DNA of 64,000 nt from Sphingomonas sp. (GTDB lineage: Bacteria; Pseudomonadota; Alphaproteobacteria; Sphingomonadales; Sphingomonadaceae), in the NCBI RefSeq assembly GCF_965248875.1, contig NZ_CBDFKR010000004.1:104151-168150 (forward strand), given 5' to 3'. This document shows positions 1 through 64,000 of the stretch, in pieces; the first letter of the stretch is position 1; each line of letters begins with the position of its first letter. A program made the position numbers and the translations under genes. The notes beneath the pieces were generated by a model that was not told where the DNA came from, did no database searches, and saw nothing but the letters and a program-made list of their open reading frames with translations.

Positions 1-841
1 TGGCATGGTCGAGGATGGCGACTACTACGGCTTCAGCCTCGCGCTTGGTTCGGCGGAGGTGACATTGCTAGAACAGGTCGCCGCCTATCGCGCCTTGGCG
101 CTGGGCGGGCGGTGGGGACCGCTGCGGCTGACGGCGGACGCACCACGGGTCGGCCTTCGCGCGATCACCACGCCCGCGGCGGCATGGCTGGTCGGCGACA
201 TCATCGCCGATCCCAACGCGCGCGCGGCGACCTTCGGGCTCGATTCGGCGCTGCGGCTGCCCTTCTGGGCGGCGGTGAAGACGGGCACCTCAAAGGCGAT
301 GCGCGATAATTGGTGCATCGGCTGGACGCCGCGGTTCACCGTCGGCGTCTGGGTCGGCAATGCGGAGGGCGATCCGATGCGCGCAGTGTCGGGGACGAGC
401 GGCGCGGCCCCGGTGTGGCGCGACTTGATGACCGCGCTCAACGCCGCCGTGCCTGCGGCAGAGCCGTCCGCGCCCGGCGGCGTGGAGGCGCGGCGGATCG
501 CCTTTGCGGGGGCGATCGAGCAGCCGCGGCGCGAGTGGTTCCTCCGCGGCACCGGCCAGTCGCTGATCGCCGCCGCCCCCGACACGGCGCGGCGGCCGCA
601 CTTCACCAACCCGGTCGCGGGCAGCGTCTATGCGCTCGATCCTGACATTCCGGCCGACCGCCAGCGGCTGGCGGTGGCGGTGACGGGTGCGGCGGCGGCG
701 CACCGGGTGCTGCTGGATCGCGCCGACATCGGCGCCGCGGACACGACGCCGCAGATCCTGCCGGGTCGGGGCGCCCATCGGCTGAGCCTGGTCGACCTTG
801 GCGGCCGGGTGGTGGATCAGGTGCTGTTCACGGTGCGCTGA
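1..841 (+). CDS. pbpC: Penicillin-binding protein 1C, C-terminal part (5' end outside the window)
   Basis: The frame is open to the window edge. It contains the transpeptidase KTG box (AAVKTGTSKAMRDNWCIGWTP..VGVWVGN) followed by a PBP1C-type C-terminal domain. Confidence 0.8.
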   Translation, partial: GMVEDGDYYGFSLALGSAEVTLLEQVAAYRALALGGRWGPLRLTADAPRVGLRAITTPAAAWLVGDIIADPNARAATFGLDSALRLPFWAAVKTGTSKAMRDNWCIGWTPRFTVGVWVGNAEGDPMRAVSGTSGAAPVWRDLMTALNAAVPAAEPSAPGGVEARRIAFAGAIEQPRREWFLRGTGQSLIAAAPDTARRPHFTNPVAGSVYALDPDIPADRQRLAVAVTGAAAAHRVLLDRADIGAADTTPQILPGRGAHRLSLVDLGGRVVDQVLFTVR

Positions 842-920
842 GGCCGTCACGCGCGTAAACCACGTGACGTCGGACAGGTCGGCTGCGCCGCCGTCGGCCA
901 TGCTCGTCTCGCGCACTGCT

Positions 921-943
921 CCGCTGCGGCGTGCATGCAGCGG
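921..943. terminator. Candidate stem-loop between convergent pbpC and bamE
   Basis: Inverted repeat CCGCTGC (921-927) / GCAGCGG (937-943) with a 9-nt loop, directly past the bamE stop. No clear U-tract. Confidence 0.25.
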
Positions 944-944
944 C

Positions 945-1454
945 TTAAGGGCTGCCGTCGCCCCCACCTGCGCCACCAGCGCCACCCGCGCCGCCGCCGC
1001 CCGCGCCCAGCGTGCCGATGTTGCCGAACAGGTCTTCGAAGAAGCCTCGCTTCTTGCCCAGCGTCGGCGTGGTCGGCCCGTACGGGCTGACCGCCGCGAC
1101 CTGTTGCAGGCCGCCACGGCGGATGCCCGTCACGGTGCCCGTCGCGTCGAACTGGATCTGGAGGGTCACCTGCGCCGACGGATGCGGATTGCGGAAGGCG
1201 AGGTTGTGCGTGTCGCGGGCGAGGTAATACCAGTCGCCGACCCCGGACTCTCTGGCAAACTGGCTGGTGAAGGTCGGCCGGCCCAGCGTCTGCGCGACGG
1301 AGGTGCGATTGTCGACGCCCACCTGCACCGAGTTCACCAGGTCCGCATCGACCAGATAGCCCTGATGCTGCCGGATCGGCACGCACCCGCCGAGCGCCAG
1401 CGGCGCCAGCACGCCCGCCACGGCGAGGACGAGGACGCGGGAGGACAGTGGCAT
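945..1454 (-). CDS. bamE: Outer membrane protein assembly factor BamE (SmpA/OmlA lipoprotein) with a Gly-rich C-terminal tail
   Basis: Lipoprotein signal MPLSSRVLVLAVAGVLAPLALGGC. SmpA/OmlA-like core GYLVDADLVNSVQVGVDNRTSVAQTLGRP..WYYLARD. ATG at 1454. Confidence 0.8.
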   Translation of the reverse strand: MPLSSRVLVLAVAGVLAPLALGGCVPIRQHQGYLVDADLVNSVQVGVDNRTSVAQTLGRPTFTSQFARESGVGDWYYLARDTHNLAFRNPHPSAQVTLQIQFDATGTVTGIRRGGLQQVAAVSPYGPTTPTLGKKRGFFEDLFGNIGTLGAGGGGAGGAGGAGGGDGSP

Positions 1455-1553
1455 GGGCTACTCCGTAACGCTTGCGGGCGGCGAAGCCGGGTGGCAACGC
1501 GCGAACAGGCTCCGCACCCTCCCGATTAGGGGAGGGCGGCGGCACGGGCAAGG

Positions 1554-2072
1554 TTGGCGATGTTGGGCTGGTTCGACAGGCTGTTGAAGGGTCAGGGCGA
1601 CGAGACCGCGCTGCCGCTCTATCAGGCCGTGGTGGCGCGCGCGCGGGAGCCGCATTGGTATGTCGCAGGCGCCGTGCCGGACACCGTCGATGGCCGCTTC
1701 GACATGGTCGCCGCGGTGCTGGCGACCGTGCTGTTGCGGCTGGAGACGATCCCGGAGGCGGCGGCGCCAAGCGCCAGGCTGACCGAGCGGTTCGTCGACG
1801 ACATGGACGGCCAGTTGCGCGAAATCGGCATCGGCGACATCGTCGTCGGCAAGCATATCGGCCGCATGATGGCGATGCTGGGCGGGCGGCTGGGCGCTTA
1901 TCGCGACGGCTGGGCCGCGGGGGATATCGGCCCGGCACTGCGGCGCAACCTGTATCGCGCCGGTGAGCCGGAGGCCAAGGCGGTGGCGCATGTCGCAACC
2001 GCGCTCGGGGCGTTGCGGGCCGATCTGGCGGCGCTGCCGCTCGACGCGCTGCTGAAAGGTCGGCTGACGTGA
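1554..2072 (+). CDS. Ubiquinol-cytochrome c chaperone family protein
   Basis: N-terminal FDRLLKG..LYQAVVARAREPHWY and RFDMVAAVLATVLLRLE pattern. GTGA stop/start overlap with the next gene. Start is TTG 1554 or ATG 1560. Confidence 0.7.
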   Translation: MAMLGWFDRLLKGQGDETALPLYQAVVARAREPHWYVAGAVPDTVDGRFDMVAAVLATVLLRLETIPEAAAPSARLTERFVDDMDGQLREIGIGDIVVGKHIGRMMAMLGGRLGAYRDGWAAGDIGPALRRNLYRAGEPEAKAVAHVATALGALRADLAALPLDALLKGRLT

Positions 2073-2590
2073 CGCAGCCCGAGTTCGGCCGGCCGGAGCG
2101 GCTCGATCAGATCGGCGTTGAGGACCGCATGGTCGCGATCGCGGCCGAAACGGGAGAGCGAGCGGCGCTGGCGCGGCGGTTCGGGCTGATCGCCGTCGAC
2201 CTGCTGGAGGCGCGGTTCACGCTGCGCCGCGAAGGCGACGCCGTGCTCGCGACGGGCCGGGTCACCGCCGCCGTGACCCAGGCATGCGCGGCGACGGGCG
2301 AGCCGCTGGTCGCGGTGGTGGACGAGCAGGTCGCCCTGCGCTTCGTGGCGGAGCAGGACGTGCCCGAGGAGCTTGAGCTTACTGAGGATGCGCTCGACAC
2401 CCTGCCGGTCGAGAACGGGTTGATCGACCTGGGCGAGGCGGCGGCGGAAACGATGGCGCTGGCGCTCGATCCGTTTGCGCGCCGCCCCGACGCCGGCGCG
2501 GCCCTTGCCGCTGCGGGCGTCAGCGATGAGGACCCCGCCGGGCCGTTCGCCAGCCTTGCCGGTCTGAAGCGCCGATTGACTGGAGAATAG
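2069..2590 (+). CDS. YceD/DUF177 family protein
   Basis: 173 aa, acidic, with the usual alphaproteobacterial position after the cytochrome c chaperone gene. Sequence pattern LEARFTLRREGDAVLATGRVTAAVTQACAATGEPL. Confidence 0.7.
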   Translation: MTQPEFGRPERLDQIGVEDRMVAIAAETGERAALARRFGLIAVDLLEARFTLRREGDAVLATGRVTAAVTQACAATGEPLVAVVDEQVALRFVAEQDVPEELELTEDALDTLPVENGLIDLGEAAAETMALALDPFARRPDAGAALAAAGVSDEDPAGPFASLAGLKRRLTGE

Positions 2591-2593
2591 CCG

Positions 2594-3964
2594 ATGGCGC
2601 TCGCCCACACCTATGCCGCCAACCCGCACTGGCTGCCGAAGCTCGGCGGCGGCGCGCTCGACGCGATCCCGGGCGAGGATGGTTGGCCGATCGTCGGCAA
2701 CACGTTGAAGATGCTGCGCGATCCGGCCGCGTTCGGCGCCGCGATGGTGGCGAAGCACGGCCGCATCTATCGCAACAATTCGTTCGGCGAGCGGTCGGTG
2801 GCGCTGCTGGGCGCGGAGGCGAACGAGTTCGTCCTGATGGATCGCGACCGGCTGTTCTCGTCCGAACAGGGCTGGGGGCCGCTGCTCAACCTCTTGTTCC
2901 CGCGCGGGCTGATGCTGATGGATTTCGACCATCACCGCGGCCAGCGCAAGGTGCTGGGCGTCGCGTTCAAGCCCGAGCCGATGCGTCACTATGCGCACCG
3001 CCTGGACCAGGGAATGGCGCGCGCCGTGCAAGGCTGGGCGGCCGGCGGGACGTTCCGCTTCTATGAAGCGATCAAGCAGCTCAGCCTAGATCTGGCCGCC
3101 GATTGCTTCCTCGGCATGGAGCTGGGCGACGAAGCCGCGGCGATCAACAAGGCGTTCGTCGACGAGGTCCAGGCGTCGGTCGCGCCGATCCGGCGGCCCT
3201 GGCCAGGCACCTCAATGAAGAAGGGCGTGGATGGTCGCCGCTACCTTATCGACCTGTTCGAGCGCGAGGTGCCGCGGCGTCGTGCGGGGGGCGGGCAGGA
3301 CTTCTTCTCGCATTTCTGCCGCGCGGAAGACGAGGACAGCCAGCCATTGCCGGCGGCGGCGATCGCCGATCACATGAACTTCCTGATGATGGCGGCGCAC
3401 GACACCATCACCTCGTCCGCGACATCGCTGGTGATGCTGCTGGGGCGCAATCCTGACTGGCAGGAGCGCCTGGCGGTCGAGGTCGCGGGGCTCGGCGGCA
3501 CCTATCCCGACCGGCTGGACCGGCTCGTCGAGACCGAATGGGCGTTCAAGGAATCGCTGCGCGTCGTGCCGCCGGTGCCGTCGCTGCCGCGCCGGGCGCT
3601 GCGTGATTTCAGCTGGGGCGGCTACACCATCCCGGCGGGGTCGCAGATCGGGATCAGCATCGGCTGGACCCACCATTCGCCGGATTACTGGGAAGCGCCG
3701 GACAAGTTCGACCCGCTGCGCTTCACGCCCGAGGCTGCGAAGGGGCGGCACCGGTTCGCGTGGCTGCCGTTCGGCGGCGGCGCGCACATGTGCATCGGGC
3801 TGCATTTCGCGACGATGCAGGTGCGGCTGCTGGTCGCGCACCTGCTGGCGGCGTATCGGATCGAGCTGGGGGCGGGGGCAGGGGAGGCGTGGCAGTATTT
3901 CCCGATCCCCCGGCCCAAGGACGGGCTGCCGGTGCGGTTGGTCGCGGCCGGAAGCAGAGGCTAA
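2594..3964 (+). CDS. Cytochrome P450
   Basis: 456 aa. Heme-thiolate loop FGGGAHMCIGLHFA, ExxR-like ESLRV, I-helix MMAAHDTITS. Confidence 0.9.
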   Translation: MALAHTYAANPHWLPKLGGGALDAIPGEDGWPIVGNTLKMLRDPAAFGAAMVAKHGRIYRNNSFGERSVALLGAEANEFVLMDRDRLFSSEQGWGPLLNLLFPRGLMLMDFDHHRGQRKVLGVAFKPEPMRHYAHRLDQGMARAVQGWAAGGTFRFYEAIKQLSLDLAADCFLGMELGDEAAAINKAFVDEVQASVAPIRRPWPGTSMKKGVDGRRYLIDLFEREVPRRRAGGGQDFFSHFCRAEDEDSQPLPAAAIADHMNFLMMAAHDTITSSATSLVMLLGRNPDWQERLAVEVAGLGGTYPDRLDRLVETEWAFKESLRVVPPVPSLPRRALRDFSWGGYTIPAGSQIGISIGWTHHSPDYWEAPDKFDPLRFTPEAAKGRHRFAWLPFGGGAHMCIGLHFATMQVRLLVAHLLAAYRIELGAGAGEAWQYFPIPRPKDGLPVRLVAAGSRG

Positions 3965-4037
3965 GTAGAGGCTCGCGCGCATCGCCGCTCCGCCCCGCGG
4001 CCGCGGAAGTAGAGGCTAAGTAGAGGCTCGCGCATCG
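3951..4037. repeat. Direct repeat duplicating the last codons and stop of the P450 gene
   Basis: GAAGCAGAGGCTAAGTAGAGGCTCGCGCGCATCG (3951-3984) recurs as GAAGTAGAGGCTAAGTAGAGGCTCGCGCATCG (4006-4037). The core AGAGGCT occurs four times. Confidence 0.7.
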
Positions 4038-4138
4038 GCCCGCGGCATTCGCGAACCGGGCGCGTCGGCCGGACCGGCAGGGTCAAAGAGCGCCCGACCC
4101 ATGCACGCCGGGCGCCCCTGTAGGACAGCAGAATCGCG

Positions 4139-5209
4139 TCAGGCCGCCGTCTCCAGCGCCGGGTAATCCGTGTACCCCTCCGGTCCCGGCGTGTACCAGG
4201 TCTTGAAATTGTCCTTCGCCACCGCGGCGCCGCGGCGGAATCGGTCGGGGAGGTCGGGGTTGGCGATGAACGCGCGGCCCCAGGCGATCGCGTCGGCGAG
4301 GCCGGAGGCAATGTCGGCCTTTCCCTGATCGAGGCTGTATTCCTGGTTGAGCACCAGCGGACCGCGGAACGCCGCACGGATCTGGGGCGAGAGTTTGGGC
4401 ACGTCGGTCGTCCCGAAGCTGCCGGTCGGGCCGAGTTCGCGCAGCTCCAGGAACGCGATGCCCAACGCGTCCAGCGCCTTGGCGGCGGGGACGAACACCG
4501 CCGCCGGATTCGAGTCGTCAGCACCCTGCGTCTCGCCATTGGGCGACAGGCGGATGCCGGTGCGGCCCGCGCCGATCGCGTCCACGACCCGGGCGACGCT
4601 TTCGCGCATGAAGCGGATGCGGTTCTCCGGGCTGCCGCCATAATCGTCGTCGCGCGCATTGGTGCCGTCGCGCAGGAATTGATCGATCAGATAGCCGTTG
4701 GCGCCGTGGAGCTGCACCCCGTCGAAGCCGGCGCGGATCGCGTTGCGCGCGCTGTCAGCGTATTCGTCCTGCGCCTGCGCGATGTCGTCCAGCGTCGCCG
4801 CCTGTGCCGCGGCGTAAGGGTTCGGCTCCTTGGGATAGGGCGCCCGTGTCGCGGAGGAGGAAAGCGGCGTCTGGCCGGTCACGTCGGGTCGCGCAAGTCG
4901 GCCCATGTGCCAGAGCTGCGCGACGATCCGTCCGCCCGCTTCGTGCACCGCGTCGGTGACCGGCTTCCAAGCCTCGACCTGTTCCTCGGTCCACAGCCCC
5001 GGCGCGGCGGGCCAGCCCAGGCCGCGACGGCTGACGCCGGTGCCCTCCGTGATGATCAGCCCCGCGCCCGCCCGCTGGCGGTAATAGTCGACCATTAACT
5101 CGGTCGGGACGTGCCCGGCGGAGGCGCGGCCGCGGGTCAGCGGCGCCATGAAGATGCGATTGGCGCAGTCGATATCGCCGAGCGTGATGGGATCGAACAG
5201 GGTCGTCAT
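4139..5209 (-). CDS. NADH:flavin oxidoreductase / alkene reductase (Old Yellow Enzyme family)
   Basis: MTTLFDPITLGDIDCANRIFMAPLTRGRA.. and GFDGVQLHGANGYLIDQFL are OYE motifs. ATG 5209 is preceded by GGAG. ATG 5251 is an alternative start. Confidence 0.85.
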   Translation of the reverse strand: MTTLFDPITLGDIDCANRIFMAPLTRGRASAGHVPTELMVDYYRQRAGAGLIITEGTGVSRRGLGWPAAPGLWTEEQVEAWKPVTDAVHEAGGRIVAQLWHMGRLARPDVTGQTPLSSSATRAPYPKEPNPYAAAQAATLDDIAQAQDEYADSARNAIRAGFDGVQLHGANGYLIDQFLRDGTNARDDDYGGSPENRIRFMRESVARVVDAIGAGRTGIRLSPNGETQGADDSNPAAVFVPAAKALDALGIAFLELRELGPTGSFGTTDVPKLSPQIRAAFRGPLVLNQEYSLDQGKADIASGLADAIAWGRAFIANPDLPDRFRRGAAVAKDNFKTWYTPGPEGYTDYPALETAA

Positions 5210-5269
5210 GGGCGCTCCGTTAGGGTCGGGCAGGGTGTCGGGGGCGGACATAGGGCGTTAGGGGGCGGC

Positions 5270-6196
5270 ATGCACCAGGCCGAGCCCCCAAGAAAAGCTG
5301 TCGCACCATCAAGCGCGCTGCCGCTGGCGGCGGTGGTGGTGGCGAACGTGGCGCTCGCGTTCGGGCCGTGGTTCGTGCGGCTGGCGGACACCGGGCCCGT
5401 GGCGGCGGGGTTCTGGCGGCTGGCCCTGGGCGCGCCCTTCCTTGCGGGGCTGGCGCTGGCGACCGGCGCGCGACCGGTCCGGCTCGACCGCTGGCTGTGG
5501 TGGGCGCTGGCGGGCGCGGGGCTCAGCTTCGCGGCCGACATCGCCAGCTGGCATCTCGGCATCCTGCGCACGACGCTCGCCAACGCAACGCTGTTCGGCA
5601 ACTCGGCGACGCTGATCTTCCCGGTGTACGGCTTTGCCGTCGCGCGGGCGTGGCCGACACGGGGACAGGGCCTCGCCTTCGCACTGGCGCTCGCCGGCGC
5701 GGCGCTGCTGATGGGGCGGTCGTACCAGCTCGACGCGAAGAACCTGGCCGGCGACCTGCTCTGCCTGGCGGCGGGCGTGCTCTACACCGTCTATTTCATC
5801 CTGATGGCGCGGGCGCGAGAGACGATGGCGCCGCTGTCGGCGCTGGCGCTGTCGACGGTGGCGAGCGTGCTGCCGCTGCTGGTCGTCGCGCTGGCGCTGG
5901 GGGAGCGGGTGTGGCCCCATAGCACCTTGGGCGACTGGCTGCCGCTGATCGGGCTGGCGCTGGTAAGCCAGGTGATCGGCCAGGGCTGCATGATCTATGC
6001 GCTGGGGCGGCTGCCGCCGCTGGTCGTCGGGCTGGCGCTGCTGGTGCAGCCGGTGGTGGCGGCGGCGATCGGCTGGCTGCGCTACGGCGAGCGGCTGGGC
6101 CCGGTGGAGCTGACCGGCGCGGCGCTGATCGCGGTCGCGCTGGTGCTGGTCCGCCGGGCGACGCCGGTTGCGCCGGCCGGGCCCAGGGCGCATTGA
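5270..6196 (+). CDS. DMT-superfamily (EamA-like) transporter
   Basis: About 10 predicted TM helices in two EamA-like halves. Start placed at ATG 5270, because the longer track ORF overlaps the divergent OYE gene. Confidence 0.75.
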   Translation: MHQAEPPRKAVAPSSALPLAAVVVANVALAFGPWFVRLADTGPVAAGFWRLALGAPFLAGLALATGARPVRLDRWLWWALAGAGLSFAADIASWHLGILRTTLANATLFGNSATLIFPVYGFAVARAWPTRGQGLAFALALAGAALLMGRSYQLDAKNLAGDLLCLAAGVLYTVYFILMARARETMAPLSALALSTVASVLPLLVVALALGERVWPHSTLGDWLPLIGLALVSQVIGQGCMIYALGRLPPLVVGLALLVQPVVAAAIGWLRYGERLGPVELTGAALIAVALVLVRRATPVAPAGPRAH

Positions 6197-6203
6197 CCCG
6201 GCA

Positions 6204-6851
6204 ATGAGCGAAGACCTCACCCTCGACGAACTGCGCGACGCCCTTGCGCCGGAGATTGCCGCCAACGCCGCGTTCGACGGCTGGGGCGCAGAGGCGCTGA
6301 CGATGGCGGCGGTGGCGGCGGAAGCCGATCCCGGCGTCGCGAAGCTCGCCTTTCCGGGTGGCGCGGTCGACATGATCGACGCCTGGTTTGCGCATATCGA
6401 CCGGGCGATGGCGGCCGCCGTCCCGGACGTCGCGACGCTGAAGGTCCGCGAACGGATCGCCGCGCTGGTCGAGGCGCGGCTGGCGGCGGTCGCCCCCGAT
6501 CGCGAGGCGCTGCGCCGCGCGCTCGCGGTGCTGGCGCTGCCGCAGAACGTCGCACGCGGGGCGCGGCTCGGCTGGCGGACGGCGGACGCGATCTGGCGCG
6601 CGGCGGGCGACACCGCGACCGACTACAACCACTATACCAAGCGCGGCATCCTGTTGGGCGTCTATGCCGCGACGATCAGCGTCTTCCTCGACGACGAGAG
6701 CGAGGATCACGCCGACACCAGCGCTTTCCTGCAGCGGCGGATCGACGGGATCATGCGCTTTGAAAAGGCGAAGGCGGGGTGGGCCAAGCGCACGGAGACC
6801 CTGCCGAGTCTGTCGCGCTTCCTGGGCCGGTTGCGCTATCCTGCCGTGTAG
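6204..6851 (+). CDS. COQ9-family protein (ubiquinone biosynthesis related)
   Basis: MSEDLTLDELRDALAPEIAANAAFDGWG.. N-terminus and ..TDYNHYTKRGILLGVYAATISVFLDD.. core resemble the bacterial COQ9 family. Confidence 0.6.
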   Translation: MSEDLTLDELRDALAPEIAANAAFDGWGAEALTMAAVAAEADPGVAKLAFPGGAVDMIDAWFAHIDRAMAAAVPDVATLKVRERIAALVEARLAAVAPDREALRRALAVLALPQNVARGARLGWRTADAIWRAAGDTATDYNHYTKRGILLGVYAATISVFLDDESEDHADTSAFLQRRIDGIMRFEKAKAGWAKRTETLPSLSRFLGRLRYPAV

Positions 6852-6890
6852 GACTGCGAGTTAGTCGCAAATCGCTTTCCAAGCTCGATG

Positions 6891-6909
6891 GTTAGTGATA
6901 ATCAGTTGC
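6891..6909 (+). promoter_or_regulatory. Fur-box-like operator upstream of feoA
   Basis: GTTAGTGATAATCAGTTGC matches 14 of 19 positions of the GATAATGATAATCATTATC consensus, including the central TGATAATCA. It ends 3 nt before the feoA ATG. Confidence 0.45.
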
Positions 6910-6912
6910 AGC

Positions 6913-7197
6913 ATGGAGCTGACCGGCCGCCTTACCGCTTCGCTGAGCCTGGAGACGCTGCCGCAGCGTGCGCACGCGACGGTGCATCTGATCGACTGGT
7001 CGCGACTCGCCGTCCCCGAGGCGCGGCGGCTGCGCGAATTGGGCTTCGACGAGGGCGTCGAGGTGGAGGTGCTCCACCGCGCGCGCCTCGGCCGCGGACC
7101 GGTGGCGTGCCGGATCGGGCGCATGACGGTGGCGCTGCGCCGCGCGGTTGCTGCTGCGATCCTCGTCGCTCCTGCTCCCGCCGCTTCAGCGGCCTGA
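6913..7197 (+). CDS. feoA: Ferrous iron transport protein FeoA
   Basis: Small SH3-like FeoA pattern (ATVHLIDWS..ARRLRELGFDEGVEVEVLHRARLGRGPVACRIG). ATG 6913 is preferred over GTG 6895. Confidence 0.8.
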   Translation: MELTGRLTASLSLETLPQRAHATVHLIDWSRLAVPEARRLRELGFDEGVEVEVLHRARLGRGPVACRIGRMTVALRRAVAAAILVAPAPAASAA

Positions 7198-7217
7198 TCT
7201 ACCCGCGCGCTCGTCCG

Positions 7218-9104
7218 ATGGCCGAGCAACTGATCGCCGCCCGCCCCGCGCCCGCTGCGGCCGCCATCGCGACGCCGCTGATCGCGCTGGTTGGCAACCC
7301 CAACGCCGGCAAGACCGCGCTGTTCAATGCGCTGACCGGCGCGCGGCAGAAGGTCGGCAACTATCCCGGCGTCACCGTCGAGCGGCATGCCGGGCGCTGG
7401 GCGCTGGATGACGGCCGGCCGGTCGAGCTGGTGGATCTCCCCGGCGCGTACAGCCTCGACCCCTCCTCCCCCGACGAGGCGGTGACGCGCGACGTCGTGA
7501 CCGGGCGCGGCAGCCTGGAGCGCACGCCCGACGCGTTGATCGTCGTCGTCGACGCGGGCAATCTGGAGCATCACCTCCGCTTCACGCTCCAGCTGATCGC
7601 GCTCGGGCGGCCGTTGGTGGTGGCGCTCAACATGGTCGATCTTGCCGAGCGCGACGGGCTGACGCTCGATGCCGATGCGCTGGCCGCGGCGCTGGGTGTG
7701 CCGGTGGTTGCCACCGTCGCGGTGCGCAAGCGCGGGCTGGACGCGCTGCGCGCGGCGGTCGGCGGGGCGATCGACGCCGGACACCGCCGTGCCATCGCGG
7801 CGGAGGAAGGCAAGGCGCTGGGCCGTCGCGCGCGCCAGTTCGCGCGGACCGCGATTGTCGCCGAGAGTCCGGTACGCCGCTGGACTTCTGCGTTCGATGC
7901 GGTGGCGCTGCATCCGTTGTGGGGCACGGCGCTGCTGCTCGGCGTCCTGTTCGTGATGTTCCAGGCGGTGTTCAGCTGGGCGACGGTGCCCGCCGACCTG
8001 ATCAGCGCAGGCATCGCCGCCGTGCAGGGATGGCTGACCGCGACGCTGCCTGCGGGGTTCGTCCGCGACCTGCTGAGCGACGGGCTGCTCGCCGGGGTCG
8101 GCGCGGTGATCGTGTTCCTGCCGCAGATCCTGATCCTGTTCGCCTTCATCCTGGTGCTGGAGGCGTCGGGCTATATGGTGCGCGCGGCGTTCCTGATGGA
8201 CCGGCTGATGTCCTCGGTCGGGCTGTCGGGGCGCGCCTTCATCCCGCTCCTGTCGAGCTTCGCCTGCGCGGTGCCCGGCATCATGGCGACGCGGACGATC
8301 GAGGACGATAAGGACCGGCTGACCACGATCCTGATCGCGCCCCTGATGACCTGTTCGGCGCGGTGGCCGGTCTATACGCTTATCATCGGCGCGTTCATCC
8401 CCGCACGGCGCGTGCTGCCGGGTGTCGGGTTGCAGGGCATAGTGATGTTCGCGCTGCTGCTGATCGGGGTGGCAGGGGCGTATGTCGCGGCGCTGGTACT
8501 CAGGCGGACAGTGACAAAGGGTGCGTCGTCGGGCTTCATGCTGGAAATGCCCAAATATCAGATGCCGCGGCTGCGCGACGTCGCGATCGGGCTGTGGACG
8601 CGGGCGCTGATCTTCCTGAAGCGGGCCGGGACCACCATCGCGCTGACGGTGGCGCTGTTGTGGGTGCTGTCGTCCTATCCGGTCGCGCCCGCGGGGCAGC
8701 GGCAGAGCGAATATTCGGTCGCGGGGCGGATCGCCTCGGGGATCGAGGTCGTGGTCAGGCCGATCGGCTTCAACCACGACATCGCACTGGCGCTGTTGCC
8801 CGCGATGGCGGCGCGCGAGGCGGCGGTGGCGGCGATCGGCACCGTCTACGCGGTCGACAATCCCGATTCGACCGCGGGCGGCGCGGCGATGACCCATAAT
8901 CTGCGCACCCGCTGGACCCTGCCGACCGCGCTCGCCTTTCTGATGTGGTTCGTGTTCGCGCCGCAGTGCATCTCCACCATCGCGGTGACGCGGCGGGAGA
9001 CCAACGGCTGGAGATGGCCGCTCTTCATGGTTGGCTATCTGTTCGCCGCCGCCTACATCATGGCCGGAGCGACATATTGGCTGGCGAGACTCGCCGGCCT
9101 CTAA
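7218..9104 (+). CDS. feoB: Ferrous iron transporter FeoB
   Basis: N-terminal G-domain IALVGNPNAGKTALFNALTG..VDLPG, followed by a polytopic membrane domain. Confidence 0.9.
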   Translation: MAEQLIAARPAPAAAAIATPLIALVGNPNAGKTALFNALTGARQKVGNYPGVTVERHAGRWALDDGRPVELVDLPGAYSLDPSSPDEAVTRDVVTGRGSLERTPDALIVVVDAGNLEHHLRFTLQLIALGRPLVVALNMVDLAERDGLTLDADALAAALGVPVVATVAVRKRGLDALRAAVGGAIDAGHRRAIAAEEGKALGRRARQFARTAIVAESPVRRWTSAFDAVALHPLWGTALLLGVLFVMFQAVFSWATVPADLISAGIAAVQGWLTATLPAGFVRDLLSDGLLAGVGAVIVFLPQILILFAFILVLEASGYMVRAAFLMDRLMSSVGLSGRAFIPLLSSFACAVPGIMATRTIEDDKDRLTTILIAPLMTCSARWPVYTLIIGAFIPARRVLPGVGLQGIVMFALLLIGVAGAYVAALVLRRTVTKGASSGFMLEMPKYQMPRLRDVAIGLWTRALIFLKRAGTTIALTVALLWVLSSYPVAPAGQRQSEYSVAGRIASGIEVVVRPIGFNHDIALALLPAMAAREAAVAAIGTVYAVDNPDSTAGGAAMTHNLRTRWTLPTALAFLMWFVFAPQCISTIAVTRRETNGWRWPLFMVGYLFAAAYIMAGATYWLARLAGL

Positions 9105-9116
9105 CCAGGGGCGAAC

Positions 9117-9674
9117 ATGGCGGGCAGCGTCAACAAGGTCATTCTCGTCGGCAATCTGGGCAAGGATCCCGAAAGCCGCAGCTTCCAGAACGGCGGCAAG
9201 GTGGTGGAGCTGCGCATCGCCACGTCGGAGTCGTGGAAGGACCGCAACTCGGGCGAGCGCAAGGAGAAGACCGAGTGGCACACCGTCAAGGTGTTCAACG
9301 AGGGGCTGGCCAACGTCGCGGAGAAATATCTGCGCAAGGGCTCGAAGGTCTATATCGAGGGCGCGCTGACGACCCGTAAGTGGCAGGACCAGCAGGGGCA
9401 GGACCGCTATTCGACCGAGGTGACGCTGCAGGGGTTCAACAGCGTTTTGACGATGCTCGACGGCGCCCCCGGGCAAGGCGGCGGCGGGGGCGGCGGCCGT
9501 GACGAGTGGAGCGGCGGCGGCGACGATTTCGGTGGCGGCGGCGGCGGTAGTTCCGCCGGGCGCGGCGGCGGGGGGGGCCGTAGCGGCGGTTTCGGCGGTG
9601 GTGGCGCCTCGGGCGGAGGCACGGGTGGACGAGGCGGCTTTGCCGACGATCTCGACGACGACGTGCCGTTCTGA
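9117..9674 (+). CDS. ssb: Single-stranded DNA-binding protein
   Basis: OB-fold N-terminus [23 protein letters not shown], a Gly-rich linker, and the acidic tip DDLDDDVPF. Confidence 0.95.
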
Positions 9675-11213
9675 GTGGACGATATCGGCGCTCAAGGGAT
9701 CGGACGGGGATGGCAGGTCGACGAGGCGCAGCGCTCGGCGGTGATGGCGGCCTATGACCTGGATCGTCTGCGTTACTCACCCGAACTGACCCGCATCACC
9801 GATTTCGCGGCGGCACTGTGCGACGCACCGGTGGCGCTGGTGACGATCCTGGAGGAGACCGAACAGGTCTTCCTGTCGCGCACCGGCACCGATCTGGACG
9901 GCACGCCGCGTGAGATTTCCTTCTGCGACCATGCCGTCCGGGGCGATGAGACGATGGTCGTCGCCGACGCCACGACCGACGCGCGGTTCATCGACAATCC
10001 GCTGGTCACCGGCGACCACAATATCCGCTTCTACGCGGGCGTGCCGCTGTTCACCGAAAGCGGAATCGGGATGGGGTCGCTCTGCGTCCTGGACACGGTG
10101 GCGCATCCCGACGGGCTGACGCCGCTCCAGCAGCAGGGGCTGGAGATCCTTGCCGAGAACGTGCTGGCGCGGCTGCGCGATACGCGCGACGCGGCGGCCT
10201 GGCGCCACCGTGAGCGTGATGCACGCGCGCGGCTTGGCGATTCCGAGTCACGGTTTCGCACGCTGGCGGACACGATGCCGCAGATGGTATGGTCGGCGCT
10301 CCCCGACGGCTATCACGATTACTACAATGCCCGATGGTATGAGTTCACCGGGGTGCCGGAGGGATCGACCGACGGCGAGGCGTGGAACGGCATGTTCCAT
10401 CCCGACGACCAGGAGCGAGCCTGGGCGGCCTGGCGGCACTCGCTGACGACTGGCGAGCCATATCAGATCGAATATCGGCTGCGGCACCGCGACGGCGGCC
10501 ATCGCTGGGTGCTGGGCCGCGCGCTGCCGATCCGCGACGGCGACAAGATCACGCGCTGGTTCGGCACGTGCACCGATATTCACCAGCAGAAGATGGCCGC
10601 CGACGAGCGCGAGCTGATCGCGCAGGAACTGAGCCACCGGATCAAGAACATCTTTTCGGTCATCTCCGGGCTGATCGGTTTCGCCGCACGGGGTAGGCCG
10701 GAGATGAAGGACGCGGCGGGCGACCTGCGTGATCGCATCGTGGCGCTCGGCCGGGCGCACGATTTCGTCCGTCCGCACAGCCGCAACTCGGTGCCCGAGG
10801 CGCGGCAGGACAGCCTGCAGGGGCTGTTGGGCGAACTGTTCGCGGCCTATGACCGCGGCGAGGGGGCGGGCGTAACGGTCACCGGCGACGACCTGCCGGT
10901 CGATGACCGGTCAGCGACGCCGCTGGCGCTGTTGTTCCACGAGCTGGCGACCAACGCCGCCAAATATGGGGCGTTGTCGGTGGATGGCGGGCGGGTGACA
11001 CTGGACGTGAGCGCGCCGGGTGAGACGGTGGTGCTGCGCTGGTCCGAGAGCGGCGGGCCACCGGTGGTGGCGCCGACGGGCACGGGGTTCGGATCGCAGC
11101 TGCTCGAGCTCAGCGCCGTGCGGCAGCTGGGCGGCAGCGTGGAGCGGGACTGGCGACCCGAGGGGCTGGTGTTGACCGCCGCCGTGCCGCGCGCCGCCTT
11201 TGCCCGGCATTAG
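9675..11213 (+). CDS. GAF-PAS sensor histidine kinase, HWE/HisKA_2 type
   Basis: GAF-like N-terminus (YDLDRL..ELTRITDFAAAL..FCDH), PAS (FRTLADTMPQMVWSA..YRLRHRDGGHRW), H-box ELSHRIKNIFSVISGLI and N-box HELATNAAKYGAL. Confidence 0.85.
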   Translation: MDDIGAQGIGRGWQVDEAQRSAVMAAYDLDRLRYSPELTRITDFAAALCDAPVALVTILEETEQVFLSRTGTDLDGTPREISFCDHAVRGDETMVVADATTDARFIDNPLVTGDHNIRFYAGVPLFTESGIGMGSLCVLDTVAHPDGLTPLQQQGLEILAENVLARLRDTRDAAAWRHRERDARARLGDSESRFRTLADTMPQMVWSALPDGYHDYYNARWYEFTGVPEGSTDGEAWNGMFHPDDQERAWAAWRHSLTTGEPYQIEYRLRHRDGGHRWVLGRALPIRDGDKITRWFGTCTDIHQQKMAADERELIAQELSHRIKNIFSVISGLIGFAARGRPEMKDAAGDLRDRIVALGRAHDFVRPHSRNSVPEARQDSLQGLLGELFAAYDRGEGAGVTVTGDDLPVDDRSATPLALLFHELATNAAKYGALSVDGGRVTLDVSAPGETVVLRWSESGGPPVVAPTGTGFGSQLLELSAVRQLGGSVERDWRPEGLVLTAAVPRAAFARH

Positions 11214-11590
11214 ATCGCGGCCAGTTCACCGCGCGGGACTATCGCGTCGTCGTTGGACGCGATTGCCGCGGCCGCCAAGATCTGCGCCTCGTTGAAAGGT
11301 TTGCGCACGAAACCGAGCGCCGCCGACGGCAGATCGATCTGCGCCGGATTGGCGGTGACGAAGACGACCTTCACACCATGCGCTGCGAACGACCGCGCGA
11401 TGGCGGGGCCGGTACAGCCGTCGCGCAGATTGACGTCGACAAAGGCGAACGACGCCTGGCAGGCCACCTGTTCCGCCTCCGCCTGATCGGCCGCGATCGC
11501 CACGACCTGGTAGCCAGCATCCGTGAGAATGCGCTCGAGGTCGAGCGCGACGAAGATCTCGTCCTCCACGATCAGCGCGGTCCGGCTCAT
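11210..11590 (-). CDS. Single-domain response regulator (receiver only)
   Basis: ALIVEDE..FAFVDVNLRDG..VVFVTANP..FVRKPF receiver motifs with no output domain. Its stop overlaps the kinase stop (convergent). Confidence 0.85.
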   Translation of the reverse strand: MSRTALIVEDEIFVALDLERILTDAGYQVVAIAADQAEAEQVACQASFAFVDVNLRDGCTGPAIARSFAAHGVKVVFVTANPAQIDLPSAALGFVRKPFNEAQILAAAAIASNDDAIVPRGELAAI

Positions 11591-11647
11591 AAAGTAACCT
11601 GCATCATATCAAATCAACGCAGCGATAACCGTGCCGTTCCGTCCATA

Positions 11648-12247
11648 TCACCGCCGTAACAAGAAAACCGCATGTTCGGCGAGGAGGTTGGCCGCCGCCC
11701 GCGTCCGCCGCCGATCCCCTGCGAGGAACCAGGCCCGCTCCACCGTCACCCCCTGTTCGCGCAGGAAGGCGCGGAAGTCGTCAACGGTGAGGTGATGGAT
11801 GTTGGGGGTGTCATACCACCGCTCCGGCAGCAGCCGCGTCACCGGCATGCGGCCGCCCCACAACAGGCTGAGCCGCACCCGCCAATGCGCAAAGTTGGGA
11901 AAGGAGACAAAGGCGCGGCGGCCGATGCGGAGCAGCTCGGCCAGCACCCGGTCGGGCGCGCGCGCGGTCTGCAGCGTTTGGCTGAGCACAGCGTAATCGA
12001 AGCTGGCATTGGGATAGTCGGCGAGGTCGATGTCGGCGTCGCCCTGCACCACCGACAGCCCGCGACCGACGGCGGCGGCGACATTTGCGGCGTCGATCTC
12101 AAGCCCGCGCGCATCGACCCCCTTGCCGTCGCGCAGCGCCGCCATCAGCGCGCCGTCGCCGCAGCCGACATCGAGGATGCGCGCCCCGGGCTCGATCTGG
12201 CCGGCGATGACCGCAAGGTCGGGGCGCAGCGTCGTGAAGGGATTCAT
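11648..12247 (-). CDS. metW: Methionine biosynthesis protein MetW
   Basis: RPDLAVIAGQIEPGARILDVGCGDGALMAAL.. methyltransferase-like MetW pattern. ATGA overlap with the upstream GNAT gene. Confidence 0.85.
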   Translation of the reverse strand: MNPFTTLRPDLAVIAGQIEPGARILDVGCGDGALMAALRDGKGVDARGLEIDAANVAAAVGRGLSVVQGDADIDLADYPNASFDYAVLSQTLQTARAPDRVLAELLRIGRRAFVSFPNFAHWRVRLSLLWGGRMPVTRLLPERWYDTPNIHHLTVDDFRAFLREQGVTVERAWFLAGDRRRTRAAANLLAEHAVFLLRR

Positions 12248-12678
12248 GGCGCCGCCCGCAGCCGCGCCGCCGCGTCCGGATCAAGCCGCTCCATGTAGCG
12301 CTCGGGCCGCAGCGGCGGATGGAAGCCGAGCGCCCGATAAACGCCGTGCGCGTCGCCGGTCACGAGCGCGAACCGGCGGATGCCCGCGAAGCCGGGATGG
12401 TCGAGGAACCAGCCGACCATGCGGCGGCCGAGCCCCTGTCCGCGGACGCTCTCCTCGATCCAGACATCCGCGATCCAGGCGAAGGTCGCGTGGTCGGTGA
12501 TCGCGCGGGCATAGCCGACCTGTGCGCCGTTTTCGTCATAGGCGCCGAGGCAGTGCGACCCGTGCGCCGCCCGCTCCACCGTGTCGCGGGCGATGCCGGG
12601 CGACCAATAGCTGCCGGTCAGCCAGGCATGGACGCGGTCGAACTGGAGCCGCGCCGCATCGTCGCTGAGGTTGATCAC
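12244..12678 (-). CDS. GNAT family N-acetyltransferase
   Basis: 144 aa. Acetyl-CoA site-like ..[11 protein letters not shown].. motif. GTGA overlap with metX and ATGA overlap with metW. Confidence 0.7.
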
Positions 12679-13787
12679 CGCTCGCTCCCCAGGAAACCGG
12701 CGATCACCCGGTCGAGATCGGGCGAGTCGAGCAGAAAGGCGTCGTGCCCATAGGGGCTCGACAGCTCGACGAAGCTGGCCGGCGCACCCGCCGCGTTGAG
12801 CGCGTGGACGATGCTGCGCGACTCGGCCGTCGGGTAGAGCCAGTCGGTATCGAAGCTGACGATGCAGAAGCGGGCGGCGCTGTCGCGGAAGGCGTCGGCG
12901 AGGCGGCCGCCATGCTCCTCCGCCAGGTCGAAATAGTCCATCGCGCGGGTGATGTAGAGGTAGCTGTTCGCATCGAAGCGGTCGACGAAGCTCAGCCCCT
13001 GATGGCGAAGATAGCTCTCAACCTGGAAGTCGGCGTCGAAGCCGAAACTTTTGGCGTCCCGCGCCTGAAGCCGCCGTCCGAACTTCTCGGTCAGCCCCGC
13101 TTCGGACAGATAGGTGATGTGCGCCGCCATCCGCGCGACGGCAAGTCCCGAAGAGGGGGGCGCCTCGGGCGGATAGGTGCCGCCGCACCAGCGCGGGTCG
13201 GCCATCACCGCCTGGCGCCCGACCTCGTGGAACGCGATGTTCTGTGCGGTGTGGCGCGCGGTCGACGCGATCACCAGCGCGGCGCGGACGCGGTCGGGAA
13301 AGGTCGCCGCCCAGCTCAGCGCCTGCATTCCGCCCATCGACCCGCCGACCACTGCCGCGAGGCTGGCGACGCCGAGATGGTCGATCAGCATCGCCTGCGC
13401 GCGCACCATGTCGCGGACCGTGATGACCGGGAAGCTCATCGCATAGGGCTTGCCGGTCGCCGGGTCGATGGAGGCGGGGCCGCTCGATCCCATGCACGAG
13501 CCGAGCACATTGGCGCAGATCACGCAGAAGCGATCGGTGTCGATCGGCTTGCCCGGCCCCACGACCCTTGCCCACCAGCCCGGCTTGCCGGTGCGCGGGC
13601 TCGGCGAGGCGACGTGCTGATCCATCGTCAACGCGTGGCAGATCAGCACCGCGTTGCGGCCGTCGGGCGCAAGCGCGCCATAGGTTTCATAGGCGATCTC
13701 GATCGGCGCCAGGCTGCCGCCGCCGTCGAGCGCCAGCGGGCCGGGCAGGACGACGCGGCGTTGCAGGCCGAAGCGGGGATCAGCCAT
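12675..13787 (-). CDS. metX: Homoserine O-acetyltransferase MetX
   Basis: Alpha/beta hydrolase with [10 protein letters not shown] nucleophile elbow and [10 protein letters not shown]-terminal signature. Start set at ATG 13787 (MADPRF..); the track ORF extends to 13904. Confidence 0.9.
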
Positions 13788-14108
13788 CGGCCGCCCCGCC
13801 GCGTCCGATGTTGTCCATGTTGTCCGCCAAATCATCCTTGATTGTCCCGAGGACCGTCGCAATTGCGGCACAAGCGCTTGCTGCGCGCACGCGCCTGCGG
13901 CCATTCGCCGGGACGAGCATTGATGCGAAGAGCAGGATCGCGGTCATGGTGCGCCGTCAATCACATCGCGGGCGTGTAGGACACAAAAATCGCGGACGTG
14001 ATGGAGCGGCATTGGATGCAGCGTCGGGCTCGCGTGCGCGGCGGCGGCTGCGGGTCACGGGCGGCCCGCCTTTTCGCCCGGCGCAAACCTGCTAAGCGCC
14101 TTTGCGCC

Positions 14109-15251
14109 ATGACCGCCGCTGCCGCCGCTCCGCAACCCAAGCCCTGGATCATGGGCATCGCGCCCTATGTGCCCGGCCGCGCGACCACGGACGACGGCCG
14201 GCGTGTCGTCAAGCTGTCGTCGAACGAGAACCCGCTCGGCACCCCCGCCGCGGCGCGCGAAGCGTTCCTGAAGGCGGCGGCGACGCTGGAACGGTATCCC
14301 GACGCGAGCGGCGCGATCGTCCGCGAGGCGCTCGCCGCCAGCCACGGGCTCGACCCGGCCCGGATCATCTATGGCAACGGTTCGGACGAAGTGCTGCACC
14401 TTGCCGCGGGCGCGTTCAGCGGGCCGGGCGACGAGGTGATCTTCGTCCATTACGGCTTCGCGGTGTACGAGATCGCGGCGCGGCGGACGGGTGCTGTGCC
14501 GGTGATCGCGCCCGACAAGGACTATGCGACCGACGTCGACGCGGTGCTGGCCTGCGTCACCGAACGGACGCGGGTCGTCTTCATTGCCAATCCCAACAAC
14601 CCGACCGGCACCTACGCGACCCGCGAGGAGGTCGCCCGGCTGCACGCGGGACTGCGATCCGACATCCTGCTCGTCCTCGACCACGCCTATGCCGAATATA
14701 TCGAGGGCGACGCGGACGATGGCGGCATGGACCTGGCCCGGACCGCGCCCAACGTGCTGGTGACGCGCACCTTCTCCAAAATGTACGGGCTTGCCGCCGA
14801 GCGGATCGGCTGGGGCTATGCCGCGGCGCCGATCATCGAGGCGATGCACCGCATCCGTCTGCCCTTCAGCATGACCATCGCCGGCCAGCATGCGGCGGTG
14901 GCGGCGCTGGGCGATACCGATTTCGTCGCGCATGCGCGTGCGCACAATGCCGAGTGGCGGCGCTGGTTCATCGACCAGATCGCTGCCCTCGGCAACGCCG
15001 GGCTGCGCGCGGTGCCCAGCCAGGCGAACTTCGTGCTGGTGCTGTTCGAGGGCCGGCTGACCGCGGAGGCGGCGTACAAGGGGCTGATGGACGCGGGGTA
15101 TATCGTCCGCTGGCTGCCCGGGCAGGGGCTGGCGCATGGCTTGCGGATCACGGTCGGTACGGCGGACGAGTGCCGCGGCGTGATCGGGGCGCTGCGGGCG
15201 CTGGTGGCGCGGCACGCCGCGCCCGCCGTCGGCGGCATCGACGCCGGCTGA
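14109..15251 (+). CDS. hisC: Histidinol-phosphate aminotransferase
   Basis: [11 protein letters not shown], ..NPNNPTG.. and ..[17 protein letters not shown] (PLP lysine) motifs. Confidence 0.9.
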
Positions 15252-16159
15252 TGCTCCCCTTCGCGCGTGTCACGATCATCGGCCTCGGGCTGATCGGCTC
15301 GTCGATCGCGCGTGCGGTGCGCCAGGCGATGCCGACGGTGCGGCTGACCGGGCATGACGCCGACGCCGGCGTGCGCGAGACTGCGCGGGCGCTCGACCTG
15401 GCCGACGATGTCACCGATACCGCGGGCGCGGCGGTGATCGACGCCGACCTGGTGATCCTGTGCGTGCCCGTCGGCGCGATCGGCGCGGCGGCGCGCGACA
15501 TTGCCGCCGACCTGCCCGCCGACGCGATCGTCAGCGATGTCGGCAGCTGCAAGGCGGAGGTGGCGCGGGCGCTGGCGGATGCGCTGCCCGGCGTTGCGAT
15601 CGTCCCCGCGCATCCGGTCGCGGGCACCGAGCAGAGCGGGCCGCGGGCGGGCTTCGCGACGCTGTTCCACCACCGCTGGTGCATCCTGACGCCGCCTGAG
15701 GGCGCGAGCGAGGCGGCGGTCGAGCGGGTCGCGAGCTTCTGGCGGCGGCTGGGCGCGGACGTCGAGCTGATGACGCCCGAGCATCACGACCGCGTGCTTG
15801 CGGTCACCAGCCACCTGCCGCACCTGATCGCCTACACGATCGTGGGCACCGCGAGCGATCTGGAGACGGTGACGCAGAGCGAGGTCATCAAATATTCCGC
15901 GGGCGGCTTCCGTGACTTCACCCGCATCGCCGCCAGCGACCCGACGATGTGGCGCGACGTGTTCCTGACCAACCGTGAGGCGGTGCTGGAGATGCTGCAG
16001 CGGTTCAGCGAGGACCTGACCGCGCTGCAGCGCGCAATCCGGGTGGGGGACGGCGCGCAGCTGTTCGACCAGTTCACGCGGACGCGCGCGATCCGGCGGT
16101 CGATTGTCGACCAGGGCCAGGACGACGCCGCGCCTGACTTCGGGCGCGTGCACGAATAG
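15251..16159 (+). CDS. tyrC: Prephenate/arogenate (cyclohexadienyl) dehydrogenase
   Basis: Rossmann N-terminus VTIIGLGLIGSSIARAV, then ..VPAHPVAGTE.. and ..HDRVLAVTSHLPHLIAY. TGATG junction with hisC. Confidence 0.85.
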   Translation: MLPFARVTIIGLGLIGSSIARAVRQAMPTVRLTGHDADAGVRETARALDLADDVTDTAGAAVIDADLVILCVPVGAIGAAARDIAADLPADAIVSDVGSCKAEVARALADALPGVAIVPAHPVAGTEQSGPRAGFATLFHHRWCILTPPEGASEAAVERVASFWRRLGADVELMTPEHHDRVLAVTSHLPHLIAYTIVGTASDLETVTQSEVIKYSAGGFRDFTRIAASDPTMWRDVFLTNREAVLEMLQRFSEDLTALQRAIRVGDGAQLFDQFTRTRAIRRSIVDQGQDDAAPDFGRVHE

Positions 16160-16193
16160 GGGTGCACGGCCCCGCCGCGGCTAAGCGGCGTGG

Positions 16194-16913
16194 TCAGTCG
16201 TCGCAGGGCGATGCTGGCCGAGCCTCCAGCGCGTTGATCGCGGCGTGCACGCGCGCTTCCGCCTCCTCACGCGGCAGCCCGGGCGGCACCTCCTCGCCGA
16301 AGCAATAGGTGATCACGCCCGCCCGCTTGGCGCCGCGCTTGGGCCAGAGCCGCCCGCTGTCGACCGCCACCGGCACGACCGGGAGCCTGAGCGTCTTGTA
16401 AAGGCCCGCAAATCCTGCCTTGAGGGGCGGCTGCTCGCCGGGGGGCACGCGCGTGCCTTCGGGAAACAGCAGGATCGAGCGGCCCGCGGCGGTCAGCGCG
16501 CGGCCCTGTGTCATCATCCGCCGGAGCATCGCCGCCGACGCCTCGCGGTCGACCGCGATCGCGCCGTACACCTTTGTCGCCCAGCCCCAGAGCGGGATGC
16601 GCGTCAGCTCGCGCTTGAGGATCACCGCGGGTCCGCCGAGCGCGTCGGCCATGTCGATCGCCTCGAAGAAGGACTGATGCTTGACGGCGTAGAGCACGGG
16701 ATAGGGGGGCAGCGTGCCCTCGACGCGCACGGTGATGCCGAGGAACGCCCGTGCGCACCCACGCTGATACCGCGACCAGAAGCGCGCGTGGCGGATCATC
16801 GCGCTGCGCCCGAACAGTCCGCTCACCGGCACCGTCGCGACGATCGGCAGCGACCCGCCATAAAAGGCGATGCGGAACAGCTGGGTGCGCAGCCAGCTTG
16901 CCGCGCCGCTCAC
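16194..16913 (-). CDS. 1-acyl-sn-glycerol-3-phosphate acyltransferase-like (PlsC family)
   Basis: Acyltransferase HX4D-type block (AVKHQSFFEAID) and LFPEGTR block. GTG start at 16913 overlaps the upstream stop (GTGA). Confidence 0.8.
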   Translation of the reverse strand: MSGAASWLRTQLFRIAFYGGSLPIVATVPVSGLFGRSAMIRHARFWSRYQRGCARAFLGITVRVEGTLPPYPVLYAVKHQSFFEAIDMADALGGPAVILKRELTRIPLWGWATKVYGAIAVDREASAAMLRRMMTQGRALTAAGRSILLFPEGTRVPPGEQPPLKAGFAGLYKTLRLPVVPVAVDSGRLWPKRGAKRAGVITYCFGEEVPPGLPREEAEARVHAAINALEARPASPCDD

Positions 16914-17440
16914 AGCCCGACCCACAGCAGCACGCGGCGCAGCAGCAGCTTGTTGTATTCGGCGACCAGCGTCATCAGCCGCGGCTCGCTCGGCACCCCA
17001 TCGCCCAGCACCACCACCTGCGCCCCGACCGCGGCCCGCAGCTCCATCCTGGCGCGCGCCAGGTGCCAGTCGGAGGTGACGAGGCGGACGGTGTGAAAGC
17101 CGTGCTGTCTCAGCCATGCCGCGGTCTCGCCCGCGTTGGAGCGGGTGTCGACCGCATCGCGGCCAAGGTCGACGCAACAGGCGAACAGCGCCGGCTCCGC
17201 ACGATATTCCCGCTGCAGGTCGGTCTCACGCACCCCGGCGCCGACGCCGGTCACCAGCATCCGCTTCGCCTGATGCCGCCGCAGCAGGTCCAGCCCACGG
17301 TCGATCCGCCCCGGCCCGCCGGTCGGCACGACGATGGCGTCGGTGGTCGACCCTTCCAGCGGGTCGGGCAGCAGCACCGCGAACAAGACGAAGCCGAACA
17401 CCCAGGCGATCAGCGCCGCCGCCAGCAGCCGCCGGATCAC
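16910..17440 (-). CDS. YdcF/DUF218 family protein
   Basis: N-terminal TM helix, then ..DAIVVPTGGPGRIDRGLDLL..MLVTGV.. (DUF218 pattern). GTG 17440 overlaps the ftsX stop (GTGA). Confidence 0.65.
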   Translation of the reverse strand: MIRRLLAAALIAWVFGFVLFAVLLPDPLEGSTTDAIVVPTGGPGRIDRGLDLLRRHQAKRMLVTGVGAGVRETDLQREYRAEPALFACCVDLGRDAVDTRSNAGETAAWLRQHGFHTVRLVTSDWHLARARMELRAAVGAQVVVLGDGVPSEPRLMTLVAEYNKLLLRRVLLWVGL

Positions 17441-18318
17441 AGCGTCCGCCTCACTACCCGCACGACGCTCCACCGTGCCGCCAGCGTCGCCAGCACGACA
17501 AAGGCGACCGGCAGCACCCCGAGCAGCAGCCAATCGCCGCCGCCCAGCGACGCGCCGCCGAGCAGCTCGGAGCCGAGCGCCTGGACCTGTCCGCCGATCA
17601 GCCACGCGACCCCCAGCGCCAGCACCGCCCCGGCACCGCCGCCCAGCGTCGCGTCGATCGCCACGCGCCGCTGGAACAGGCGGGCGACCTGGATATCGGT
17701 CGAGCCGAGCATGTGCATCACCTCGATCGTCGCGCGGTGCGTCTCCAGCCCCGCGCGCGCCGCCAGCACGGCGACCAGCGTCGCAGCGCCCGCCATCAAC
17801 AGCACCAGCGTACCCGCGATCAGCGTCAGCGAGCGCATGAAGCTGCCGACCGGCGACATCCAGCGCGCGCGCCGGTCGACCTGCGCCGCCGGGCTCGCCG
17901 CCCTAGCAACGGCGGTGACGCGGGCGGTGACGGCGTCGGAGGGATCGGTGAGGTCGACGTCGATCAGCGCCGGCACGGGCAGCTCGGCGTCGGCGGCGTC
18001 GCCGCCCAGCCACGGCCGCAGCAGCCGCGCCAGTTCCGCCCGGTCGACCAAGACTGCGCGCCGAACCTCGGGCAGCCGCTGCAGCGCGCTCAGCACCCGC
18101 GCCGCCCCGGCATCGCGCCGCGCGGGCTCGCCGTCGACCAGCTGGACAGTCAGCCGCCCCGCCAGCTGCCGGTCGAGCTGCGCGGTTGCGTTGCGCGTCG
18201 CCAGCCCGGCGGCGGCGGCGAGCACGGTCAGGAACAGCATCACCGCCATGACCCCGGTCATCGCGCGCATGCCGCCCGCCTCGTCGAGGACGCGGCGCTC
18301 CGACGACCGCCGCCTCAT
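17437..18318 (-). CDS. ftsX: Cell-division permease-like protein FtsX
   Basis: Four-TM FtsX topology with a large first periplasmic loop. ATGA overlap with ftsE. Confidence 0.8.
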   Translation of the reverse strand: MRRRSSERRVLDEAGGMRAMTGVMAVMLFLTVLAAAAGLATRNATAQLDRQLAGRLTVQLVDGEPARRDAGAARVLSALQRLPEVRRAVLVDRAELARLLRPWLGGDAADAELPVPALIDVDLTDPSDAVTARVTAVARAASPAAQVDRRARWMSPVGSFMRSLTLIAGTLVLLMAGAATLVAVLAARAGLETHRATIEVMHMLGSTDIQVARLFQRRVAIDATLGGGAGAVLALGVAWLIGGQVQALGSELLGGASLGGGDWLLLGVLPVAFVVLATLAARWSVVRVVRRTL

Positions 18319-19031
18319 CCGCCCGCGACCACGCCGCCGCCGGGCGGATGACGCAGCGCCCCTGTCGGATCGAGCAGCCGCCCCTCCTTGAGGCTCATCG
18401 TCACGGCATGCGGGATGCGGCTCAACAGGTGGAAGTCGTGGGTAGCGACGACGACGGTGGTGCCGAGCTTGTGCAGTGAATCGAACAGCCCCAGCAGTCG
18501 CTCGGCCATGTCGGGATCGACGTTGCCGGTCGGCTCGTCGGCGATCAGCAGCGGCGGCCGGTTGATGACGGCGCGCGCGATCGCGACCCGCTGCTGCTCC
18601 CCGCCCGACAGCGTCGCGGGCTTGGCGCCGGCGCGGGCGGTCAGGTCGACCCAGGCGAGCATCTCGCGCACCGGCTGCGCAATTTCGTCCTCGGGCATGC
18701 CCGCGACGCGCAGCGGCAGCGCCACATTGTCTGCCGCCGACAGATGCGGGACGAGGCGGAAATCCTGAAAGACGACGCCGATGCGGCGGCGAAAGCCCGG
18801 CAGCCGGTGGCGCGGCAGCATCACCGCATCCTCCTCAAACAGCCGGATCACCCCCCGGCTGGGCCGCTGCGCCAGATAGAGGAGCTTGAGGAGCGAGGTC
18901 TTGCCCGCGCCGCTGGCGCCGGTGAGGAAATAAAACGCACCCGCCTTCAGCTGGAAGGAAACGTCGGTCAGCGTCTCCGGCTGGCTGCCGTAGCGCAGTC
19001 CCACATTCTCGAACTGCACGACAGCGGCCAT
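18315..19031 (-). CDS. ftsE: Cell-division ATP-binding protein FtsE
   Basis: ABC ATPase with Walker A GASGAGKTS, signature LSGGEQQRV and Walker B LLIADEPTG. Confidence 0.9.
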   Translation of the reverse strand: MAAVVQFENVGLRYGSQPETLTDVSFQLKAGAFYFLTGASGAGKTSLLKLLYLAQRPSRGVIRLFEEDAVMLPRHRLPGFRRRIGVVFQDFRLVPHLSAADNVALPLRVAGMPEDEIAQPVREMLAWVDLTARAGAKPATLSGGEQQRVAIARAVINRPPLLIADEPTGNVDPDMAERLLGLFDSLHKLGTTVVVATHDFHLLSRIPHAVTMSLKEGRLLDPTGALRHPPGGGVVAGG

Positions 19032-19140
19032 AACGCCCTAGCCTTGGCATGGGCGATGCCCCGCTATCAAGCTTGCCAGCCGCGCAGACGCCGTGCCAAA
19101 TGCCGGGCGGGCCCGTCCGGCCGCCGGTAACGCTTCATCC

Positions 19141-19869
19141 ATGATCCTTGCATGCCCCGAATGCCAGACCCGCTACCTAGTGCCCGACAGCGCGATCGGC
19201 CGGGACGGGCGCACGGTGCGCTGCGCCAATTGCAGGCATTGCTGGTTCCAGGACGGCGCACCGGTCGACGTCACCGCGCCGCCGCCCGCACCCGTGCCCC
19301 GCCCCGCGCCGACGCCCGTGCAGGCTGTTCCCCCGCCGGCTGCGCCTCCGCCCGACGTCGAGCAGGACGCGCCTGGCCCCGCGGCGGTGGCCACGCCAGC
19401 CGACGACTATGACGCCTTCGCGCATCGGCCGCCGTTCCGGGCGCGGCGCAATCCGATCCGGCGCTGGACGATCGCGGCGCTTGCGGCGGGCGGCCTGATG
19501 CTGGCGGCGGTGGCGGCGATCACCTGGCTCGGCACGCCCGACTTCCTCAGCCAGTTCGGCGTCGCGATCGGGCCGGAGACGAGCCCGCTGCTGATCAGGG
19601 ACAATCCGATCCAGCGCCGCGACCTGGACAACGGCTCGGAGCTGTTCGCCGTCTCCGGGCAGGTGACCAATTCGTCCGCGCAACGTCAGCGCGTGCCCGA
19701 TATCCGCGCCGAGCTGCGCGATGCGCAGGGGCGGCTGGTGTTCAGCTGGACGATCACGCCGCAACAGCGGACGCTGGCGCCGGGCGCGTCGGTCGACTTC
19801 AACTCCGCCAAGCTCGACGTGCCCGCCAATTCGAAGCGGCTGGAGCTGAGCTTCGCCGGCGAAGGCTAA
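19141..19869 (+). CDS. MJ0042-type zinc-ribbon membrane protein (DUF3426-like C-terminus)
   Basis: MILACPECQTRYLVPD..VRCANCRHCW zinc ribbon, Pro-rich linker, one TM helix and a periplasmic C-terminal domain. Confidence 0.75.
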   Translation: MILACPECQTRYLVPDSAIGRDGRTVRCANCRHCWFQDGAPVDVTAPPPAPVPRPAPTPVQAVPPPAAPPPDVEQDAPGPAAVATPADDYDAFAHRPPFRARRNPIRRWTIAALAAGGLMLAAVAAITWLGTPDFLSQFGVAIGPETSPLLIRDNPIQRRDLDNGSELFAVSGQVTNSSAQRQRVPDIRAELRDAQGRLVFSWTITPQQRTLAPGASVDFNSAKLDVPANSKRLELSFAGEG

Positions 19870-19886
19870 GCGCGAGCGGAAGCCGG

Positions 19887-20885
19887 TCAGCCCACCGACG
19901 TGCGATAGGCGCGCCACGCCAGCGCGAGATTGCCGGGCGTCCACCGCGACCGGCTGAGCGAACCGATCCGGTGCGAGAAAAACACCAGGTCCGCCGGGGT
20001 CGCCGCATCGCCTGAAAGCCGGTCGTGCAACGCCCGTCGCATCGCGCCGGGACTGGCGCCCAACGCGAACCATCCGCCCCAACAAAGGTCGGCCAGCTCC
20101 CGAAACAGCTTGCGCCGGTCGGTCGTCAAGGCGCCGGATCGGCCGAGTTGGGCGAAGGTCTGGTACAGCTGCACGCGCCCGGCGGGAACGATGCCGAGGC
20201 TTCCGCGCGCGCGAAACAGCGACAGCGCGCGCGTTCGGCCGCCGGCCGCGCCGACGTCGCCGTTCATCTGATTGCCGCCGTGAATGCGATGCTGCACGAG
20301 CGCATCGCCGACATAGATCAGACCGGTCGAGAACAGCGCCTCCAGACCCAGCGCCTGATCGAAGGGAAGCGCGCCGTAGAAACTTCCGCTATCCAGCCAC
20401 GACCGCCGGATCACCGCGGCGTGGGCCGAAACCAGCGGCACGAACAGCGCGGTCAGAGGGCCGACCCGGGCGGCATCCACCCCCTTCGCCTCCAGGACCG
20501 ACCGGCCCAGGTCGGCGCCGTCGCCGTCAATGAGTTGCGATCGCCCGAGCGCCAACGCCCGGTCGCCGATCGCGGCGAGCAGCCGCGCGTTGCGGTCCGG
20601 CCCCCAGACATCGTCCTGATCGGCGATCGCCACGAACTCGCCCCGCGCCGCATCGATCAGCTCGATCAGCCTGCGATTCTGGCCGCGATTGCCCTGGGCG
20701 GGCAGCCGCCGGATGCGCCGGTCCGCCTGGGCGTAGGCATCGAGGATCGCGACGGTCTCGTCGGTCGAGCCGTCGTCGATCGCCAGCAGCTCGAAATCGG
20801 GGTCGCTCTGCGCCAGGATCGAGTCGAGCTGCGGCCGCAGAAACCGTGCGCCATTCCAGGTCGGGAGGACGACCGACAGCTTCAT
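19887..20885 (-). CDS. Glycosyltransferase family 2
   Basis: MKLSVVLPTWNGARFL..LAIDDGSTDET..IADQDDVW (GT-A DxD). ATGA overlap with the flippase gene. Confidence 0.85.
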   Translation of the reverse strand: MKLSVVLPTWNGARFLRPQLDSILAQSDPDFELLAIDDGSTDETVAILDAYAQADRRIRRLPAQGNRGQNRRLIELIDAARGEFVAIADQDDVWGPDRNARLLAAIGDRALALGRSQLIDGDGADLGRSVLEAKGVDAARVGPLTALFVPLVSAHAAVIRRSWLDSGSFYGALPFDQALGLEALFSTGLIYVGDALVQHRIHGGNQMNGDVGAAGGRTRALSLFRARGSLGIVPAGRVQLYQTFAQLGRSGALTTDRRKLFRELADLCWGGWFALGASPGAMRRALHDRLSGDAATPADLVFFSHRIGSLSRSRWTPGNLALAWRAYRTSVG

Positions 20886-22330
20886 CGCGACCCCATCAGC
20901 ACGCGCGCCTTTGACCAGACCAGCCGCATCTCGGCCAGCAATGGATGGTCGCGTGCCGCCAGCACCCCCAGCCAGCCGCCCACGCCCAGCACGATGCCGG
21001 CGATCACCCGCGGCAGCGGCGCGTCGGCGGCCCAGCCGCTCCACGCCATGATGACGAACGCCGGCGTGATCGCGGCCGCGGCGAGCAACAGGCTTTCGGC
21101 GAACACCCGCTCCAGTTCGCCCTGCTCCACACCCGCCAGCCGGTCGACCTGCGGCCGATACAGCAGATAGCCGACGATCGCCTCGCCCACCCGGCCGATT
21201 GCAGCCGCCGTGATGCTGTACAGGCAGCCGACGCTGAACATGGCGAGGCCGACCACGGCGCGGAACAGCTCGAACCGGGCCTGTCGCCCCGTTTCCCGGC
21301 GCAGCACGAACAGCTCCCAGGCCATGCCATAGCCCAGCGCGACGAACTGGCCGATCATCAGCAGCGCCAGCGGGACGGCGGCGGGCAGCCATCGCTCGCC
21401 GTACAGGCGGAACACCAGCGGCCTGGCCAGCACCGCGACCCCGAGCATGACCGGCCACATGATAGCGGTGATCATCTTCATGCTGAGCAGATAGGTTTCG
21501 TGCAGCGTGTCCTTGCGCCGCAGGTCTTCCGCCATTCGGGAGAACACGGCGCCGGTCGCCTGACCATAGACGCTGGTCCACATGAGATTGGCGAGGTTCG
21601 AGGCGCGCGAATACAGTCCCAGCGCCGCGAGCCCCAGCAGCCGCCCCAGCACGATGTCCGATGCGCGTTGCGCGATCTGGGCGACGCCGCCGATCGACAG
21701 CATCTGTAATCCGAAGACGAGCACCGGCCGGAACCCGCGCCGGGTCGGCCGGAAAATCACGTCCTGCCAGCGCGCCGCCGTATAATAGGTTGCCGTGAAC
21801 ACCGTCGCCACGACCGGACCCAGCGTCGGACTGAGCGCGCCCAGGCCGCCATAGGCGCAGGCCAGGATAACGGCGACATTGATCACCGTGCGATAGATGC
21901 CGACCTGCGACATCGCCGCATAGTTTAGCTCGCGCGCATACAAGGCGACCGGGATGAATTCGAAGATCTGCAGCAGCGGCAGCACGCTGCCGACCAGCAG
22001 GATCAGCGCGATCTGCGGCTCGTCCAGCACGAACCGCTCAACGGCGGCGATCGCGATCACCAGCACCGTCAGCAACACGTTCATCGCCGCATTGAGCGTG
22101 AACACGGATCGAACATCATTTTTGTCGAGCTCGCCCTCGCGCACGATGTAGCTGACGAGGTTCAACTGCGTGAACACCGCGAGCACGCCCGTCACCGCCA
22201 CCGCAAAGGCGAAGGTGCCCATCTCTCGCGGGCTCAGCAGCCGCGCGAGAACGACCGAGCTGATGAAGTTCAGGACGAGGGTGAACGCCTGGCTGCCATA
22301 AGACCAGGCCAGCGATTTGCGGATCGACAT
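20882..22330 (-). CDS. Polysaccharide flippase (Wzx-like, MOP superfamily)
   Basis: About 12-14 TM helices with N-terminus SLAWSYGSQAFTLVLNFISSVVLARLLSPREMG, typical of oligosaccharide flippases. Confidence 0.8.
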   Translation of the reverse strand: MSIRKSLAWSYGSQAFTLVLNFISSVVLARLLSPREMGTFAFAVAVTGVLAVFTQLNLVSYIVREGELDKNDVRSVFTLNAAMNVLLTVLVIAIAAVERFVLDEPQIALILLVGSVLPLLQIFEFIPVALYARELNYAAMSQVGIYRTVINVAVILACAYGGLGALSPTLGPVVATVFTATYYTAARWQDVIFRPTRRGFRPVLVFGLQMLSIGGVAQIAQRASDIVLGRLLGLAALGLYSRASNLANLMWTSVYGQATGAVFSRMAEDLRRKDTLHETYLLSMKMITAIMWPVMLGVAVLARPLVFRLYGERWLPAAVPLALLMIGQFVALGYGMAWELFVLRRETGRQARFELFRAVVGLAMFSVGCLYSITAAAIGRVGEAIVGYLLYRPQVDRLAGVEQGELERVFAESLLLAAAAITPAFVIMAWSGWAADAPLPRVIAGIVLGVGGWLGVLAARDHPLLAEMRLVWSKARVLMGSR

Positions 22331-22528
22331 GCCGACGCTACTCTTGACGGGCGAAAACCGTTGAACGGACAGGCCACGGTCTGTCCAAGTCGGCCGTTCG
22401 CGCTCGGGTAGCGGCAAAAGCGTGGGGCTGGAAGCGAATTGGCGCGCCGCCGCTGCCGGTGTCCCGCATGCCAGAAACCGCGGCCTTTTGTTTTTCTATC
22501 AGGTCGTTACACATCATCGAAACGCAGG

Positions 22529-23683
22529 GTGCTGCCCCGTTTGAGCGGACCGGTCGGCAGAGGGAAGCCCGTGGATCGAAACAATATCGGGTTGATGCGG
22601 CTGTCGTTGGCGACGATGGTGATCGTCGGCCACGCTTCCGAGCTGACCGACGGTGATCGCAGTCGCGAGCCGCTGACCCAAGTCTTGCCCTTCACCTCAC
22701 TCGGCGAAACGGCGGTCAGCGGATTTTTCCTGCTGAGCGGTTACCTGATCACGAAGAGCATGCTTCGTCAGGGCGATGTCGCAATCTACTTGGTGCATCG
22801 CCTCCTGCGGATCGTGCCCGGCTTTGCCGTCGCCTACCTGGTCAGCTTTTACCTGTTCGGTCTGGGTCTCGGGGTGAACATCTGGCCGTATCAGACCGAC
22901 GCGCTCGTCAACATGGCGGCGCTGCGGGAGACCCCGTTGATGCCGCTGATGCCGGCCAAGCTTGCCATTCCCTATCCGACGTTGAACGGTGCGCTGTGGA
23001 CGATCTCCTATGAGTTCCGTTGCTACCTGTTGGTCGCTGTCCTGTGGATGGCCGGCGTGCTCGGCCAGCGGCGAGCGATGTTGATCATCGCGGCTGTGCT
23101 CGTGCTGTCCACCACGCTGACGGGCTCCTGGACGACGGCGCACGCGCTGGAATATCCGGGGCGGAACCGGGTTGTCGATCTCCTGGTCGGCCGGATAACG
23201 ATGGACATCAGGTTCATGGCGACATTCATGGTCGGCGCATGCTGCTATCTCTGGCGTGACGAGGTTGACAGGTGGCTGACCGGCCGGCTGGCGCTCGCCT
23301 CATTGTGTCTGGCGATCATCGCCTTCCAGTTTCAGCATAGCGCGCCCGTAGCGGGTGCAGCATTGCTGGCGCTGCCGGTGTTCTGGCTGGCGTTCAAGGT
23401 ACGGCTGGGGCCTTTGCGACGGATCAACGAGCGGTTCGACATCAGCTACGGGACCTATCTGTACGGCTTTCCGTTCGCGATCGCGCTGATCCTGCTGCTG
23501 CCGCATGCGACGCCCTTCATCCTGCGCGTTGCCGGCGTCCCGCTGGCGTGGATCGCGGGGACGCTGAGCTGGTTCGGGGTCGAGCGGCCGATGCAGCTGC
23601 TGGCCAAGCGGATCACGCGCAAGCGGCTTGACGGCGAGGCCCGGTTCCGACACCCGGCCGCGGACGCCCGTCATGCCTCCTGA
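22529..23683 (+). CDS. Acyltransferase family 3 (polysaccharide O-acyltransferase)
   Basis: NNIGLMRLSLATMVIVGH (TM1 His), FFLLSGYLI and LWTISYEFRCY motifs, about 10 TM helices. The start is uncertain (GTG 22529; the track ORF starts at 22439). Confidence 0.75.
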   Translation: MLPRLSGPVGRGKPVDRNNIGLMRLSLATMVIVGHASELTDGDRSREPLTQVLPFTSLGETAVSGFFLLSGYLITKSMLRQGDVAIYLVHRLLRIVPGFAVAYLVSFYLFGLGLGVNIWPYQTDALVNMAALRETPLMPLMPAKLAIPYPTLNGALWTISYEFRCYLLVAVLWMAGVLGQRRAMLIIAAVLVLSTTLTGSWTTAHALEYPGRNRVVDLLVGRITMDIRFMATFMVGACCYLWRDEVDRWLTGRLALASLCLAIIAFQFQHSAPVAGAALLALPVFWLAFKVRLGPLRRINERFDISYGTYLYGFPFAIALILLLPHATPFILRVAGVPLAWIAGTLSWFGVERPMQLLAKRITRKRLDGEARFRHPAADARHAS

Positions 23684-24716
23684 TCGCCAGCCGGCCGGCG
23701 CGGCCGCAACCATCCTCCTCTTCTACGACGGCTATGAGTTAAAGGCGCGGGAGGCGTGGGGGGCGCGCCTCTATCACCGCGGCCGCAGTCTCGCCCGCGC
23801 GATCTGGCGGCGCGCGCGGGGAAAGCAGGTGGCGACGGGATTCCATGCCGCCTTTGTGGCGCTGGCCGATGGCCTGCGTCAGCTCGGCTGCGTCGTCCGG
23901 ATCAATGATTTCGCGACGGCGCGCGCACGCCCCGATTACCCGATCGGCATCGCCGGCTATCCCAGCGTCCTCCAGGAAGTCGATCTGCCCAACCCGGTGA
24001 TCTTCGGTCCCGGCGATCCCGGCTATCCCGATACCGCCGGTGCCTGGGCCAGGCGTCCCAACGTCATGCGCATCATCCAGCCGTCGGACTGGTTCGTCGA
24101 CTATTACCGGCCTTATTGCGGCGACAAGATGCTGCGCTGTCCGGTCGGCATCGACGTCGCGGCGCTGCCCGATGTCCGCGACGCGGCCAAGCAGGTCGAC
24201 GTGCTGATCTACGACAAGATCAGGTGGCATCAGGCGGAGCGCGTCCCGGCGGTGCGCGACCGGCTGGTCCGCAAGCTGGAGGCTGATGGCCGCAGCTACG
24301 CGATCCTCCATTATGGCGGCCACACCCAGCCGGCCTATTTCGCCGCCCTGCGCCGGTCGCGTGCGATGGCGTTCCTGTGCGAGCATGAGACGCAGGGGCT
24401 CGCCTGCGAGGAGGCGCTGGCGATGAACGTTCCCGTCTTCGCCTGGGAGGAAGGAGCGCTGGTCGACCCGCGCCAGCTGCCCTTTGCGGCGCCCGACCTG
24501 AAGGTCAGCAGCGTGCCCTATTTCGACGAGAATTGTGGCCTGACCTTCTCGCTCGCCGACATGGAGGAGCGCTGGGAGACGTTCTGGGGTGCGCTCGACG
24601 GCTACCGGCCGCGCGCCTATATCGAACGGACGCTGCGCCCGGCCGACGCCGCGCGCGTCTATCTCGACGCCTATCGGGCGCTTATCCCCGCGCAGTCAGT
24701 CCCGCCAAGCGGATAA
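23673..24716 (+). CDS. Putative GT-B fold glycosyltransferase (GT1/GT4-like)
   Basis: C-terminal EHETQGLACEEALAMNVPVFAW resembles the GT4 E-x7-E nucleotide-sugar motif. It overlaps the acyltransferase stop. Assignment rests on motifs only. Confidence 0.5.
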   Translation: MPPDRQPAGAAATILLFYDGYELKAREAWGARLYHRGRSLARAIWRRARGKQVATGFHAAFVALADGLRQLGCVVRINDFATARARPDYPIGIAGYPSVLQEVDLPNPVIFGPGDPGYPDTAGAWARRPNVMRIIQPSDWFVDYYRPYCGDKMLRCPVGIDVAALPDVRDAAKQVDVLIYDKIRWHQAERVPAVRDRLVRKLEADGRSYAILHYGGHTQPAYFAALRRSRAMAFLCEHETQGLACEEALAMNVPVFAWEEGALVDPRQLPFAAPDLKVSSVPYFDENCGLTFSLADMEERWETFWGALDGYRPRAYIERTLRPADAARVYLDAYRALIPAQSVPPSG

Positions 24717-24726
24717 CGCCAGTGCG

Positions 24727-25293
24727 CTACGCCCAGGCGACGGCCGTCCGGACCTTCGCGCGGCGCCGCAGCCCGGCGCCGATCACGCCGAACCCGACGA
24801 TCATCATAGCCCAGGCGCCGGGCTCCGGCACCGCGCCCACCGTCAGCGGCGTCAGCGTGAACCTGCTGACCGTCTGGCTGCTCTGCAGACCGAACGGGTC
24901 GGACGTCAGATAGCGGTATTCGGTATACAGGCCCGACGGCCCGCCCCCGCTTTCGGCGGTCGGCGAGGTGATGTTGTAGCTGAACGCGCCGATCTGGTAG
25001 GTCAGACCGGCGCTGCTGACATAGGCGGCGCTGCGATTGGGGAACAGCAGCTGGTCGCCCTCGTCGACATCGAAAAAGTCTTGGAATCCCGTGATCGCCA
25101 TGCCGTTGCGAAATCCGGTGACGTTGACGACGTTGAGCGACCCCGCGGCAAAGCCCGGACCATTGGTGAAGATCGTGCCGTTGGCGATCTGGGTGCCGTT
25201 GAAGCTGTAGCTGAAGGCGTAATTCTGCGCGGCGGCGGGTGCTGCGGCCAGCGCGGCGGCGGCAATGACGGTCGCGACGATCAGGCTACGCAT
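24727..25293 (-). CDS. PEPxxWA-CTERM sorting-domain surface protein
   Basis: Signal peptide MRSLIVATVIAAAALAAAPAAAQ. C-terminus VPEPGAWAMMIVGFGVIGAGLRRRAK (PEP motif, TM helix, Arg cluster). Confidence 0.8.
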   Translation of the reverse strand: MRSLIVATVIAAAALAAAPAAAQNYAFSYSFNGTQIANGTIFTNGPGFAAGSLNVVNVTGFRNGMAITGFQDFFDVDEGDQLLFPNRSAAYVSSAGLTYQIGAFSYNITSPTAESGGGPSGLYTEYRYLTSDPFGLQSSQTVSRFTLTPLTVGAVPEPGAWAMMIVGFGVIGAGLRRRAKVRTAVAWA

Positions 25294-25296
25294 CAG

Positions 25297-25328
25297 TTTT
25301 CTCCCTTGTCACGCTGATAGGGAGAAAA
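25297..25328 (-). promoter_or_regulatory. Perfect 10-bp hairpin sequestering the Shine-Dalgarno of the PEPxxWA gene
   Basis: The mRNA reads UUUUCUCCCU-(12 nt)-AGGGAGAAAA-CUG-AUG. The 3' arm contains the only SD-like sequence before the ATG at 25293. Confidence 0.4.
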
Positions 25329-25372
25329 TTAACCGCGAGTCCAGCGCGCCCGCCGTCGCCTCTGCGTCAAAA

Positions 25373-25459
25373 TGGTGCGGTCGAGAAGACTCGAACTTCC
25401 ACGCCCTTTCGGGCACAGCCACCTCAAGGCTGCGCGTCTACCAATTCCGCCACGACCGC
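25373..25459 (-). tRNA. tRNA-Leu (anticodon GAG)
   Basis: 87 nt: GCGGTCG acceptor stem paired with CGACCGC, A discriminator plus encoded CCA, D-arm GGCGGAATTGGTAGACGC, anticodon stem CAGCC/GGCTG with loop TTGAGGT, long variable arm, and T-loop GTTCGAGTC. Confidence 0.9.
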
Positions 25460-25541
25460 ACGTGAGCCCCACTCCAGGAGAGCAGGTGGCAGGAGCGGCG
25501 CGGTAGCAGCGCGGACGGCGGTACGCAACGCCCGGCTCGGT

Positions 25542-26819
25542 TCACAACAGGCGGGCAGCCTTACGACGCGCGCGGCGCGCGAAGTCGACGATCCGGTGGC
25601 GGGGTGAGGGCGACGCTCTGAACGCCGGCGGCGGATAGGCCGGTGCGTCTTCGGGTGCCGCATCGGCGTGTTCGAAGCCGTCGAGCGCGCGGCGGGTCTC
25701 GGCCAGATAGGCATGACCGAAATGGCGGTCGGGCTCCAGATAGGCGCCCTCCGCCCACTCGTTCCAGGCGTTGATGAAGACGAGGCGGGCGTCGCCGCTG
25801 TTATCCTCGCAGGTGCGACGGCTCGCGGCGCGAAGCCAGGCACCGTATCGCGCGGGGGTCGACCCGTAGAAGCCCAGGCTGGCGCGGCCCTTCCGCGCTT
25901 CATTGTCCCAGCAGGGCGCGACGCACGGAAACAGCTGGTAGTCGCCGCCGCGGTTCTCCAGCAGCCGTTGCGCCATCGCCGCATAGTCGATCGCCGTGCC
26001 CGCGAAAGCCGGATCGAGCAGCTGCAACGACGCACGATCATTGGGCAGGCTCCACGGGCCGCCGTGCGGCGGGAAGCCGGCGGCGGCGTCCATCCCAAAC
26101 GGGCGCGGGTCGTAGGCCTCGAACACCTGCGGCATGACGATCAGCGGATCGGGCAGGCCGGCACGCACGATCCGGTCGCGGATCGCGTCCATCGTGCGCC
26201 GCGGCTCGGGCATGTCGCCGGGCCGGTAGATCAGCAGCAGCGGGCGCCCGCCGACGGTGATGTAGCGCGGGTCCGCCAGCGCGGGCAGGATCGATTCGGC
26301 AAAGGCGATGTCGTCGCCCGGCGCGTAGCGCTGTTCCATCAGGATATCGCTCTCGCTGCCATCCCAGCGTCGCGACCAGCTCTCGTTCGCCCAGTTGAGG
26401 CAGAAGGGCAGGTCGATGTCGGGGTTGGCGAGCAGCAGGTCGAGCGGCTTTTCCAGCAGCCGCACGCCGCTGAACCAGTAATGGTGGATGCAGAAGCCGT
26501 GGACGCCGGCGCGCTTTGCCAATTCGGCCTGGCGGCGCAGCACCCCGGCATCGCGCAGGTCGTAAAAGCCCAGATCGGCCGGGCAGCGGGGCTGGTAATG
26601 ACCGACATAGCGCGGCAAGCCGCCGGTCACGTTGGTCCATTCGGTGAAACCCGCCCCCCACCAGCGGTCGTTTTCTGCGATTGGGTGGAATTGCGGCAGG
26701 TAATAGGCGATGTAACGCGCGGCCGGCGCGACCGGCGCCGCAGCGGGCAAAGCGGACTCGGCTTCGAACAGCGGGCCGCGCTGGCGATAAAAGCGGTAAT
26801 GATCATGAAACGCGGTCAT
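25542..26819 (-). CDS. WbsX-type / glycoside hydrolase family 99-like domain protein
   Basis: YIAYYLPQFHPIAENDRWWGAGFTEWTNV and ..FCIHHYWF.. are the characteristic WbsX-family N-terminal motifs. Confidence 0.75.
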   Translation of the reverse strand: MTAFHDHYRFYRQRGPLFEAESALPAAAPVAPAARYIAYYLPQFHPIAENDRWWGAGFTEWTNVTGGLPRYVGHYQPRCPADLGFYDLRDAGVLRRQAELAKRAGVHGFCIHHYWFSGVRLLEKPLDLLLANPDIDLPFCLNWANESWSRRWDGSESDILMEQRYAPGDDIAFAESILPALADPRYITVGGRPLLLIYRPGDMPEPRRTMDAIRDRIVRAGLPDPLIVMPQVFEAYDPRPFGMDAAAGFPPHGGPWSLPNDRASLQLLDPAFAGTAIDYAAMAQRLLENRGGDYQLFPCVAPCWDNEARKGRASLGFYGSTPARYGAWLRAASRRTCEDNSGDARLVFINAWNEWAEGAYLEPDRHFGHAYLAETRRALDGFEHADAAPEDAPAYPPPAFRASPSPRHRIVDFARRARRKAARLL

Positions 26820-26881
26820 CGCGCCGCGCTATCGCCCAAAAACCATAAGAAAGCATCGTGTCTTGCGGCGCGTGTTGGCGC

Positions 26882-27808
26882 TCATCCGCCGACGCTGCGC
26901 CGATAGCCCCGCACCGGCGCCCCGGTCGCGAGCGCCAGGCGGCGGAGCGCCATCTTCAGCCCGTCCCTGAGCGCGGGCAGTCCCGTCTCGCGTTCGCGCG
27001 CGGCATAGATCGCCGCCAGCGATGCGGGCGAGCGGTCGGCCATGCCTGCCTTGACCAGCGCGGGCAGCCGCGGGTCGAAGCGCTGCTTCGCCGCCTGCGG
27101 CCAGTAATGGTAGACCGTGTCGGCGGCCTCGGTCAGGCGGCAATCGGCAAACGCGACGCCCATCGCGAACTGCTCGGCATGGTGGACCTTGCGGCCATAT
27201 GCCCCCACGGGATCGGCACCGGCCCAGATCGCATCGCTGAGCGCCAGCGCCGCACGCACGCGCGGCAGGTCGTCGGCATGAACGCCGATCACGCCGGTGT
27301 TCCACATCGGGGTACGCCGGTCGACGACGATGCGCTCGCGCGACGGCAGCCGGTAGTCGCCGGCCCGGAGCTGACGCGCGAGCGCATCGTCCGGGGGCGT
27401 GCCGGTCTGCGTGAGATAACCCTCGCAGAGGTGAAAGCAGGCGCGGCCCGGTCCGGCGCGCCGGAACATGGCGTCGGGCGCGCGACGGAACCAGGTGTCC
27501 GAATCGATCAGGAACACGCGCTCGCCGAACCGCTCCAGCGCGTCGATCAGCATGCAGCTCTTGCGACGGTGGACGTAATCGCTGTCGCCAAGCCAGGTGT
27601 CCAGCGTGGCCTGATCGAGCGGCACCATCTCGACCGGCAGCCTCGCGAAGTCCGCCGGCCGATCGCTGTAGACGACGATCCGGCACCCGCTCGGCACCCC
27701 GCCGCTGACGTGGAGCAGCGACAGGATCGAATAGATCGCCTGATCGCACACCCCCTTCGATCCGTAGCAGAAATAGGCCAGCACCGGCCCGGCGGGAGGG
27801 GAGGTCAT
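26882..27808 (-). CDS. Hypothetical protein, possibly a GT-A-like nucleotide-sugar transferase
   Basis: No recognised family. Contains a DxD-like FLIDSDTWF. ATGA overlap with the upstream GT2 gene, so it is co-translated within the locus. Confidence 0.45.
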   Translation of the reverse strand: MTSPPAGPVLAYFCYGSKGVCDQAIYSILSLLHVSGGVPSGCRIVVYSDRPADFARLPVEMVPLDQATLDTWLGDSDYVHRRKSCMLIDALERFGERVFLIDSDTWFRRAPDAMFRRAGPGRACFHLCEGYLTQTGTPPDDALARQLRAGDYRLPSRERIVVDRRTPMWNTGVIGVHADDLPRVRAALALSDAIWAGADPVGAYGRKVHHAEQFAMGVAFADCRLTEAADTVYHYWPQAAKQRFDPRLPALVKAGMADRSPASLAAIYAARERETGLPALRDGLKMALRRLALATGAPVRGYRRSVGG

Positions 27809-28767
27809 CGCGAGCCGCTCATCTGCCGGATCGCGCGCGGGCAATCGCCGAACCGGCGCAGCAGATAGTCGCGCACCCCCGCGCGCCACGCCCGGGCGGT
27901 GGCGTGGCGGCCGAACAACAACGCCACGGCGCGCCGCGTCCGGGTCGGATATTGCGGAATCCGGCTGCTCAGTTTCTGGTACGACACGAGCTGCGCCGGG
28001 CGTTGTCGCAAGCCGCAATGGCGTTCCGCGAACAGCAGCTCGTTACGCGCGAGGAAGTAGATGTTGAGCGGCGACAACGCGCCGCCGATCGAACCGGAAC
28101 CGGCGTGAACGACACGCGCGGTGGTGGTCATCAGCATCTCGAACCCGGCCGCGCGGACGCGAAAGCACCAGTCGGTGTCATCGTAATTGAGGTAGAAATC
28201 GGCATCGAACAGACCGGCCCGTTCGAAATGGTCGCGGTGTGCGAACAAGGCCGCGCCCTTGACGAACGCGGTCGGATAGATGGCGGGCAGGTCGTCGAGC
28301 ACAACCTCCTGGACACGGGTGATGCGGGGCAGGCCGGTCGCCGCCTCGATTTCGGCGCCGACGAACTCGGGCGTGCGGCCGTCATGGTCGAGCTGCACCG
28401 GCCCGAGCACCGGCCGCGTCCCGCGCGTCCGGAACAGGTCGAGCAGGGTGGCGAGCGTGTCCGGCTCGACCAAAGCGTCGTTGTTGAGGATGAAGATGTG
28501 CTCGAACCCATCATCCAGCGCGCGGCGGACACCCAGATTGTTGCCGCCGGTCCAGCCGCCGTTGACCGACGAGCGCAGCAGGACGACGTCGGCGCCGAGA
28601 TCGGCCAGCTGTTCCAGCGAATCGTCGGTCGAGGCATTGTCGACCAGATACAGCCGCCACGTTGCGCCGCGGCTCCGGCGCAGCGACCCGAGGCAGGCGA
28701 GGCTCATCCGCCAGCCGTTCCAGTTGACGGTAACGACCGCGATGGCGTCGGGCGCGGCAGCGCTCAC
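27805..28767 (-). CDS. Glycosyltransferase family 2
   Basis: AVVTVNWNG..YLVDNASTDDS..ILNNDALV motifs (rhamnosyltransferase-like GT2). GTG start at 28767. Confidence 0.85.
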   Translation of the reverse strand: MSAAAPDAIAVVTVNWNGWRMSLACLGSLRRSRGATWRLYLVDNASTDDSLEQLADLGADVVLLRSSVNGGWTGGNNLGVRRALDDGFEHIFILNNDALVEPDTLATLLDLFRTRGTRPVLGPVQLDHDGRTPEFVGAEIEAATGLPRITRVQEVVLDDLPAIYPTAFVKGAALFAHRDHFERAGLFDADFYLNYDDTDWCFRVRAAGFEMLMTTTARVVHAGSGSIGGALSPLNIYFLARNELLFAERHCGLRQRPAQLVSYQKLSSRIPQYPTRTRRAVALLFGRHATARAWRAGVRDYLLRRFGDCPRAIRQMSGSR

Positions 28768-28770
28768 CCC

Positions 28771-29655
28771 TCAGCGCGCCCGCCGCTCGCTGTCGAGCAT
28801 GCCGAGCAGATAGTCGCCATAGCCGCTCTTGCGCTGCGGCGCGGCAAGTCGCTCCAATTGGGCGTCGTCGATATGGCCGAGCCGCCAGGCGATCTCTTCC
28901 GGACAGCAGATCTTCAAACCCTGGCGGTCCTCCGTCACCTTCACGTACAGTGCTGCGTCGAGCAGCGAGGCGTGGGTGCCGGTGTCGAGCCACGCATAGC
29001 CGCGTCCCATCAGTTCGACCGACAGCGTCCCCGCCTCCAGGTACAGCCGGTTGAGGTCGGTGATCTCCAGCTCGCCGCGCGCCGACGGCTTGATCCGGTG
29101 CGCGTAGTCGACCGCGTTGCCGTCGTAGAAATAAAGGCCGGTCACCGCATAGTTCGATCTGGGCGCGGCGGGCTTCTCTTCAATCGTCTCGGCGCGGCCG
29201 CGGCCGTCGAACGAGACGACGCCGTAGGAGGTCGGATCGGCGACATAATAGCCGAACACGGTCGCGCCGCCGTCGCGGGCATTGGCGGCGAGCAGCAGAT
29301 CGGTCAGCCCGTGACCGTAGAAGATGTTGTCGCCCAGGATCAGCGCCGACGGATCCGTGCCGACGAAATCCTTGCCGATGTGGAACGCCTGCGCCAGCCC
29401 ATCGGGGGAGGGCTGGATCGCGTAGGTGAGCGCAATGCCCCATTGCGATCCGTTGCCCAGCACGGTTTCAAACGCGGCGCGGTCCTCCGGTGTGGTGATC
29501 AGCAGGATCTCGCGGATGCCCGCCAGCATCAGCGTCGACAGCGGATAATAGATCATCGGCTTGTCATAGACCGGCATCAGCTGCTTCGAGACGCCGCGGG
29601 TCAGCGGGTGCAGCCGCGACCCCGTCCCGCCCGCCAGAATAATGCCCTTGCGCAT
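28771..29655 (-). CDS. rfbA: Glucose-1-phosphate thymidylyltransferase
   Basis: [53 protein letters not shown] is near-canonical RmlA. Confidence 0.95.
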
Positions 29656-29747
29656 GCTCGAACCTCGCCCGTATCGGGCGCTCTTACCCGGCTGGTGCAA
29701 TGCAGCAAACAACCTTGCCGGCGGATTTACGCAATGGGGGAGTTGAG

Positions 29748-30638
29748 GTGGCTGGGCCCAGCGTCGATGTCGCGGTCTGCACCTACCGGCGTGACACGCT
29801 CGCGCATGCGCTGCGGTCGATCGCGGGTCAGGTGTTGCCCGACGGCATTCGGCTGCGGGTGATCGTTGCCGACAATGACGAGGAACCGAGCGCACAGGCG
29901 CGCACGGCGGCGGCCGCGGCGCAGCTGACGCTGGACTGTCATTATGTCCATGCACCCGCGCGCAACATCTCGATCGCGCGCAACGCCTGTCTCGATGCCG
30001 CCGAGGCCGAGCTGCTGGCGTTCATCGACGACGACGAGGTGGCGACGCCGGGATGGATCGCCGCGCTGCTAGCCCGGCTGGACGAAAGCGGCGCGGACGC
30101 GGTGCTGGGGCCGGCGCGGGCCCGCTATCCAGCCGGCGCGCCCGGCTGGGCGGCGCGCGCGGACCTGCATTCGACGCGGCCGCCGCTGACCGAGACTGCG
30201 GCGATCCGGACGGGATATAGCTGCAACGTGCTGCTGCGGCTGCCCGCTTTTGCCGGCCTGCGCTTCGATCCGGCGCTGGGGCGGTCGGGGGGCGAAGACG
30301 ACTTGTTCTTCGCAACGGCGGTGCAGCGAGGCGCGCGGATCGCCTACGCGCCCGACGCGATCGTCGACGATCCGGTGCCGGCGGCGCGGCTGACGCTCGG
30401 CTGGCTGTGGCGGCGATCGTTCCGCAACGGCCAGACCTATGCGCGCACGCGCCTGGCGGCGGGCGGATGGCGGGCGCTGCTGCTGCCGGTCGCGGCGGGA
30501 AAGGCGTCGCTGTGCCTGGCTGGGGCGGCGCTGACGCTGGCATCGCCGGCGCGGTGGCGGCGGCTGGCGGTGCGCGGGGCGCTGCATCTGGGGGCGTGCG
30601 CGCGCTATTGCGGGCGGCGCGACCTGCAGCTTTACTAG
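29748..30638 (+). CDS. Glycosyltransferase family 2
   Basis: [28 protein letters not shown] motifs. GTG 29748 is preceded by GGGGAG; ATG 29700 is an alternative start. Confidence 0.8.
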
Positions 30639-30669
30639 TCCGCCGCCGCCGATCGGCTATTGAGACGCG

Positions 30670-31719
30670 ATGACCGACCCGCTTCTCTCCATCGTCATCG
30701 TCAACTTCAACTATGCGGCCTTCCTGCCGCAGGCGATCGATTCGGTGTTGGCGCAGACGGTCGCGTGCGAGGTAATCGTCGTCGACGACTGCTCGACCGA
30801 CGGCTCGCGCGCGGTGATCGAAGCCTATGGCGGGCAAGTGACGGCGGTATTCCGCGCCGCCAATGGCGGCATGTCGGCGGCGGTCAACACAGGGTTTGCG
30901 CAGTCGACCGGCGCGATCGTCCTGTTCCTCGACGCCGACGACTTCCTGTATCCCGATGCCGCCCGGCGCGTGCTGGATGCCTGGCACGACGGCGTGGCGC
31001 AGGTGCAGGCGCGCCTTCATCTTGTCGATGCCGACGGCCGTGTCGAGGATGTGTTTCCGCCCTATGAGATGCCGCTTGCGTCGGGCGACGTGACCGGGGG
31101 GCTGCGCAGCCGGGGGCGGTATGCAACGACGGTGACGACGGGCCTGGCGTTCGCGCGATCGGCCCTGGATCAGGTCATGCCGATCCCCGAACAGGCGTTC
31201 GACCGTTCGGCCGACGGCTATCTGGCGACGGTGGTGCCGCTGTATGGCGCGGTCGCCGCCATCGACACGCCGATCGGCGGCTATCGGCGGCACGGCGCAA
31301 ACCATAGCGGCTTCGCCGCCGACATGGCGAAGCGCGCGCGCTGGCGGGTCGAGCATGACGAGCATCGCTACACGGCGTTGCGCGACCATGCCGGGCGACA
31401 GGGGCTAGCCGTCGATCCCTCACCCGGCATGGGTGATGCGACGCATCTGGAGCAGCGGCTCGCGTCGCTGTGCTTCGACCGCGCGGCGCACGGCTATGCC
31501 GGCGATCGCCGCAGCCGGCTGGGGCTGGCGGGGGCGCGGGCGTCGATGGCGGGCGGCATGTCGTGGAAGCGGCGGGCGACGCAGGCGGGGATGTTCCTGG
31601 TCGCGGGGTTCACTCCGCTGTTCGTCGCGCGGCGCGCGCTGGCGTGGAAGCTGGAGCGGTCGAGCCGCCCCAAGGTGATCGACTGGGCGGCCGGGCGGTT
31701 GCGGCGGCTGATGGGCTGA
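30670..31719 (+). CDS. Glycosyltransferase family 2
   Basis: LLSIVIVNFNYAAFLPQAIDSVLAQT..VVDDCSTDGS..FLDADDF. Confidence 0.85.
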   Translation: MTDPLLSIVIVNFNYAAFLPQAIDSVLAQTVACEVIVVDDCSTDGSRAVIEAYGGQVTAVFRAANGGMSAAVNTGFAQSTGAIVLFLDADDFLYPDAARRVLDAWHDGVAQVQARLHLVDADGRVEDVFPPYEMPLASGDVTGGLRSRGRYATTVTTGLAFARSALDQVMPIPEQAFDRSADGYLATVVPLYGAVAAIDTPIGGYRRHGANHSGFAADMAKRARWRVEHDEHRYTALRDHAGRQGLAVDPSPGMGDATHLEQRLASLCFDRAAHGYAGDRRSRLGLAGARASMAGGMSWKRRATQAGMFLVAGFTPLFVARRALAWKLERSSRPKVIDWAAGRLRRLMG

Positions 31720-31724
31720 CCTGC

Positions 31725-32729
31725 TCAGAGCAGGAAGCGTGGCGTCGTATCCGGCGCGGGCGGCGCAGGAAGCAGCCTCTCGTGCAGCGTCGCCAGCTTG
31801 TCGCGTGCGATGTCGATGAGGACGCCCGACAGCGCGGCAGGGGTCGATGCCTCTTCGCGCAAGGCCGCGAGCGCGCCGACCAACCGCTTTCGGGCGAGCA
31901 CCGCGCGCAGCCGGCGCTTGCGCGCGGTCTGGGCGTGGAGGCGCTGAAGCTCCGTGCGAACTTCCGATCCCGGCGGCGCGGCGGCGACAAGGGCGAGCAT
32001 CGCCCCTTCGACCGCGGTGAGCTCGGCGACGCCGTGGCTGGTGCTCAACGAGCCACGGCGTTCGACGGCGACGTAGCGGCATGCGGCCGCGATCTTGAAC
32101 CGCGCGCCTGCGAGCAAGGCGCGGGTGTAGAGGTCGAAATCCTCCGACAGCCGGAGTTCCCGGGCGTAGCGCAGGCCGTGCGCGTCGAGAAAGGCGCGCG
32201 ACAGCAGCGGCTTGAGGAAGCCGAGTTCGCCCTTGTAGCGGCCACGCCGGGTGAGGCAGCCGCGGACGAACGCAGCCGCCGGCAGCGCGCGCGCCGCGAC
32301 CGGGTGAGCGGCGATCGCCGCGGCGTCGATGTCCGCTACCCGGCTCTCGTCGACAAAGGCGATGCTGTCGGCGATCATGTCCCAATCCGGGACGTCGAAC
32401 AGCGCGGCAAGCCGGCCGGGCAGAAAGAAATCATCGGCGTCGAGGATCGCGATGAAGGGCGATCTGCTCGCCTCGATGGCGCGATTGCGGGCGGCGGACG
32501 GCCCGACGTTGGCGGCCAGACATACCACGCTGAGGCGGCCGCTGCCGTCGTCCACCGCGCGTGCCGCTGCCGCGGTATCATCGGTTGAGGCATCGTCGAC
32601 GACGACCACCTCCGCGGTCTCCGGCTGGTCGAGCGCAGAGACCACCGCACGGCCGATTGTCGCCGCGCCGTTGAACGCGGCGATGATGACGCAGACGCGC
32701 GGGTCGGCGGGAACGGGCGGCTCGGGCAT
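31725..32729 (-). CDS. Glycosyltransferase family 2
   Basis: VCVIIAAFNGAATIGRAVVSAL..VVVDDASTDDT..ILDADDFF. ATG at 32729. Confidence 0.85.
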   Translation of the reverse strand: MPEPPVPADPRVCVIIAAFNGAATIGRAVVSALDQPETAEVVVVDDASTDDTAAAARAVDDGSGRLSVVCLAANVGPSAARNRAIEASRSPFIAILDADDFFLPGRLAALFDVPDWDMIADSIAFVDESRVADIDAAAIAAHPVAARALPAAAFVRGCLTRRGRYKGELGFLKPLLSRAFLDAHGLRYARELRLSEDFDLYTRALLAGARFKIAAACRYVAVERRGSLSTSHGVAELTAVEGAMLALVAAAPPGSEVRTELQRLHAQTARKRRLRAVLARKRLVGALAALREEASTPAALSGVLIDIARDKLATLHERLLPAPPAPDTTPRFLL

Positions 32730-32843
32730 TGTCGAGCGTCGTAGGCGGAGACGATGCGCGGCGGCAACGGTCCGTTCAGCGGTTTGCATCCAGAGAGGGA
32801 GCGGGTAGGCGCGGGCGGGCCGGCGGCTGGAGGCAAAAGGGCA

Positions 32844-33995
32844 GTGACGCAACGCGCGGCGACCGGCGAGCGCCACCCGAAAATCGCCTATCTGGTCCAC
32901 GACATCAACGATCCGGCGGTGGCGCGGCGCGTGTCGATGCTGCGCGCGGGCGGAGCGGAGCTGGTCGTCGCCGGATTTCGGCGCGATGAGCGCTCGCCGG
33001 CCGCGGTCGCGGGAGCGCAGGTGATCGATCTCGGCCGCACCGATGACGGCGCGCTGATCGGACGCGCGATCAAGGTGGTGGCGACGCTGCTGCGGCCCGG
33101 CGCGCTGCTGGCGGCGGCGGCAGGCGCCGACGTGGTGATCGGGCGCAATCTGGAGTGTCTGGCGCTGGCCAGGCGCGTGCGGCGTGCGCTGCCGGAGGTG
33201 CGCCTGGTCTATGAATGCCTGGATATCCACCGCACGCTGCTCGGCGGATCGCTGCCCGCCCGCGCTATCCAGCGCGTCGAGGCGGCGCTGCTGCGAACGG
33301 TGGACCTGCTGCTGGTGTCCTCACCGGCGTTCCATCGCGAGTATTTTGTGAAGCGCCCAACGCTGGCGGCGCCGGCGCTGCTGGTCGAGAACAAGCTGCT
33401 GGCGCTGGACGGCATGCCCGTCGCCGCCGACGCGCCGGCCGCCGGACCGCCCTGGACGATCGGCTGGTTCGGCAATCTGCGCTGCCGCCGCAGCTTTGCC
33501 TTGCTGAGCGAGCTTGCGCGGCGGGCAGAGGGACGCGTGCGCATCCTGATCGCGGGTCGCGCGAGCCCGGCGGTGTTCGACGACTTCGCCGCAAGTGTCG
33601 CCGCCGCACCGCATTGTACGTACGTCGGTCCGTACACGCCCGGGCAACTCCGCGAGTTGTACGGACAATGCCACTTCGCCTGGGGCATCGACTATTTCGA
33701 GGAAGGGCTGAACTCGCAATGGCTGCTGCCCAACAAGCTGTACGAGGCGGCGGCCTTTGGGACGGTGCCGATCGCGCTGCGATCCGTCGAGACCGGCAGG
33801 TGGCTGGAGGGGCACGGGGCGGGGCTCTTGCTCAATGACGGCGATCCGGTTGCGCAGCTCGAGCCGCAGTTCTCCGATGTGGACGATGCGGCCTACCGGC
33901 AGTTGCGTGCCGCGGTCGACGCGATCCCGCGCGGCGACCTGATCGCCGGTCAGGGTGATTGCGACACCCTGCTGCATGCGATCGTCGACGGATGA
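32844..33995 (+). CDS. Putative GT-B fold glycosyltransferase
   Basis: Two Rossmann-like halves (KIAYLVHDINDPAVARRV.. / ..WTIGWFGNLR..LPNKLYEAAAFGTVPIA). GTG 32844 lies 10 nt after GGAGG. Confidence 0.55.
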   Translation: MTQRAATGERHPKIAYLVHDINDPAVARRVSMLRAGGAELVVAGFRRDERSPAAVAGAQVIDLGRTDDGALIGRAIKVVATLLRPGALLAAAAGADVVIGRNLECLALARRVRRALPEVRLVYECLDIHRTLLGGSLPARAIQRVEAALLRTVDLLLVSSPAFHREYFVKRPTLAAPALLVENKLLALDGMPVAADAPAAGPPWTIGWFGNLRCRRSFALLSELARRAEGRVRILIAGRASPAVFDDFAASVAAAPHCTYVGPYTPGQLRELYGQCHFAWGIDYFEEGLNSQWLLPNKLYEAAAFGTVPIALRSVETGRWLEGHGAGLLLNDGDPVAQLEPQFSDVDDAAYRQLRAAVDAIPRGDLIAGQGDCDTLLHAIVDG

Positions 33996-34951
33996 CCGGG
34001 ATTCTCGTCGTCATTCCCTGCCTCAACGAGGAAGCGGCGCTGCCCGGGCTGCTGCGCCAGCAGCTCGCCGAGCCGGGGGACCATTCGATCGTCGTCGCCG
34101 ATGGCGGCAGCACCGATTCGAGCCGGGCGATCGTGGCGGCGGTGGCGCGCGACCATCCGCGGCTGACGCTGATCGACAACCCGGCGCGGTTGCAGGCGGC
34201 CGGCGTCAACCGGGCGGTGGCCGAGCTGGGCGGCGACGCGCGCTGGCTGGTCCGGATCGATGCCCATTGCGACTATCCCGAGGGCTATGTGCGCAAGCTG
34301 ATCGACACCGCCGAGCGGCAGCACGCGACCTCGGTGGTGGTGCCGATGGTCAGCCGCGGCGAAACCTGCTTCCAGCGCGCCGCCGCCACCGCGCAGAATT
34401 CGCGGCTCGGCACCGGCGGCTCGCCGCATCGCCATGTCGGGACGGGCGCCTGGGTCGATCACGGCCATCACGCGCTGATGGACATGACGCTGTTCCGGCA
34501 GGTCGGCGGCTATCGCGAGACGATGTCGCACAACGAGGATGCCGAGCTCGACCTTCGGTTGGCCGCGGCCGGGGGGCGGCTGTGGCTGGAGCCGCGACTC
34601 GCGCTTGGATACCTGCCCCGCCGGTCCGCTGCGCAGTTGTGGCGACAGTATCTCGGCTATGGCCGGGGGAGGGCGCAGACGCTGCTGCTCCATCGGCGGC
34701 GGCCCAAGCTGCGCCAGACGCTGCCGCTCGCGGTCCCGGCCGCGGCGCTGGTCGCGCTGCTGACGCCGGTGCACTGGCTGTTCGCCGCGCCGCTGCTCGG
34801 CTGGGCGCTGCTGTGCCTGGCGGGCGGCATTGCGATCGGCGCGCGTGCGGGCGGGGGGTGTGCGATGTTGAGCGGCGTGCCGGCGATGATCATGCACCTG
34901 GCCTGGGGACTTGGATTCCTGGCCCGTATCGCGCGGCGCCGGATGTTGTAA
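33992..34951 (+). CDS. Glycosyltransferase family 2, ExoA-like
   Basis: ILVVIPCLNEE..VADGGSTDSS..RIDAHCDYPEGY, with C-terminal TM helices as in succinoglycan ExoA-type enzymes. ATGA overlap with the upstream gene. Confidence 0.8.
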   Translation: MTGILVVIPCLNEEAALPGLLRQQLAEPGDHSIVVADGGSTDSSRAIVAAVARDHPRLTLIDNPARLQAAGVNRAVAELGGDARWLVRIDAHCDYPEGYVRKLIDTAERQHATSVVVPMVSRGETCFQRAAATAQNSRLGTGGSPHRHVGTGAWVDHGHHALMDMTLFRQVGGYRETMSHNEDAELDLRLAAAGGRLWLEPRLALGYLPRRSAAQLWRQYLGYGRGRAQTLLLHRRRPKLRQTLPLAVPAAALVALLTPVHWLFAAPLLGWALLCLAGGIAIGARAGGGCAMLSGVPAMIMHLAWGLGFLARIARRRML

Positions 34952-35053
34952 GTTTTCGCTGTCCTACAAGCAGTCCCGGAACATAAGCCGAACATTGCAT
35001 GAGTCGCCGCTGTCGGCGGCGCCTGCGTGAACCATCGGCACAAGGACAATTTC

Positions 35054-35323
35054 ATGAGTATCGACCCCTATCGCGACGCCGCCGACGGCGCCTGCGACTC
35101 GGCGCGCGCACCCTTTGCGATCGCACCGCACGACAGCAACGAGCTGACCATCATCCCCAAGGCGATCTACGTCGGCACCGGCGGTTCCGTCACCCTCCGG
35201 GGGGTCGCAGGCAGCGCGGATGTCGTGTTCAAGAACGTGGCGAGCGGGCAGGTGATCGACGTCCGCGCCCGCTTCGTTCGCGCAACGGGCACGACCGCCG
35301 CCGACCTGGTGGCGCTCGCCTGA
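35054..35323 (+). CDS. Small protein resembling the gene-transfer-agent head-spike base (Rcc01079/GhsA-like)
   Basis: 89 aa: MSIDPYRDAADGA..FAIAPHDSNELTIIPKAIYVGTGGSVTLRGV..VRATGTTAADLVALA. The pattern matches my recollection of the Rcc01079 family. Not verified by any search. Confidence 0.5.
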   Translation: MSIDPYRDAADGACDSARAPFAIAPHDSNELTIIPKAIYVGTGGSVTLRGVAGSADVVFKNVASGQVIDVRARFVRATGTTAADLVALA

Positions 35324-36546
35324 TGGCCCGCATCGGTCTGGGGCTCAGCCGTCACCGCAGGGGGCCGATCGGCGTGCCGGTCACTGCCCCGCCTCCTCCA
35401 CCCCCGCCGCCGGCCGCGCCGACGGGCTTTACCGCGAACGGCGCCGCCAATGCGGCGCTGAAGGCGATGCTCACGCGCGTTGCGGCGGGAACGGGGCGGG
35501 GGCGCATCGTCTTCAAGGGTGATAGCACCACCGCGGGGGCGGGCGGCGGCGACCCGACCAGCACCCAGCAGCTCGGCGGCGCCAGGGCCAACCGCACTGC
35601 GGCGGTGCTGGCGGCGCGGTTGTCGGCGGCCGGCTATCCGGCGCTCGACAATGGGGTGGTCGGCGACAACGGCAACAAGGCCTTCGTGCCGCTGCCGGTC
35701 TATGATCCGCGCGTGACGCTCGGTGCGTCGTCGCCGTGGATCGCGGACGGCGGCCAGGGTTTTGCCGGCGGCAATTTCCTCTTCAGCCCCGGTGGCGGCA
35801 CCTTTGACTTCACGCCGGCCGTTGCGGTCGACCGTTTCGAGGTCGTCGCGTTCAATGTCGGCGGCAGCTATAGCTTTCTCGTCGACGGCGCGGCGCCGGG
35901 CACGGTGGCTGCGCCGGGCGCGACGATCGCCGGCGGCGGGGTGTCGGTGCCGGGCGGCAACGCCGGCTTCACCCGGATCACCGTCACGGCGGCTGCAGCC
36001 GGCATCCACAGCCTGCGCGTGACGACCAGCACGGCGGCGGCGATGCGATCGGTGATGGCCTGGGCGAACGGAACGTACGCGATCGACATCCTCAATCACG
36101 CGAGCAACGGTGCGACCTCGGCCGATCAGGCGACGGCCGGCAGCAACTGGTCGAACAACGACTCGCTGGCGTTCGACGCCCCGGACCTGACCATCATCAA
36201 CCTGGGGTTGAACGACATCGGCGGTCAGGTGGCGATCGCCGCCTACCGCACCAGCCTGCAGACGATCGTCGATACGGCGCGGCTGTCCGGCGACGTCCTG
36301 CTCGTCTTCCCCCATCCGGCGGGCAGCCAGTTCGCGATCAATCCGGCCGCTTATCGCGATGCCGCCGCGGCGCAGGCGGCGGCGAGCGGCGTCGCCTTTC
36401 TCAGCCTGTTCGACTATTTCGGCGGGGCGTTCACCCCGGCGCTGCAGGCGCGAATGGCGGACGGGCTGGTCCACGGCGACGCCGCCTTCTACGCCGAGGT
36501 CGGCGAGGTCTATCGCCAGTGCATCGCCGTCATGGCCGCGCCGTGA
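35323..36546 (+). CDS. SGNH/GDSL hydrolase family protein with N-terminal Pro8 linker and inserted beta-rich module
   Basis: SGNH blocks IVFKGDSTTAG (I), NHASNGAT (II), INLGLNDIGG (III) and DGLVHGD (V). The start ATG overlaps the preceding stop (TGATG). Confidence 0.7.
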   Translation: MARIGLGLSRHRRGPIGVPVTAPPPPPPPPAAPTGFTANGAANAALKAMLTRVAAGTGRGRIVFKGDSTTAGAGGGDPTSTQQLGGARANRTAAVLAARLSAAGYPALDNGVVGDNGNKAFVPLPVYDPRVTLGASSPWIADGGQGFAGGNFLFSPGGGTFDFTPAVAVDRFEVVAFNVGGSYSFLVDGAAPGTVAAPGATIAGGGVSVPGGNAGFTRITVTAAAAGIHSLRVTTSTAAAMRSVMAWANGTYAIDILNHASNGATSADQATAGSNWSNNDSLAFDAPDLTIINLGLNDIGGQVAIAAYRTSLQTIVDTARLSGDVLLVFPHPAGSQFAINPAAYRDAAAAQAAASGVAFLSLFDYFGGAFTPALQARMADGLVHGDAAFYAEVGEVYRQCIAVMAAP

Positions 36547-36570
36547 CGGCGATCCTGTGCTGGCCGGCGT

Positions 36571-37242
36571 CTAATACAGCCAAGTGCTCCATTTGGCATA
36601 GGGCGCCCAGGCCGTGCCCGTCCTGCGAAAGGCATAGGTGCTGCCCTGATGCGCCGCCGTGACCGAGACAAAGGCGACATTGTCGACGATGATCGTCCGC
36701 GAGACGGTGTAGACCGGGTGGCAGGACGAGGTCAGGCGGTTCCACCCCCACCAGCGCACCCGCGCATGGGGCGCATCCGCCGTTTCGGCGAGGCGCACGG
36801 GCCGGCTCGTCTCCAGCAGCGACGCGCGGTTGGCATAGCCGTTCAGCTGCCCCTGATCGACCACCGACAGCTGGCCTTGCAATGACGGCCGCTCAGGCAG
36901 CACGACATGCTCGCCCTGCAGCTCGCTGCCGATCAGATCGCGGCCCGACAGGTTGCGGCCGGGGTCGAGCGGCCGGGGCGCGGTCCAGCCCAGCGGCCGC
37001 CGCGCTGGCTCAGGCGCGGGGAGCATGTCACGGTAGATCGCCAGGGGTTCACCCCGCGCGCCGCTGTCGACGCAGATGTTGCGGCCGTCGGCGGTCAACA
37101 CCTTGAGCAGCAGCGTGTTGATCTGCCGCTCGTCGGCGGTGCCGTGCCAACCCGAACATCCGCCCAGCACCGCCAGCAACGATAGCGGCAGCAGCCGGGC
37201 GCGTACCCTGGCCCTCGGTTTGCTAAAGTGAAGCAGAATCAA
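36571..37242 (-). CDS. Hypothetical lipoprotein
   Basis: Lipobox LLAVLGGCSG. No recognisable domain. TTG start at 37242 with AGGAG 8 nt upstream. Confidence 0.5.
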   Translation of the reverse strand: MILLHFSKPRARVRARLLPLSLLAVLGGCSGWHGTADERQINTLLLKVLTADGRNICVDSGARGEPLAIYRDMLPAPEPARRPLGWTAPRPLDPGRNLSGRDLIGSELQGEHVVLPERPSLQGQLSVVDQGQLNGYANRASLLETSRPVRLAETADAPHARVRWWGWNRLTSSCHPVYTVSRTIIVDNVAFVSVTAAHQGSTYAFRRTGTAWAPYAKWSTWLY

Positions 37243-37329
37243 TCCTCTCGCTCCTGTCCCAATTCGGGGCTGGACCGTTTGCCTTCTTAAGGCAAGTTGC
37301 GTATCTGATTGGACTTAGTAGGGGAAGCC

Positions 37330-38034
37330 ATGACAACGCCCGTCGAGCAGCCGGTCAGCAACCACCGTCGCCAGCGCCTGTTGTTGGCCGGACTGTCTAC
37401 CATTGCGCTCGCGCTGGCGCTTGTCCCGCGTCAGGAACGCGCGCTGTTCATCACGGAGGCCGTCGGGCTGCGCGCGTTCGCCGCCGCCGTACCGCCGCCG
37501 ATCGATTTCGCCAGCCTGGCGAGACTGCCCAACCTCGTCGACTCGGTCGGCCCGCGCGGCTTCTATGCGCGCACGCCCGGACGGCCGGTGGGGTCTAACC
37601 GGCGCAGCGCGGCGCCGGTCGCCGAGGATTTCACGACGCCCACCGCCCCCTTCGTCCCCGACGATCAGCCTGTCGCCGGAGAAGGTCAGGGGCCGACCAT
37701 CCAGAATGCCGCGGTACCGGCCTTTCCTTCGTCGCCCGGCGATGCGTTTCCGTTCCTGCCGGCGGGGCTGAACCAGCCCGGCGCGAGCCCGGTGGCGCAG
37801 GCGGTGACGCCGACCACCCCGATCGCGACAGCGACCCCGACGCCGACGGCGACCGCCACCCCGACCCCGACCCCGAGCGCATCGCCGACACCGACCCCGG
37901 CCGCCACGGCGACGCCGGTCGTGCCGGCCGTGCCGGAGCCCGCGACCTGGGCGCTGATGATCCTGGGGTTCGGCGGTGTCGGCGGGTTGCTGCGGCGCGA
38001 CCGCGGCACGGCCGATCGGCTTCGCCGGGTCTGA
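37330..38034 (+). CDS. PEPxxWA-CTERM sorting-domain protein with Thr/Pro-rich linker
   Basis: C-terminus VPEPATWALMILGFGGVGGLLRRDR, preceded by TPTTPIATATPTPTATATPTPTPSASPTPTPAATATP. Confidence 0.8.
   Translation: MTTPVEQPVSNHRRQRLLLAGLSTIALALALVPRQERALFITEAVGLRAFAAAVPPPIDFASLARLPNLVDSVGPRGFYARTPGRPVGSNRRSAAPVAEDFTTPTAPFVPDDQPVAGEGQGPTIQNAAVPAFPSSPGDAFPFLPAGLNQPGASPVAQAVTPTTPIATATPTPTATATPTPTPSASPTPTPAATATPVVPAVPEPATWALMILGFGGVGGLLRRDRGTADRLRRV
37858..37875 (+). repeat. (ACCCCG)x3 in-frame tandem hexamer encoding Thr-Pro
   Basis: Read directly at 37858-37875, within a longer degenerate ACN-CCG tract (about 37800-37920). Confidence 0.7.
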
Positions 38035-38064
38035 CGCCCGGTCTGCGCTCGGGCCCGACGCCGG

Positions 38065-38550
38065 TTAGCGCAGCTCCAGCTGGCTGCCGCGGAACGTGAT
38101 CGAGCGCATTTGCGACAGGGCGCTCTGACCGAGCAGCGAGACGTCCAGATCGCGCTGGACAATGACGGCGTCGACATCCGCCAGATCCTGACCGGCGAGC
38201 GCCAGCCGCTGCAGCCGTGCTCGATGCATCGGCGCGGACCCGCCTGCCGTGTCGACGCTGACCCCGCCATGAGAGACGACGCCCGCACGCGCGGCGTCGG
38301 CGGCGTTGAGGATCACGACGCTGGCGCCCGAATCGACGACGAAGCGGACGGGGGCGCCGTTCACCTTCGCCTCAAGATAGAACAGTCCGTCGCGTGCCTG
38401 GTCGATCACCAGCGGCTCGCCAGCCGAGGGCGGGGGCGCAAGCGGAGGCTGCGGCGATACGACCTCGGGCGCCTGCGCCATGAAGGCTTTCGGGCCCCCG
38501 GCCGCGGGAGCCAGAACCAGCGCGAGTGCGACGGGCATCAGCCTGAGCAT
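38065..38550 (-). CDS. Retropepsin-like (clan AA) aspartic protease, secreted or membrane-anchored
   Basis: Signal/anchor MLRLMPVALALVLAPAAG, then FYLEAKVNGAPVRFVVDSGASVVIL (D-S-G-A active-site loop) and ..LLGQSALSQM.. as in the bacterial DTGA protease family. Confidence 0.75.
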   Translation of the reverse strand: MLRLMPVALALVLAPAAGGPKAFMAQAPEVVSPQPPLAPPPSAGEPLVIDQARDGLFYLEAKVNGAPVRFVVDSGASVVILNAADAARAGVVSHGGVSVDTAGGSAPMHRARLQRLALAGQDLADVDAVIVQRDLDVSLLGQSALSQMRSITFRGSQLELR

Positions 38551-38609
38551 GGCCGCACCCTACCGGCCGCACCTTAAGGAATTGCCGCGTCCTTGTTGTT
38601 AACGCGCGG

Positions 38610-39479
38610 TCAAGTACTTACGGGTTCGCCATGCACCTGCCGGTCGATGCGGCGCACGCGGCGCCGCTGGAACAGGCCGAGCGCCAGCGCCAGCAAGGCG
38701 CCGATCACCAGCTGCACCGCCGTCGTGATGTACGGCCAGCGCATCGCGGCCGGTTCGGCGAACAGGACGTAATGCGGCTGATCGACCTGATAGCCGGCGT
38801 AGCGGAACAGCCGCACGATCTCGCCCGGCAGGCCGTTGCGCTTCAGCACCCCCGTCATGGTCATGGCGCCCGCATTGGTGCGCGCGTCGGCGGGAGCGAA
38901 CTGAACGAAATAACGCAGCTCGTTGCCGCCCTGACGCGCGCCGACGACCGGCGCAAAGCGGAAGGTGCGCCGCGCCACCAGCATGTCTTCGTCAAACCCC
39001 GCGGTGCGCTCGTACAGCACGGTGCCCGACAATTCGGTCGGCCCCTCGTGCGGCTCGGTCAGTGCGGGCCGGGTCAGGTCGATATGCTGCACCGGCCCCC
39101 GCTCGCTCGGCAGCAGCAGCATCATCACCAAGATGAGCAGCGCGATCGCCCCCATCCCGATCACGGCGCCGATCACGGCGCGCAGGAAGGTGCGCGCGGA
39201 CCGGAACAGCAGCGCGTCGGGCCGGTCGTCCTCCGCCAGCGCGCGCGGCCGCAGGAAGATGAGATAGCCGGGCAGGCACAGCAGCAGGACCAGCAGGACG
39301 TAGTTCAGCGTCGCATAGTGCCGGCCGAAGGCGTTGAACTGCCACTCGCCGATCAGCGACATGATCCCTTCATATTTCGCAGCCTGCCAGAACAGGAACA
39401 GGCCGACGATCACGACCCAGGCGGCAAAGCCGGCGATCCTGGTGACCGACAGGCGTTGTTGAGTCCGCCGACTGGTCAT
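38610..39479 (-). CDS. Hypothetical polytopic membrane protein
   Basis: Three N-terminal TM helices, a soluble segment of about 130 aa and one C-terminal TM helix. No recognisable motif. ATG 39479. Confidence 0.55.
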   Translation of the reverse strand: MTSRRTQQRLSVTRIAGFAAWVVIVGLFLFWQAAKYEGIMSLIGEWQFNAFGRHYATLNYVLLVLLLCLPGYLIFLRPRALAEDDRPDALLFRSARTFLRAVIGAVIGMGAIALLILVMMLLLPSERGPVQHIDLTRPALTEPHEGPTELSGTVLYERTAGFDEDMLVARRTFRFAPVVGARQGGNELRYFVQFAPADARTNAGAMTMTGVLKRNGLPGEIVRLFRYAGYQVDQPHYVLFAEPAAMRWPYITTAVQLVIGALLALALGLFQRRRVRRIDRQVHGEPVST

Positions 39480-39648
39480 GCACTTCCTCTCTTCGTTGGC
39501 GGCATGGCCTACTGCATAAGCCTTGGAATGTCTCAAACAAAGACGACGGCGGTGGGTTGCAATCGGGGCCGCATGCCCGCGGGGAAAGCGCGTGGCGCGC
39601 GGGGCAAACGCTGCTAAGCAGCCCGCCAACAAACGGCTGGAGGACCGA

Positions 39649-40533
39649 ATGACCACAATGCCCGTCACCGCATCGCGTCGCACGCGGCGCCGGCTGCCGC
39701 TGCTTGCCGTCGCGATCGCGCCGCTGCTGATCATGGGCTGCCAGAAGAAGCCGGGCGGCCAGGTCGTCGCGGTGGTCGGGTCGGAAGAGATCACCCAGCC
39801 CGAGCTGCGCGCGGAGGCCGATGTTGCCGGCGTGCCGGCCGGCACCGACATCCAGACCTATGCGCCTGCGATCCTGGATCGCGTGGTGCAGCGCAACCTG
39901 CTGGCGCAATATGCCCGCGATCAGAAGCTCGACCGCGGCCCTGAATATGTCGCGCGTCGCCGCCAGCTCGAACAGTCGCTGCTCGCCAACTTGGCATTGA
40001 AGCGGATCGCCTCCGCGCAGCCGGCGCCGACCCCGGGCGAGGTGCAGGCCTTTATCCAGCAGAACCCGGCCACGTTCAGCGGGCGGGCAAGACTGACGCT
40101 GGATCAGGTGCGCTTCCCCGCGCCGACCAACGTCAACAGGATCAAGGAGCTGGCGGCGATGCCATCGCTCGACGCGATCGTCGCCCGGCTGCAGGCGGAG
40201 CATGTCCCGGCCGGGCGCGGACGCGCCGTGCTCGACACCGGCACCGTCGAATCGATGGTCGCGCGCCAGATCGCCTCGCTTCCCAACGGTCAGCTGTTCG
40301 ACCTGACGGTGAACGGCATCACCTTCATCAGCGCGGTGGTGGATCGGCAGCCTGCGGCGACCGCCCCGGGCACGTGGAACGAATCGGCAACCGCCATGCT
40401 GCAGCGCGAACGGGTGCAGAAGGCGCTGGTCGCTGAAATGGCGAAGCTGCGAGCCGCTACGCGGATCACCTATGACCCCGCCTTCCAACCCGCTGCCCGG
40501 CCCAGCGGCCAGGCTACCGGTCGCGCACGGTGA
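39649..40533 (+). CDS. SurA/PpiD-like peptidyl-prolyl isomerase, EpsD family (exosortase-locus associated)
   Basis: Lipobox LLIMGCQ, SurA-N-like ..VVGSEEITQPELRAE..ILDRVVQRNLLAQYA.., and a degenerate parvulin-like C-terminal half. GGAGGA lies upstream of ATG 39649. Confidence 0.6.
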   Translation: MTTMPVTASRRTRRRLPLLAVAIAPLLIMGCQKKPGGQVVAVVGSEEITQPELRAEADVAGVPAGTDIQTYAPAILDRVVQRNLLAQYARDQKLDRGPEYVARRRQLEQSLLANLALKRIASAQPAPTPGEVQAFIQQNPATFSGRARLTLDQVRFPAPTNVNRIKELAAMPSLDAIVARLQAEHVPAGRGRAVLDTGTVESMVARQIASLPNGQLFDLTVNGITFISAVVDRQPAATAPGTWNESATAMLQRERVQKALVAEMAKLRAATRITYDPAFQPAARPSGQATGRAR

Positions 40534-40804
40534 CAAGCGCGCCGCATTACCGGCTTCCTCCAGAGCGTAGCGCGGCGGAAATCGCCGGGTTGGAGCGGGG
40601 CTTTGCGGTTTGCTGCACCGCCGAGCGACAATCGTACTGATCCATGCTGCAGTGCGATGTCTCGAATCGGGATTCGGCGATTTTTGGACCGACTCCGGAC
40701 TGGACTCGATCGCTAAAGAATGATTAAACGAAATCGAGAAGGGAGCGCTTCCGCGTTCCTATGATGGCTTGGTTGCCGGTTTGGCATCGCAAGGGGGCAT
40801 GACA

Positions 40805-41527
40805 ATGCGTAAGTATATGCTGGCCGGCGCTACCGCCGCGCTGATGACATCGGGGGCCGCGATGGCTGCTCCTCCTCCCACGGTTCTCTTCACCCCTGGC
40901 GTGTACACCGTTCCGGCGTACACCACTGCTGCGGTGTTCGAGGATTTCAATAACGGCGGCGTCGCCAATGGCGGTCAGTTCACGACGCCGGCGGTCAGCC
41001 CGTACACCGAGACGAAGACTGGTGACGTCCGGGTCTATCCGGGCACGCAGAACCAGCCTGGCGTCGCGCTTCAGCCCGACGGTTCGCCCGATGCGTATCT
41101 GGCGATCGTGAACGGCACCTTCAACGTCGCCTTCGGCGCCGGTGTGACGCTGTTCTCGTTCTCGTTCGGCTCGCTCGACAACTACAATACGGTTGCGATT
41201 ACCACGACCGATGGGTCGGGCTCGACCGTGACGACCTATTCGGGACTCGGCATCACGACTGGCCTGACCGCCAACAACACGGCGCCGGGCGCGACGCCTG
41301 CACCGTTCGCCGGGCCGAACAACACCGGGCGGATCACCTATGACACGCTGGGCCTGTCGCGCATCACCAATGTCGCGTTCAGCTCCACGCAGGCTGCCTT
41401 CGAGATCGACGCGCTCGCCGCTGCCGTTCCGGAGCCCGCTACCTGGGGTCTGATGATCCTAGGCTTCGGCCTCGCCGGCGCCGCGCTGCGGGTCCGTCGT
41501 CGCAAGGTGGCGTTCGCCGCCGCCTGA
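40805..41527 (+). CDS. PEPxxWA-CTERM sorting-domain surface protein
   Basis: Signal peptide MRKYMLAGATAALMTSGAAMA, FSFGSLDNYN motif, and C-terminus VPEPATWGLMILGFGLAGAALRVRRRK. Confidence 0.85.
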   Translation: MRKYMLAGATAALMTSGAAMAAPPPTVLFTPGVYTVPAYTTAAVFEDFNNGGVANGGQFTTPAVSPYTETKTGDVRVYPGTQNQPGVALQPDGSPDAYLAIVNGTFNVAFGAGVTLFSFSFGSLDNYNTVAITTTDGSGSTVTTYSGLGITTGLTANNTAPGATPAPFAGPNNTGRITYDTLGLSRITNVAFSSTQAAFEIDALAAAVPEPATWGLMILGFGLAGAALRVRRRKVAFAAA

Positions 41528-41543
41528 TCTACAGCATTTCGTC

Positions 41544-41586
41544 AAAGAAGCGTCACCTCTGCGGAGGTGGCGCTTCTTTGCGTTTG
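41544..41586 (+). terminator. Rho-independent terminator after the PEPxxWA gene
   Basis: AAAGAAGCGTCACCTC-tgcg-GAGGTGGCGCTTCTTT (16-bp stem with one G-U pair), followed by GCGTTTG. Confidence 0.65.
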
Positions 41587-41621
41587 TGCTATGGTGCAGG
41601 TGAGGTCCGGGAAGGGCGACG

Positions 41622-41870
41622 ATGACGGTCTTCGATATCTTGACGCTGGCCCTGTTTGGCGGGCTGATCGTGTTGTTTCTGGAGAGGTCTATCGGAAATG
41701 CGCCGGCGCATGATCCGCTCTGGCGCTATCTGGTTGCAGCCAGCGGCTGTGCTGCGACCAATTATGTCGGCAATCAGGGCTATTCGATGATCGCCGTCGT
41801 CATGCTGGTCGCGACACTGGCCTATATCGTCTACGTTCTGCGGCCATTCGATCGCCTGTCGCAGCACTGA
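41622..41870 (+). CDS. Small (82 aa) three-TM membrane protein of unknown function
   Basis: MTVFDILTLALFGGLIVLFL..WRYLVAASGCAATNYV..MIAVVMLVATLAYIVYVL. Has its own position between a terminator and the epsI/exosortase genes. Confidence 0.55.
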   Translation: MTVFDILTLALFGGLIVLFLERSIGNAPAHDPLWRYLVAASGCAATNYVGNQGYSMIAVVMLVATLAYIVYVLRPFDRLSQH

Positions 41871-42063
41871 TCGCTGCCGCGACAAAGGAGCGGGTGCGCC
41901 GAGATCGTCGATTGCCCCGCCTCACGCAGAGCGGTTCGTGCTCGTCAACCGGGCCACGGCGGTGACCGGCATGCACGCACGGGGCTGCCGGTAAAATGGT
42001 TCGGGGGATCAGCCTGGCCGAGACACCGGGCGCTTCGGCAGTCAGTCGACGCAACCTCGACCG

Positions 42064-42759
42064 TCACCCCACCCCGATCAACACCTGCCGGCCGGCCGGG
42101 GTTGCGGTCGCAACCATCTCCTGGGCGAATCGGGCCAGTTCGCTTTCCGCCCCCCGGTCGTCCGGGCCGATCGACGACACCCGCACCAGGATGCCGTCGG
42201 GCACCGTCCCGCGCAGCACGCTCCGGATGATCGTCGCATATTCCTGCGCCGTGTTGCGCGGGAAGCGGTCGGCGATCCGCGTCCAGTAGAGCACGCGCTC
42301 GGTGCGCTCGTCGCGCCGCGCGGTAAAGCCGCGCGCCTGCACGGGTAGCCCGGGCGCCAGCGGGAGGTCCGAATCGGCGAACGCGCTGAGCCGGAAGCCT
42401 TGGCCGGGATAGCAGGTCTCGGGCCGATGGAGTTGGAGGCTGCCCCCCTGCGTGCTGCCATAGGCGATCAGCAGCATGATCGTCGGCAGGCCCGGCGCGA
42501 CATAGACCCGCGTCAGCAGTTGATCATAGCCGTCGGTATTCGCCACCTCCTCGGTCGGCACGATCACCCCCGCAGGCGCCGTGACGCTCCACTGCCCGAC
42601 CCGGCGTGCGATCAGGTCGCCCAGCTTGCGATGCGCGAGCCGGTGCTCGGTATGGCGCGGCTGCACCCCCCAGGCTGCTGCCGACGTCAGCGCCATCGCG
42701 CCGCCGATCACCAGGCCGCGCCGGGAGATTCCCGGCCGCGGAAGCAAGGACTCAGTCAT
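42064..42759 (-). CDS. EpsI-family exosortase-associated protein
   Basis: N-terminal anchor, then ..LHRPETCYPGQGF.. and ..RVLYWTRI..-type EpsI motifs. ATGA overlap with the exosortase gene. Confidence 0.7.
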   Translation of the reverse strand: MTESLLPRPGISRRGLVIGGAMALTSAAAWGVQPRHTEHRLAHRKLGDLIARRVGQWSVTAPAGVIVPTEEVANTDGYDQLLTRVYVAPGLPTIMLLIAYGSTQGGSLQLHRPETCYPGQGFRLSAFADSDLPLAPGLPVQARGFTARRDERTERVLYWTRIADRFPRNTAQEYATIIRSVLRGTVPDGILVRVSSIGPDDRGAESELARFAQEMVATATPAGRQVLIGVG

Positions 42760-43652
42760 GCCGGTTCTCCCCGCCGGCCGGCCCACCGGCTCAGCACCGA
42801 ATCGATCGCGATCGTCCCGGCCAGCGCCACCGCAAACATCGTCATTCCCGCAAACTGGTGCAGGAAGCCCTGCGCCGCCTCGTTTCCCATGTAATAGGTG
42901 ATGAGGATCAGCAGGATGACACGGACGAAATTGGCGAGGACCGCCATCGCCACGATCACCGCGGCCATCATCAGGACATAGGCCGGCCGCGCGCTGTGAC
43001 GGATGTAGACGTAGAACAGCCCGATCGCGCTGAGGCTGATGATCGAGTTGAGGCCGCTGCACGCGGCCTTCACCTCAAGCGCATATTGACCGATATAGAT
43101 GGTCAGCCCCGACTGCGCGACGGGCAGCCCCAACTGCGCCAGCAGCGAGACGGCAATGCCGGAAATGCCGAGGCGCAGCGGCTGGGTAGCGGTCGCCACC
43201 CAGCTACCCGGCGGGGGCAGCACGAACAGGAAATAGGCGATCGGAAACCACGCCGCCTTCATCGCGCGCCATCCGACCAACAGATAAAGCGTCGCGACAA
43301 GGGCGCCGTACATCGCCGCGCTTTCCAGCACGATGCTGCCGGCGACGCGCGCGACCATGTAGCTGAGCAGACAGATCGCTAGCGCCGCGCCGCCGCGCAG
43401 CGCCGAGCCGGGCGCCGCCAGGGCGCGGATGGCGGACCAGCGTCTGAAGAACAGCCATAACGCGATCGCGAGCACGATCGGGCCGTGTGCGCCCTGCTCG
43501 GTCGACCAGGATACCGCCGCGATCCCCTGCATCGTCGGCACGACCAGCAACGCAGCGCCGATCAGCAACGGCAGCAGCCGCCAGTCGATTCGCAAGGCGG
43601 GAAGCGGGCGGCGCAGCCTGGGCGGCGTCAGCTCGGCATGCGTAGTCGACAT
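42756..43652 (-). CDS. Exosortase (XrtA-like; subtype to be decided by HMM, possibly the Sphingomonadales type)
   Basis: About 8 TM helices, conserved active-site region LEVKAACSGLNSIISL, and adjacent EpsI, EpsD and PEP-CTERM cargo genes. Confidence 0.8.
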   Translation of the reverse strand: MSTTHAELTPPRLRRPLPALRIDWRLLPLLIGAALLVVPTMQGIAAVSWSTEQGAHGPIVLAIALWLFFRRWSAIRALAAPGSALRGGAALAICLLSYMVARVAGSIVLESAAMYGALVATLYLLVGWRAMKAAWFPIAYFLFVLPPPGSWVATATQPLRLGISGIAVSLLAQLGLPVAQSGLTIYIGQYALEVKAACSGLNSIISLSAIGLFYVYIRHSARPAYVLMMAAVIVAMAVLANFVRVILLILITYYMGNEAAQGFLHQFAGMTMFAVALAGTIAIDSVLSRWAGRRGEPA

Positions 43653-44198
43653 GATGGGTGGCTCGTCAGAATGGTGATTCGCACGATCCTTTAGCGTGCC
43701 CGGACCGTCCATCCGATTAACGACCCGCGACCGCGCCCTGTTCTCGGGGTGCCGACGTCAGGTGAGGACCAGTATAGCGCAGTCTTGCCGGGTGCAGGCG
43801 CCGACCATCGTCCGCATCACGAGACACCCTGCCCGGATCGCAGCGGCCGATCACCGCTGGCGATCCATGCGCGCCGGTGATCTCAGGAGGTGAGGAGAAA
43901 GGCCAGGGCCGCCCAGATCAGCAGCGATACCGCACCCGCCATGGCGAGCCAACGCAGGCGAGACTTACGCATGGCCGGGGCGGAACGACGCGACGTTCGC
44001 ACACGCGGGGACCAAGCGGGCGACGCTCTCCACGATCGTTCGACCAGCGCACCGCCGGCGATCCAAGCACGCACCGCGCCTCTCCTTTGTTCCTTTGTCC
44101 TTGCTATACGAAAGCGCAAGGCATCGACAAGTTCCGCGACCGCTTCAACGGGCTGTTAACGTGTCGGGATTAGCCGTCCGCCTCGAGGGGCGACTGCC

Positions 44199-44660
44199 AT
44201 GCTGACCGCGTTGAAGCCAGTTTTCGAATCGGATGATCGCCGGTGGGAGCCGCGCGAGACGATCGGCTGCCCCAGCACGGTGCGCGCCGATGGAATGACG
44301 CCGATCGAAGTGGTTGTTCAGGATCTGTCGGCAGGTGGATTTTCGTTCCGCTCGGCTGATAGGCTGCCGGTCGGAGCCGCGGTGCAGGTCGGGCTGGCCG
44401 GATCGGGCGCCGCGCCGGCTACCGTCGTCCGCGTCGAGGGTGTCGAGCATGGCTGCGCGTTCGTGCAGCCGCTGTCGCCATCAAGGCTCGCGGCGGCGTT
44501 CCAGAACGAAACTGTCGTCTATGGCGTGTTTGGCACGGACAATGCGCGCGTCGTGCCGCAGCCTGTTGTCGAAAAATGGTCGCGTCCGGCGCGTGGGCTC
44601 GCCTGGCTGATCGGCGGCGGTATCCCGTGGATATGCCTCGCCGCGGCGCATTTCGCCTAG
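44199..44660 (+). CDS. PilZ-domain protein with C-terminal hydrophobic tail
   Basis: Both c-di-GMP-binding motifs are intact: RRWEPR (RRxxxR) and DLSAGG (DxSxxG). C-terminal tail GLAWLIGGGIPWICLAAAHFA. Confidence 0.8.
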   Translation: MLTALKPVFESDDRRWEPRETIGCPSTVRADGMTPIEVVVQDLSAGGFSFRSADRLPVGAAVQVGLAGSGAAPATVVRVEGVEHGCAFVQPLSPSRLAAAFQNETVVYGVFGTDNARVVPQPVVEKWSRPARGLAWLIGGGIPWICLAAAHFA

Positions 44661-44831
44661 TCCCTAGCCCCTGGCGGTGGCACGGTCGCAAGGCCGATCG
44701 GGCAGGTGACGTGATGATGGCTGGCAACGCCAGTCACAGGTGCCGCCCAAGCTGTCGGACCAAACGGCCTAGAGGCTTGCCGAGTCGATCGACGTCCAAT
44801 ATTTGCCGCCTGTCCGCACGGAGTATGCGTC

Positions 44832-45506
44832 TTGGGTCTGTTCAACGAATGCCGCCGATTGATGGCGCTGCCCGCGGCATTGATGCTCGTGCTGACCGGC
44901 ACGGCCTGCGCGTCGGCGCAGACACAGGCTATGCCGGTGACGGCGAACGCGCCCGTCACAGCCGCGCCGGCGCCATCTGCAGCTGCGGTGACGCCGGCTG
45001 TGACCACGACCGCCGCACCAACGCCGGCCGCCGGTAGCGAAGACGAATACACGCTGGCGTCGGGCGACAAGATCCATGTGATCGTGTTCGGCGAGGAAAC
45101 GCTGACCGGCGACTATGTAATCACCAGCGGCGGCAACCTGACCTTTCCGCTGGTCGGCACGTTGCGCGCCACCGACAAGACCGTCGAGCAGCTGCAGACC
45201 GCGCTGACCACTGCGCTGGCCGATGGTTACATCAACAATCCCCGGGTCAGCATCCAGGTCGTCTCATTCCGGCCCTTCTACATTCTTGGCGAGGTAAACC
45301 GGCCCGGCGAGTACCCGGTATCCACGGGCTTGACGCTGCAACAGGCGGTCGCATCGGCGGGCGGCTATACCTATCGCGCCAACAACCGCCGGGCGTTCGT
45401 CAAGCGTGCCAACGAGACGCAGGAACGGCTCATCGATCTGCGCGAAGGCGTGCCGGTCGTGGTGCATGCAGGCGATACGATCCGGATCGGCGAACGGCAC
45501 TTCTAG
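44832..45506 (+). CDS. Polysaccharide export protein (Wza/EpsE-like: Poly_export plus SLBB)
   Basis: YTLASGDKIHVIVFGEE..LTFPLVGTLRATDKTVEQLQ..ILGEVNRPGEYP. Lipobox-like LTGTAC. TTG 44832 or ATG 44862. Confidence 0.85.
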   Translation: MGLFNECRRLMALPAALMLVLTGTACASAQTQAMPVTANAPVTAAPAPSAAAVTPAVTTTAAPTPAAGSEDEYTLASGDKIHVIVFGEETLTGDYVITSGGNLTFPLVGTLRATDKTVEQLQTALTTALADGYINNPRVSIQVVSFRPFYILGEVNRPGEYPVSTGLTLQQAVASAGGYTYRANNRRAFVKRANETQERLIDLREGVPVVVHAGDTIRIGERHF

Positions 45507-45919
45507 AAGCGGGGGTTTACGGAGACGTCGCATCCGGTCCGCCGGGGGTCGGCATCTTCGCCAAGCATATTCGGTCAACGTCTGCTCGTGCGCTGTCTGA
45601 AGAGCTGCGGCGCCGCTGCGCCGTCAGCAGAATCCTATTGCGGTAAATCGTAGCTGCGCACGTCCTGCCGCTTTTTGCACGGGCCGTTCGGAAGATTGTC
45701 ATTATTGCCGTGCTACCCGCCCGCCCTCGAGTGGCGACATGGCCGTGCGTGTGCTGTCAGGCGCGCCTCGGCGAACGCGACCCGCTCACTGCCGCCCAAA
45801 ATGGGACAGAACGCGTGCTAGATTCTGAAAACCACCCCAATCGGCTGTTGTCCGACTCGAACGAAGATGAGATAGGCAATGCTGCACTGCGGGATGGCCG
45901 TGGGCAGCGCCAAAGGGGC

Positions 45920-46630
45920 ATGGTCTTGTTCAAGGCATTCGCTGCCTCAGAAATGACGCTTGCTGCCGGAGCGTACGACCTGAGGGCGTGCGTTCAGCTG
46001 CCGCCACCCGGCTCGACGTCCGACGACTACCGCCTGGCGCGGCTGCTGGACATCGTCGTCGCGCTGGCGGCGCTGGTCTTCCTGGCGCCGTTCATGACGA
46101 TCATCGCGCTCGCGGTGTGGTCGTCGGGTGATCCCATACTGTTTCGGCACCAGCGCATCGGCAAGGGCGGCCGGAGCTTTTCCTGCCTGAAATTCCGCAC
46201 CATGCACGTCAACGGCGACGCGCTGCTCGCCGATCTGCTGGAGCATGACGCCGACGCCCGGGCGGAGTGGATGCTGTATCACAAGCTGCGGCGCGATCCG
46301 CGGGTCAGTCGCGTTGGCGCGTTTCTGCGCAAGACCAGCCTCGACGAGCTGCCGCAGCTGTTCAACGTCCTTGCCGGGACGATGAGCATCGTCGGGCCCC
46401 GCCCCATCGTCCAGGCGGAGGCGGGCCGGTATCGCCGCTATTTCCACACATATTGCCAGGTTCGGCCGGGCATCACCGGGCTTTGGCAGATCAGCGGCCG
46501 CAACACGACGACCTATCGCCGTCGCGTCGCCTGCGACGTCGCCTATGTCCGGGGGAAGTCAGCGGTGGGCGATCTGCGCATCATCCTGCGCACGGTGCCG
46601 GCGGTGTTCATGGGTCACGGCGCCTATTAG
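45920..46630 (+). CDS. Undecaprenyl-phosphate sugar phosphotransferase (bacterial sugar transferase, priming enzyme)
   Basis: [58 protein letters not shown]. The start is uncertain (45920 or 45953). Confidence 0.85.
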
Positions 46631-47400
46631 GCCGCCGCCGCGGCCAGCGGGTGCGGCGGCGCGGTCGCTGTGATTATCCAGACCTCACCATCCTGCAGAC
46701 CTACCGCCGACAGCCGCCCGGTCCGATAGGCGCCGGTGTCGACGCCGATGCGATTGGCCGCGATGACCACGCCGTCCTCGTTGATGCTGTGGCCGTGAAC
46801 CACGATCGCACCGTGATCCTCGTCGCTGGCCGTGAACGCGTCGGTGATCCACAGGCGGCTGGCGTCGGTCTGCTGGTCCAGCGGCACACCCGGGTTGATG
46901 CCCGCATGGACGAAGTAATAGCGGCCGAACGCGGCATAGGAGGGTAGCTGCTCCATCCACCGCCGCACCTCGGCCGGAACCGCCTCCCGCGCGACGCGGA
47001 GCAGCTGCGCGGTGTCGTCCAGATCGAGCACGGCCGTGTCCACGCCATAGCTGGCAAGCGTCGCCAGCCCGCCATGCGCGAGCCACAGGTCGAGCGCGTG
47101 GAAGTCTCCGGCCAGGGCGTCGACCATCGCCGCCTCGTGATTACCCTTTAGCACGACGACGCGCGGCTCGACGCGCAGCCGCATCAGCAGGTCGACCGCC
47201 CTGGCCGAATCGGGTCCCCGGTCGATAAAGTCGCCGAGCACGATGACGTTGGTCGAGGCCGGCGATCGCGCGAGCACGTCCGCCTTGATCGCCTCGACCA
47301 TAGCGATCAGCAGGTCGAGGCGCCCGTGAACGTCGCCGATTGCGTAAAGGCGCTGGGCCGGAGGGGGGACGGCGCGGCGCTGCCAGAAGCGGAGGGCCAC
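46627..47400 (-). CDS. Metallophosphoesterase (PPP-family Ser/Thr-type protein phosphatase)
   Basis: GDVHG..GDFIDRGPDS..GNHE..H motifs in canonical order. Confidence 0.85.
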   Translation of the reverse strand: MALRFWQRRAVPPPAQRLYAIGDVHGRLDLLIAMVEAIKADVLARSPASTNVIVLGDFIDRGPDSARAVDLLMRLRVEPRVVVLKGNHEAAMVDALAGDFHALDLWLAHGGLATLASYGVDTAVLDLDDTAQLLRVAREAVPAEVRRWMEQLPSYAAFGRYYFVHAGINPGVPLDQQTDASRLWITDAFTASDEDHGAIVVHGHSINEDGVVIAANRIGVDTGAYRTGRLSAVGLQDGEVWIITATAPPHPLAAAAA

Positions 47401-47403
47401 GGC

Positions 47404-48696
47404 CTACATCTCGCCAATATCTGGCTGGGAGGCGACATACACCATCCACAGCAGCGCCAAGAACACGGCCGCCACCGCCGCGGCGGCGCCGACATAGCCG
47501 ACCGCCGCCTGGGGTGCGAGCCGCCGGACAGTGCGCCACAGGCGGCGGACGCTGCGGGCCGGGGACGCCTGGATGGTCTTGGGGGCGAGCGGGCGGGCGA
47601 CGATGCGGCTGCCGATGGCGCGCCAGAAGGCGCCCGCGATGAGCAACGTGGCGGTGCCGGCGAGCGCCAGGTTGAGCAGCGGGCCCTGCGGCCGCGGACC
47701 GTATTGGATCGCGACCTGTTGCAGCGGATAGCTGAACAACAGCAGCCCGGGCAGGAACGGCGCCAGCGCGCGGCCGATCGCCGCGAAGGGTAGAGGGCGC
47801 AGCACCAAATAGACGACCAGATAGGTGATCGGCACCGTCACCCCGACCCGCAGCAACGGCGCGAACTGCCCAACATTGCCGCCCAGCCGTGCGCCGGCCG
47901 CGACCAGCACGGCCGCGCCGATCGCCAGCCGCCGGTCGGCCGGCACCCAATTGCGCAGCTGATAGGCGGCCGCTCCCAGCAACCCGCCCAGCAGCGCCGC
48001 CGTCCCGTCGCCGCGCAGGATCAGCACCGCGAGCGACCGGTCGCCCTGATTGAGAAGGTCCAGCGCCTCGACCAGAAGGCTGGCGAGCGCCAGTGCCGCC
48101 GCCAGTGCGGCGGGCGCCGCGCGCACGTCCCGCCGGTTCGAGCGCAGCGCGGCGATCGCGATCACGAACAGGTAGCAGGGTGCCAGCCAGACGATCGCGT
48201 TGACGACGTTGGCGGCGTTGTTGAACTCGAACACGCCGGGCAGTTCATAGCGGGGGACGCCGACCAGGTTCAGAAGGTAGGCATATGTGTCGAGAGTCGT
48301 CGCATAATCCGCAAACGCCAGGTTGGTCGCCAGCGGCCCGAGGATGGCGACGCTGACGACGATGATGAAGACATAGGGCGGCAGCCCCAGCCGCAACCGT
48401 CGGACCAGCGCCTCGCGCCAGGTCGCGCCCGTGCTCGGCCGTGCGGCGGAAAAGCCCGCGGTGGCGAACAGCGCCGGGAACACCAGCGACGACAGGGTGG
48501 CGAGCACGCCGCCCGGAGCCGCGCCGCTCACCTCGACGCTGCCGGCCGTGACCAGCGCCAGCACCAGCGCCGCGCGGACCGACCATAGTCCGAGCAACAG
48601 TTCTTCCCGGCGCCGCAGCGCCGTTTCGACCGACCTCAAACGCTTCACCTCCGCTACACGTTCGGGTAAGCGAATTACGCTAACAGACATAGCCAT
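47404..48696 (-). CDS. Polytopic membrane protein, acyltransferase-3-like
   Basis: About 10 TM helices. FATAGFSAA..RRLRLGLPPY and NAIVWLAPCY resemble acyltransferase family 3 blocks. I do not see the TM1 histidine. Confidence 0.5.
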   Translation of the reverse strand: MAMSVSVIRLPERVAEVKRLRSVETALRRREELLLGLWSVRAALVLALVTAGSVEVSGAAPGGVLATLSSLVFPALFATAGFSAARPSTGATWREALVRRLRLGLPPYVFIIVVSVAILGPLATNLAFADYATTLDTYAYLLNLVGVPRYELPGVFEFNNAANVVNAIVWLAPCYLFVIAIAALRSNRRDVRAAPAALAAALALASLLVEALDLLNQGDRSLAVLILRGDGTAALLGGLLGAAAYQLRNWVPADRRLAIGAAVLVAAGARLGGNVGQFAPLLRVGVTVPITYLVVYLVLRPLPFAAIGRALAPFLPGLLLFSYPLQQVAIQYGPRPQGPLLNLALAGTATLLIAGAFWRAIGSRIVARPLAPKTIQASPARSVRRLWRTVRRLAPQAAVGYVGAAAAVAAVFLALLWMVYVASQPDIGEM

Positions 48697-48818
48697 GTGT
48701 CGCGCTTTGCGGCATTCGGCCCGGCGCCGTTCCGCTGTTTCGCGGTGTACGGCCTCGGCTGTCGCCGGTCGGGCGGCGGGATCACCCGATTGCCGACCAT
48801 TGAACAAGGACTGTTTCT

Positions 48819-51020
48819 TTGACCGTAGCGACTGCCGAGCCGGCCGAGCCTCTGGAGGCCGAGGCAACGCAAGATGTGAACGAGACAGCCGTCGGCAACA
48901 GCTCGCTGTTGCCCGACCCGAAGACGCTGCTGATCATCTTTTTTCGCCGCCTGTGGATTTTTCTCGTCGTCTTCGCCTTGATCCTCGGCGCGGCGATCGC
49001 CTACGCCAATCTGGCGCCGCGCAAATACACGTCGCTGGCGACCGCGCTGGTCGAGCCGCGCGGCGGCGATCCGGTGCAGGCGACGGCGGGCGCGCCGGGG
49101 GACCAGGCGCCGTCATCGGACGTCATCGACACGCAGATCCTCCTGTTCGACGCGCCGCAGCTGTCGGCAAGGACGGTGATCGCGCTCGGCCTGCTCGACG
49201 ATCCGCTGTTCGCGGGCGCCGCGCCCGATCAGACCGGGCCGCTGACGCCGGTGCAGGAGCGCAACCGGCTCGCCACCGCGGCACAGCGGCTGCGGTCGAC
49301 AGTCAGCATCCGCCGCGCCGGCCAGACCGCGCTCATCCAGGTCGCGGCAACGACGGTGTCGCCGACGCTGTCGGCGCGCATCGCCAATGAGTATATCACC
49401 CAGTATCTGGCCACCATCGACGAGGAGAAGACCCGCTCCGCGCAGCAGATGAACCAGCAGATCAACAGCCGCCTCGACCAGCTCCGGCTGGAAGCGGAGC
49501 ACGCCGATGCGTCGCTGCAGGCGTACAAGATCGCCAATGGGCTGATGAGCGCCGAGGGTGCGACGCTCGCCGAACAGGAATCGTCGTCGCTCAACACCCA
49601 GGTCCAGCAGCAGCGCGCGGACCTGGCCGAGAAGCAGAGCCGCCTCGCGACCGCGCGTCAGCAGCTGCGCAGCGGCGGCGGCGGCAGCGACGTCAGCGCG
49701 TCGCTTGGCTCGGGCACGGTCGGTGCGCTGCGGACGGCCGAAGCCGAGAGCAGCCGCAACCTGGCTCAGCTGCGGGCGCGTTATGGCCCGCGGCATCCGG
49801 CGGTGGATCAGGAACAGCGGCGACTGACCGACGTCCAGGCGCGCATCCAGGAAGAGATCGACCGCATCCTGTCGAGCATGCAGGGCGAGGTGAATGTCGC
49901 CGCCTCCAAGCTGAGCGCGCTGCAGTCGGGCGAAGGGCAGGCGCGGACCCGGCTCGCCGCCAATGCACAGGCGCAGGTCGGCTTTCTGGAGCTGCAGCGC
50001 AAGGCGGAGGCCGCGCGCGTCGTCTATGAGGCGTTCCTCAACAAATCGCGCGGCACGGCGGCGCGCGACGGCATCGAGCAGCCGCTCGCCAGCCGAGCGT
50101 CGACCGCCATTCCGGCGACCGGGCCGTCATCGCCCAACGTCCGCCTGATCTACCTGATCGGCCTGTTGGGTGCGCTGGTCGCCTCGACGCTGGCGGTCGT
50201 CGTCGCGGAGTTCCTCGACAGCGGCATCAAGACCAAGGCGGACGTCGAACGGCGACTGGGCGCGCGCTATCTCGGCTCGATCCCCGACGTCGAATCGACG
50301 CTGGACGGGTTACGCGCGACCGAGCCGCCGCAGGACTATATCGTCTCGCACCCGCTCTCGACCTTCGCCGAGGCGCTGCGCAACCTTCGCGCGTCCGTCA
50401 CGCTGCGCGGCAATCGCCGGCCCAAGGTGATCGCGGTCACCTCCGCCCTGCCGCGCGAAGGCAAGACCACCACCGCGCTGTGCCTGGCGCGGACGCTGGC
50501 ACTGTCCGGCGCGTCCACGGTGCTGGTCGACTGCGATATCCGTCGCCACTCGGCCAGCGACGCGCTGCTGAACGGGCGCGAGGGGCAGCTGCTCGACGTG
50601 CTCGCCGGCCATGTGCCGGTCGACCGGGCGTTGCTGGACGACGAGGCGACCGGCCTCAAGATCCTGGGGACGCATCGTGCGCCGCAGGGCGGCCGCGATC
50701 TGCTCGCGTCCGAGCTGGTCAGCGCGTTGCTGGCGGACCTCAAGGCACGGTTCGACTTCGTGGTGATCGACACCGCGCCGGTGCTGGGCATCGCCGACGC
50801 GCGGCTGGTCGCCAGCCTAGCCGACGCGGTGCTGCTGCTCGCGCGCTGGCGGCACACGTCGCTGCGCGCGGCGGATACGGCGCTGGACCTGCTGATCGGC
50901 GCGCGCGCCAAGGTCTATGGCGTCGCACTGACCCAGGTCGATATCCGCAAGTTCGGCAGTACCGGACAGGAGGACGTTTATGGCTATCACAAACAGTTCA
51001 AGGGCTATTACGTCAACTGA
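48819..51020 (+). CDS. Polysaccharide co-polymerase / tyrosine autokinase (Wzc, ExoP, GumC-like)
   Basis: N-terminal Wzz-like TM, coiled-coil periplasmic region and second TM. Kinase Walker A SALPREGKTTT, A' VLVDCDIRR, B FVVIDTAP. Tyr-rich tail VYGYHKQFKGYYVN. Confidence 0.85.
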   Translation: MTVATAEPAEPLEAEATQDVNETAVGNSSLLPDPKTLLIIFFRRLWIFLVVFALILGAAIAYANLAPRKYTSLATALVEPRGGDPVQATAGAPGDQAPSSDVIDTQILLFDAPQLSARTVIALGLLDDPLFAGAAPDQTGPLTPVQERNRLATAAQRLRSTVSIRRAGQTALIQVAATTVSPTLSARIANEYITQYLATIDEEKTRSAQQMNQQINSRLDQLRLEAEHADASLQAYKIANGLMSAEGATLAEQESSSLNTQVQQQRADLAEKQSRLATARQQLRSGGGGSDVSASLGSGTVGALRTAEAESSRNLAQLRARYGPRHPAVDQEQRRLTDVQARIQEEIDRILSSMQGEVNVAASKLSALQSGEGQARTRLAANAQAQVGFLELQRKAEAARVVYEAFLNKSRGTAARDGIEQPLASRASTAIPATGPSSPNVRLIYLIGLLGALVASTLAVVVAEFLDSGIKTKADVERRLGARYLGSIPDVESTLDGLRATEPPQDYIVSHPLSTFAEALRNLRASVTLRGNRRPKVIAVTSALPREGKTTTALCLARTLALSGASTVLVDCDIRRHSASDALLNGREGQLLDVLAGHVPVDRALLDDEATGLKILGTHRAPQGGRDLLASELVSALLADLKARFDFVVIDTAPVLGIADARLVASLADAVLLLARWRHTSLRAADTALDLLIGARAKVYGVALTQVDIRKFGSTGQEDVYGYHKQFKGYYVN

Positions 51021-51033
51021 CCGGGCGCGGGCG

Positions 51034-51825
51034 ATGCGTGCGGGTGCGGCCGCGGCGTTGCTGGCCCTCGCCACCGCCTGCAACGCGGCGGCCGGGGCGG
51101 GGCAGGGCAACGCGTCGGCCCAGCCGGCCCCGCCACCGACCGGCGGGTCGTTCTTTGACGGGTTCGACCGGCTCGACACGAGCCGGTGGATGGTGTCGGA
51201 CGGCTGGGTCAACGGCGACCATCAGGGCTGCGCCTGGTCGCGCGCCAACGCCTATGTGCAGGGCGGCAAGCTGCAGATGACGCTGGGCCGCGCCGTCGAC
51301 CGTCTGCGCCCGTATCGCTGCGCCGAAATCCGCACCTATGCGACGCTCGGCTACGGGACGTTCGAGGCGCGGTTGAGGACCGCCGCGGGATCGGGGCTGA
51401 ACACCGCGTTCTTCAGCTATGTCAACGGCGTGGCGGACGAGCTCGACTTCGAGTTCCTGGGCCGCAACCCGCAGACCGTGCAGCTCAACTATTGGCAGCA
51501 TGGGCATGGCGGGCATGAGAGTACGCCTGCGTTGGGCTTCGATGCGTCGGCGGCGTTCAACAATTATGCTTTTGTCTGGGGACCGGAGAGTGCGCGCTGG
51601 TACGTGAATGGCCGGCTGGTGCGCGAGGAGCATGGCGCGGCCATTCCCACTACGCCCGCAAACCTGTTCCTCTCGCTGTGGAGCGGCAGCGGGTCGAGCG
51701 ACGCCTGGCTGGGCCCGCTCGACGCGAGCCGCACGCCGGTGCTGGCCGAGGTCGACTGGGTCGCGTTCACCAAGGCGGGCGAACATTGCCTGTTCCCGCA
51801 GTCGATCACATGCGCGCCGCGTTGA
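51034..51825 (+). CDS. Glycoside hydrolase family 16 lipoprotein (ExoK-like endo-beta-glycanase)
   Basis: Lipobox LALATAC and catalytic motif DELDFEFLG (ExDxE). Start set at ATG 51034, just after the wzc stop. Confidence 0.8.
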   Translation: MRAGAAAALLALATACNAAAGAGQGNASAQPAPPPTGGSFFDGFDRLDTSRWMVSDGWVNGDHQGCAWSRANAYVQGGKLQMTLGRAVDRLRPYRCAEIRTYATLGYGTFEARLRTAAGSGLNTAFFSYVNGVADELDFEFLGRNPQTVQLNYWQHGHGGHESTPALGFDASAAFNNYAFVWGPESARWYVNGRLVREEHGAAIPTTPANLFLSLWSGSGSSDAWLGPLDASRTPVLAEVDWVAFTKAGEHCLFPQSITCAPR

Positions 51826-51915
51826 CGATCGGCGCCGCTGCGAGGCGTGCGGGGCAGCGGGCACGGTCGGCCAGCCGCAACGACGCTCCAGGCCGGGCGC
51901 GAGGTGCGGGGTGGC

Positions 51916-53097
51916 ATGGAAAGGACTGACGCGATGACCGTCCTGCCGCCCGCCGCCGCGCGGTTCGCGGCGCCGATGCTGTCGGTGGTGGTGCCGACCT
52001 ATAACGAGCGCGCCAACATGGCGGCGCTGGTGGCGGCGGTGCGCGACGCGCTCGGCGATCTGTCGTGGGAGATGCTGATCGTCGACGACGACAGCCCGGA
52101 CGGGACGTTCGACGAGGTCGCGCGGCTGGCGCGCGACGAGCCGCGGGTCCGCTGTCTGCGCCGCGTCGGCCGCCGCGGGCTGGCATCGGCGGTGATCGAG
52201 GGCGCGCTGGTCGCCAATGGCGATGCGGTCGCGGTGATGGACGCCGATTTCCAGCACGACGAGACCAGGCTGCCCGCGATGTACGACATGCTGATGTCAA
52301 CCGATTCGGACCTGGTGGTCGGCACCCGCTACGCGCTGGGTGGGGGCGTCGGCAGCTGGGATCAGAAGCGCCAGCGGATGAGCGGCCTCGCCACGACGCT
52401 GAGCCGCTTTCTGGTCGGCGATCAGACCAGCGACCCGATGAGCGGCTTCTTCATGGTCAGACGCGCGGTGTTCGCCGCGTCGGTCTATGACCTGTCGCAG
52501 CAGGGCTACAAGATCCTGCTCGACATCATCAGCTCCGCGCCCAGGCCGCTCAAGATCGCCGAAATACCCTATGAGTTCCGCAACCGGCGCGAGGGCGAGA
52601 GCAAGATCAGCGTGATGGTCCTGGCGGAATTCGCCTTTCTGCTGATCGAGAAGGTCTCGCGCGGCCTCATCCCGCCCAGGTTCGTGCTGTTCTCGATCGT
52701 CGGCGGGCTGGGGCTGGTCGTCCATCTCGCCATCCTGGAGGCATGCAAGCACCTGTTCGGGCTGGCATTCCTTCCCGCGCAGGGGGCGGCGATCGGCGGC
52801 GCGATGCTGTTCAACTTCGCCGTCAACAACAACTTCACCTACCATGACCGCCGGTTGAGCGGGAGCCGGCTCATCACCGGCGCGATCCTGTTCTGCATCG
52901 TCTGCAGCGTCGGCGCGCTCGCCAATGTCGGTGTCGCCGAGCTGGCGATCGAACGGACGCACAGCTGGTCGCTGGCGGGGGTCGCAGGGGCGCTCATGGG
53001 CGCGGTGTTCAATTTCGGCGCGGCGAGCAGCATCGTCTGGGGGCTGCGCAAGCCGAAGCGGGTCGCCGGACCCGCACCGGCGCTGGCCGCGGGGTGA
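51916..53097 (+). CDS. Polyprenol-phosphate glycosyltransferase (GT2, DPM1/ArnC-like) fused to a GtrA-like membrane domain
   Basis: LSVVVPTYNE..IVDDDSPDGT..VMDADFQHD, then four TM helices with ..MLFNFAVNNNFTY.. (GtrA pattern). ATG 51934 is an alternative start. Confidence 0.8.
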   Translation: MERTDAMTVLPPAAARFAAPMLSVVVPTYNERANMAALVAAVRDALGDLSWEMLIVDDDSPDGTFDEVARLARDEPRVRCLRRVGRRGLASAVIEGALVANGDAVAVMDADFQHDETRLPAMYDMLMSTDSDLVVGTRYALGGGVGSWDQKRQRMSGLATTLSRFLVGDQTSDPMSGFFMVRRAVFAASVYDLSQQGYKILLDIISSAPRPLKIAEIPYEFRNRREGESKISVMVLAEFAFLLIEKVSRGLIPPRFVLFSIVGGLGLVVHLAILEACKHLFGLAFLPAQGAAIGGAMLFNFAVNNNFTYHDRRLSGSRLITGAILFCIVCSVGALANVGVAELAIERTHSWSLAGVAGALMGAVFNFGAASSIVWGLRKPKRVAGPAPALAAG

Positions 53098-54581
53098 GCG
53101 AGGGCGCGACGCCGCGGACGGCCGTCCACGGCATTGGCCCGACGCTGGTGCTGGTGGTCGCGCTGGCGCTGGCGCTGCGTCTGGCGGGGCTGCACTATTC
53201 GCTGTGGAACGACGAGGTCGCCTCCACGCAGTTTGCGGCCGCACCCGTCCACCTTCTCTGGTCGAACTGGATGGTGCGCGAGACCAACCCCCCGCTTTAT
53301 TACACGCTGCTGCACGGCTGGATCGCGCTGTTTGGGGACGCGGACGCGACGCTACGGCTGATGTCGGTGCTGTTCGGCTGCATCGGCGTCGCGGCCGTGT
53401 ACCTCCTCGGCCGCCGCGCAGGCGGAGCGCGCGCGGGGCTGTTGTCGGCGTTGCTCGTGGCGCTGTCGGCGCAGCACGTGATGTATAGCCAGCAGGTCCG
53501 CGGCTATGTGCTCGGCCATGCCGCCGCGGTGGCTGCGATCCTCGCGGTGGTGGTGTTCCTGGCACCGGACGCGCCGCAGCGGCGCGGGCGGCTGCTGCTC
53601 GGCTATGCCGCCGCCTGCACGGTGGCGTTGTACGCGCACACGACCTTCTTCCTGCTGCCCGCCGTCCTCAACGCCTATGTCCTGCCCCTGCTGGCGATGC
53701 GGCGGCAGTGGCGGGCGGCAGGCGCATGGATCGCCGCCAACGCAGCGGTGCTGCTGCTGTGGGCGTGGTGGGCGCACCTGACGCTGGTGCAGGCGGGGAC
53801 GCGCAGGACGATCGGCTGGATCGGTCCGCCGTCGCTGCCCTACGCGGTGCGGATGACGATGGAGAGCTACCTGCCGTGGCAGCTCGGCCCGGTGCAGTTC
53901 GCGGTGGCGCTGGTGATGGTCGCAGCGGCGGGGACGGCCGCGCGGCGCTGGCGGCGACGGGCCGAGCTGCTGCTGCTGCCCTTCCTCGCGATCGCCACCC
54001 CGGCGCTGCTGTTCGTGCTGAGCCAGCGTGTGCCGATGTTCCTGGACCGCACCGTCTACTGGTCCAGCGCTCCCTTTCTGGTCACGGTCGCCGCCGGGCT
54101 GGCCGGTCTGCGCCCCCGGCCGCTGATGATCGCCGGGGTGGCGGCCGCCGTGCTCGCGACGGCGGCGGGCTGGCTGGTCTGGTATCCCACCCGCGAAATC
54201 GAGCCGTGGCGGGCAATCGTGGCAAGCATCGAGCGGCAAGCGCCCGGCGCGGCGGTGCTGGTCAGCGGCAAGCAGCCGGCGTTGGACCTGCTGCGCTACT
54301 GCCGGGCACCACGCTGTTCGCTGTCGATCGTCGGGCTGCCATCCGCGCAGGCAGATGCCTGGGCCTCCGGATTCGCGGTGCCGGGGATGATCTCCCCCGA
54401 CGCGGCGAACCGGCTGCTGGCGCGAAGCGGCCGCCTGGTCGCGGTGCGATGGATGGGACAGGACCCGGCGCGGGTCGTGCGCCCGCGCCTGCGCCCGGTG
54501 CCGCTTGCCCTGCCGGTCGGCGATCGCACCAGTGTGGAGGCGGCGCTGTGGCGAGCCGCCGGAGATCCCGCCGCCCGCTAA
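53094..54581 (+). CDS. GT-C fold glycosyltransferase, family 39/83-like (PMT_2/ArnT-like)
   Basis: Polytopic N-terminal half with first-loop LWNDEV (DE motif) and ..NPPLYYTLLHGW... Soluble C-terminal domain. Overlaps the upstream stop by 4 nt. Confidence 0.75.
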   Translation: MSEGATPRTAVHGIGPTLVLVVALALALRLAGLHYSLWNDEVASTQFAAAPVHLLWSNWMVRETNPPLYYTLLHGWIALFGDADATLRLMSVLFGCIGVAAVYLLGRRAGGARAGLLSALLVALSAQHVMYSQQVRGYVLGHAAAVAAILAVVVFLAPDAPQRRGRLLLGYAAACTVALYAHTTFFLLPAVLNAYVLPLLAMRRQWRAAGAWIAANAAVLLLWAWWAHLTLVQAGTRRTIGWIGPPSLPYAVRMTMESYLPWQLGPVQFAVALVMVAAAGTAARRWRRRAELLLLPFLAIATPALLFVLSQRVPMFLDRTVYWSSAPFLVTVAAGLAGLRPRPLMIAGVAAAVLATAAGWLVWYPTREIEPWRAIVASIERQAPGAAVLVSGKQPALDLLRYCRAPRCSLSIVGLPSAQADAWASGFAVPGMISPDAANRLLARSGRLVAVRWMGQDPARVVRPRLRPVPLALPVGDRTSVEAALWRAAGDPAAR

Positions 54582-55498
54582 TCCAATGCGGTGAAGCCGT
54601 CGGCTCCGATCCGGAATGCGTCCGGCCGTCCGGCCGCCAGGTGATCGATCGAATCGAGGCGCTTCCAGACGGCCACGTCACCATCGACCCAGCGGCTCGA
54701 CTGCCAGTTGGTGAAGTGAAGATACAGGAACTCGCGGTCGCCGGCCCCTGTGGCCGTCAGCCGGCCCCTCCGCCAATACCAGAACTCGGGATAGTTCGTG
54801 CTGCCGTCGATCCACGGCAGCGGCCACAGGGCGGAGGAATGCTGCTCAACGAAATAGCCCTTGGCGGGCAGCGACGGGGAGCGCAGGCGCTGCCTGACAC
54901 GGGCGAACCAAGTATCGCCGCGCAGCTCGCTGAACAGATGCGACCATTGAAACTCGTCGAATCCGCGATGATCGGGCCGGCTGAGCAGGCCCCGCCACCC
55001 ACGCACGCGCTTAAACGAGGCGTTGAGCCGGGGGCTATTGCGGATCAGGGTTAGATGGCCGGCGGTGATCAGCGGATGCGACGAGATGATGTCGTGCTCG
55101 AACACCGTCGCATCGTAGATCGCGCGGATGTCGCCATAGATGACGTCGATGTCGCCGAAACCCCAGAAATCATACCCGGCGATCAGCTCCGGATGCAGAT
55201 AGCCGAGCACGGGCTTGAGGTCGCAGAGCTTATACGCCGAGGGCCAGGCGCATTCGATCCCCAGGCGAGCGGCGACCAGAGCGCGGTATCCGGCGAAACT
55301 GTGGGTGACGAACGACACGTTCGGCGGCACGTCCGCCGGCGGCTCCGCGTCCCCGATGATCGCCCAGTGCACGGTGGGATTGTACCGGCACGAGGCGAGG
55401 AAGAAGCGCATCCACGCCGGCCACGGACCGAACCAGGTAAGCAGGATGACAAGCGACGCCTGCGCCGGAGCGCCGGTCGCCGGGGAGTCAGCGGTCAT
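54578..55498 (-). CDS. Conserved hypothetical polysaccharide-locus protein (DUF6625-like, putative transferase)
   Basis: LVILLTWFGPWPAWMRFFLASCRYNPTVHWAIIGD and FWGFGDIDVIYGD resemble a family I recall from capsule/EPS loci. Not verified. Confidence 0.5.
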   Translation of the reverse strand: MTADSPATGAPAQASLVILLTWFGPWPAWMRFFLASCRYNPTVHWAIIGDAEPPADVPPNVSFVTHSFAGYRALVAARLGIECAWPSAYKLCDLKPVLGYLHPELIAGYDFWGFGDIDVIYGDIRAIYDATVFEHDIISSHPLITAGHLTLIRNSPRLNASFKRVRGWRGLLSRPDHRGFDEFQWSHLFSELRGDTWFARVRQRLRSPSLPAKGYFVEQHSSALWPLPWIDGSTNYPEFWYWRRGRLTATGAGDREFLYLHFTNWQSSRWVDGDVAVWKRLDSIDHLAAGRPDAFRIGADGFTALD

Positions 55499-55712
55499 GC
55501 ATTCTTCCGTCACACGCAATCCGGCACCACTCCCGCAGCCATGTGGCGGCGGACGCTTCCTATCCGGCAAACCTAAACAGGCGGCTTACTCCCGCCTCTG
55601 ACGCGCCATCCGGGCCGATGCAAGGCGAGACCGCCGGGCGGCGGCTGCCGGGCCGGCGATCGGTGCGGCCGATGATGGATTAGTAAGGCGCCACGCGGTA
55701 GGCCGGACGGGC

Positions 55713-56669
55713 ATGCAGGCGTCGATCATCATCCCGACCTTCAACCGGCTCTGGAGCCTGCCGGACGCGATCGCCTCCTGCCCGCGGCGCGACGATATCG
55801 AGATCATCGTCGTCGACGACGGCAGTACCGACGGCAGCTGGGACTGGTTGCAGGAGCAGCCAGGCGTTCGCGCCATCCGCCAGCCCAATTGGGGCAAGCC
55901 GGCGGCGGTGAACGCGGGGCTGGCCGCGGCGCGCGGCGACTATGTCCGCTTTCTCGATTCCGACGACCTGCTGGTCGACGCCGCCGTCCTCGATCAGCTT
56001 CGCTTGGCGCAGGATCGGCGCGCGGACATCTGCGTCGCGGGCTATTGGGCGGTGTACGAGGCGACGGGCGGGCGTGTCCTGCATGACTGGGTCGACTGCG
56101 GCGACTTCCTCGCCCAGCAACTCGGCGAGTGCGACAGCTCGCATTACGCGGCCTATTGGTTCCGGCGCGACTTCCTTGCGGGACTGGCGCATCGGCCCGA
56201 TTTCGCCTTCCGCGACGATCGCATGTTCGTGATCGAATGCGCCCTGCGCGCGCCGACGGTCGCCGCTTACCCCGAACCGACCCTGCTGCATCGCCATCAC
56301 GGGCGGGAGCGTATCCAGTTCCAGCCGGGGTCCGTCGCCGTCGTGACGAATTGGCAGGAGCTGCAGATGTACCGTAAGATTTATGGGCTGCTGAACGACC
56401 GCGGGCTGGCGACGCGCCGTCGCGTCGTGGCGCTGGCAAAAAACCTCTGGCCGCTGGCGTTGCGAATCGCCGCCTATAACCGCCGTGAAGCGCGTGATAC
56501 GCTGCAATGGATGCGCTCGCTCGATCCGGCGTTCGTCGTCCCGCGACACGGGGTGCACAGGCTTTACCGCGCGCTGGGCTTTACGGTCGCGCAAACGATC
56601 GTGAACGCCGCGCGCAAGGGGCGCAATGCCGGCCGCGGCCTAGCCGCCCTGCGCAAGGGCGCCGCCTAG
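55713..56669 (+). CDS. Glycosyltransferase family 2
   Basis: ASIIIPTFNR..IVVDDGSTDGS..FLDSDDLL. Confidence 0.85.
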   Translation: MQASIIIPTFNRLWSLPDAIASCPRRDDIEIIVVDDGSTDGSWDWLQEQPGVRAIRQPNWGKPAAVNAGLAAARGDYVRFLDSDDLLVDAAVLDQLRLAQDRRADICVAGYWAVYEATGGRVLHDWVDCGDFLAQQLGECDSSHYAAYWFRRDFLAGLAHRPDFAFRDDRMFVIECALRAPTVAAYPEPTLLHRHHGRERIQFQPGSVAVVTNWQELQMYRKIYGLLNDRGLATRRRVVALAKNLWPLALRIAAYNRREARDTLQWMRSLDPAFVVPRHGVHRLYRALGFTVAQTIVNAARKGRNAGRGLAALRKGAA

Positions 56670-58043
56670 ATGCGCGGCGCGATCCTGACGCGCGACGCCG
56701 CCGCGGGGCGCTCGGTGCGGGCGCCGGGCCAGTCTCGGGTATGGCGGCCTGGTCCGCGGACGCATCAGCTGATCGCGGCCGGGACGGTTCTCGCGTTCGG
56801 ATCGATCAATCTGTTCGGGCAGCTCAGCGTGCTGCTGTTCTTTGCGGGCACGGCCGCGGTCGTCGCCTTCAATCCGATCGCCAACGCGCGCGACCTGATC
56901 AAGTTCTCGCCGCTGCTGCTGATCCCGATCGTCGCGATGATCTCGACCATCTGGTCCGACGCGCCGCAGCGGACGATGCGGGCGGCGCTTGAACTGCTGA
57001 TCACCTTCGCAGCCGCCATTCTGATCTGCCGAAATCTGCGGCCCGACCGGTTGCTGCTGGCGATGCTGATCGCGTTCGCGGCGACGATCATGACCGTGCT
57101 GCCCCTGGCGCCCGGCAGTCTGGCCGGCCATTATCCGCTGGTCGCATGGTGGGGGAGCAAGAACTCGGTCGGGTTCGCCGGCTATATGGTCGTCGCGCTG
57201 TCGCTGTGCGTGATGTTCGACCGCGCCCAGCCGCGGGTCGCGCGGATCGCGAGTTTGATCCTGATTCCACCGGGTCTGCTGGTCGCCTATCTCGCGCAGT
57301 CCGGCGGATCGATCTCCACCATCGCGTTGACGGTGCTGATCTTTCCGCCGCTGGCGCTGCTGGCGGCGATGAAGCCGCCGTTGCGGGTGATGGTGATCAT
57401 CTTCGTCCTGCTGTTGTTCGGGATCGCGTGCTTTTTTCTCCCGGACATCAACGCGGCCGTCGCAGATTTCCGCGTCAACGTCCTGAAGAAGGACGCGACG
57501 CTGACCGGACGAACCTATTTGTGGGATTTCGCCAGCCGGCTGGCGACCGCGCGGCCATGGCTCGGCTATGGTTATGGCGCGTTCTGGCGGCAGGGGAACA
57601 TCGACGCCGAGGGGCTGTGGCGGTGGGGCGGGATCGCCAGCCGCAACGGGTTCAATTTCCACAATGCGTTTGTGGAGATGCGCATCGACATGGGCCTGAT
57701 CGGCATGGGGCTGCTGCTCGCCTATTGCGCGATCATCGGTCTGGCGGCGCTGGTGCGTCAGGCGGTTGCGCCCAGCGTGTCGCTCGCAGGGTTCATTGCG
57801 CTGGTCGCGGTCATCTATGTCCACAGCTATGTCGAAGACGGCATCGTCGCGCCGTTCAGCCTGGCGACGGTGATCTGGGTCGCCACCTTCGTCTATGCGG
57901 TGACGCCCGCGTCGGCGGACGGGCTGACCCCCATCGTCCCGGCCGGCGAGCCGTCGACCGGCGGCCCGATCAGGACGCCTCGCCGCGCCCGGTCGCCGTT
58001 GCTCGGGCGCGGCCTGGATCGCCGGTGGCGGGGCGCCGGGTGA
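56670..58043 (+). CDS. O-antigen ligase/polymerase-like membrane protein (Wzy_C family)
   Basis: About 11 TM helices. Periplasmic loop TGRTYLWDFASRL..PWLGYGYGAFW and FHNAFVEM, typical of the Wzy_C family. The ATG directly follows the upstream stop. Confidence 0.75.
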   Translation: MRGAILTRDAAAGRSVRAPGQSRVWRPGPRTHQLIAAGTVLAFGSINLFGQLSVLLFFAGTAAVVAFNPIANARDLIKFSPLLLIPIVAMISTIWSDAPQRTMRAALELLITFAAAILICRNLRPDRLLLAMLIAFAATIMTVLPLAPGSLAGHYPLVAWWGSKNSVGFAGYMVVALSLCVMFDRAQPRVARIASLILIPPGLLVAYLAQSGGSISTIALTVLIFPPLALLAAMKPPLRVMVIIFVLLLFGIACFFLPDINAAVADFRVNVLKKDATLTGRTYLWDFASRLATARPWLGYGYGAFWRQGNIDAEGLWRWGGIASRNGFNFHNAFVEMRIDMGLIGMGLLLAYCAIIGLAALVRQAVAPSVSLAGFIALVAVIYVHSYVEDGIVAPFSLATVIWVATFVYAVTPASADGLTPIVPAGEPSTGGPIRTPRRARSPLLGRGLDRRWRGAG

Positions 58044-58099
58044 CAGTGGTCAGACGCGCGCAAACTCCCTATGACACTGTTCATCAAAGGGGATTGCTG

Positions 58100-59368
58100 A
58101 TGCGTAAGGTGCTGATCCGGACGGGAGCCGCGTGTTTGGTGGGGCTGGCGGCGACGCCCGCCGCGGCCCAGGTCGTGATCGAAGGACAGGGCGTCGCCGA
58201 TCGGCCGCGCCCGGATTACGACGCCGTCGGTTCGCCGTTTCTGGGCTCATGGCGGGCTTATCCCTCGATCTGGCTGATCGGCGAGGCGACCGACAATTAC
58301 CTCGCGACCGACACCAACCGGCGCAGCGACGCCTATCTCTCGGTCGTGCCCGAGGTCTATTTCAAGGACAATGGCGGCCCCAACCGGCTGGAGGCGCACG
58401 CCTTCTTCAGCCAGAGCGTACACGCCAATCTGCCCAACGAGAATGCGGCTTCCGGCGGCGTCTCGATCAGCTCCGCCTATGAACCCGCACGCGACACGCA
58501 GCTGCGCGCCGACATTTCGGCCGCGCATTATGTGGAGAGCCGGTCCAGCCTCGGCGCGTTCCAGGCCGCAGCCGATCCGGTGAAGTTCGAAGCCTATCAC
58601 GCGGGGCTGGGCGTCACCCACAGCTTCGTCGACCTCAGCCTCGGTCTCAACGCGGCGCTCGACCGCGATCAGTTCCACGACACCCATCTCGCCAACGGCA
58701 CGCCGATCGACCAGGATTACCGCGACGTCCGCACCGCCACCGTCGGCGCCACCGCGAATTACGCGCTGCGCAACGGTATCGGGCTGGTGCTCTCGGGCAG
58801 CTATGTCGACGAACGATATGACCTTCGTCCCGGCAAGAACGGCTTCTCGCCCCTCACCAACATCGATCGCGATTCGTCGGGCTACAACATCACGGGGGGC
58901 GTCAGCCTCGAGCTTACCCACCTGGTCTTCGGGACGATCCAGGTTGGCTATCTGTCGCGAAACTACACCGATCCGCGGCTGAACGACTTCAGCGGCCTGT
59001 CGTTCAGCGGCGACGTGCTGTGGAACGTCACGCCGCTGACCTCGCTGCGCTTTCGGGCCAGCCGTTCGGTGCAGGATACGTCATCGACCTTCATCGCCGG
59101 CAACACGCGCAGCGATTTTCGTGTCTCTGTCGACCACGAGCTCTACCGCTACATCATCCTGTCGGGCGATGCCTTTTACGGCCATTTCAGCCCCAACGGG
59201 CCCGGTATCGGCGGCGATGAATATTCGGTCGGGGCGAGCGCGCGTTATCTCATCGACCGCCGCTATTCTGTGAGCGGCGGCGTCCGCCATTCGGGCCGGA
59301 GCTCCGACGCACAGGCGCTGCGCTATCAGGCCAACTACCTGACGCTCAGCTTCCGCGCCGCCTTTTAG
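58100..59368 (+). CDS. Outer-membrane beta-barrel protein (EPS/PEP-CTERM-locus OMP type)
   Basis: Signal peptide MRKVLIRTGAACLVGLAATPAAAQ, alternating beta-strand pattern, terminal ..YLTLSFRAAF (aromatic C-terminus). AAGGGGA lies upstream of the ATG. Confidence 0.65.
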   Translation: MRKVLIRTGAACLVGLAATPAAAQVVIEGQGVADRPRPDYDAVGSPFLGSWRAYPSIWLIGEATDNYLATDTNRRSDAYLSVVPEVYFKDNGGPNRLEAHAFFSQSVHANLPNENAASGGVSISSAYEPARDTQLRADISAAHYVESRSSLGAFQAAADPVKFEAYHAGLGVTHSFVDLSLGLNAALDRDQFHDTHLANGTPIDQDYRDVRTATVGATANYALRNGIGLVLSGSYVDERYDLRPGKNGFSPLTNIDRDSSGYNITGGVSLELTHLVFGTIQVGYLSRNYTDPRLNDFSGLSFSGDVLWNVTPLTSLRFRASRSVQDTSSTFIAGNTRSDFRVSVDHELYRYIILSGDAFYGHFSPNGPGIGGDEYSVGASARYLIDRRYSVSGGVRHSGRSSDAQALRYQANYLTLSFRAAF

Positions 59369-59495
59369 GCGCTCGATCCGCTGTACCGGTGTGGGACGGC
59401 GTTCCCGCCCGGCAGCACCGATTGCCCCGGACGGGGACGCGATGCGGCAAAGCGCACGTGCGTTTGCGGCTGAATCAGGGTATCGGCGCCGCGTC

Positions 59496-60734
59496 ATGTC
59501 GACCATCGCTCTTCATGCGGCCCCCGGACGCCGCCTCGTTCTCTGGCGCGAGGGCGACATTGCGCTCTGGATCGTGACGGTCCTGACGCTCGCCTTCGTC
59601 GCCGCGGTCATCACCGGCCAGATCGGCCCGTGGCGGACGCAGACGCTTCATCCCGCCACGGGCGCGGCGCAGCAGCCGCCATCGCCGCGCCTGCTCGACC
59701 AGCGGGTGCTGCCGATCTCGGCCGAGACCGCAGCCGAGGTCAACGCCGCCCGGCCGATCGTCGCCGGCGCGGTCGTCCCGGCGCAGCCGTTCCGCTTCGC
59801 CGGCACGCCCGCGATGCTGGAGCGCGCGACGGACTGCCTTGCCGCCGCAGGATGGTATGAGGCGGGCGACGACGCCAGCGGCCAGCGCGCGGTGATGCAG
59901 GTCATCCTCAATCGTGCGCGGCACCCCTCCTTCCCATCGACGGTATGCGGCGTCGTGTTCGAGGGATCATCGAGGGCGACGGGGTGTCAGTTCACCTTCA
60001 CCTGCGACGGCGCGATCGTCGGCCGCACGCCGTCGGCCGCCGCCTGGCAGCGGGCGCGGGCCGCAGCGGCGGCGGCGCTGGCCGGGACGGTCGACGCCCG
60101 GGTCGGCTACGCCACCTTTTACCACGCCAATTACGTCGTGCCCTACTGGGCGGCGTCGTTCGACAAGAACGCCCAGGTCGGCCTGCACCTGTTCTACCGT
60201 TGGAAGGGATTCTGGGGAACGCGCGGCGCGTTTCGGCAGCAGGTGACCGGCGACGAGCCAGCGCTGGCGGCGATGGCGCGCTTCGCTTCCGCCTCGACCA
60301 ATCCAGACGGCATCCCGCCACCCGTGCTCGACCCGGCGACGGTGGCGGCCGAACTGGGCACGCCGGCCGTCCCGCCGCCGCCGATCGCCGTCGAAGGTGT
60401 CCGCGAGAAGTCGCTGCGTGGCGCGCTGGTGCGCGGCCATGCCGACAACCAGTTCTTCCTCCAGCTCGATCCGGCGGTCTTTCCCGGTAATTACGCGACC
60501 GCATCGGTGGCGCTGTGCCGGGGCAAGCCGAGCTGCACCGTGCTCGGGTGGCGCGATCCGGCGCAGATGGGCGGCTCGCTGCCGCTCACCGACGCCCAGC
60601 GGGCTGGATTGAGCTTCTACTTCGTTGCGAATGGCGACGGCGCGTTTCGGGCGGTGTGGAATTGTCAGCAGACGCCGCGGAGCAACCAGGCCCAGTGCCT
60701 CGCCCCGGCCGGGCCGCTCCCGCAGCTCGGCTGA
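59496..60734 (+). CDS. SleB-like cell-wall hydrolase (Hydrolase_2) with N-terminal TM anchor
   Basis: ..CLAAAGWYEAGDDASGQRAVMQVILNRARHPSFPSTVCGVVFE..QFTFTCDG..FYHANYVVPYWA.. The start is uncertain (59442 or 59496). Confidence 0.75.
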   Translation: MSTIALHAAPGRRLVLWREGDIALWIVTVLTLAFVAAVITGQIGPWRTQTLHPATGAAQQPPSPRLLDQRVLPISAETAAEVNAARPIVAGAVVPAQPFRFAGTPAMLERATDCLAAAGWYEAGDDASGQRAVMQVILNRARHPSFPSTVCGVVFEGSSRATGCQFTFTCDGAIVGRTPSAAAWQRARAAAAAALAGTVDARVGYATFYHANYVVPYWAASFDKNAQVGLHLFYRWKGFWGTRGAFRQQVTGDEPALAAMARFASASTNPDGIPPPVLDPATVAAELGTPAVPPPPIAVEGVREKSLRGALVRGHADNQFFLQLDPAVFPGNYATASVALCRGKPSCTVLGWRDPAQMGGSLPLTDAQRAGLSFYFVANGDGAFRAVWNCQQTPRSNQAQCLAPAGPLPQLG

Positions 60735-60749
60735 CCCGGCAGCGTCAGA

Positions 60750-60950
60750 TCAGCCGTGCGCGCCAGGAATCAGCGCGTGCAGGAAACGCGTCACCGGTTC
60801 GCGGAAGATGAAGCAGGTCGCGACAAAGGCGACCGGCCAGCGCAGCGCCTCGATCAGCCTGATGGTGAACGTCTTCCAGTTCATCTGCGTCGCTTCGTCC
60901 ATCATCATCTCCTGAACGGGTAGGACGCCTGCGACCACCATCTGGTTCAA
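60750..60950 (-). CDS. Small hypothetical protein (50-66 aa, one hydrophobic helix)
   Basis: Strong G/C bias at third codon positions. GGAG followed by ATGATGATG at 60908-60900, so the start is probably 60902. No homology recognised. Confidence 0.35.
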   Translation of the reverse strand: MNQMVVAGVLPVQEMMMDEATQMNWKTFTIRLIEALRWPVAFVATCFIFREPVTRFLHALIPGAHG

Positions 60951-61855
60951 TCGCCGCCGTGAGAGACCGCGGTCGCCGGGCCGATCAGCTCGTCAAGGAT
61001 GTCGCCCAGCGCCGCCTGCCAAGGACGGGGCTCGATGCCATAGGCGGCGCGGATGGCGTCATGGCTGAGCATCGAATTGGAGGGGCGGCGCGCTGGCGTG
61101 GGATAATCGCTGGTCGCGATGCCCTCGACCGTTGCGCCGGGGCCGCCACGCACCACACTCTGCGCGAAGATCTCGCGTGCAAAGCCGGCCCAGGTCACGG
61201 GACCGGCATTGCTGAAGTGATAGACGCCGGACGGCACGGCCGGATCGTCCGCCAGCCGCATCGCGATCGTCGCCAGCACCTGCGCCAGATCGGCGGCGGC
61301 GGTCGGGCTGCCGTGCTGGTCGTCGACCACCCGCAGCGTGTCGCGGTCGGCTGCCAGGCGAAGCATGGTCTTGACGAAGTTGGCGCCGTGCGCGCTCACA
61401 ACCCAGGCGGTGCGGACGATCGCGTGACGCGCGCCGGCAGTGCGGACCGCCAGCTCGCCGCCGAGCTTAGACGCGCCATAGACGCCGAGCGGGCCGACCG
61501 CATCGTCCGGCTCCCACGCGCCCTGTTTGTCACCGGCGAAAACATAGTCGGTGGAGACCTGGACGAGCGGGATGCCCGCCTTGGCGCACGCCGCTCCGAA
61601 TGCCGCGGGGGCGAGCGCGTTGACCTGCCAGGCGAGCAGCTGGTCGCTCTCCGCCTTGTCGACGGCGGTGTAGGCCGCGCCGTTGATGACCGCGGCCCAG
61701 GGGCGCTCCGCCACCTTGGCCGCGATCGCGGCCATGTCGGTGAAGTCGAGATCGGCGACGTCGATCGCCACCACCTCCCACCCTGCCGGCCACGCGCAGC
61801 GCTGCAACTCGGTGCCGAGCTGGCCGCCGCCGCCGGTGACGAGCACCTGCCTCAT
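60947..61855 (-). CDS. rfbD: dTDP-4-dehydrorhamnose reductase
   Basis: [29 protein letters not shown] motifs. ATGA overlap with rfbB. Confidence 0.9.
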
Positions 61856-62904
61856 GCCGCTACGCCGCGCCGCTCGGCCGCCTTCGCTGCAACCAGTGGC
61901 CGCCACCAGGCTTCATTCCCGAGATACCATTCGACGGTCTTCGCGATGCCGCTTTCGAACGTTTCCCGCGGCTGCCAGCCGAGCTCGTCGCGGATGCGGC
62001 TGGCGTCGATGGCGTAGCGCTTGTCGTGGCCCGGGCGGTCGGCGACATAGGCGAGCTGCGCGGCGTAGCTTGCGCCGTCATGACGCGGGCGCAGCCGGTC
62101 GAGATGCGCGCAGACGGCGTGCACGACCTCCAGGTTCTGCTTCTCGTTGTTGCCGCCGACATTGTAGGTTCGTCCGACCGCGCCGCGCTCGAACACCGCC
62201 TGCAGCGCGCGGACATGGTCCTCGACGAACAGCCAGTCGCGGACCTGATCGCCCTTGCCATAGACCGGCAGGCTCTCGCCCGCGAGCGCGCGGACGATCA
62301 TCAGCGGGATCAGCTTCTCCGGGAAGTGGTACGGCCCGTAATTGTTCGAGCAGTTGGTGATGAGAACGGGCAGGCCATAGGTGTGGCCCCAGGCGCTGAC
62401 GAGATGGTCGGACCCCGCCTTCGACGCCGAATAGGGCGAGCGCGGGTCGTAGGGCGTCTCCTCGGTGAACAGCCCCGTCTCGCCGAGCGAGCCATATACC
62501 TCGTCCGTCGAGATATGGTGGAAGCGGAACGCGCGCTGTGCCTCGCCGTCCAGCGCCTGCCAATAGCAGCGCGCCTCGCTCAGCATCGCGAACGTGCCGA
62601 CCAGATTTGTCTCGATGAACGCGCCCGGGCCGTCGATCGAGCGGTCGACATGGCTCTCCGCCGCCAGATGCGTGACGATGCCGGGCCGGAACGATCCGAT
62701 TGCGGCACGCACCGCGTCGCGGTCGCAGATGTCGCCCTGCACGAAGCGATAGCGGTCGCTTCCGGCCACCTTCTCGACCGTCGACAGCGTGCCGGCATAG
62801 GTCAGCTTGTCGAAATTGAGCACCTCGTGCGAGGTGTTCGCGATAAGATGACGGACCAGCGCCGAGCCGATGAAGCCGGCGCCGCCGGTGACGAAGATGC
62901 GCAT
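61852..62904 (-). CDS. rfbB: dTDP-glucose 4,6-dehydratase
   Basis: [43 protein letters not shown] is canonical RmlB. Confidence 0.95.
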
Positions 62905-62914
62905 CGACAGGTCC

Positions 62915-63481
62915 TCAGGCGAGCGGCGTCAGGGGCGCGCCGTCATAGGCGAAGGGGGAGCGCCAGCCGGCCAGCAGCGGCAGCGCCGCGTCCTTGGGCG
63001 ACAGCGCCGGCGCTGTTCCGGCCGGCAGCGGCCAGTCGATGCCGATCGCCGGATCGTCCCAGCGCAGCCCGCCGTCGCTCTGCGGCGCGTACAGCGAGGA
63101 TACCTTGTACGAGACCTCGCAGTCTGGCTCCAGCGTCAGGAAGCCATGGGCAAACCCGACCGGCACGAACAACTGGCTGCCATTTTCCGCGGACAGCTCC
63201 GCCCCGACCCACTGTCCGAAGGTCGGCGACCCGTTACGAACGTCGACGGCGACGTCGAAAATGCGGCCGCGGATGCAGCGGACAAGCTTCGCCTGGCCGT
63301 GTGGCGGCGCCTGAAAATGCAGACCGCGCAGGGTAAAGGCGGGCACCGACAACGAGTGATTGTCCTGGACGAAGCGGCAGTCGATGCCGCGAGCCGCGAA
63401 CGCCGCCTCGCTATATATTTCGGTGAACCAGCCGCGCGCGTCGCCGTGCCGCTTTGCGGTGATGAGCTGGACGGGTGACAT
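62915..63481 (-). CDS. rfbC: dTDP-4-dehydrorhamnose 3,5-epimerase
   Basis: ..[46 protein letters not shown].. is canonical RmlC. ATG 63481. Confidence 0.9.
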
Positions 63482-63665
63482 CGACCGTGCGGTAGTGCGC
63501 TTGGTCCCGTCGCACAACGGGCGGCCGGCGGGAGATCCCCGCCCTTCTGCGCCGCTCAGGGAGCAGCGCCGCTTTTCACCTTAGTCACAAAGACTTGGCC
63601 GCGCCGTTTACCCGGCATTAGTTTCTGCCGCGCATTGTTCGGCCTCCCCTTGAAGCGAGGTCATC

Positions 63666-64000
63666 ATGCGCCGGTCATCCATTGCGACACTGGTTCTCAC
63701 GGTCGGCTCGGGCGCGTTGCTGACGGGGTGCGGCGCCGGGGGAGGCGCTGCAAGCGCGAGCGCCATCACCTCGGCCGGGGCGGTCACCGTCGTTTCGGGC
63801 GCGACCGCCAGCGACCCTGTCGGGATGGCCGCCGCCACGGCCGCCGTCACGGTCTTGCCGGCGACGTCGCCCGCGCCGGCGGCGGCTACCGCACCGGCCG
63901 TGACGGTCGCGCCGACGACGGCGGCGGCGGCCGCAACGGTGGCGGCGACCACGACGGCCACGGTGACGGGCGCCGCCATCGTCACGGCCGCCGCGACGGC
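63666..64000 (+). CDS. Ala/Thr/Val-rich low-complexity lipoprotein, 5' part (runs off the window)
   Basis: ATG 63666. Signal and lipobox MRRSSIATLVLTVGSGALLTGC. No stop before the window end, so it is absent from the ORF track. The antisense ORF 63608..63985 is judged a shadow. Confidence 0.45.
   Translation, partial: MRRSSIATLVLTVGSGALLTGCGAGGGAASASAITSAGAVTVVSGATASDPVGMAAATAAVTVLPATSPAPAAATAPAVTVAPTTAAAAATVAATTTATVTGAAIVTAAAT

Follow-up and report, generated by a model that had tools for sequence, protein, structure and literature searches.

The gene pair described here probably encodes a capsid head spike of the type known from the gene transfer agent (GTA) of Rhodobacter capsulatus (RcGTA), moved from the head-tail gene cluster into an EPS locus and equipped with a receptor-binding, de-O-acetylating fibre. 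It lies in a 64-kb stretch of Sphingomonas DNA, in the following called the window, and consists of ORF A (35054..35323, forward strand), the putative spike base, and ORF B (35323..36546, forward strand), the putative fibre with an SGNH esterase. GTAs are widespread in Alphaproteobacteria and, to our knowledge, their choice of recipients is understood only for R. capsulatus.

ORF A comprises 89 aa, starts with the ATG at 35054, ends with the stop codon at 35321-35323 and is preceded by a ribosome-binding site, AAGGA (35042..35046, forward strand), located 8 nt upstream of the ATG. An earlier sequence-only reading of this DNA had given the length of 89 aa correctly but placed the start at 35027, where an in-frame GTG would yield a protein of 98 aa; in the homologue alignment all ORF A homologues start at the ATG position. 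ORF B encodes 407 aa and its ATG shares bases with the TGA of ORF A (cTGATGg), so that the TGATG overlap at 35323 can be read directly from the sequence, as had been described. A third-position G+C content of 0.81-0.87 in a sequence of 69% G+C, the number of database homologues (280 for ORF A, 54 for ORF B) and dN/dS values of 0.15 (ORF A) and 0.23 (ORF B) relative to the closest syntenic relative show that both are genuine genes and did not arise by chance. In the same comparison, the dS of the pair equals that of the neighbouring genes and ORF A has the lowest dN/dS within the locus. These values indicate that the pair is under purifying selection and is inherited jointly with its neighbours. 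Exact-sequence look-ups of ORF A, in its 89-aa and 98-aa forms, and of ORF B returned no record, and by inspection neither protein carries a Sec signal, a Tat signal or a membrane segment.

Profile and model comparisons identify ORF A as a full-length member of the Rcc01079 spike-base family, an assignment that had been proposed in the sequence-only reading and that the profile search confirmed. ORF A matches NCBIfam NF048002 (“spike base protein, RCAP_Rcc01079 family”) with 94 bits (E=5e-27) against a curated cutoff of 28 bits, and the match spans profile positions 1-84 of 85. Furthermore, it is assigned to PHROG 12296, and a phmmer search matched it to PDB entry 6tb9, the RcGTA spike base Rcc01079, with E=3e-7. 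The AF2 model of ORF A (pLDDT 76) has 6tb9_A1 as its top PDB fold match (TM 0.75/0.78, 31% identity) and also resembles the spike base of phage Carin1, structure 8cjz, for which a literature search found no publication. The protein consists of an N-terminal arm of about 19 aa, which is unstructured in the model, and a jelly-roll domain; residues D4 and D11 are conserved to at least 90% among the homologues.

The N-terminus of ORF B reads MARIGLGLSRHRRGPIGVPVTA and is followed by Pro8 at aa 23-30, in agreement with the N-terminal segment and proline linker noticed earlier. Residues 1-14, MARIGLGLSRHRRG (35323..35364, forward strand), combine a hydrophobic-Gly anchor with a basic patch and are predicted to plug into the base pentamer. 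Residues 15-34 (35365..35424, forward strand) include Pro8 and form a Pro-rich linker, which from its sequence and low pLDDT is probably flexible and whose length varies among homologues. According to the RcGTA cryo-EM paper, fibre residues 2-10, IALGLGLGL, occupy five pockets of the base, with one fibre per base pentamer. This peptide and MARIGLGLS of ORF B are both hydrophobic-Gly repeats, with three clear hydrophobic positions in ORF B (I4, L6, L8) compared to five in RcGTA; the anchor is disordered in the ORF B AF2 model. ORF B homologues open with M-x-R/G-[ILF]-G-[LF]-G...RR, and of 68 distinct partner N-termini 50 begin with the anchor motif, while the C-termini are of about 20 unrelated types. 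It also occurs in the fibre partners of phages RcapNL and P8625. Based on these features, the N-terminus of ORF B is predicted to mark a head-spike fibre attached to the penton base of a capsid.

The remainder of ORF B, aa 35-407 (35425..36546, forward strand), is an SGNH O-acetylesterase-like domain according to Pfam, homologues and the AF2 model. The postulated esterase was recovered in the Pfam scan, where Lipase_GDSL_2 (PF13472) scored 50.9 bits (E=3e-13) against a gathering score of 32.9, and all SGNH blocks that had been recognized could be located: GDSTTAG at aa 66-72 (Ser68 at 35524-35526), NHASNGAT at about 257-264, GLND around N297 and DGLVH at 380-384 (His384 at 36472-36474), with about 185 aa between blocks I and II, the site of the reported insertion. 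Across 27 ORF B homologues S68, N297 and H384 are invariant, and D67, G263 and D380 are conserved to at least 90%. In the AF2 model (pLDDT 93.6), a beta-sandwich insert covers approximately aa 128-250 (35704-36072, forward strand), and its strands at aa 131-247 sit between helices of the SGNH core. Foldseek aligned the model over its whole length (393-407 columns) with the Ape1 O-acetylesterases 4k3u and 8gld (TM 0.63/0.72, E=4e-17), and phage tail-fibre and hydrolase proteins were matched in BFVD with TMq values of 0.64-0.69. A sequence search of the PDB with ORF B gave no match; the same search with the RcapNL fibre returned no Rcc01080 chain, which is apparently missing from that sequence set. 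Since Rcc01080 has no detectable conserved domains (Hynes et al.) and ORF B is an SGNH esterase, homology between the bodies of the two fibres is unlikely. The esterase activity and its substrate are predictions from model and sequence only, with EPS appearing a likelier substrate than peptidoglycan.

Most of the window is occupied by an exosortase/PEP-CTERM-type EPS locus, which was delimited by Pfam scans (20882..63517) and comprises genes on both sides of the pair. It includes a flippase, glycosyltransferases of the GT2, GT4 and WbsX types, three PEP-CTERM proteins and the exosortase EpsH, as well as Poly_export, Bac_transf, Wzz/PTK, GH16, Wzy_C and sugar-nucleotide genes. An Acyl_transf_3 O-acyltransferase (22439..23683, forward strand; PF01757, E=8e-25) may be the source of the esterase's substrate. 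Directly upstream of the pair, on the same strand, a GT2 gene is located, and the EPS locus is syntenic in at least five species (loci L089, L001, L015, L022 and L053). Among the approximately 40 larger ORFs of the window that were scanned, no phage or GTA structural gene was detected, which together with the acyltransferase is in line with the earlier description of an orphan pair inside an EPS locus. An Rfam search of the window yielded a tRNA only.

In related Sphingomonadales, base and fibre pairs are found in three settings: some immediately follow the capsid gene of an RcGTA-like head-tail cluster, some lie at prophage ends, and others are orphans, either within EPS loci or elsewhere on the chromosome. 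The complete RcGTA-like cluster of locus L144, which carries DUF2460, Phage_BR0599 and Rcc01698_C, harbors the pair after its HK97 capsid gene and ahead of its tail genes, and its base is 58% identical to ORF A. The order of capsid and base is the same in six further loci (L041, L063, L072, L077, L079 and L080), and full-length alignments connect fibres from within GTA clusters with orphan fibres from EPS loci. Embedded spike genes are missing from a further Sphingomonas GTA cluster, L146. Members of the base family are also present at the late-gene end of a prophage of S. hankookensis and in phages RcapNL and P8625. In a neighbour-joining (NJ) tree, which is weakly resolved owing to the short alignment, orphan bases cluster together and apart from the single base proven to belong to a prophage. 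A clade formed by L036, L038 and L051 had been considered prophage-borne; this was rejected, as its members are orphan pairs beside housekeeping genes, which from their N-terminal sequences only we take to be fabH, plsX, dapB and nth. Among the best 120 of 7066 matches, no capsid was found on a contig bearing an orphan pair. RcGTA-like clusters are described in the literature as widespread in Sphingomonadales, and the precedent named in the sequence-only reading is documented there as well: ghsA/ghsB of R. capsulatus adjoin capsule genes and are co-regulated with them.

Upstream of ORF A, a T-rich stretch followed by CTGTCCTACA (34952..34968, forward strand) represents a putative -35-region element conserved in orphan spike operons. 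The motif T[GT]TCCTAC is located 57-105 nt 5′ of the start codon of the base gene in 53 of about 80 Sphingomonadales loci. In alignments it coincides with the -35 box (TTGACA) of GTA head-tail promoters, from which the CTGTCCTACA element is missing. In the window, CTGTCCTACA is followed by GAACATA-agcc-GAAC (34979..34993, forward strand), composed of a -10-like ACATA and a GAAC element. The pattern ACATA-N3-5-RAAC was counted in 20 of the 53 orphan promoters (shuffle mean 0.05), and the same ACATA/GAAC element occupies the -10 position in all seven promoters of Sphingomonas GTA head-tail clusters (7/7). Further downstream, GAGTC (35001..35005, forward strand) is a GANTC site of the CcrM-methylated kind and may thus be methylated; a GANTC site is found 3′ of the motif in 33 of the 53 orphan promoters (shuffle mean 8.8) and occurs in 6/7 GTA cluster promoters. 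In addition, CCAAATNGG elements are common to GTA cluster promoters and other orphan promoters. Motif counts and alignments therefore indicate that orphan pairs have their own conserved promoter with elements common to the GTA cluster promoters; the pair may be co-regulated with a GTA head-tail cluster. The GTA reading is strengthened by these common elements in combination with the homologous pairs in RcGTA-like head-tail clusters.

The composite promoter motif also precedes EPS-type operons encoding secreted and CE4-like proteins in L123, L130 and L134, so the regulon would extend beyond GTA genes and might be one for EPS. Rfam found nothing above noise in the region upstream of the pair, and the conserved upstream blocks were therefore treated as promoter elements and not as a known RNA. 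Readings of the promoter as a CtrA site (TTAA-N7-TTAA), an EcfG promoter (GGAAC-N16-17-CGTT) or a Pho box were discarded by eye, being unsupported by spacing and sequence. A literature search with the motif string returned unrelated primers only. Of 26 motif matches in viral contigs, 25 were attributed to chance in low-GC phages; the one high-GC match, L107, stems from a piece of chromosome in which neither the small ORF nor the fibre-like ORF has a Pfam match.

Taken together, these data lead to the following model. ORF A would form a pentameric jelly-roll base whose N-terminal arm would attach it to the penton of a capsid with HK97 fold. ORF B would provide a single fibre per base, with its Ile-Gly-Leu-Gly-Leu peptide entering the hydrophobic pockets of the pentamer and its basic, Pro-rich linker presenting a carbohydrate O-acetylesterase of the Ape1-like SGNH type that contains a beta-sandwich of carbohydrate-binding type. 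Both genes may be translationally coupled through TGATG and transcribed from their own promoter, with the -10-proximal ACATA-N4-GAAC and GANTC as in Sphingomonas GTA head-tail promoters. Presumably the source genome encodes a GTA that carries ORF A and ORF B on its capsid; lacking signal peptides, the proteins would exit the cell only by lysis, on particles. Spikes on such a particle would bind the O-acylated EPS of the strain and strip off acyl groups, and deacylation could enable reversible attachment and passage through the EPS layer, while linkage to the EPS locus would keep the fibre specificity matched with the receptor. Most likely, the GTA of the cell uses the spike to grip and de-acetylate the cell's own EPS. 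Points that speak against this model are that no GTA or capsid gene turned up among the ORFs scanned in the window, that the anchor of ORF B has fewer clear hydrophobic positions than that of RcGTA, that GTA head-tail promoters lack CTGTCCTACA, and that the composite motif also stands before EPS-type operons.

A weaker and in our view unlikely reading is that the pair has been exapted as an EPS-modifying enzyme, in which a capsid-free base scaffolds or stabilizes an esterase that trims O-acyl groups of the cell's own EPS during biosynthesis or remodelling. The stable position of the pair inside the EPS locus, directly after the same-strand GT2 gene, would fit this reading, as would the O-acyltransferase gene within the locus, a level of purifying selection equal to that on the EPS genes and a promoter of the type CTGTCCTACA...GAACATA-N4-GAAC that also drives EPS-type operons elsewhere. 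However, both the capsid-docking arm and the base-fibre anchor are still conserved, dN/dS within the locus is lowest for the base, and GTA clusters contain members of the same base family together with interchangeable fibres. Roughly 20 unrelated fibre types are found in the same slot across species, a pattern usual for receptor-binding cassettes but not for a biosynthetic step, and the esterase, having neither an export signal (Sec or Tat) nor a membrane segment, would not reach the EPS of an intact cell.

It is also quite unlikely that the pair serves a prophage, either by decorating the capsids of a resident or superinfecting temperate phage or as a decoy or superinfection-exclusion factor. 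This idea draws on the family members in the S. hankookensis prophage, RcapNL and P8625 and on the capsid structure of phage Carin1, which bears such a base, but among the scanned ORFs of the window no prophage gene was detected within 29 kb on either side of the pair. Prophage content is volatile, whereas the pair keeps its place in different species and genera and has a host-like dS; its promoter has elements in common with GTA cluster promoters, and the NJ tree, despite its weak resolution, sets orphan bases apart from the prophage base. Isolation from all other phage genes would be expected as well for a decaying remnant of a lost prophage without current function. Such a remnant is highly improbable and in effect ruled out by selection and conservation: neither ORF is disrupted, their dN/dS is low, the catalytic residues are invariant, and many species retain the synteny and a dedicated promoter.

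If the pair indeed encodes a GTA head spike, the linkage of the spike to genes for receptor biosynthesis would be a recurrent design that extends beyond Rhodobacter to a second order. Head fibres might then be enzymes (O-acetylesterases) besides lectins, with fibre cassettes being swapped on a fixed base and N-terminal anchor. More speculative, and on balance doubtful, is an extended scenario in which GTA spike operons across the Sphingomonadaceae have moved into the exosortase EPS locus, with a swappable fibre, often an esterase or lectin, co-diversifying with the polysaccharide. The CTGTCCTACA/ACATA-N4-GAAC regulon would in this case also control EPS-remodelling genes, and donor-recipient (kin) specificity would be hard-wired to the capsule type via a receptor-destroying fibre. 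In practical terms, a sequence rule for head fibres of GTAs and phages would emerge, a spike_base gene overlapping a downstream gene whose product begins with M-x-x-[ILF]-G-[ILF]-G, along with a candidate promoter signature for a dispersed GTA regulon of Sphingomonads.

Among known systems, GhsA/GhsB of RcGTA (Rcc01079 and Rcc01080) share with the head-spike pair of the window the base family, the adjacency of both genes, a fibre opening with a hydrophobic-Gly repeat and a location beside polysaccharide genes with no head-tail cluster alongside. The window pair differs in its host order (Sphingomonadales), in a fibre body that is an SGNH esterase with an inserted beta-sandwich where Rcc01080 has no detectable domain, in an anchor with fewer clear hydrophobic positions (3 vs 5), in the exosortase/PEP-CTERM type of its EPS locus and in the distinct CTGTCCTACA element, and its GTA association is presumptive. 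Embedded Sphingomonas spike genes such as those of L144, with capsid, base and a 305-aa fibre, resemble it in the base, an ATGA overlap, the anchor motif and fibres related to those of orphan EPS loci; their promoters have ACATA-N4-GAAC and GANTC in common with it, and the CCAAATNGG elements with other orphans. In contrast, the window pair is an orphan with its own promoter, in which CTGTCCTACA replaces TTGACA, and its fibre is of a different kind, predicted to be enzymatic. The Ape1 peptidoglycan O-acetylesterases of Neisseria (4k3u) and Campylobacter (8gld) likewise have a CBM-like beta-sandwich inserted into the SGNH domain between its blocks I and II, and their Ser/Asp/His and Asn/Gly residues are kept in ORF B, although the identity is only 10-19%, the PDB sequence search gave no match, and ORF B has a capsid-spike anchor and linker at its N-terminus instead of a signal peptide. 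SGNH tail fibres and tailspikes of phages (such as Klebsiella phage Sin4, Rhodococcus phage ReqiPoco6 and hydrolases of Gordonia phages) show the same esterase-plus-insert fold and embody the same concept of a virion-borne, receptor-modifying enzyme; they are annotated as tail proteins, whereas the N-terminus of ORF B is of the head-spike fibre type.

The two genes under study lie on the forward strand, the start codon of the second overlapping the stop codon of the first (TGATG): ORF A encodes 89 aa (ATG at 35054, TGA at 35321-35323) and ORF B 407 aa (ATG at 35323, end at 36546). This overlap of a small ORF with a 407-aa ORF carrying SGNH blocks is exactly as the sequence-only reading had described; the length of ORF A also stood, while the start then proposed for it, 35027, is an in-frame upstream GTG. 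ORF B reads, in order, MARIGLGLSRHRRGPIGVPVTA-PPPPPPPP-AAPTGF, GDSTTAG (Ser68), about 185 residues, NHASNGAT, GLND and DGLVH. The third-position G+C of both ORFs is that of real genes in this 69% G+C sequence, and database searches yielded numerous homologues for each.

ORF A is an established member of the spike_base family. It matches NCBIfam NF048002 ('spike base protein, RCAP_Rcc01079 family') over its full length (94 bits against a cutoff of 28), and its best matches among PDB sequences are the 'Head spike base Rcc01079' chains of 6TB9, 6TBA, 6TSU and 6TUI (E=3e-7), followed more weakly by the 'Spike Base Protein' of 8CJZ; the Rcc01079 type assigned to it from sequence alone is thereby borne out. 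It also falls into a PHROG annotated as tail fibre. In the AlphaFold model (pLDDT 76, 25 homologues as input) an unstructured N-terminal arm of about 19 residues precedes a beta-sandwich, and the PDB folds closest to the model are those of the RcGTA base (TM 0.75/0.78) and of the capsid spike base of phage Carin1.

The NCBIfam and Pfam scans proposed along with that reading, which placed ORF A in NF048002, assigned ORF B to Lipase_GDSL_2, covering only residues 246-391, and gave no NCBIfam match for ORF B. S68, N297 and H384 do not vary among 27 homologues, and D67, G263 and D380 hardly do, which together with the Pfam match supports the predicted SGNH partner. The model of ORF B is confident (pLDDT 93.6, pTM 0.91), with residues 1-14 disordered and a beta-sandwich (approximately 128-250) inserted into the SGNH fold. 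The closest PDB folds, matched over the whole length, come from Neisseria and Campylobacter Ape1 peptidoglycan O-acetylesterases (E=4e-17, TM 0.63/0.72), which have the same architecture with an inserted module, although sequence identity is just 10-19%. Among predicted viral structures, phage tail-fibre, minor-tail and hydrolase proteins were matched (TMq 0.64-0.69). Homology of the ORF B body to Rcc01080 is unlikely.

According to the RcGTA cryo-EM paper, the head spike consists of an Rcc01079 pentamer and one Rcc01080 fibre; residues 2-10 of the fibre (IALGLGLGL) are arranged as a five-pointed star and occupy hydrophobic pockets in the base. ORF B begins M-A-R-I-G-L-G-L-S; three positions of this anchor are clearly hydrophobic, which puts it at the short end of the range. 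N-termini of homologues include MARLGLGLGLGVGRRR and MRGFGFGVGKRR. We fetched 80 Sphingomonadales loci with the base family and called genes with our own GC3-based script. In nearly all of them a partner ORF starts on the base stop codon, and 50 of 68 distinct partner N-termini carry a hydrophobic-Gly-hydrophobic motif, usually followed by an Arg-rich patch. Beyond the N-terminus, the partners (130-925 aa) can be sorted into about 20 unrelated classes, several with SGNH, SASA esterase or ConA-like lectin domains. Phage partners start likewise (RcapNL MGLGLGIGLGLS, P8625 MIGLGLDLSL). Since the motif is common to otherwise unrelated partners, phages included, the pair is a conserved adaptor, base plus N-terminal anchor, bearing exchangeable distal domains. 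In position and anchor, ORF B corresponds to a head fibre of the RcGTA type.

The family occurs in three genomic settings. In S. hankookensis a pair, also with an SGNH partner, stands at the end of a prophage tail and lysis module. Embedded pairs lie inside GTA head-tail clusters: in L144, an RcGTA-like cluster is complete, with terminase, portal, DUF6127, S78 protease, capsid, tail completion, major tail, two tail-assembly chaperone, DUF2460/TIM-barrel, Phage_BR0599 and Phage-tail_3/Rcc01698_C genes, and its HK97 capsid gene is directly followed by the base gene (product 58% identical to ORF A) and that of a 305-aa fibre. The capsid-then-base order recurs in L041, L063, L071, L072, L077, L079, L080 and L147; embedded spike genes are missing from at least one GTA cluster of Sphingomonas (L146). 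Most other loci carry the pair by itself (orphan), often adjoining homologues of genes of the window's exosortase locus (exosortase, Poly_export, retropepsin-like protease and its neighbour, Bac_transf). One clade (L036, L038, L051) has it next to housekeeping genes, which we take to be fabH, plsX, dapB and nth from N-terminal sequences only. The base tree, built on 88 residues, is weakly resolved; embedded fibres align full-length with some orphan EPS-locus fibres (E ~1e-10 to 1e-14). The word 'spike' is absent from Kogay and Zhaxybayeva 2022 and Kogay et al. 2024, two GTA papers that deal with Sphingomonadales.

The major capsid proteins of Sphingomonas GTAs form two length classes, about 350 aa in L144 and L147, where a base is embedded, and about 333 aa in L146 without it; with three clusters examined, this may be coincidence or reflect spike docking. 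In L147 (S. aliaeris CP061035.1) the base gene (9132-9398) follows the capsid gene, no anchor-bearing fibre comes after it, and gene calling in the region examined gave neither terminase nor portal; this GTA-like cluster may be degraded.

Pfam scans of about 40 ORFs detected no phage or GTA structural gene in the 64-kb window, in agreement with the earlier impression of their absence nearby. The surrounding exosortase-type EPS locus spans approximately 20.9-63.5 kb and encodes an Acyl_transf_3 O-acyltransferase (22439-23683), a flippase, WbsX, GT2 and GT4 glycosyltransferases, three PEP-CTERM proteins, a retropepsin-like protease, the exosortase EpsH (42756-43712), Poly_export, Bac_transf and Wzz/tyrosine-kinase proteins, GH16, Wzy_C and sugar-nucleotide enzymes. 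Upstream of the pair, 102 bp away, lies a GT2 gene in the same orientation, and a convergent gene faces the pair. The exosortase (10104-10352) of L089, the closest relative, has a precomputed Pfam XrtV match, which suggests that the window system is of the exosortase V type. A tRNA-Leu(GAG) gene (25373-25459, reverse strand) lies between a PEP-CTERM protein gene and the WbsX gene. The locus also harbors a Hydrolase_2 (SleB-like cell-wall hydrolase) gene (59391-60734, forward strand), and L001 has one (11775-13067) about 290 nt downstream of its esterase gene, after a 63-aa ORF; a lysis or penetration function tied to the spike is possible. Elsewhere, 15251-18315 is without a convincing gene call; the 546-aa ORF there (16751-18391) matches no Pfam family, and its second-position G+C, 0.70, is unusually high.

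L089 shows full synteny, with 88% identity in the base and 74% in the esterase. Between L089 and the window, the base has a dN/dS of 0.15 and the esterase one of 0.23; seven neighbouring genes give 0.22-0.27. Values of dS are similar (0.58-0.78 for the pair, 0.58-1.13 for the neighbours). The same arrangement with a homologous esterase partner is found in L001, L015, L022 and L053. The pair is therefore neither a decaying remnant nor a recent insertion: the latter is ruled out by dN/dS, similar dS and recurring synteny, and a dead remnant, contradicted by the selection data, is highly improbable.

Orphan pairs have in common a T-rich stretch and the element (G)CTGTCCTACA, at a distance of 57-105 nt before the base start. 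It occurs in 53 of about 80 loci, and embedded and prophage copies lack it. In the window it lies at 34959-34968, followed by GAACATA-N4-GAAC (34979-34993) and a GANTC site (35001-35005). Seven Sphingomonas GTA head-tail cluster promoters read ACCAAATNGG-N10-TTGACA-N17-G[T/C]ACATA-N4-GAAC-N13-GANTC. Among the 53 orphan promoters, ACATA-N3-5-RAAC occurs in 20 (shuffle mean 0.05), a CCAAATNGG box in 22 (0.07) and GANTC in 33 (8.8), shuffles ignoring the ancestry that orthologous promoters share. In the alignment the elements are colinear, with CTGTCC opposite TTGACA. Our interpretation is a promoter family of the sigma-70 type, in which GTA clusters and orphan spike operons have the -10-proximal part in common; at the level of motifs, this is suggestive of co-regulation. 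By eye, CtrA, EcfG and PhoB site patterns do not fit the promoter.

A strict composite-motif scan of metagenome contigs matched mostly spike-base operons, and further EPS-type and other operons; the regulon is therefore broader than spike genes. In L123, L130 and L134, CTGTCCTACA-N-GAACATA-N4-GAAC precedes a conserved EPS-locus operon for a secreted protein of about 157 aa, a 470-aa polysaccharide-deacetylase-like (CE4-like) protein and a Wzy-like membrane protein, flanked by sugar transferase and Wzz/PTK genes. Two large fibre-like proteins that start MSGFD(F/P)xARxLA and lack Pfam matches also follow the motif, one in L117 (4653-11606, oriented) of 2317 aa with a beta-helix-like region, the other in L107 (1546-3692) of about 570 aa, preceded by a 146-aa beta-rich ORF and adjoined by rfbB-like genes; these may be further dispersed virion or adhesin genes. 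In L128 (8902-10688) the motif is followed by two genes that overlap stop to start, for a protein of 307 aa and an SGNH (GDS) protein of 287 aa, next to type I secretion genes; the logic is like that of base and esterase, without a spike_base homologue. The window holds two more extended copies on the reverse strand, attcTGCTGTCCTACAgg (4119-4128), just past the Oxidored_FMN gene stop in a convergent intergenic region, and atttttGTGTCCTACA (13975-13984), about 30 nt upstream of the ATG of an alpha/beta-hydrolase gene (12675-13943, reverse strand); with about 0.1 exact 10-mers expected per window, they too suggest a wider regulon. Downstream of the former, gatgcgcgagcctctacttagcctct[a/g]cttcc, about 32 nt long, is directly repeated (two copies, 3965-4050, reverse-strand reading), overlapping the 3' end region of a P450 gene.

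Taken together, the pair probably encodes the head spike of an RcGTA-like GTA of this bacterium and has moved into the EPS locus. On capsid pentons, ORF A would sit as pentamers, each holding one ORF B by the N-terminal peptide of the latter; ORF B would present an Ape1-like O-acetylesterase on a Pro-rich tether. Release would occur by lysis, on particles, which fits the absence of signal peptides in both proteins (by inspection). The substrate of the esterase would be the EPS that the surrounding genes, the O-acyltransferase gene among them, produce: binding and de-O-acylation would make attachment reversible and receptor-destroying, and fibre specificity would stay matched through linkage to the EPS locus. 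That the pair is instead a capsid-independent EPS-modifying enzyme, for which mainly the promoter common to EPS operons speaks, appears unlikely, and a spike serving true prophages is a similarly doubtful reading.

The proposed GTA spike in an EPS locus mirrors R. capsulatus, where ghsA/ghsB lie beside capsule genes, as the sequence-only reading stated, and, as the literature adds, are co-regulated with them. GTA head-spike genes outside the cluster and beside polysaccharide genes are thus already known from Rhodobacter. New are the putative head fibre modelled as an Ape1-like enzyme, the conservation of the exosortase-EPS location across Sphingomonadaceae, fibres that vary like cassettes behind a fixed anchor, embedded and orphan configurations side by side, and promoter elements common to orphan pairs and GTA clusters.
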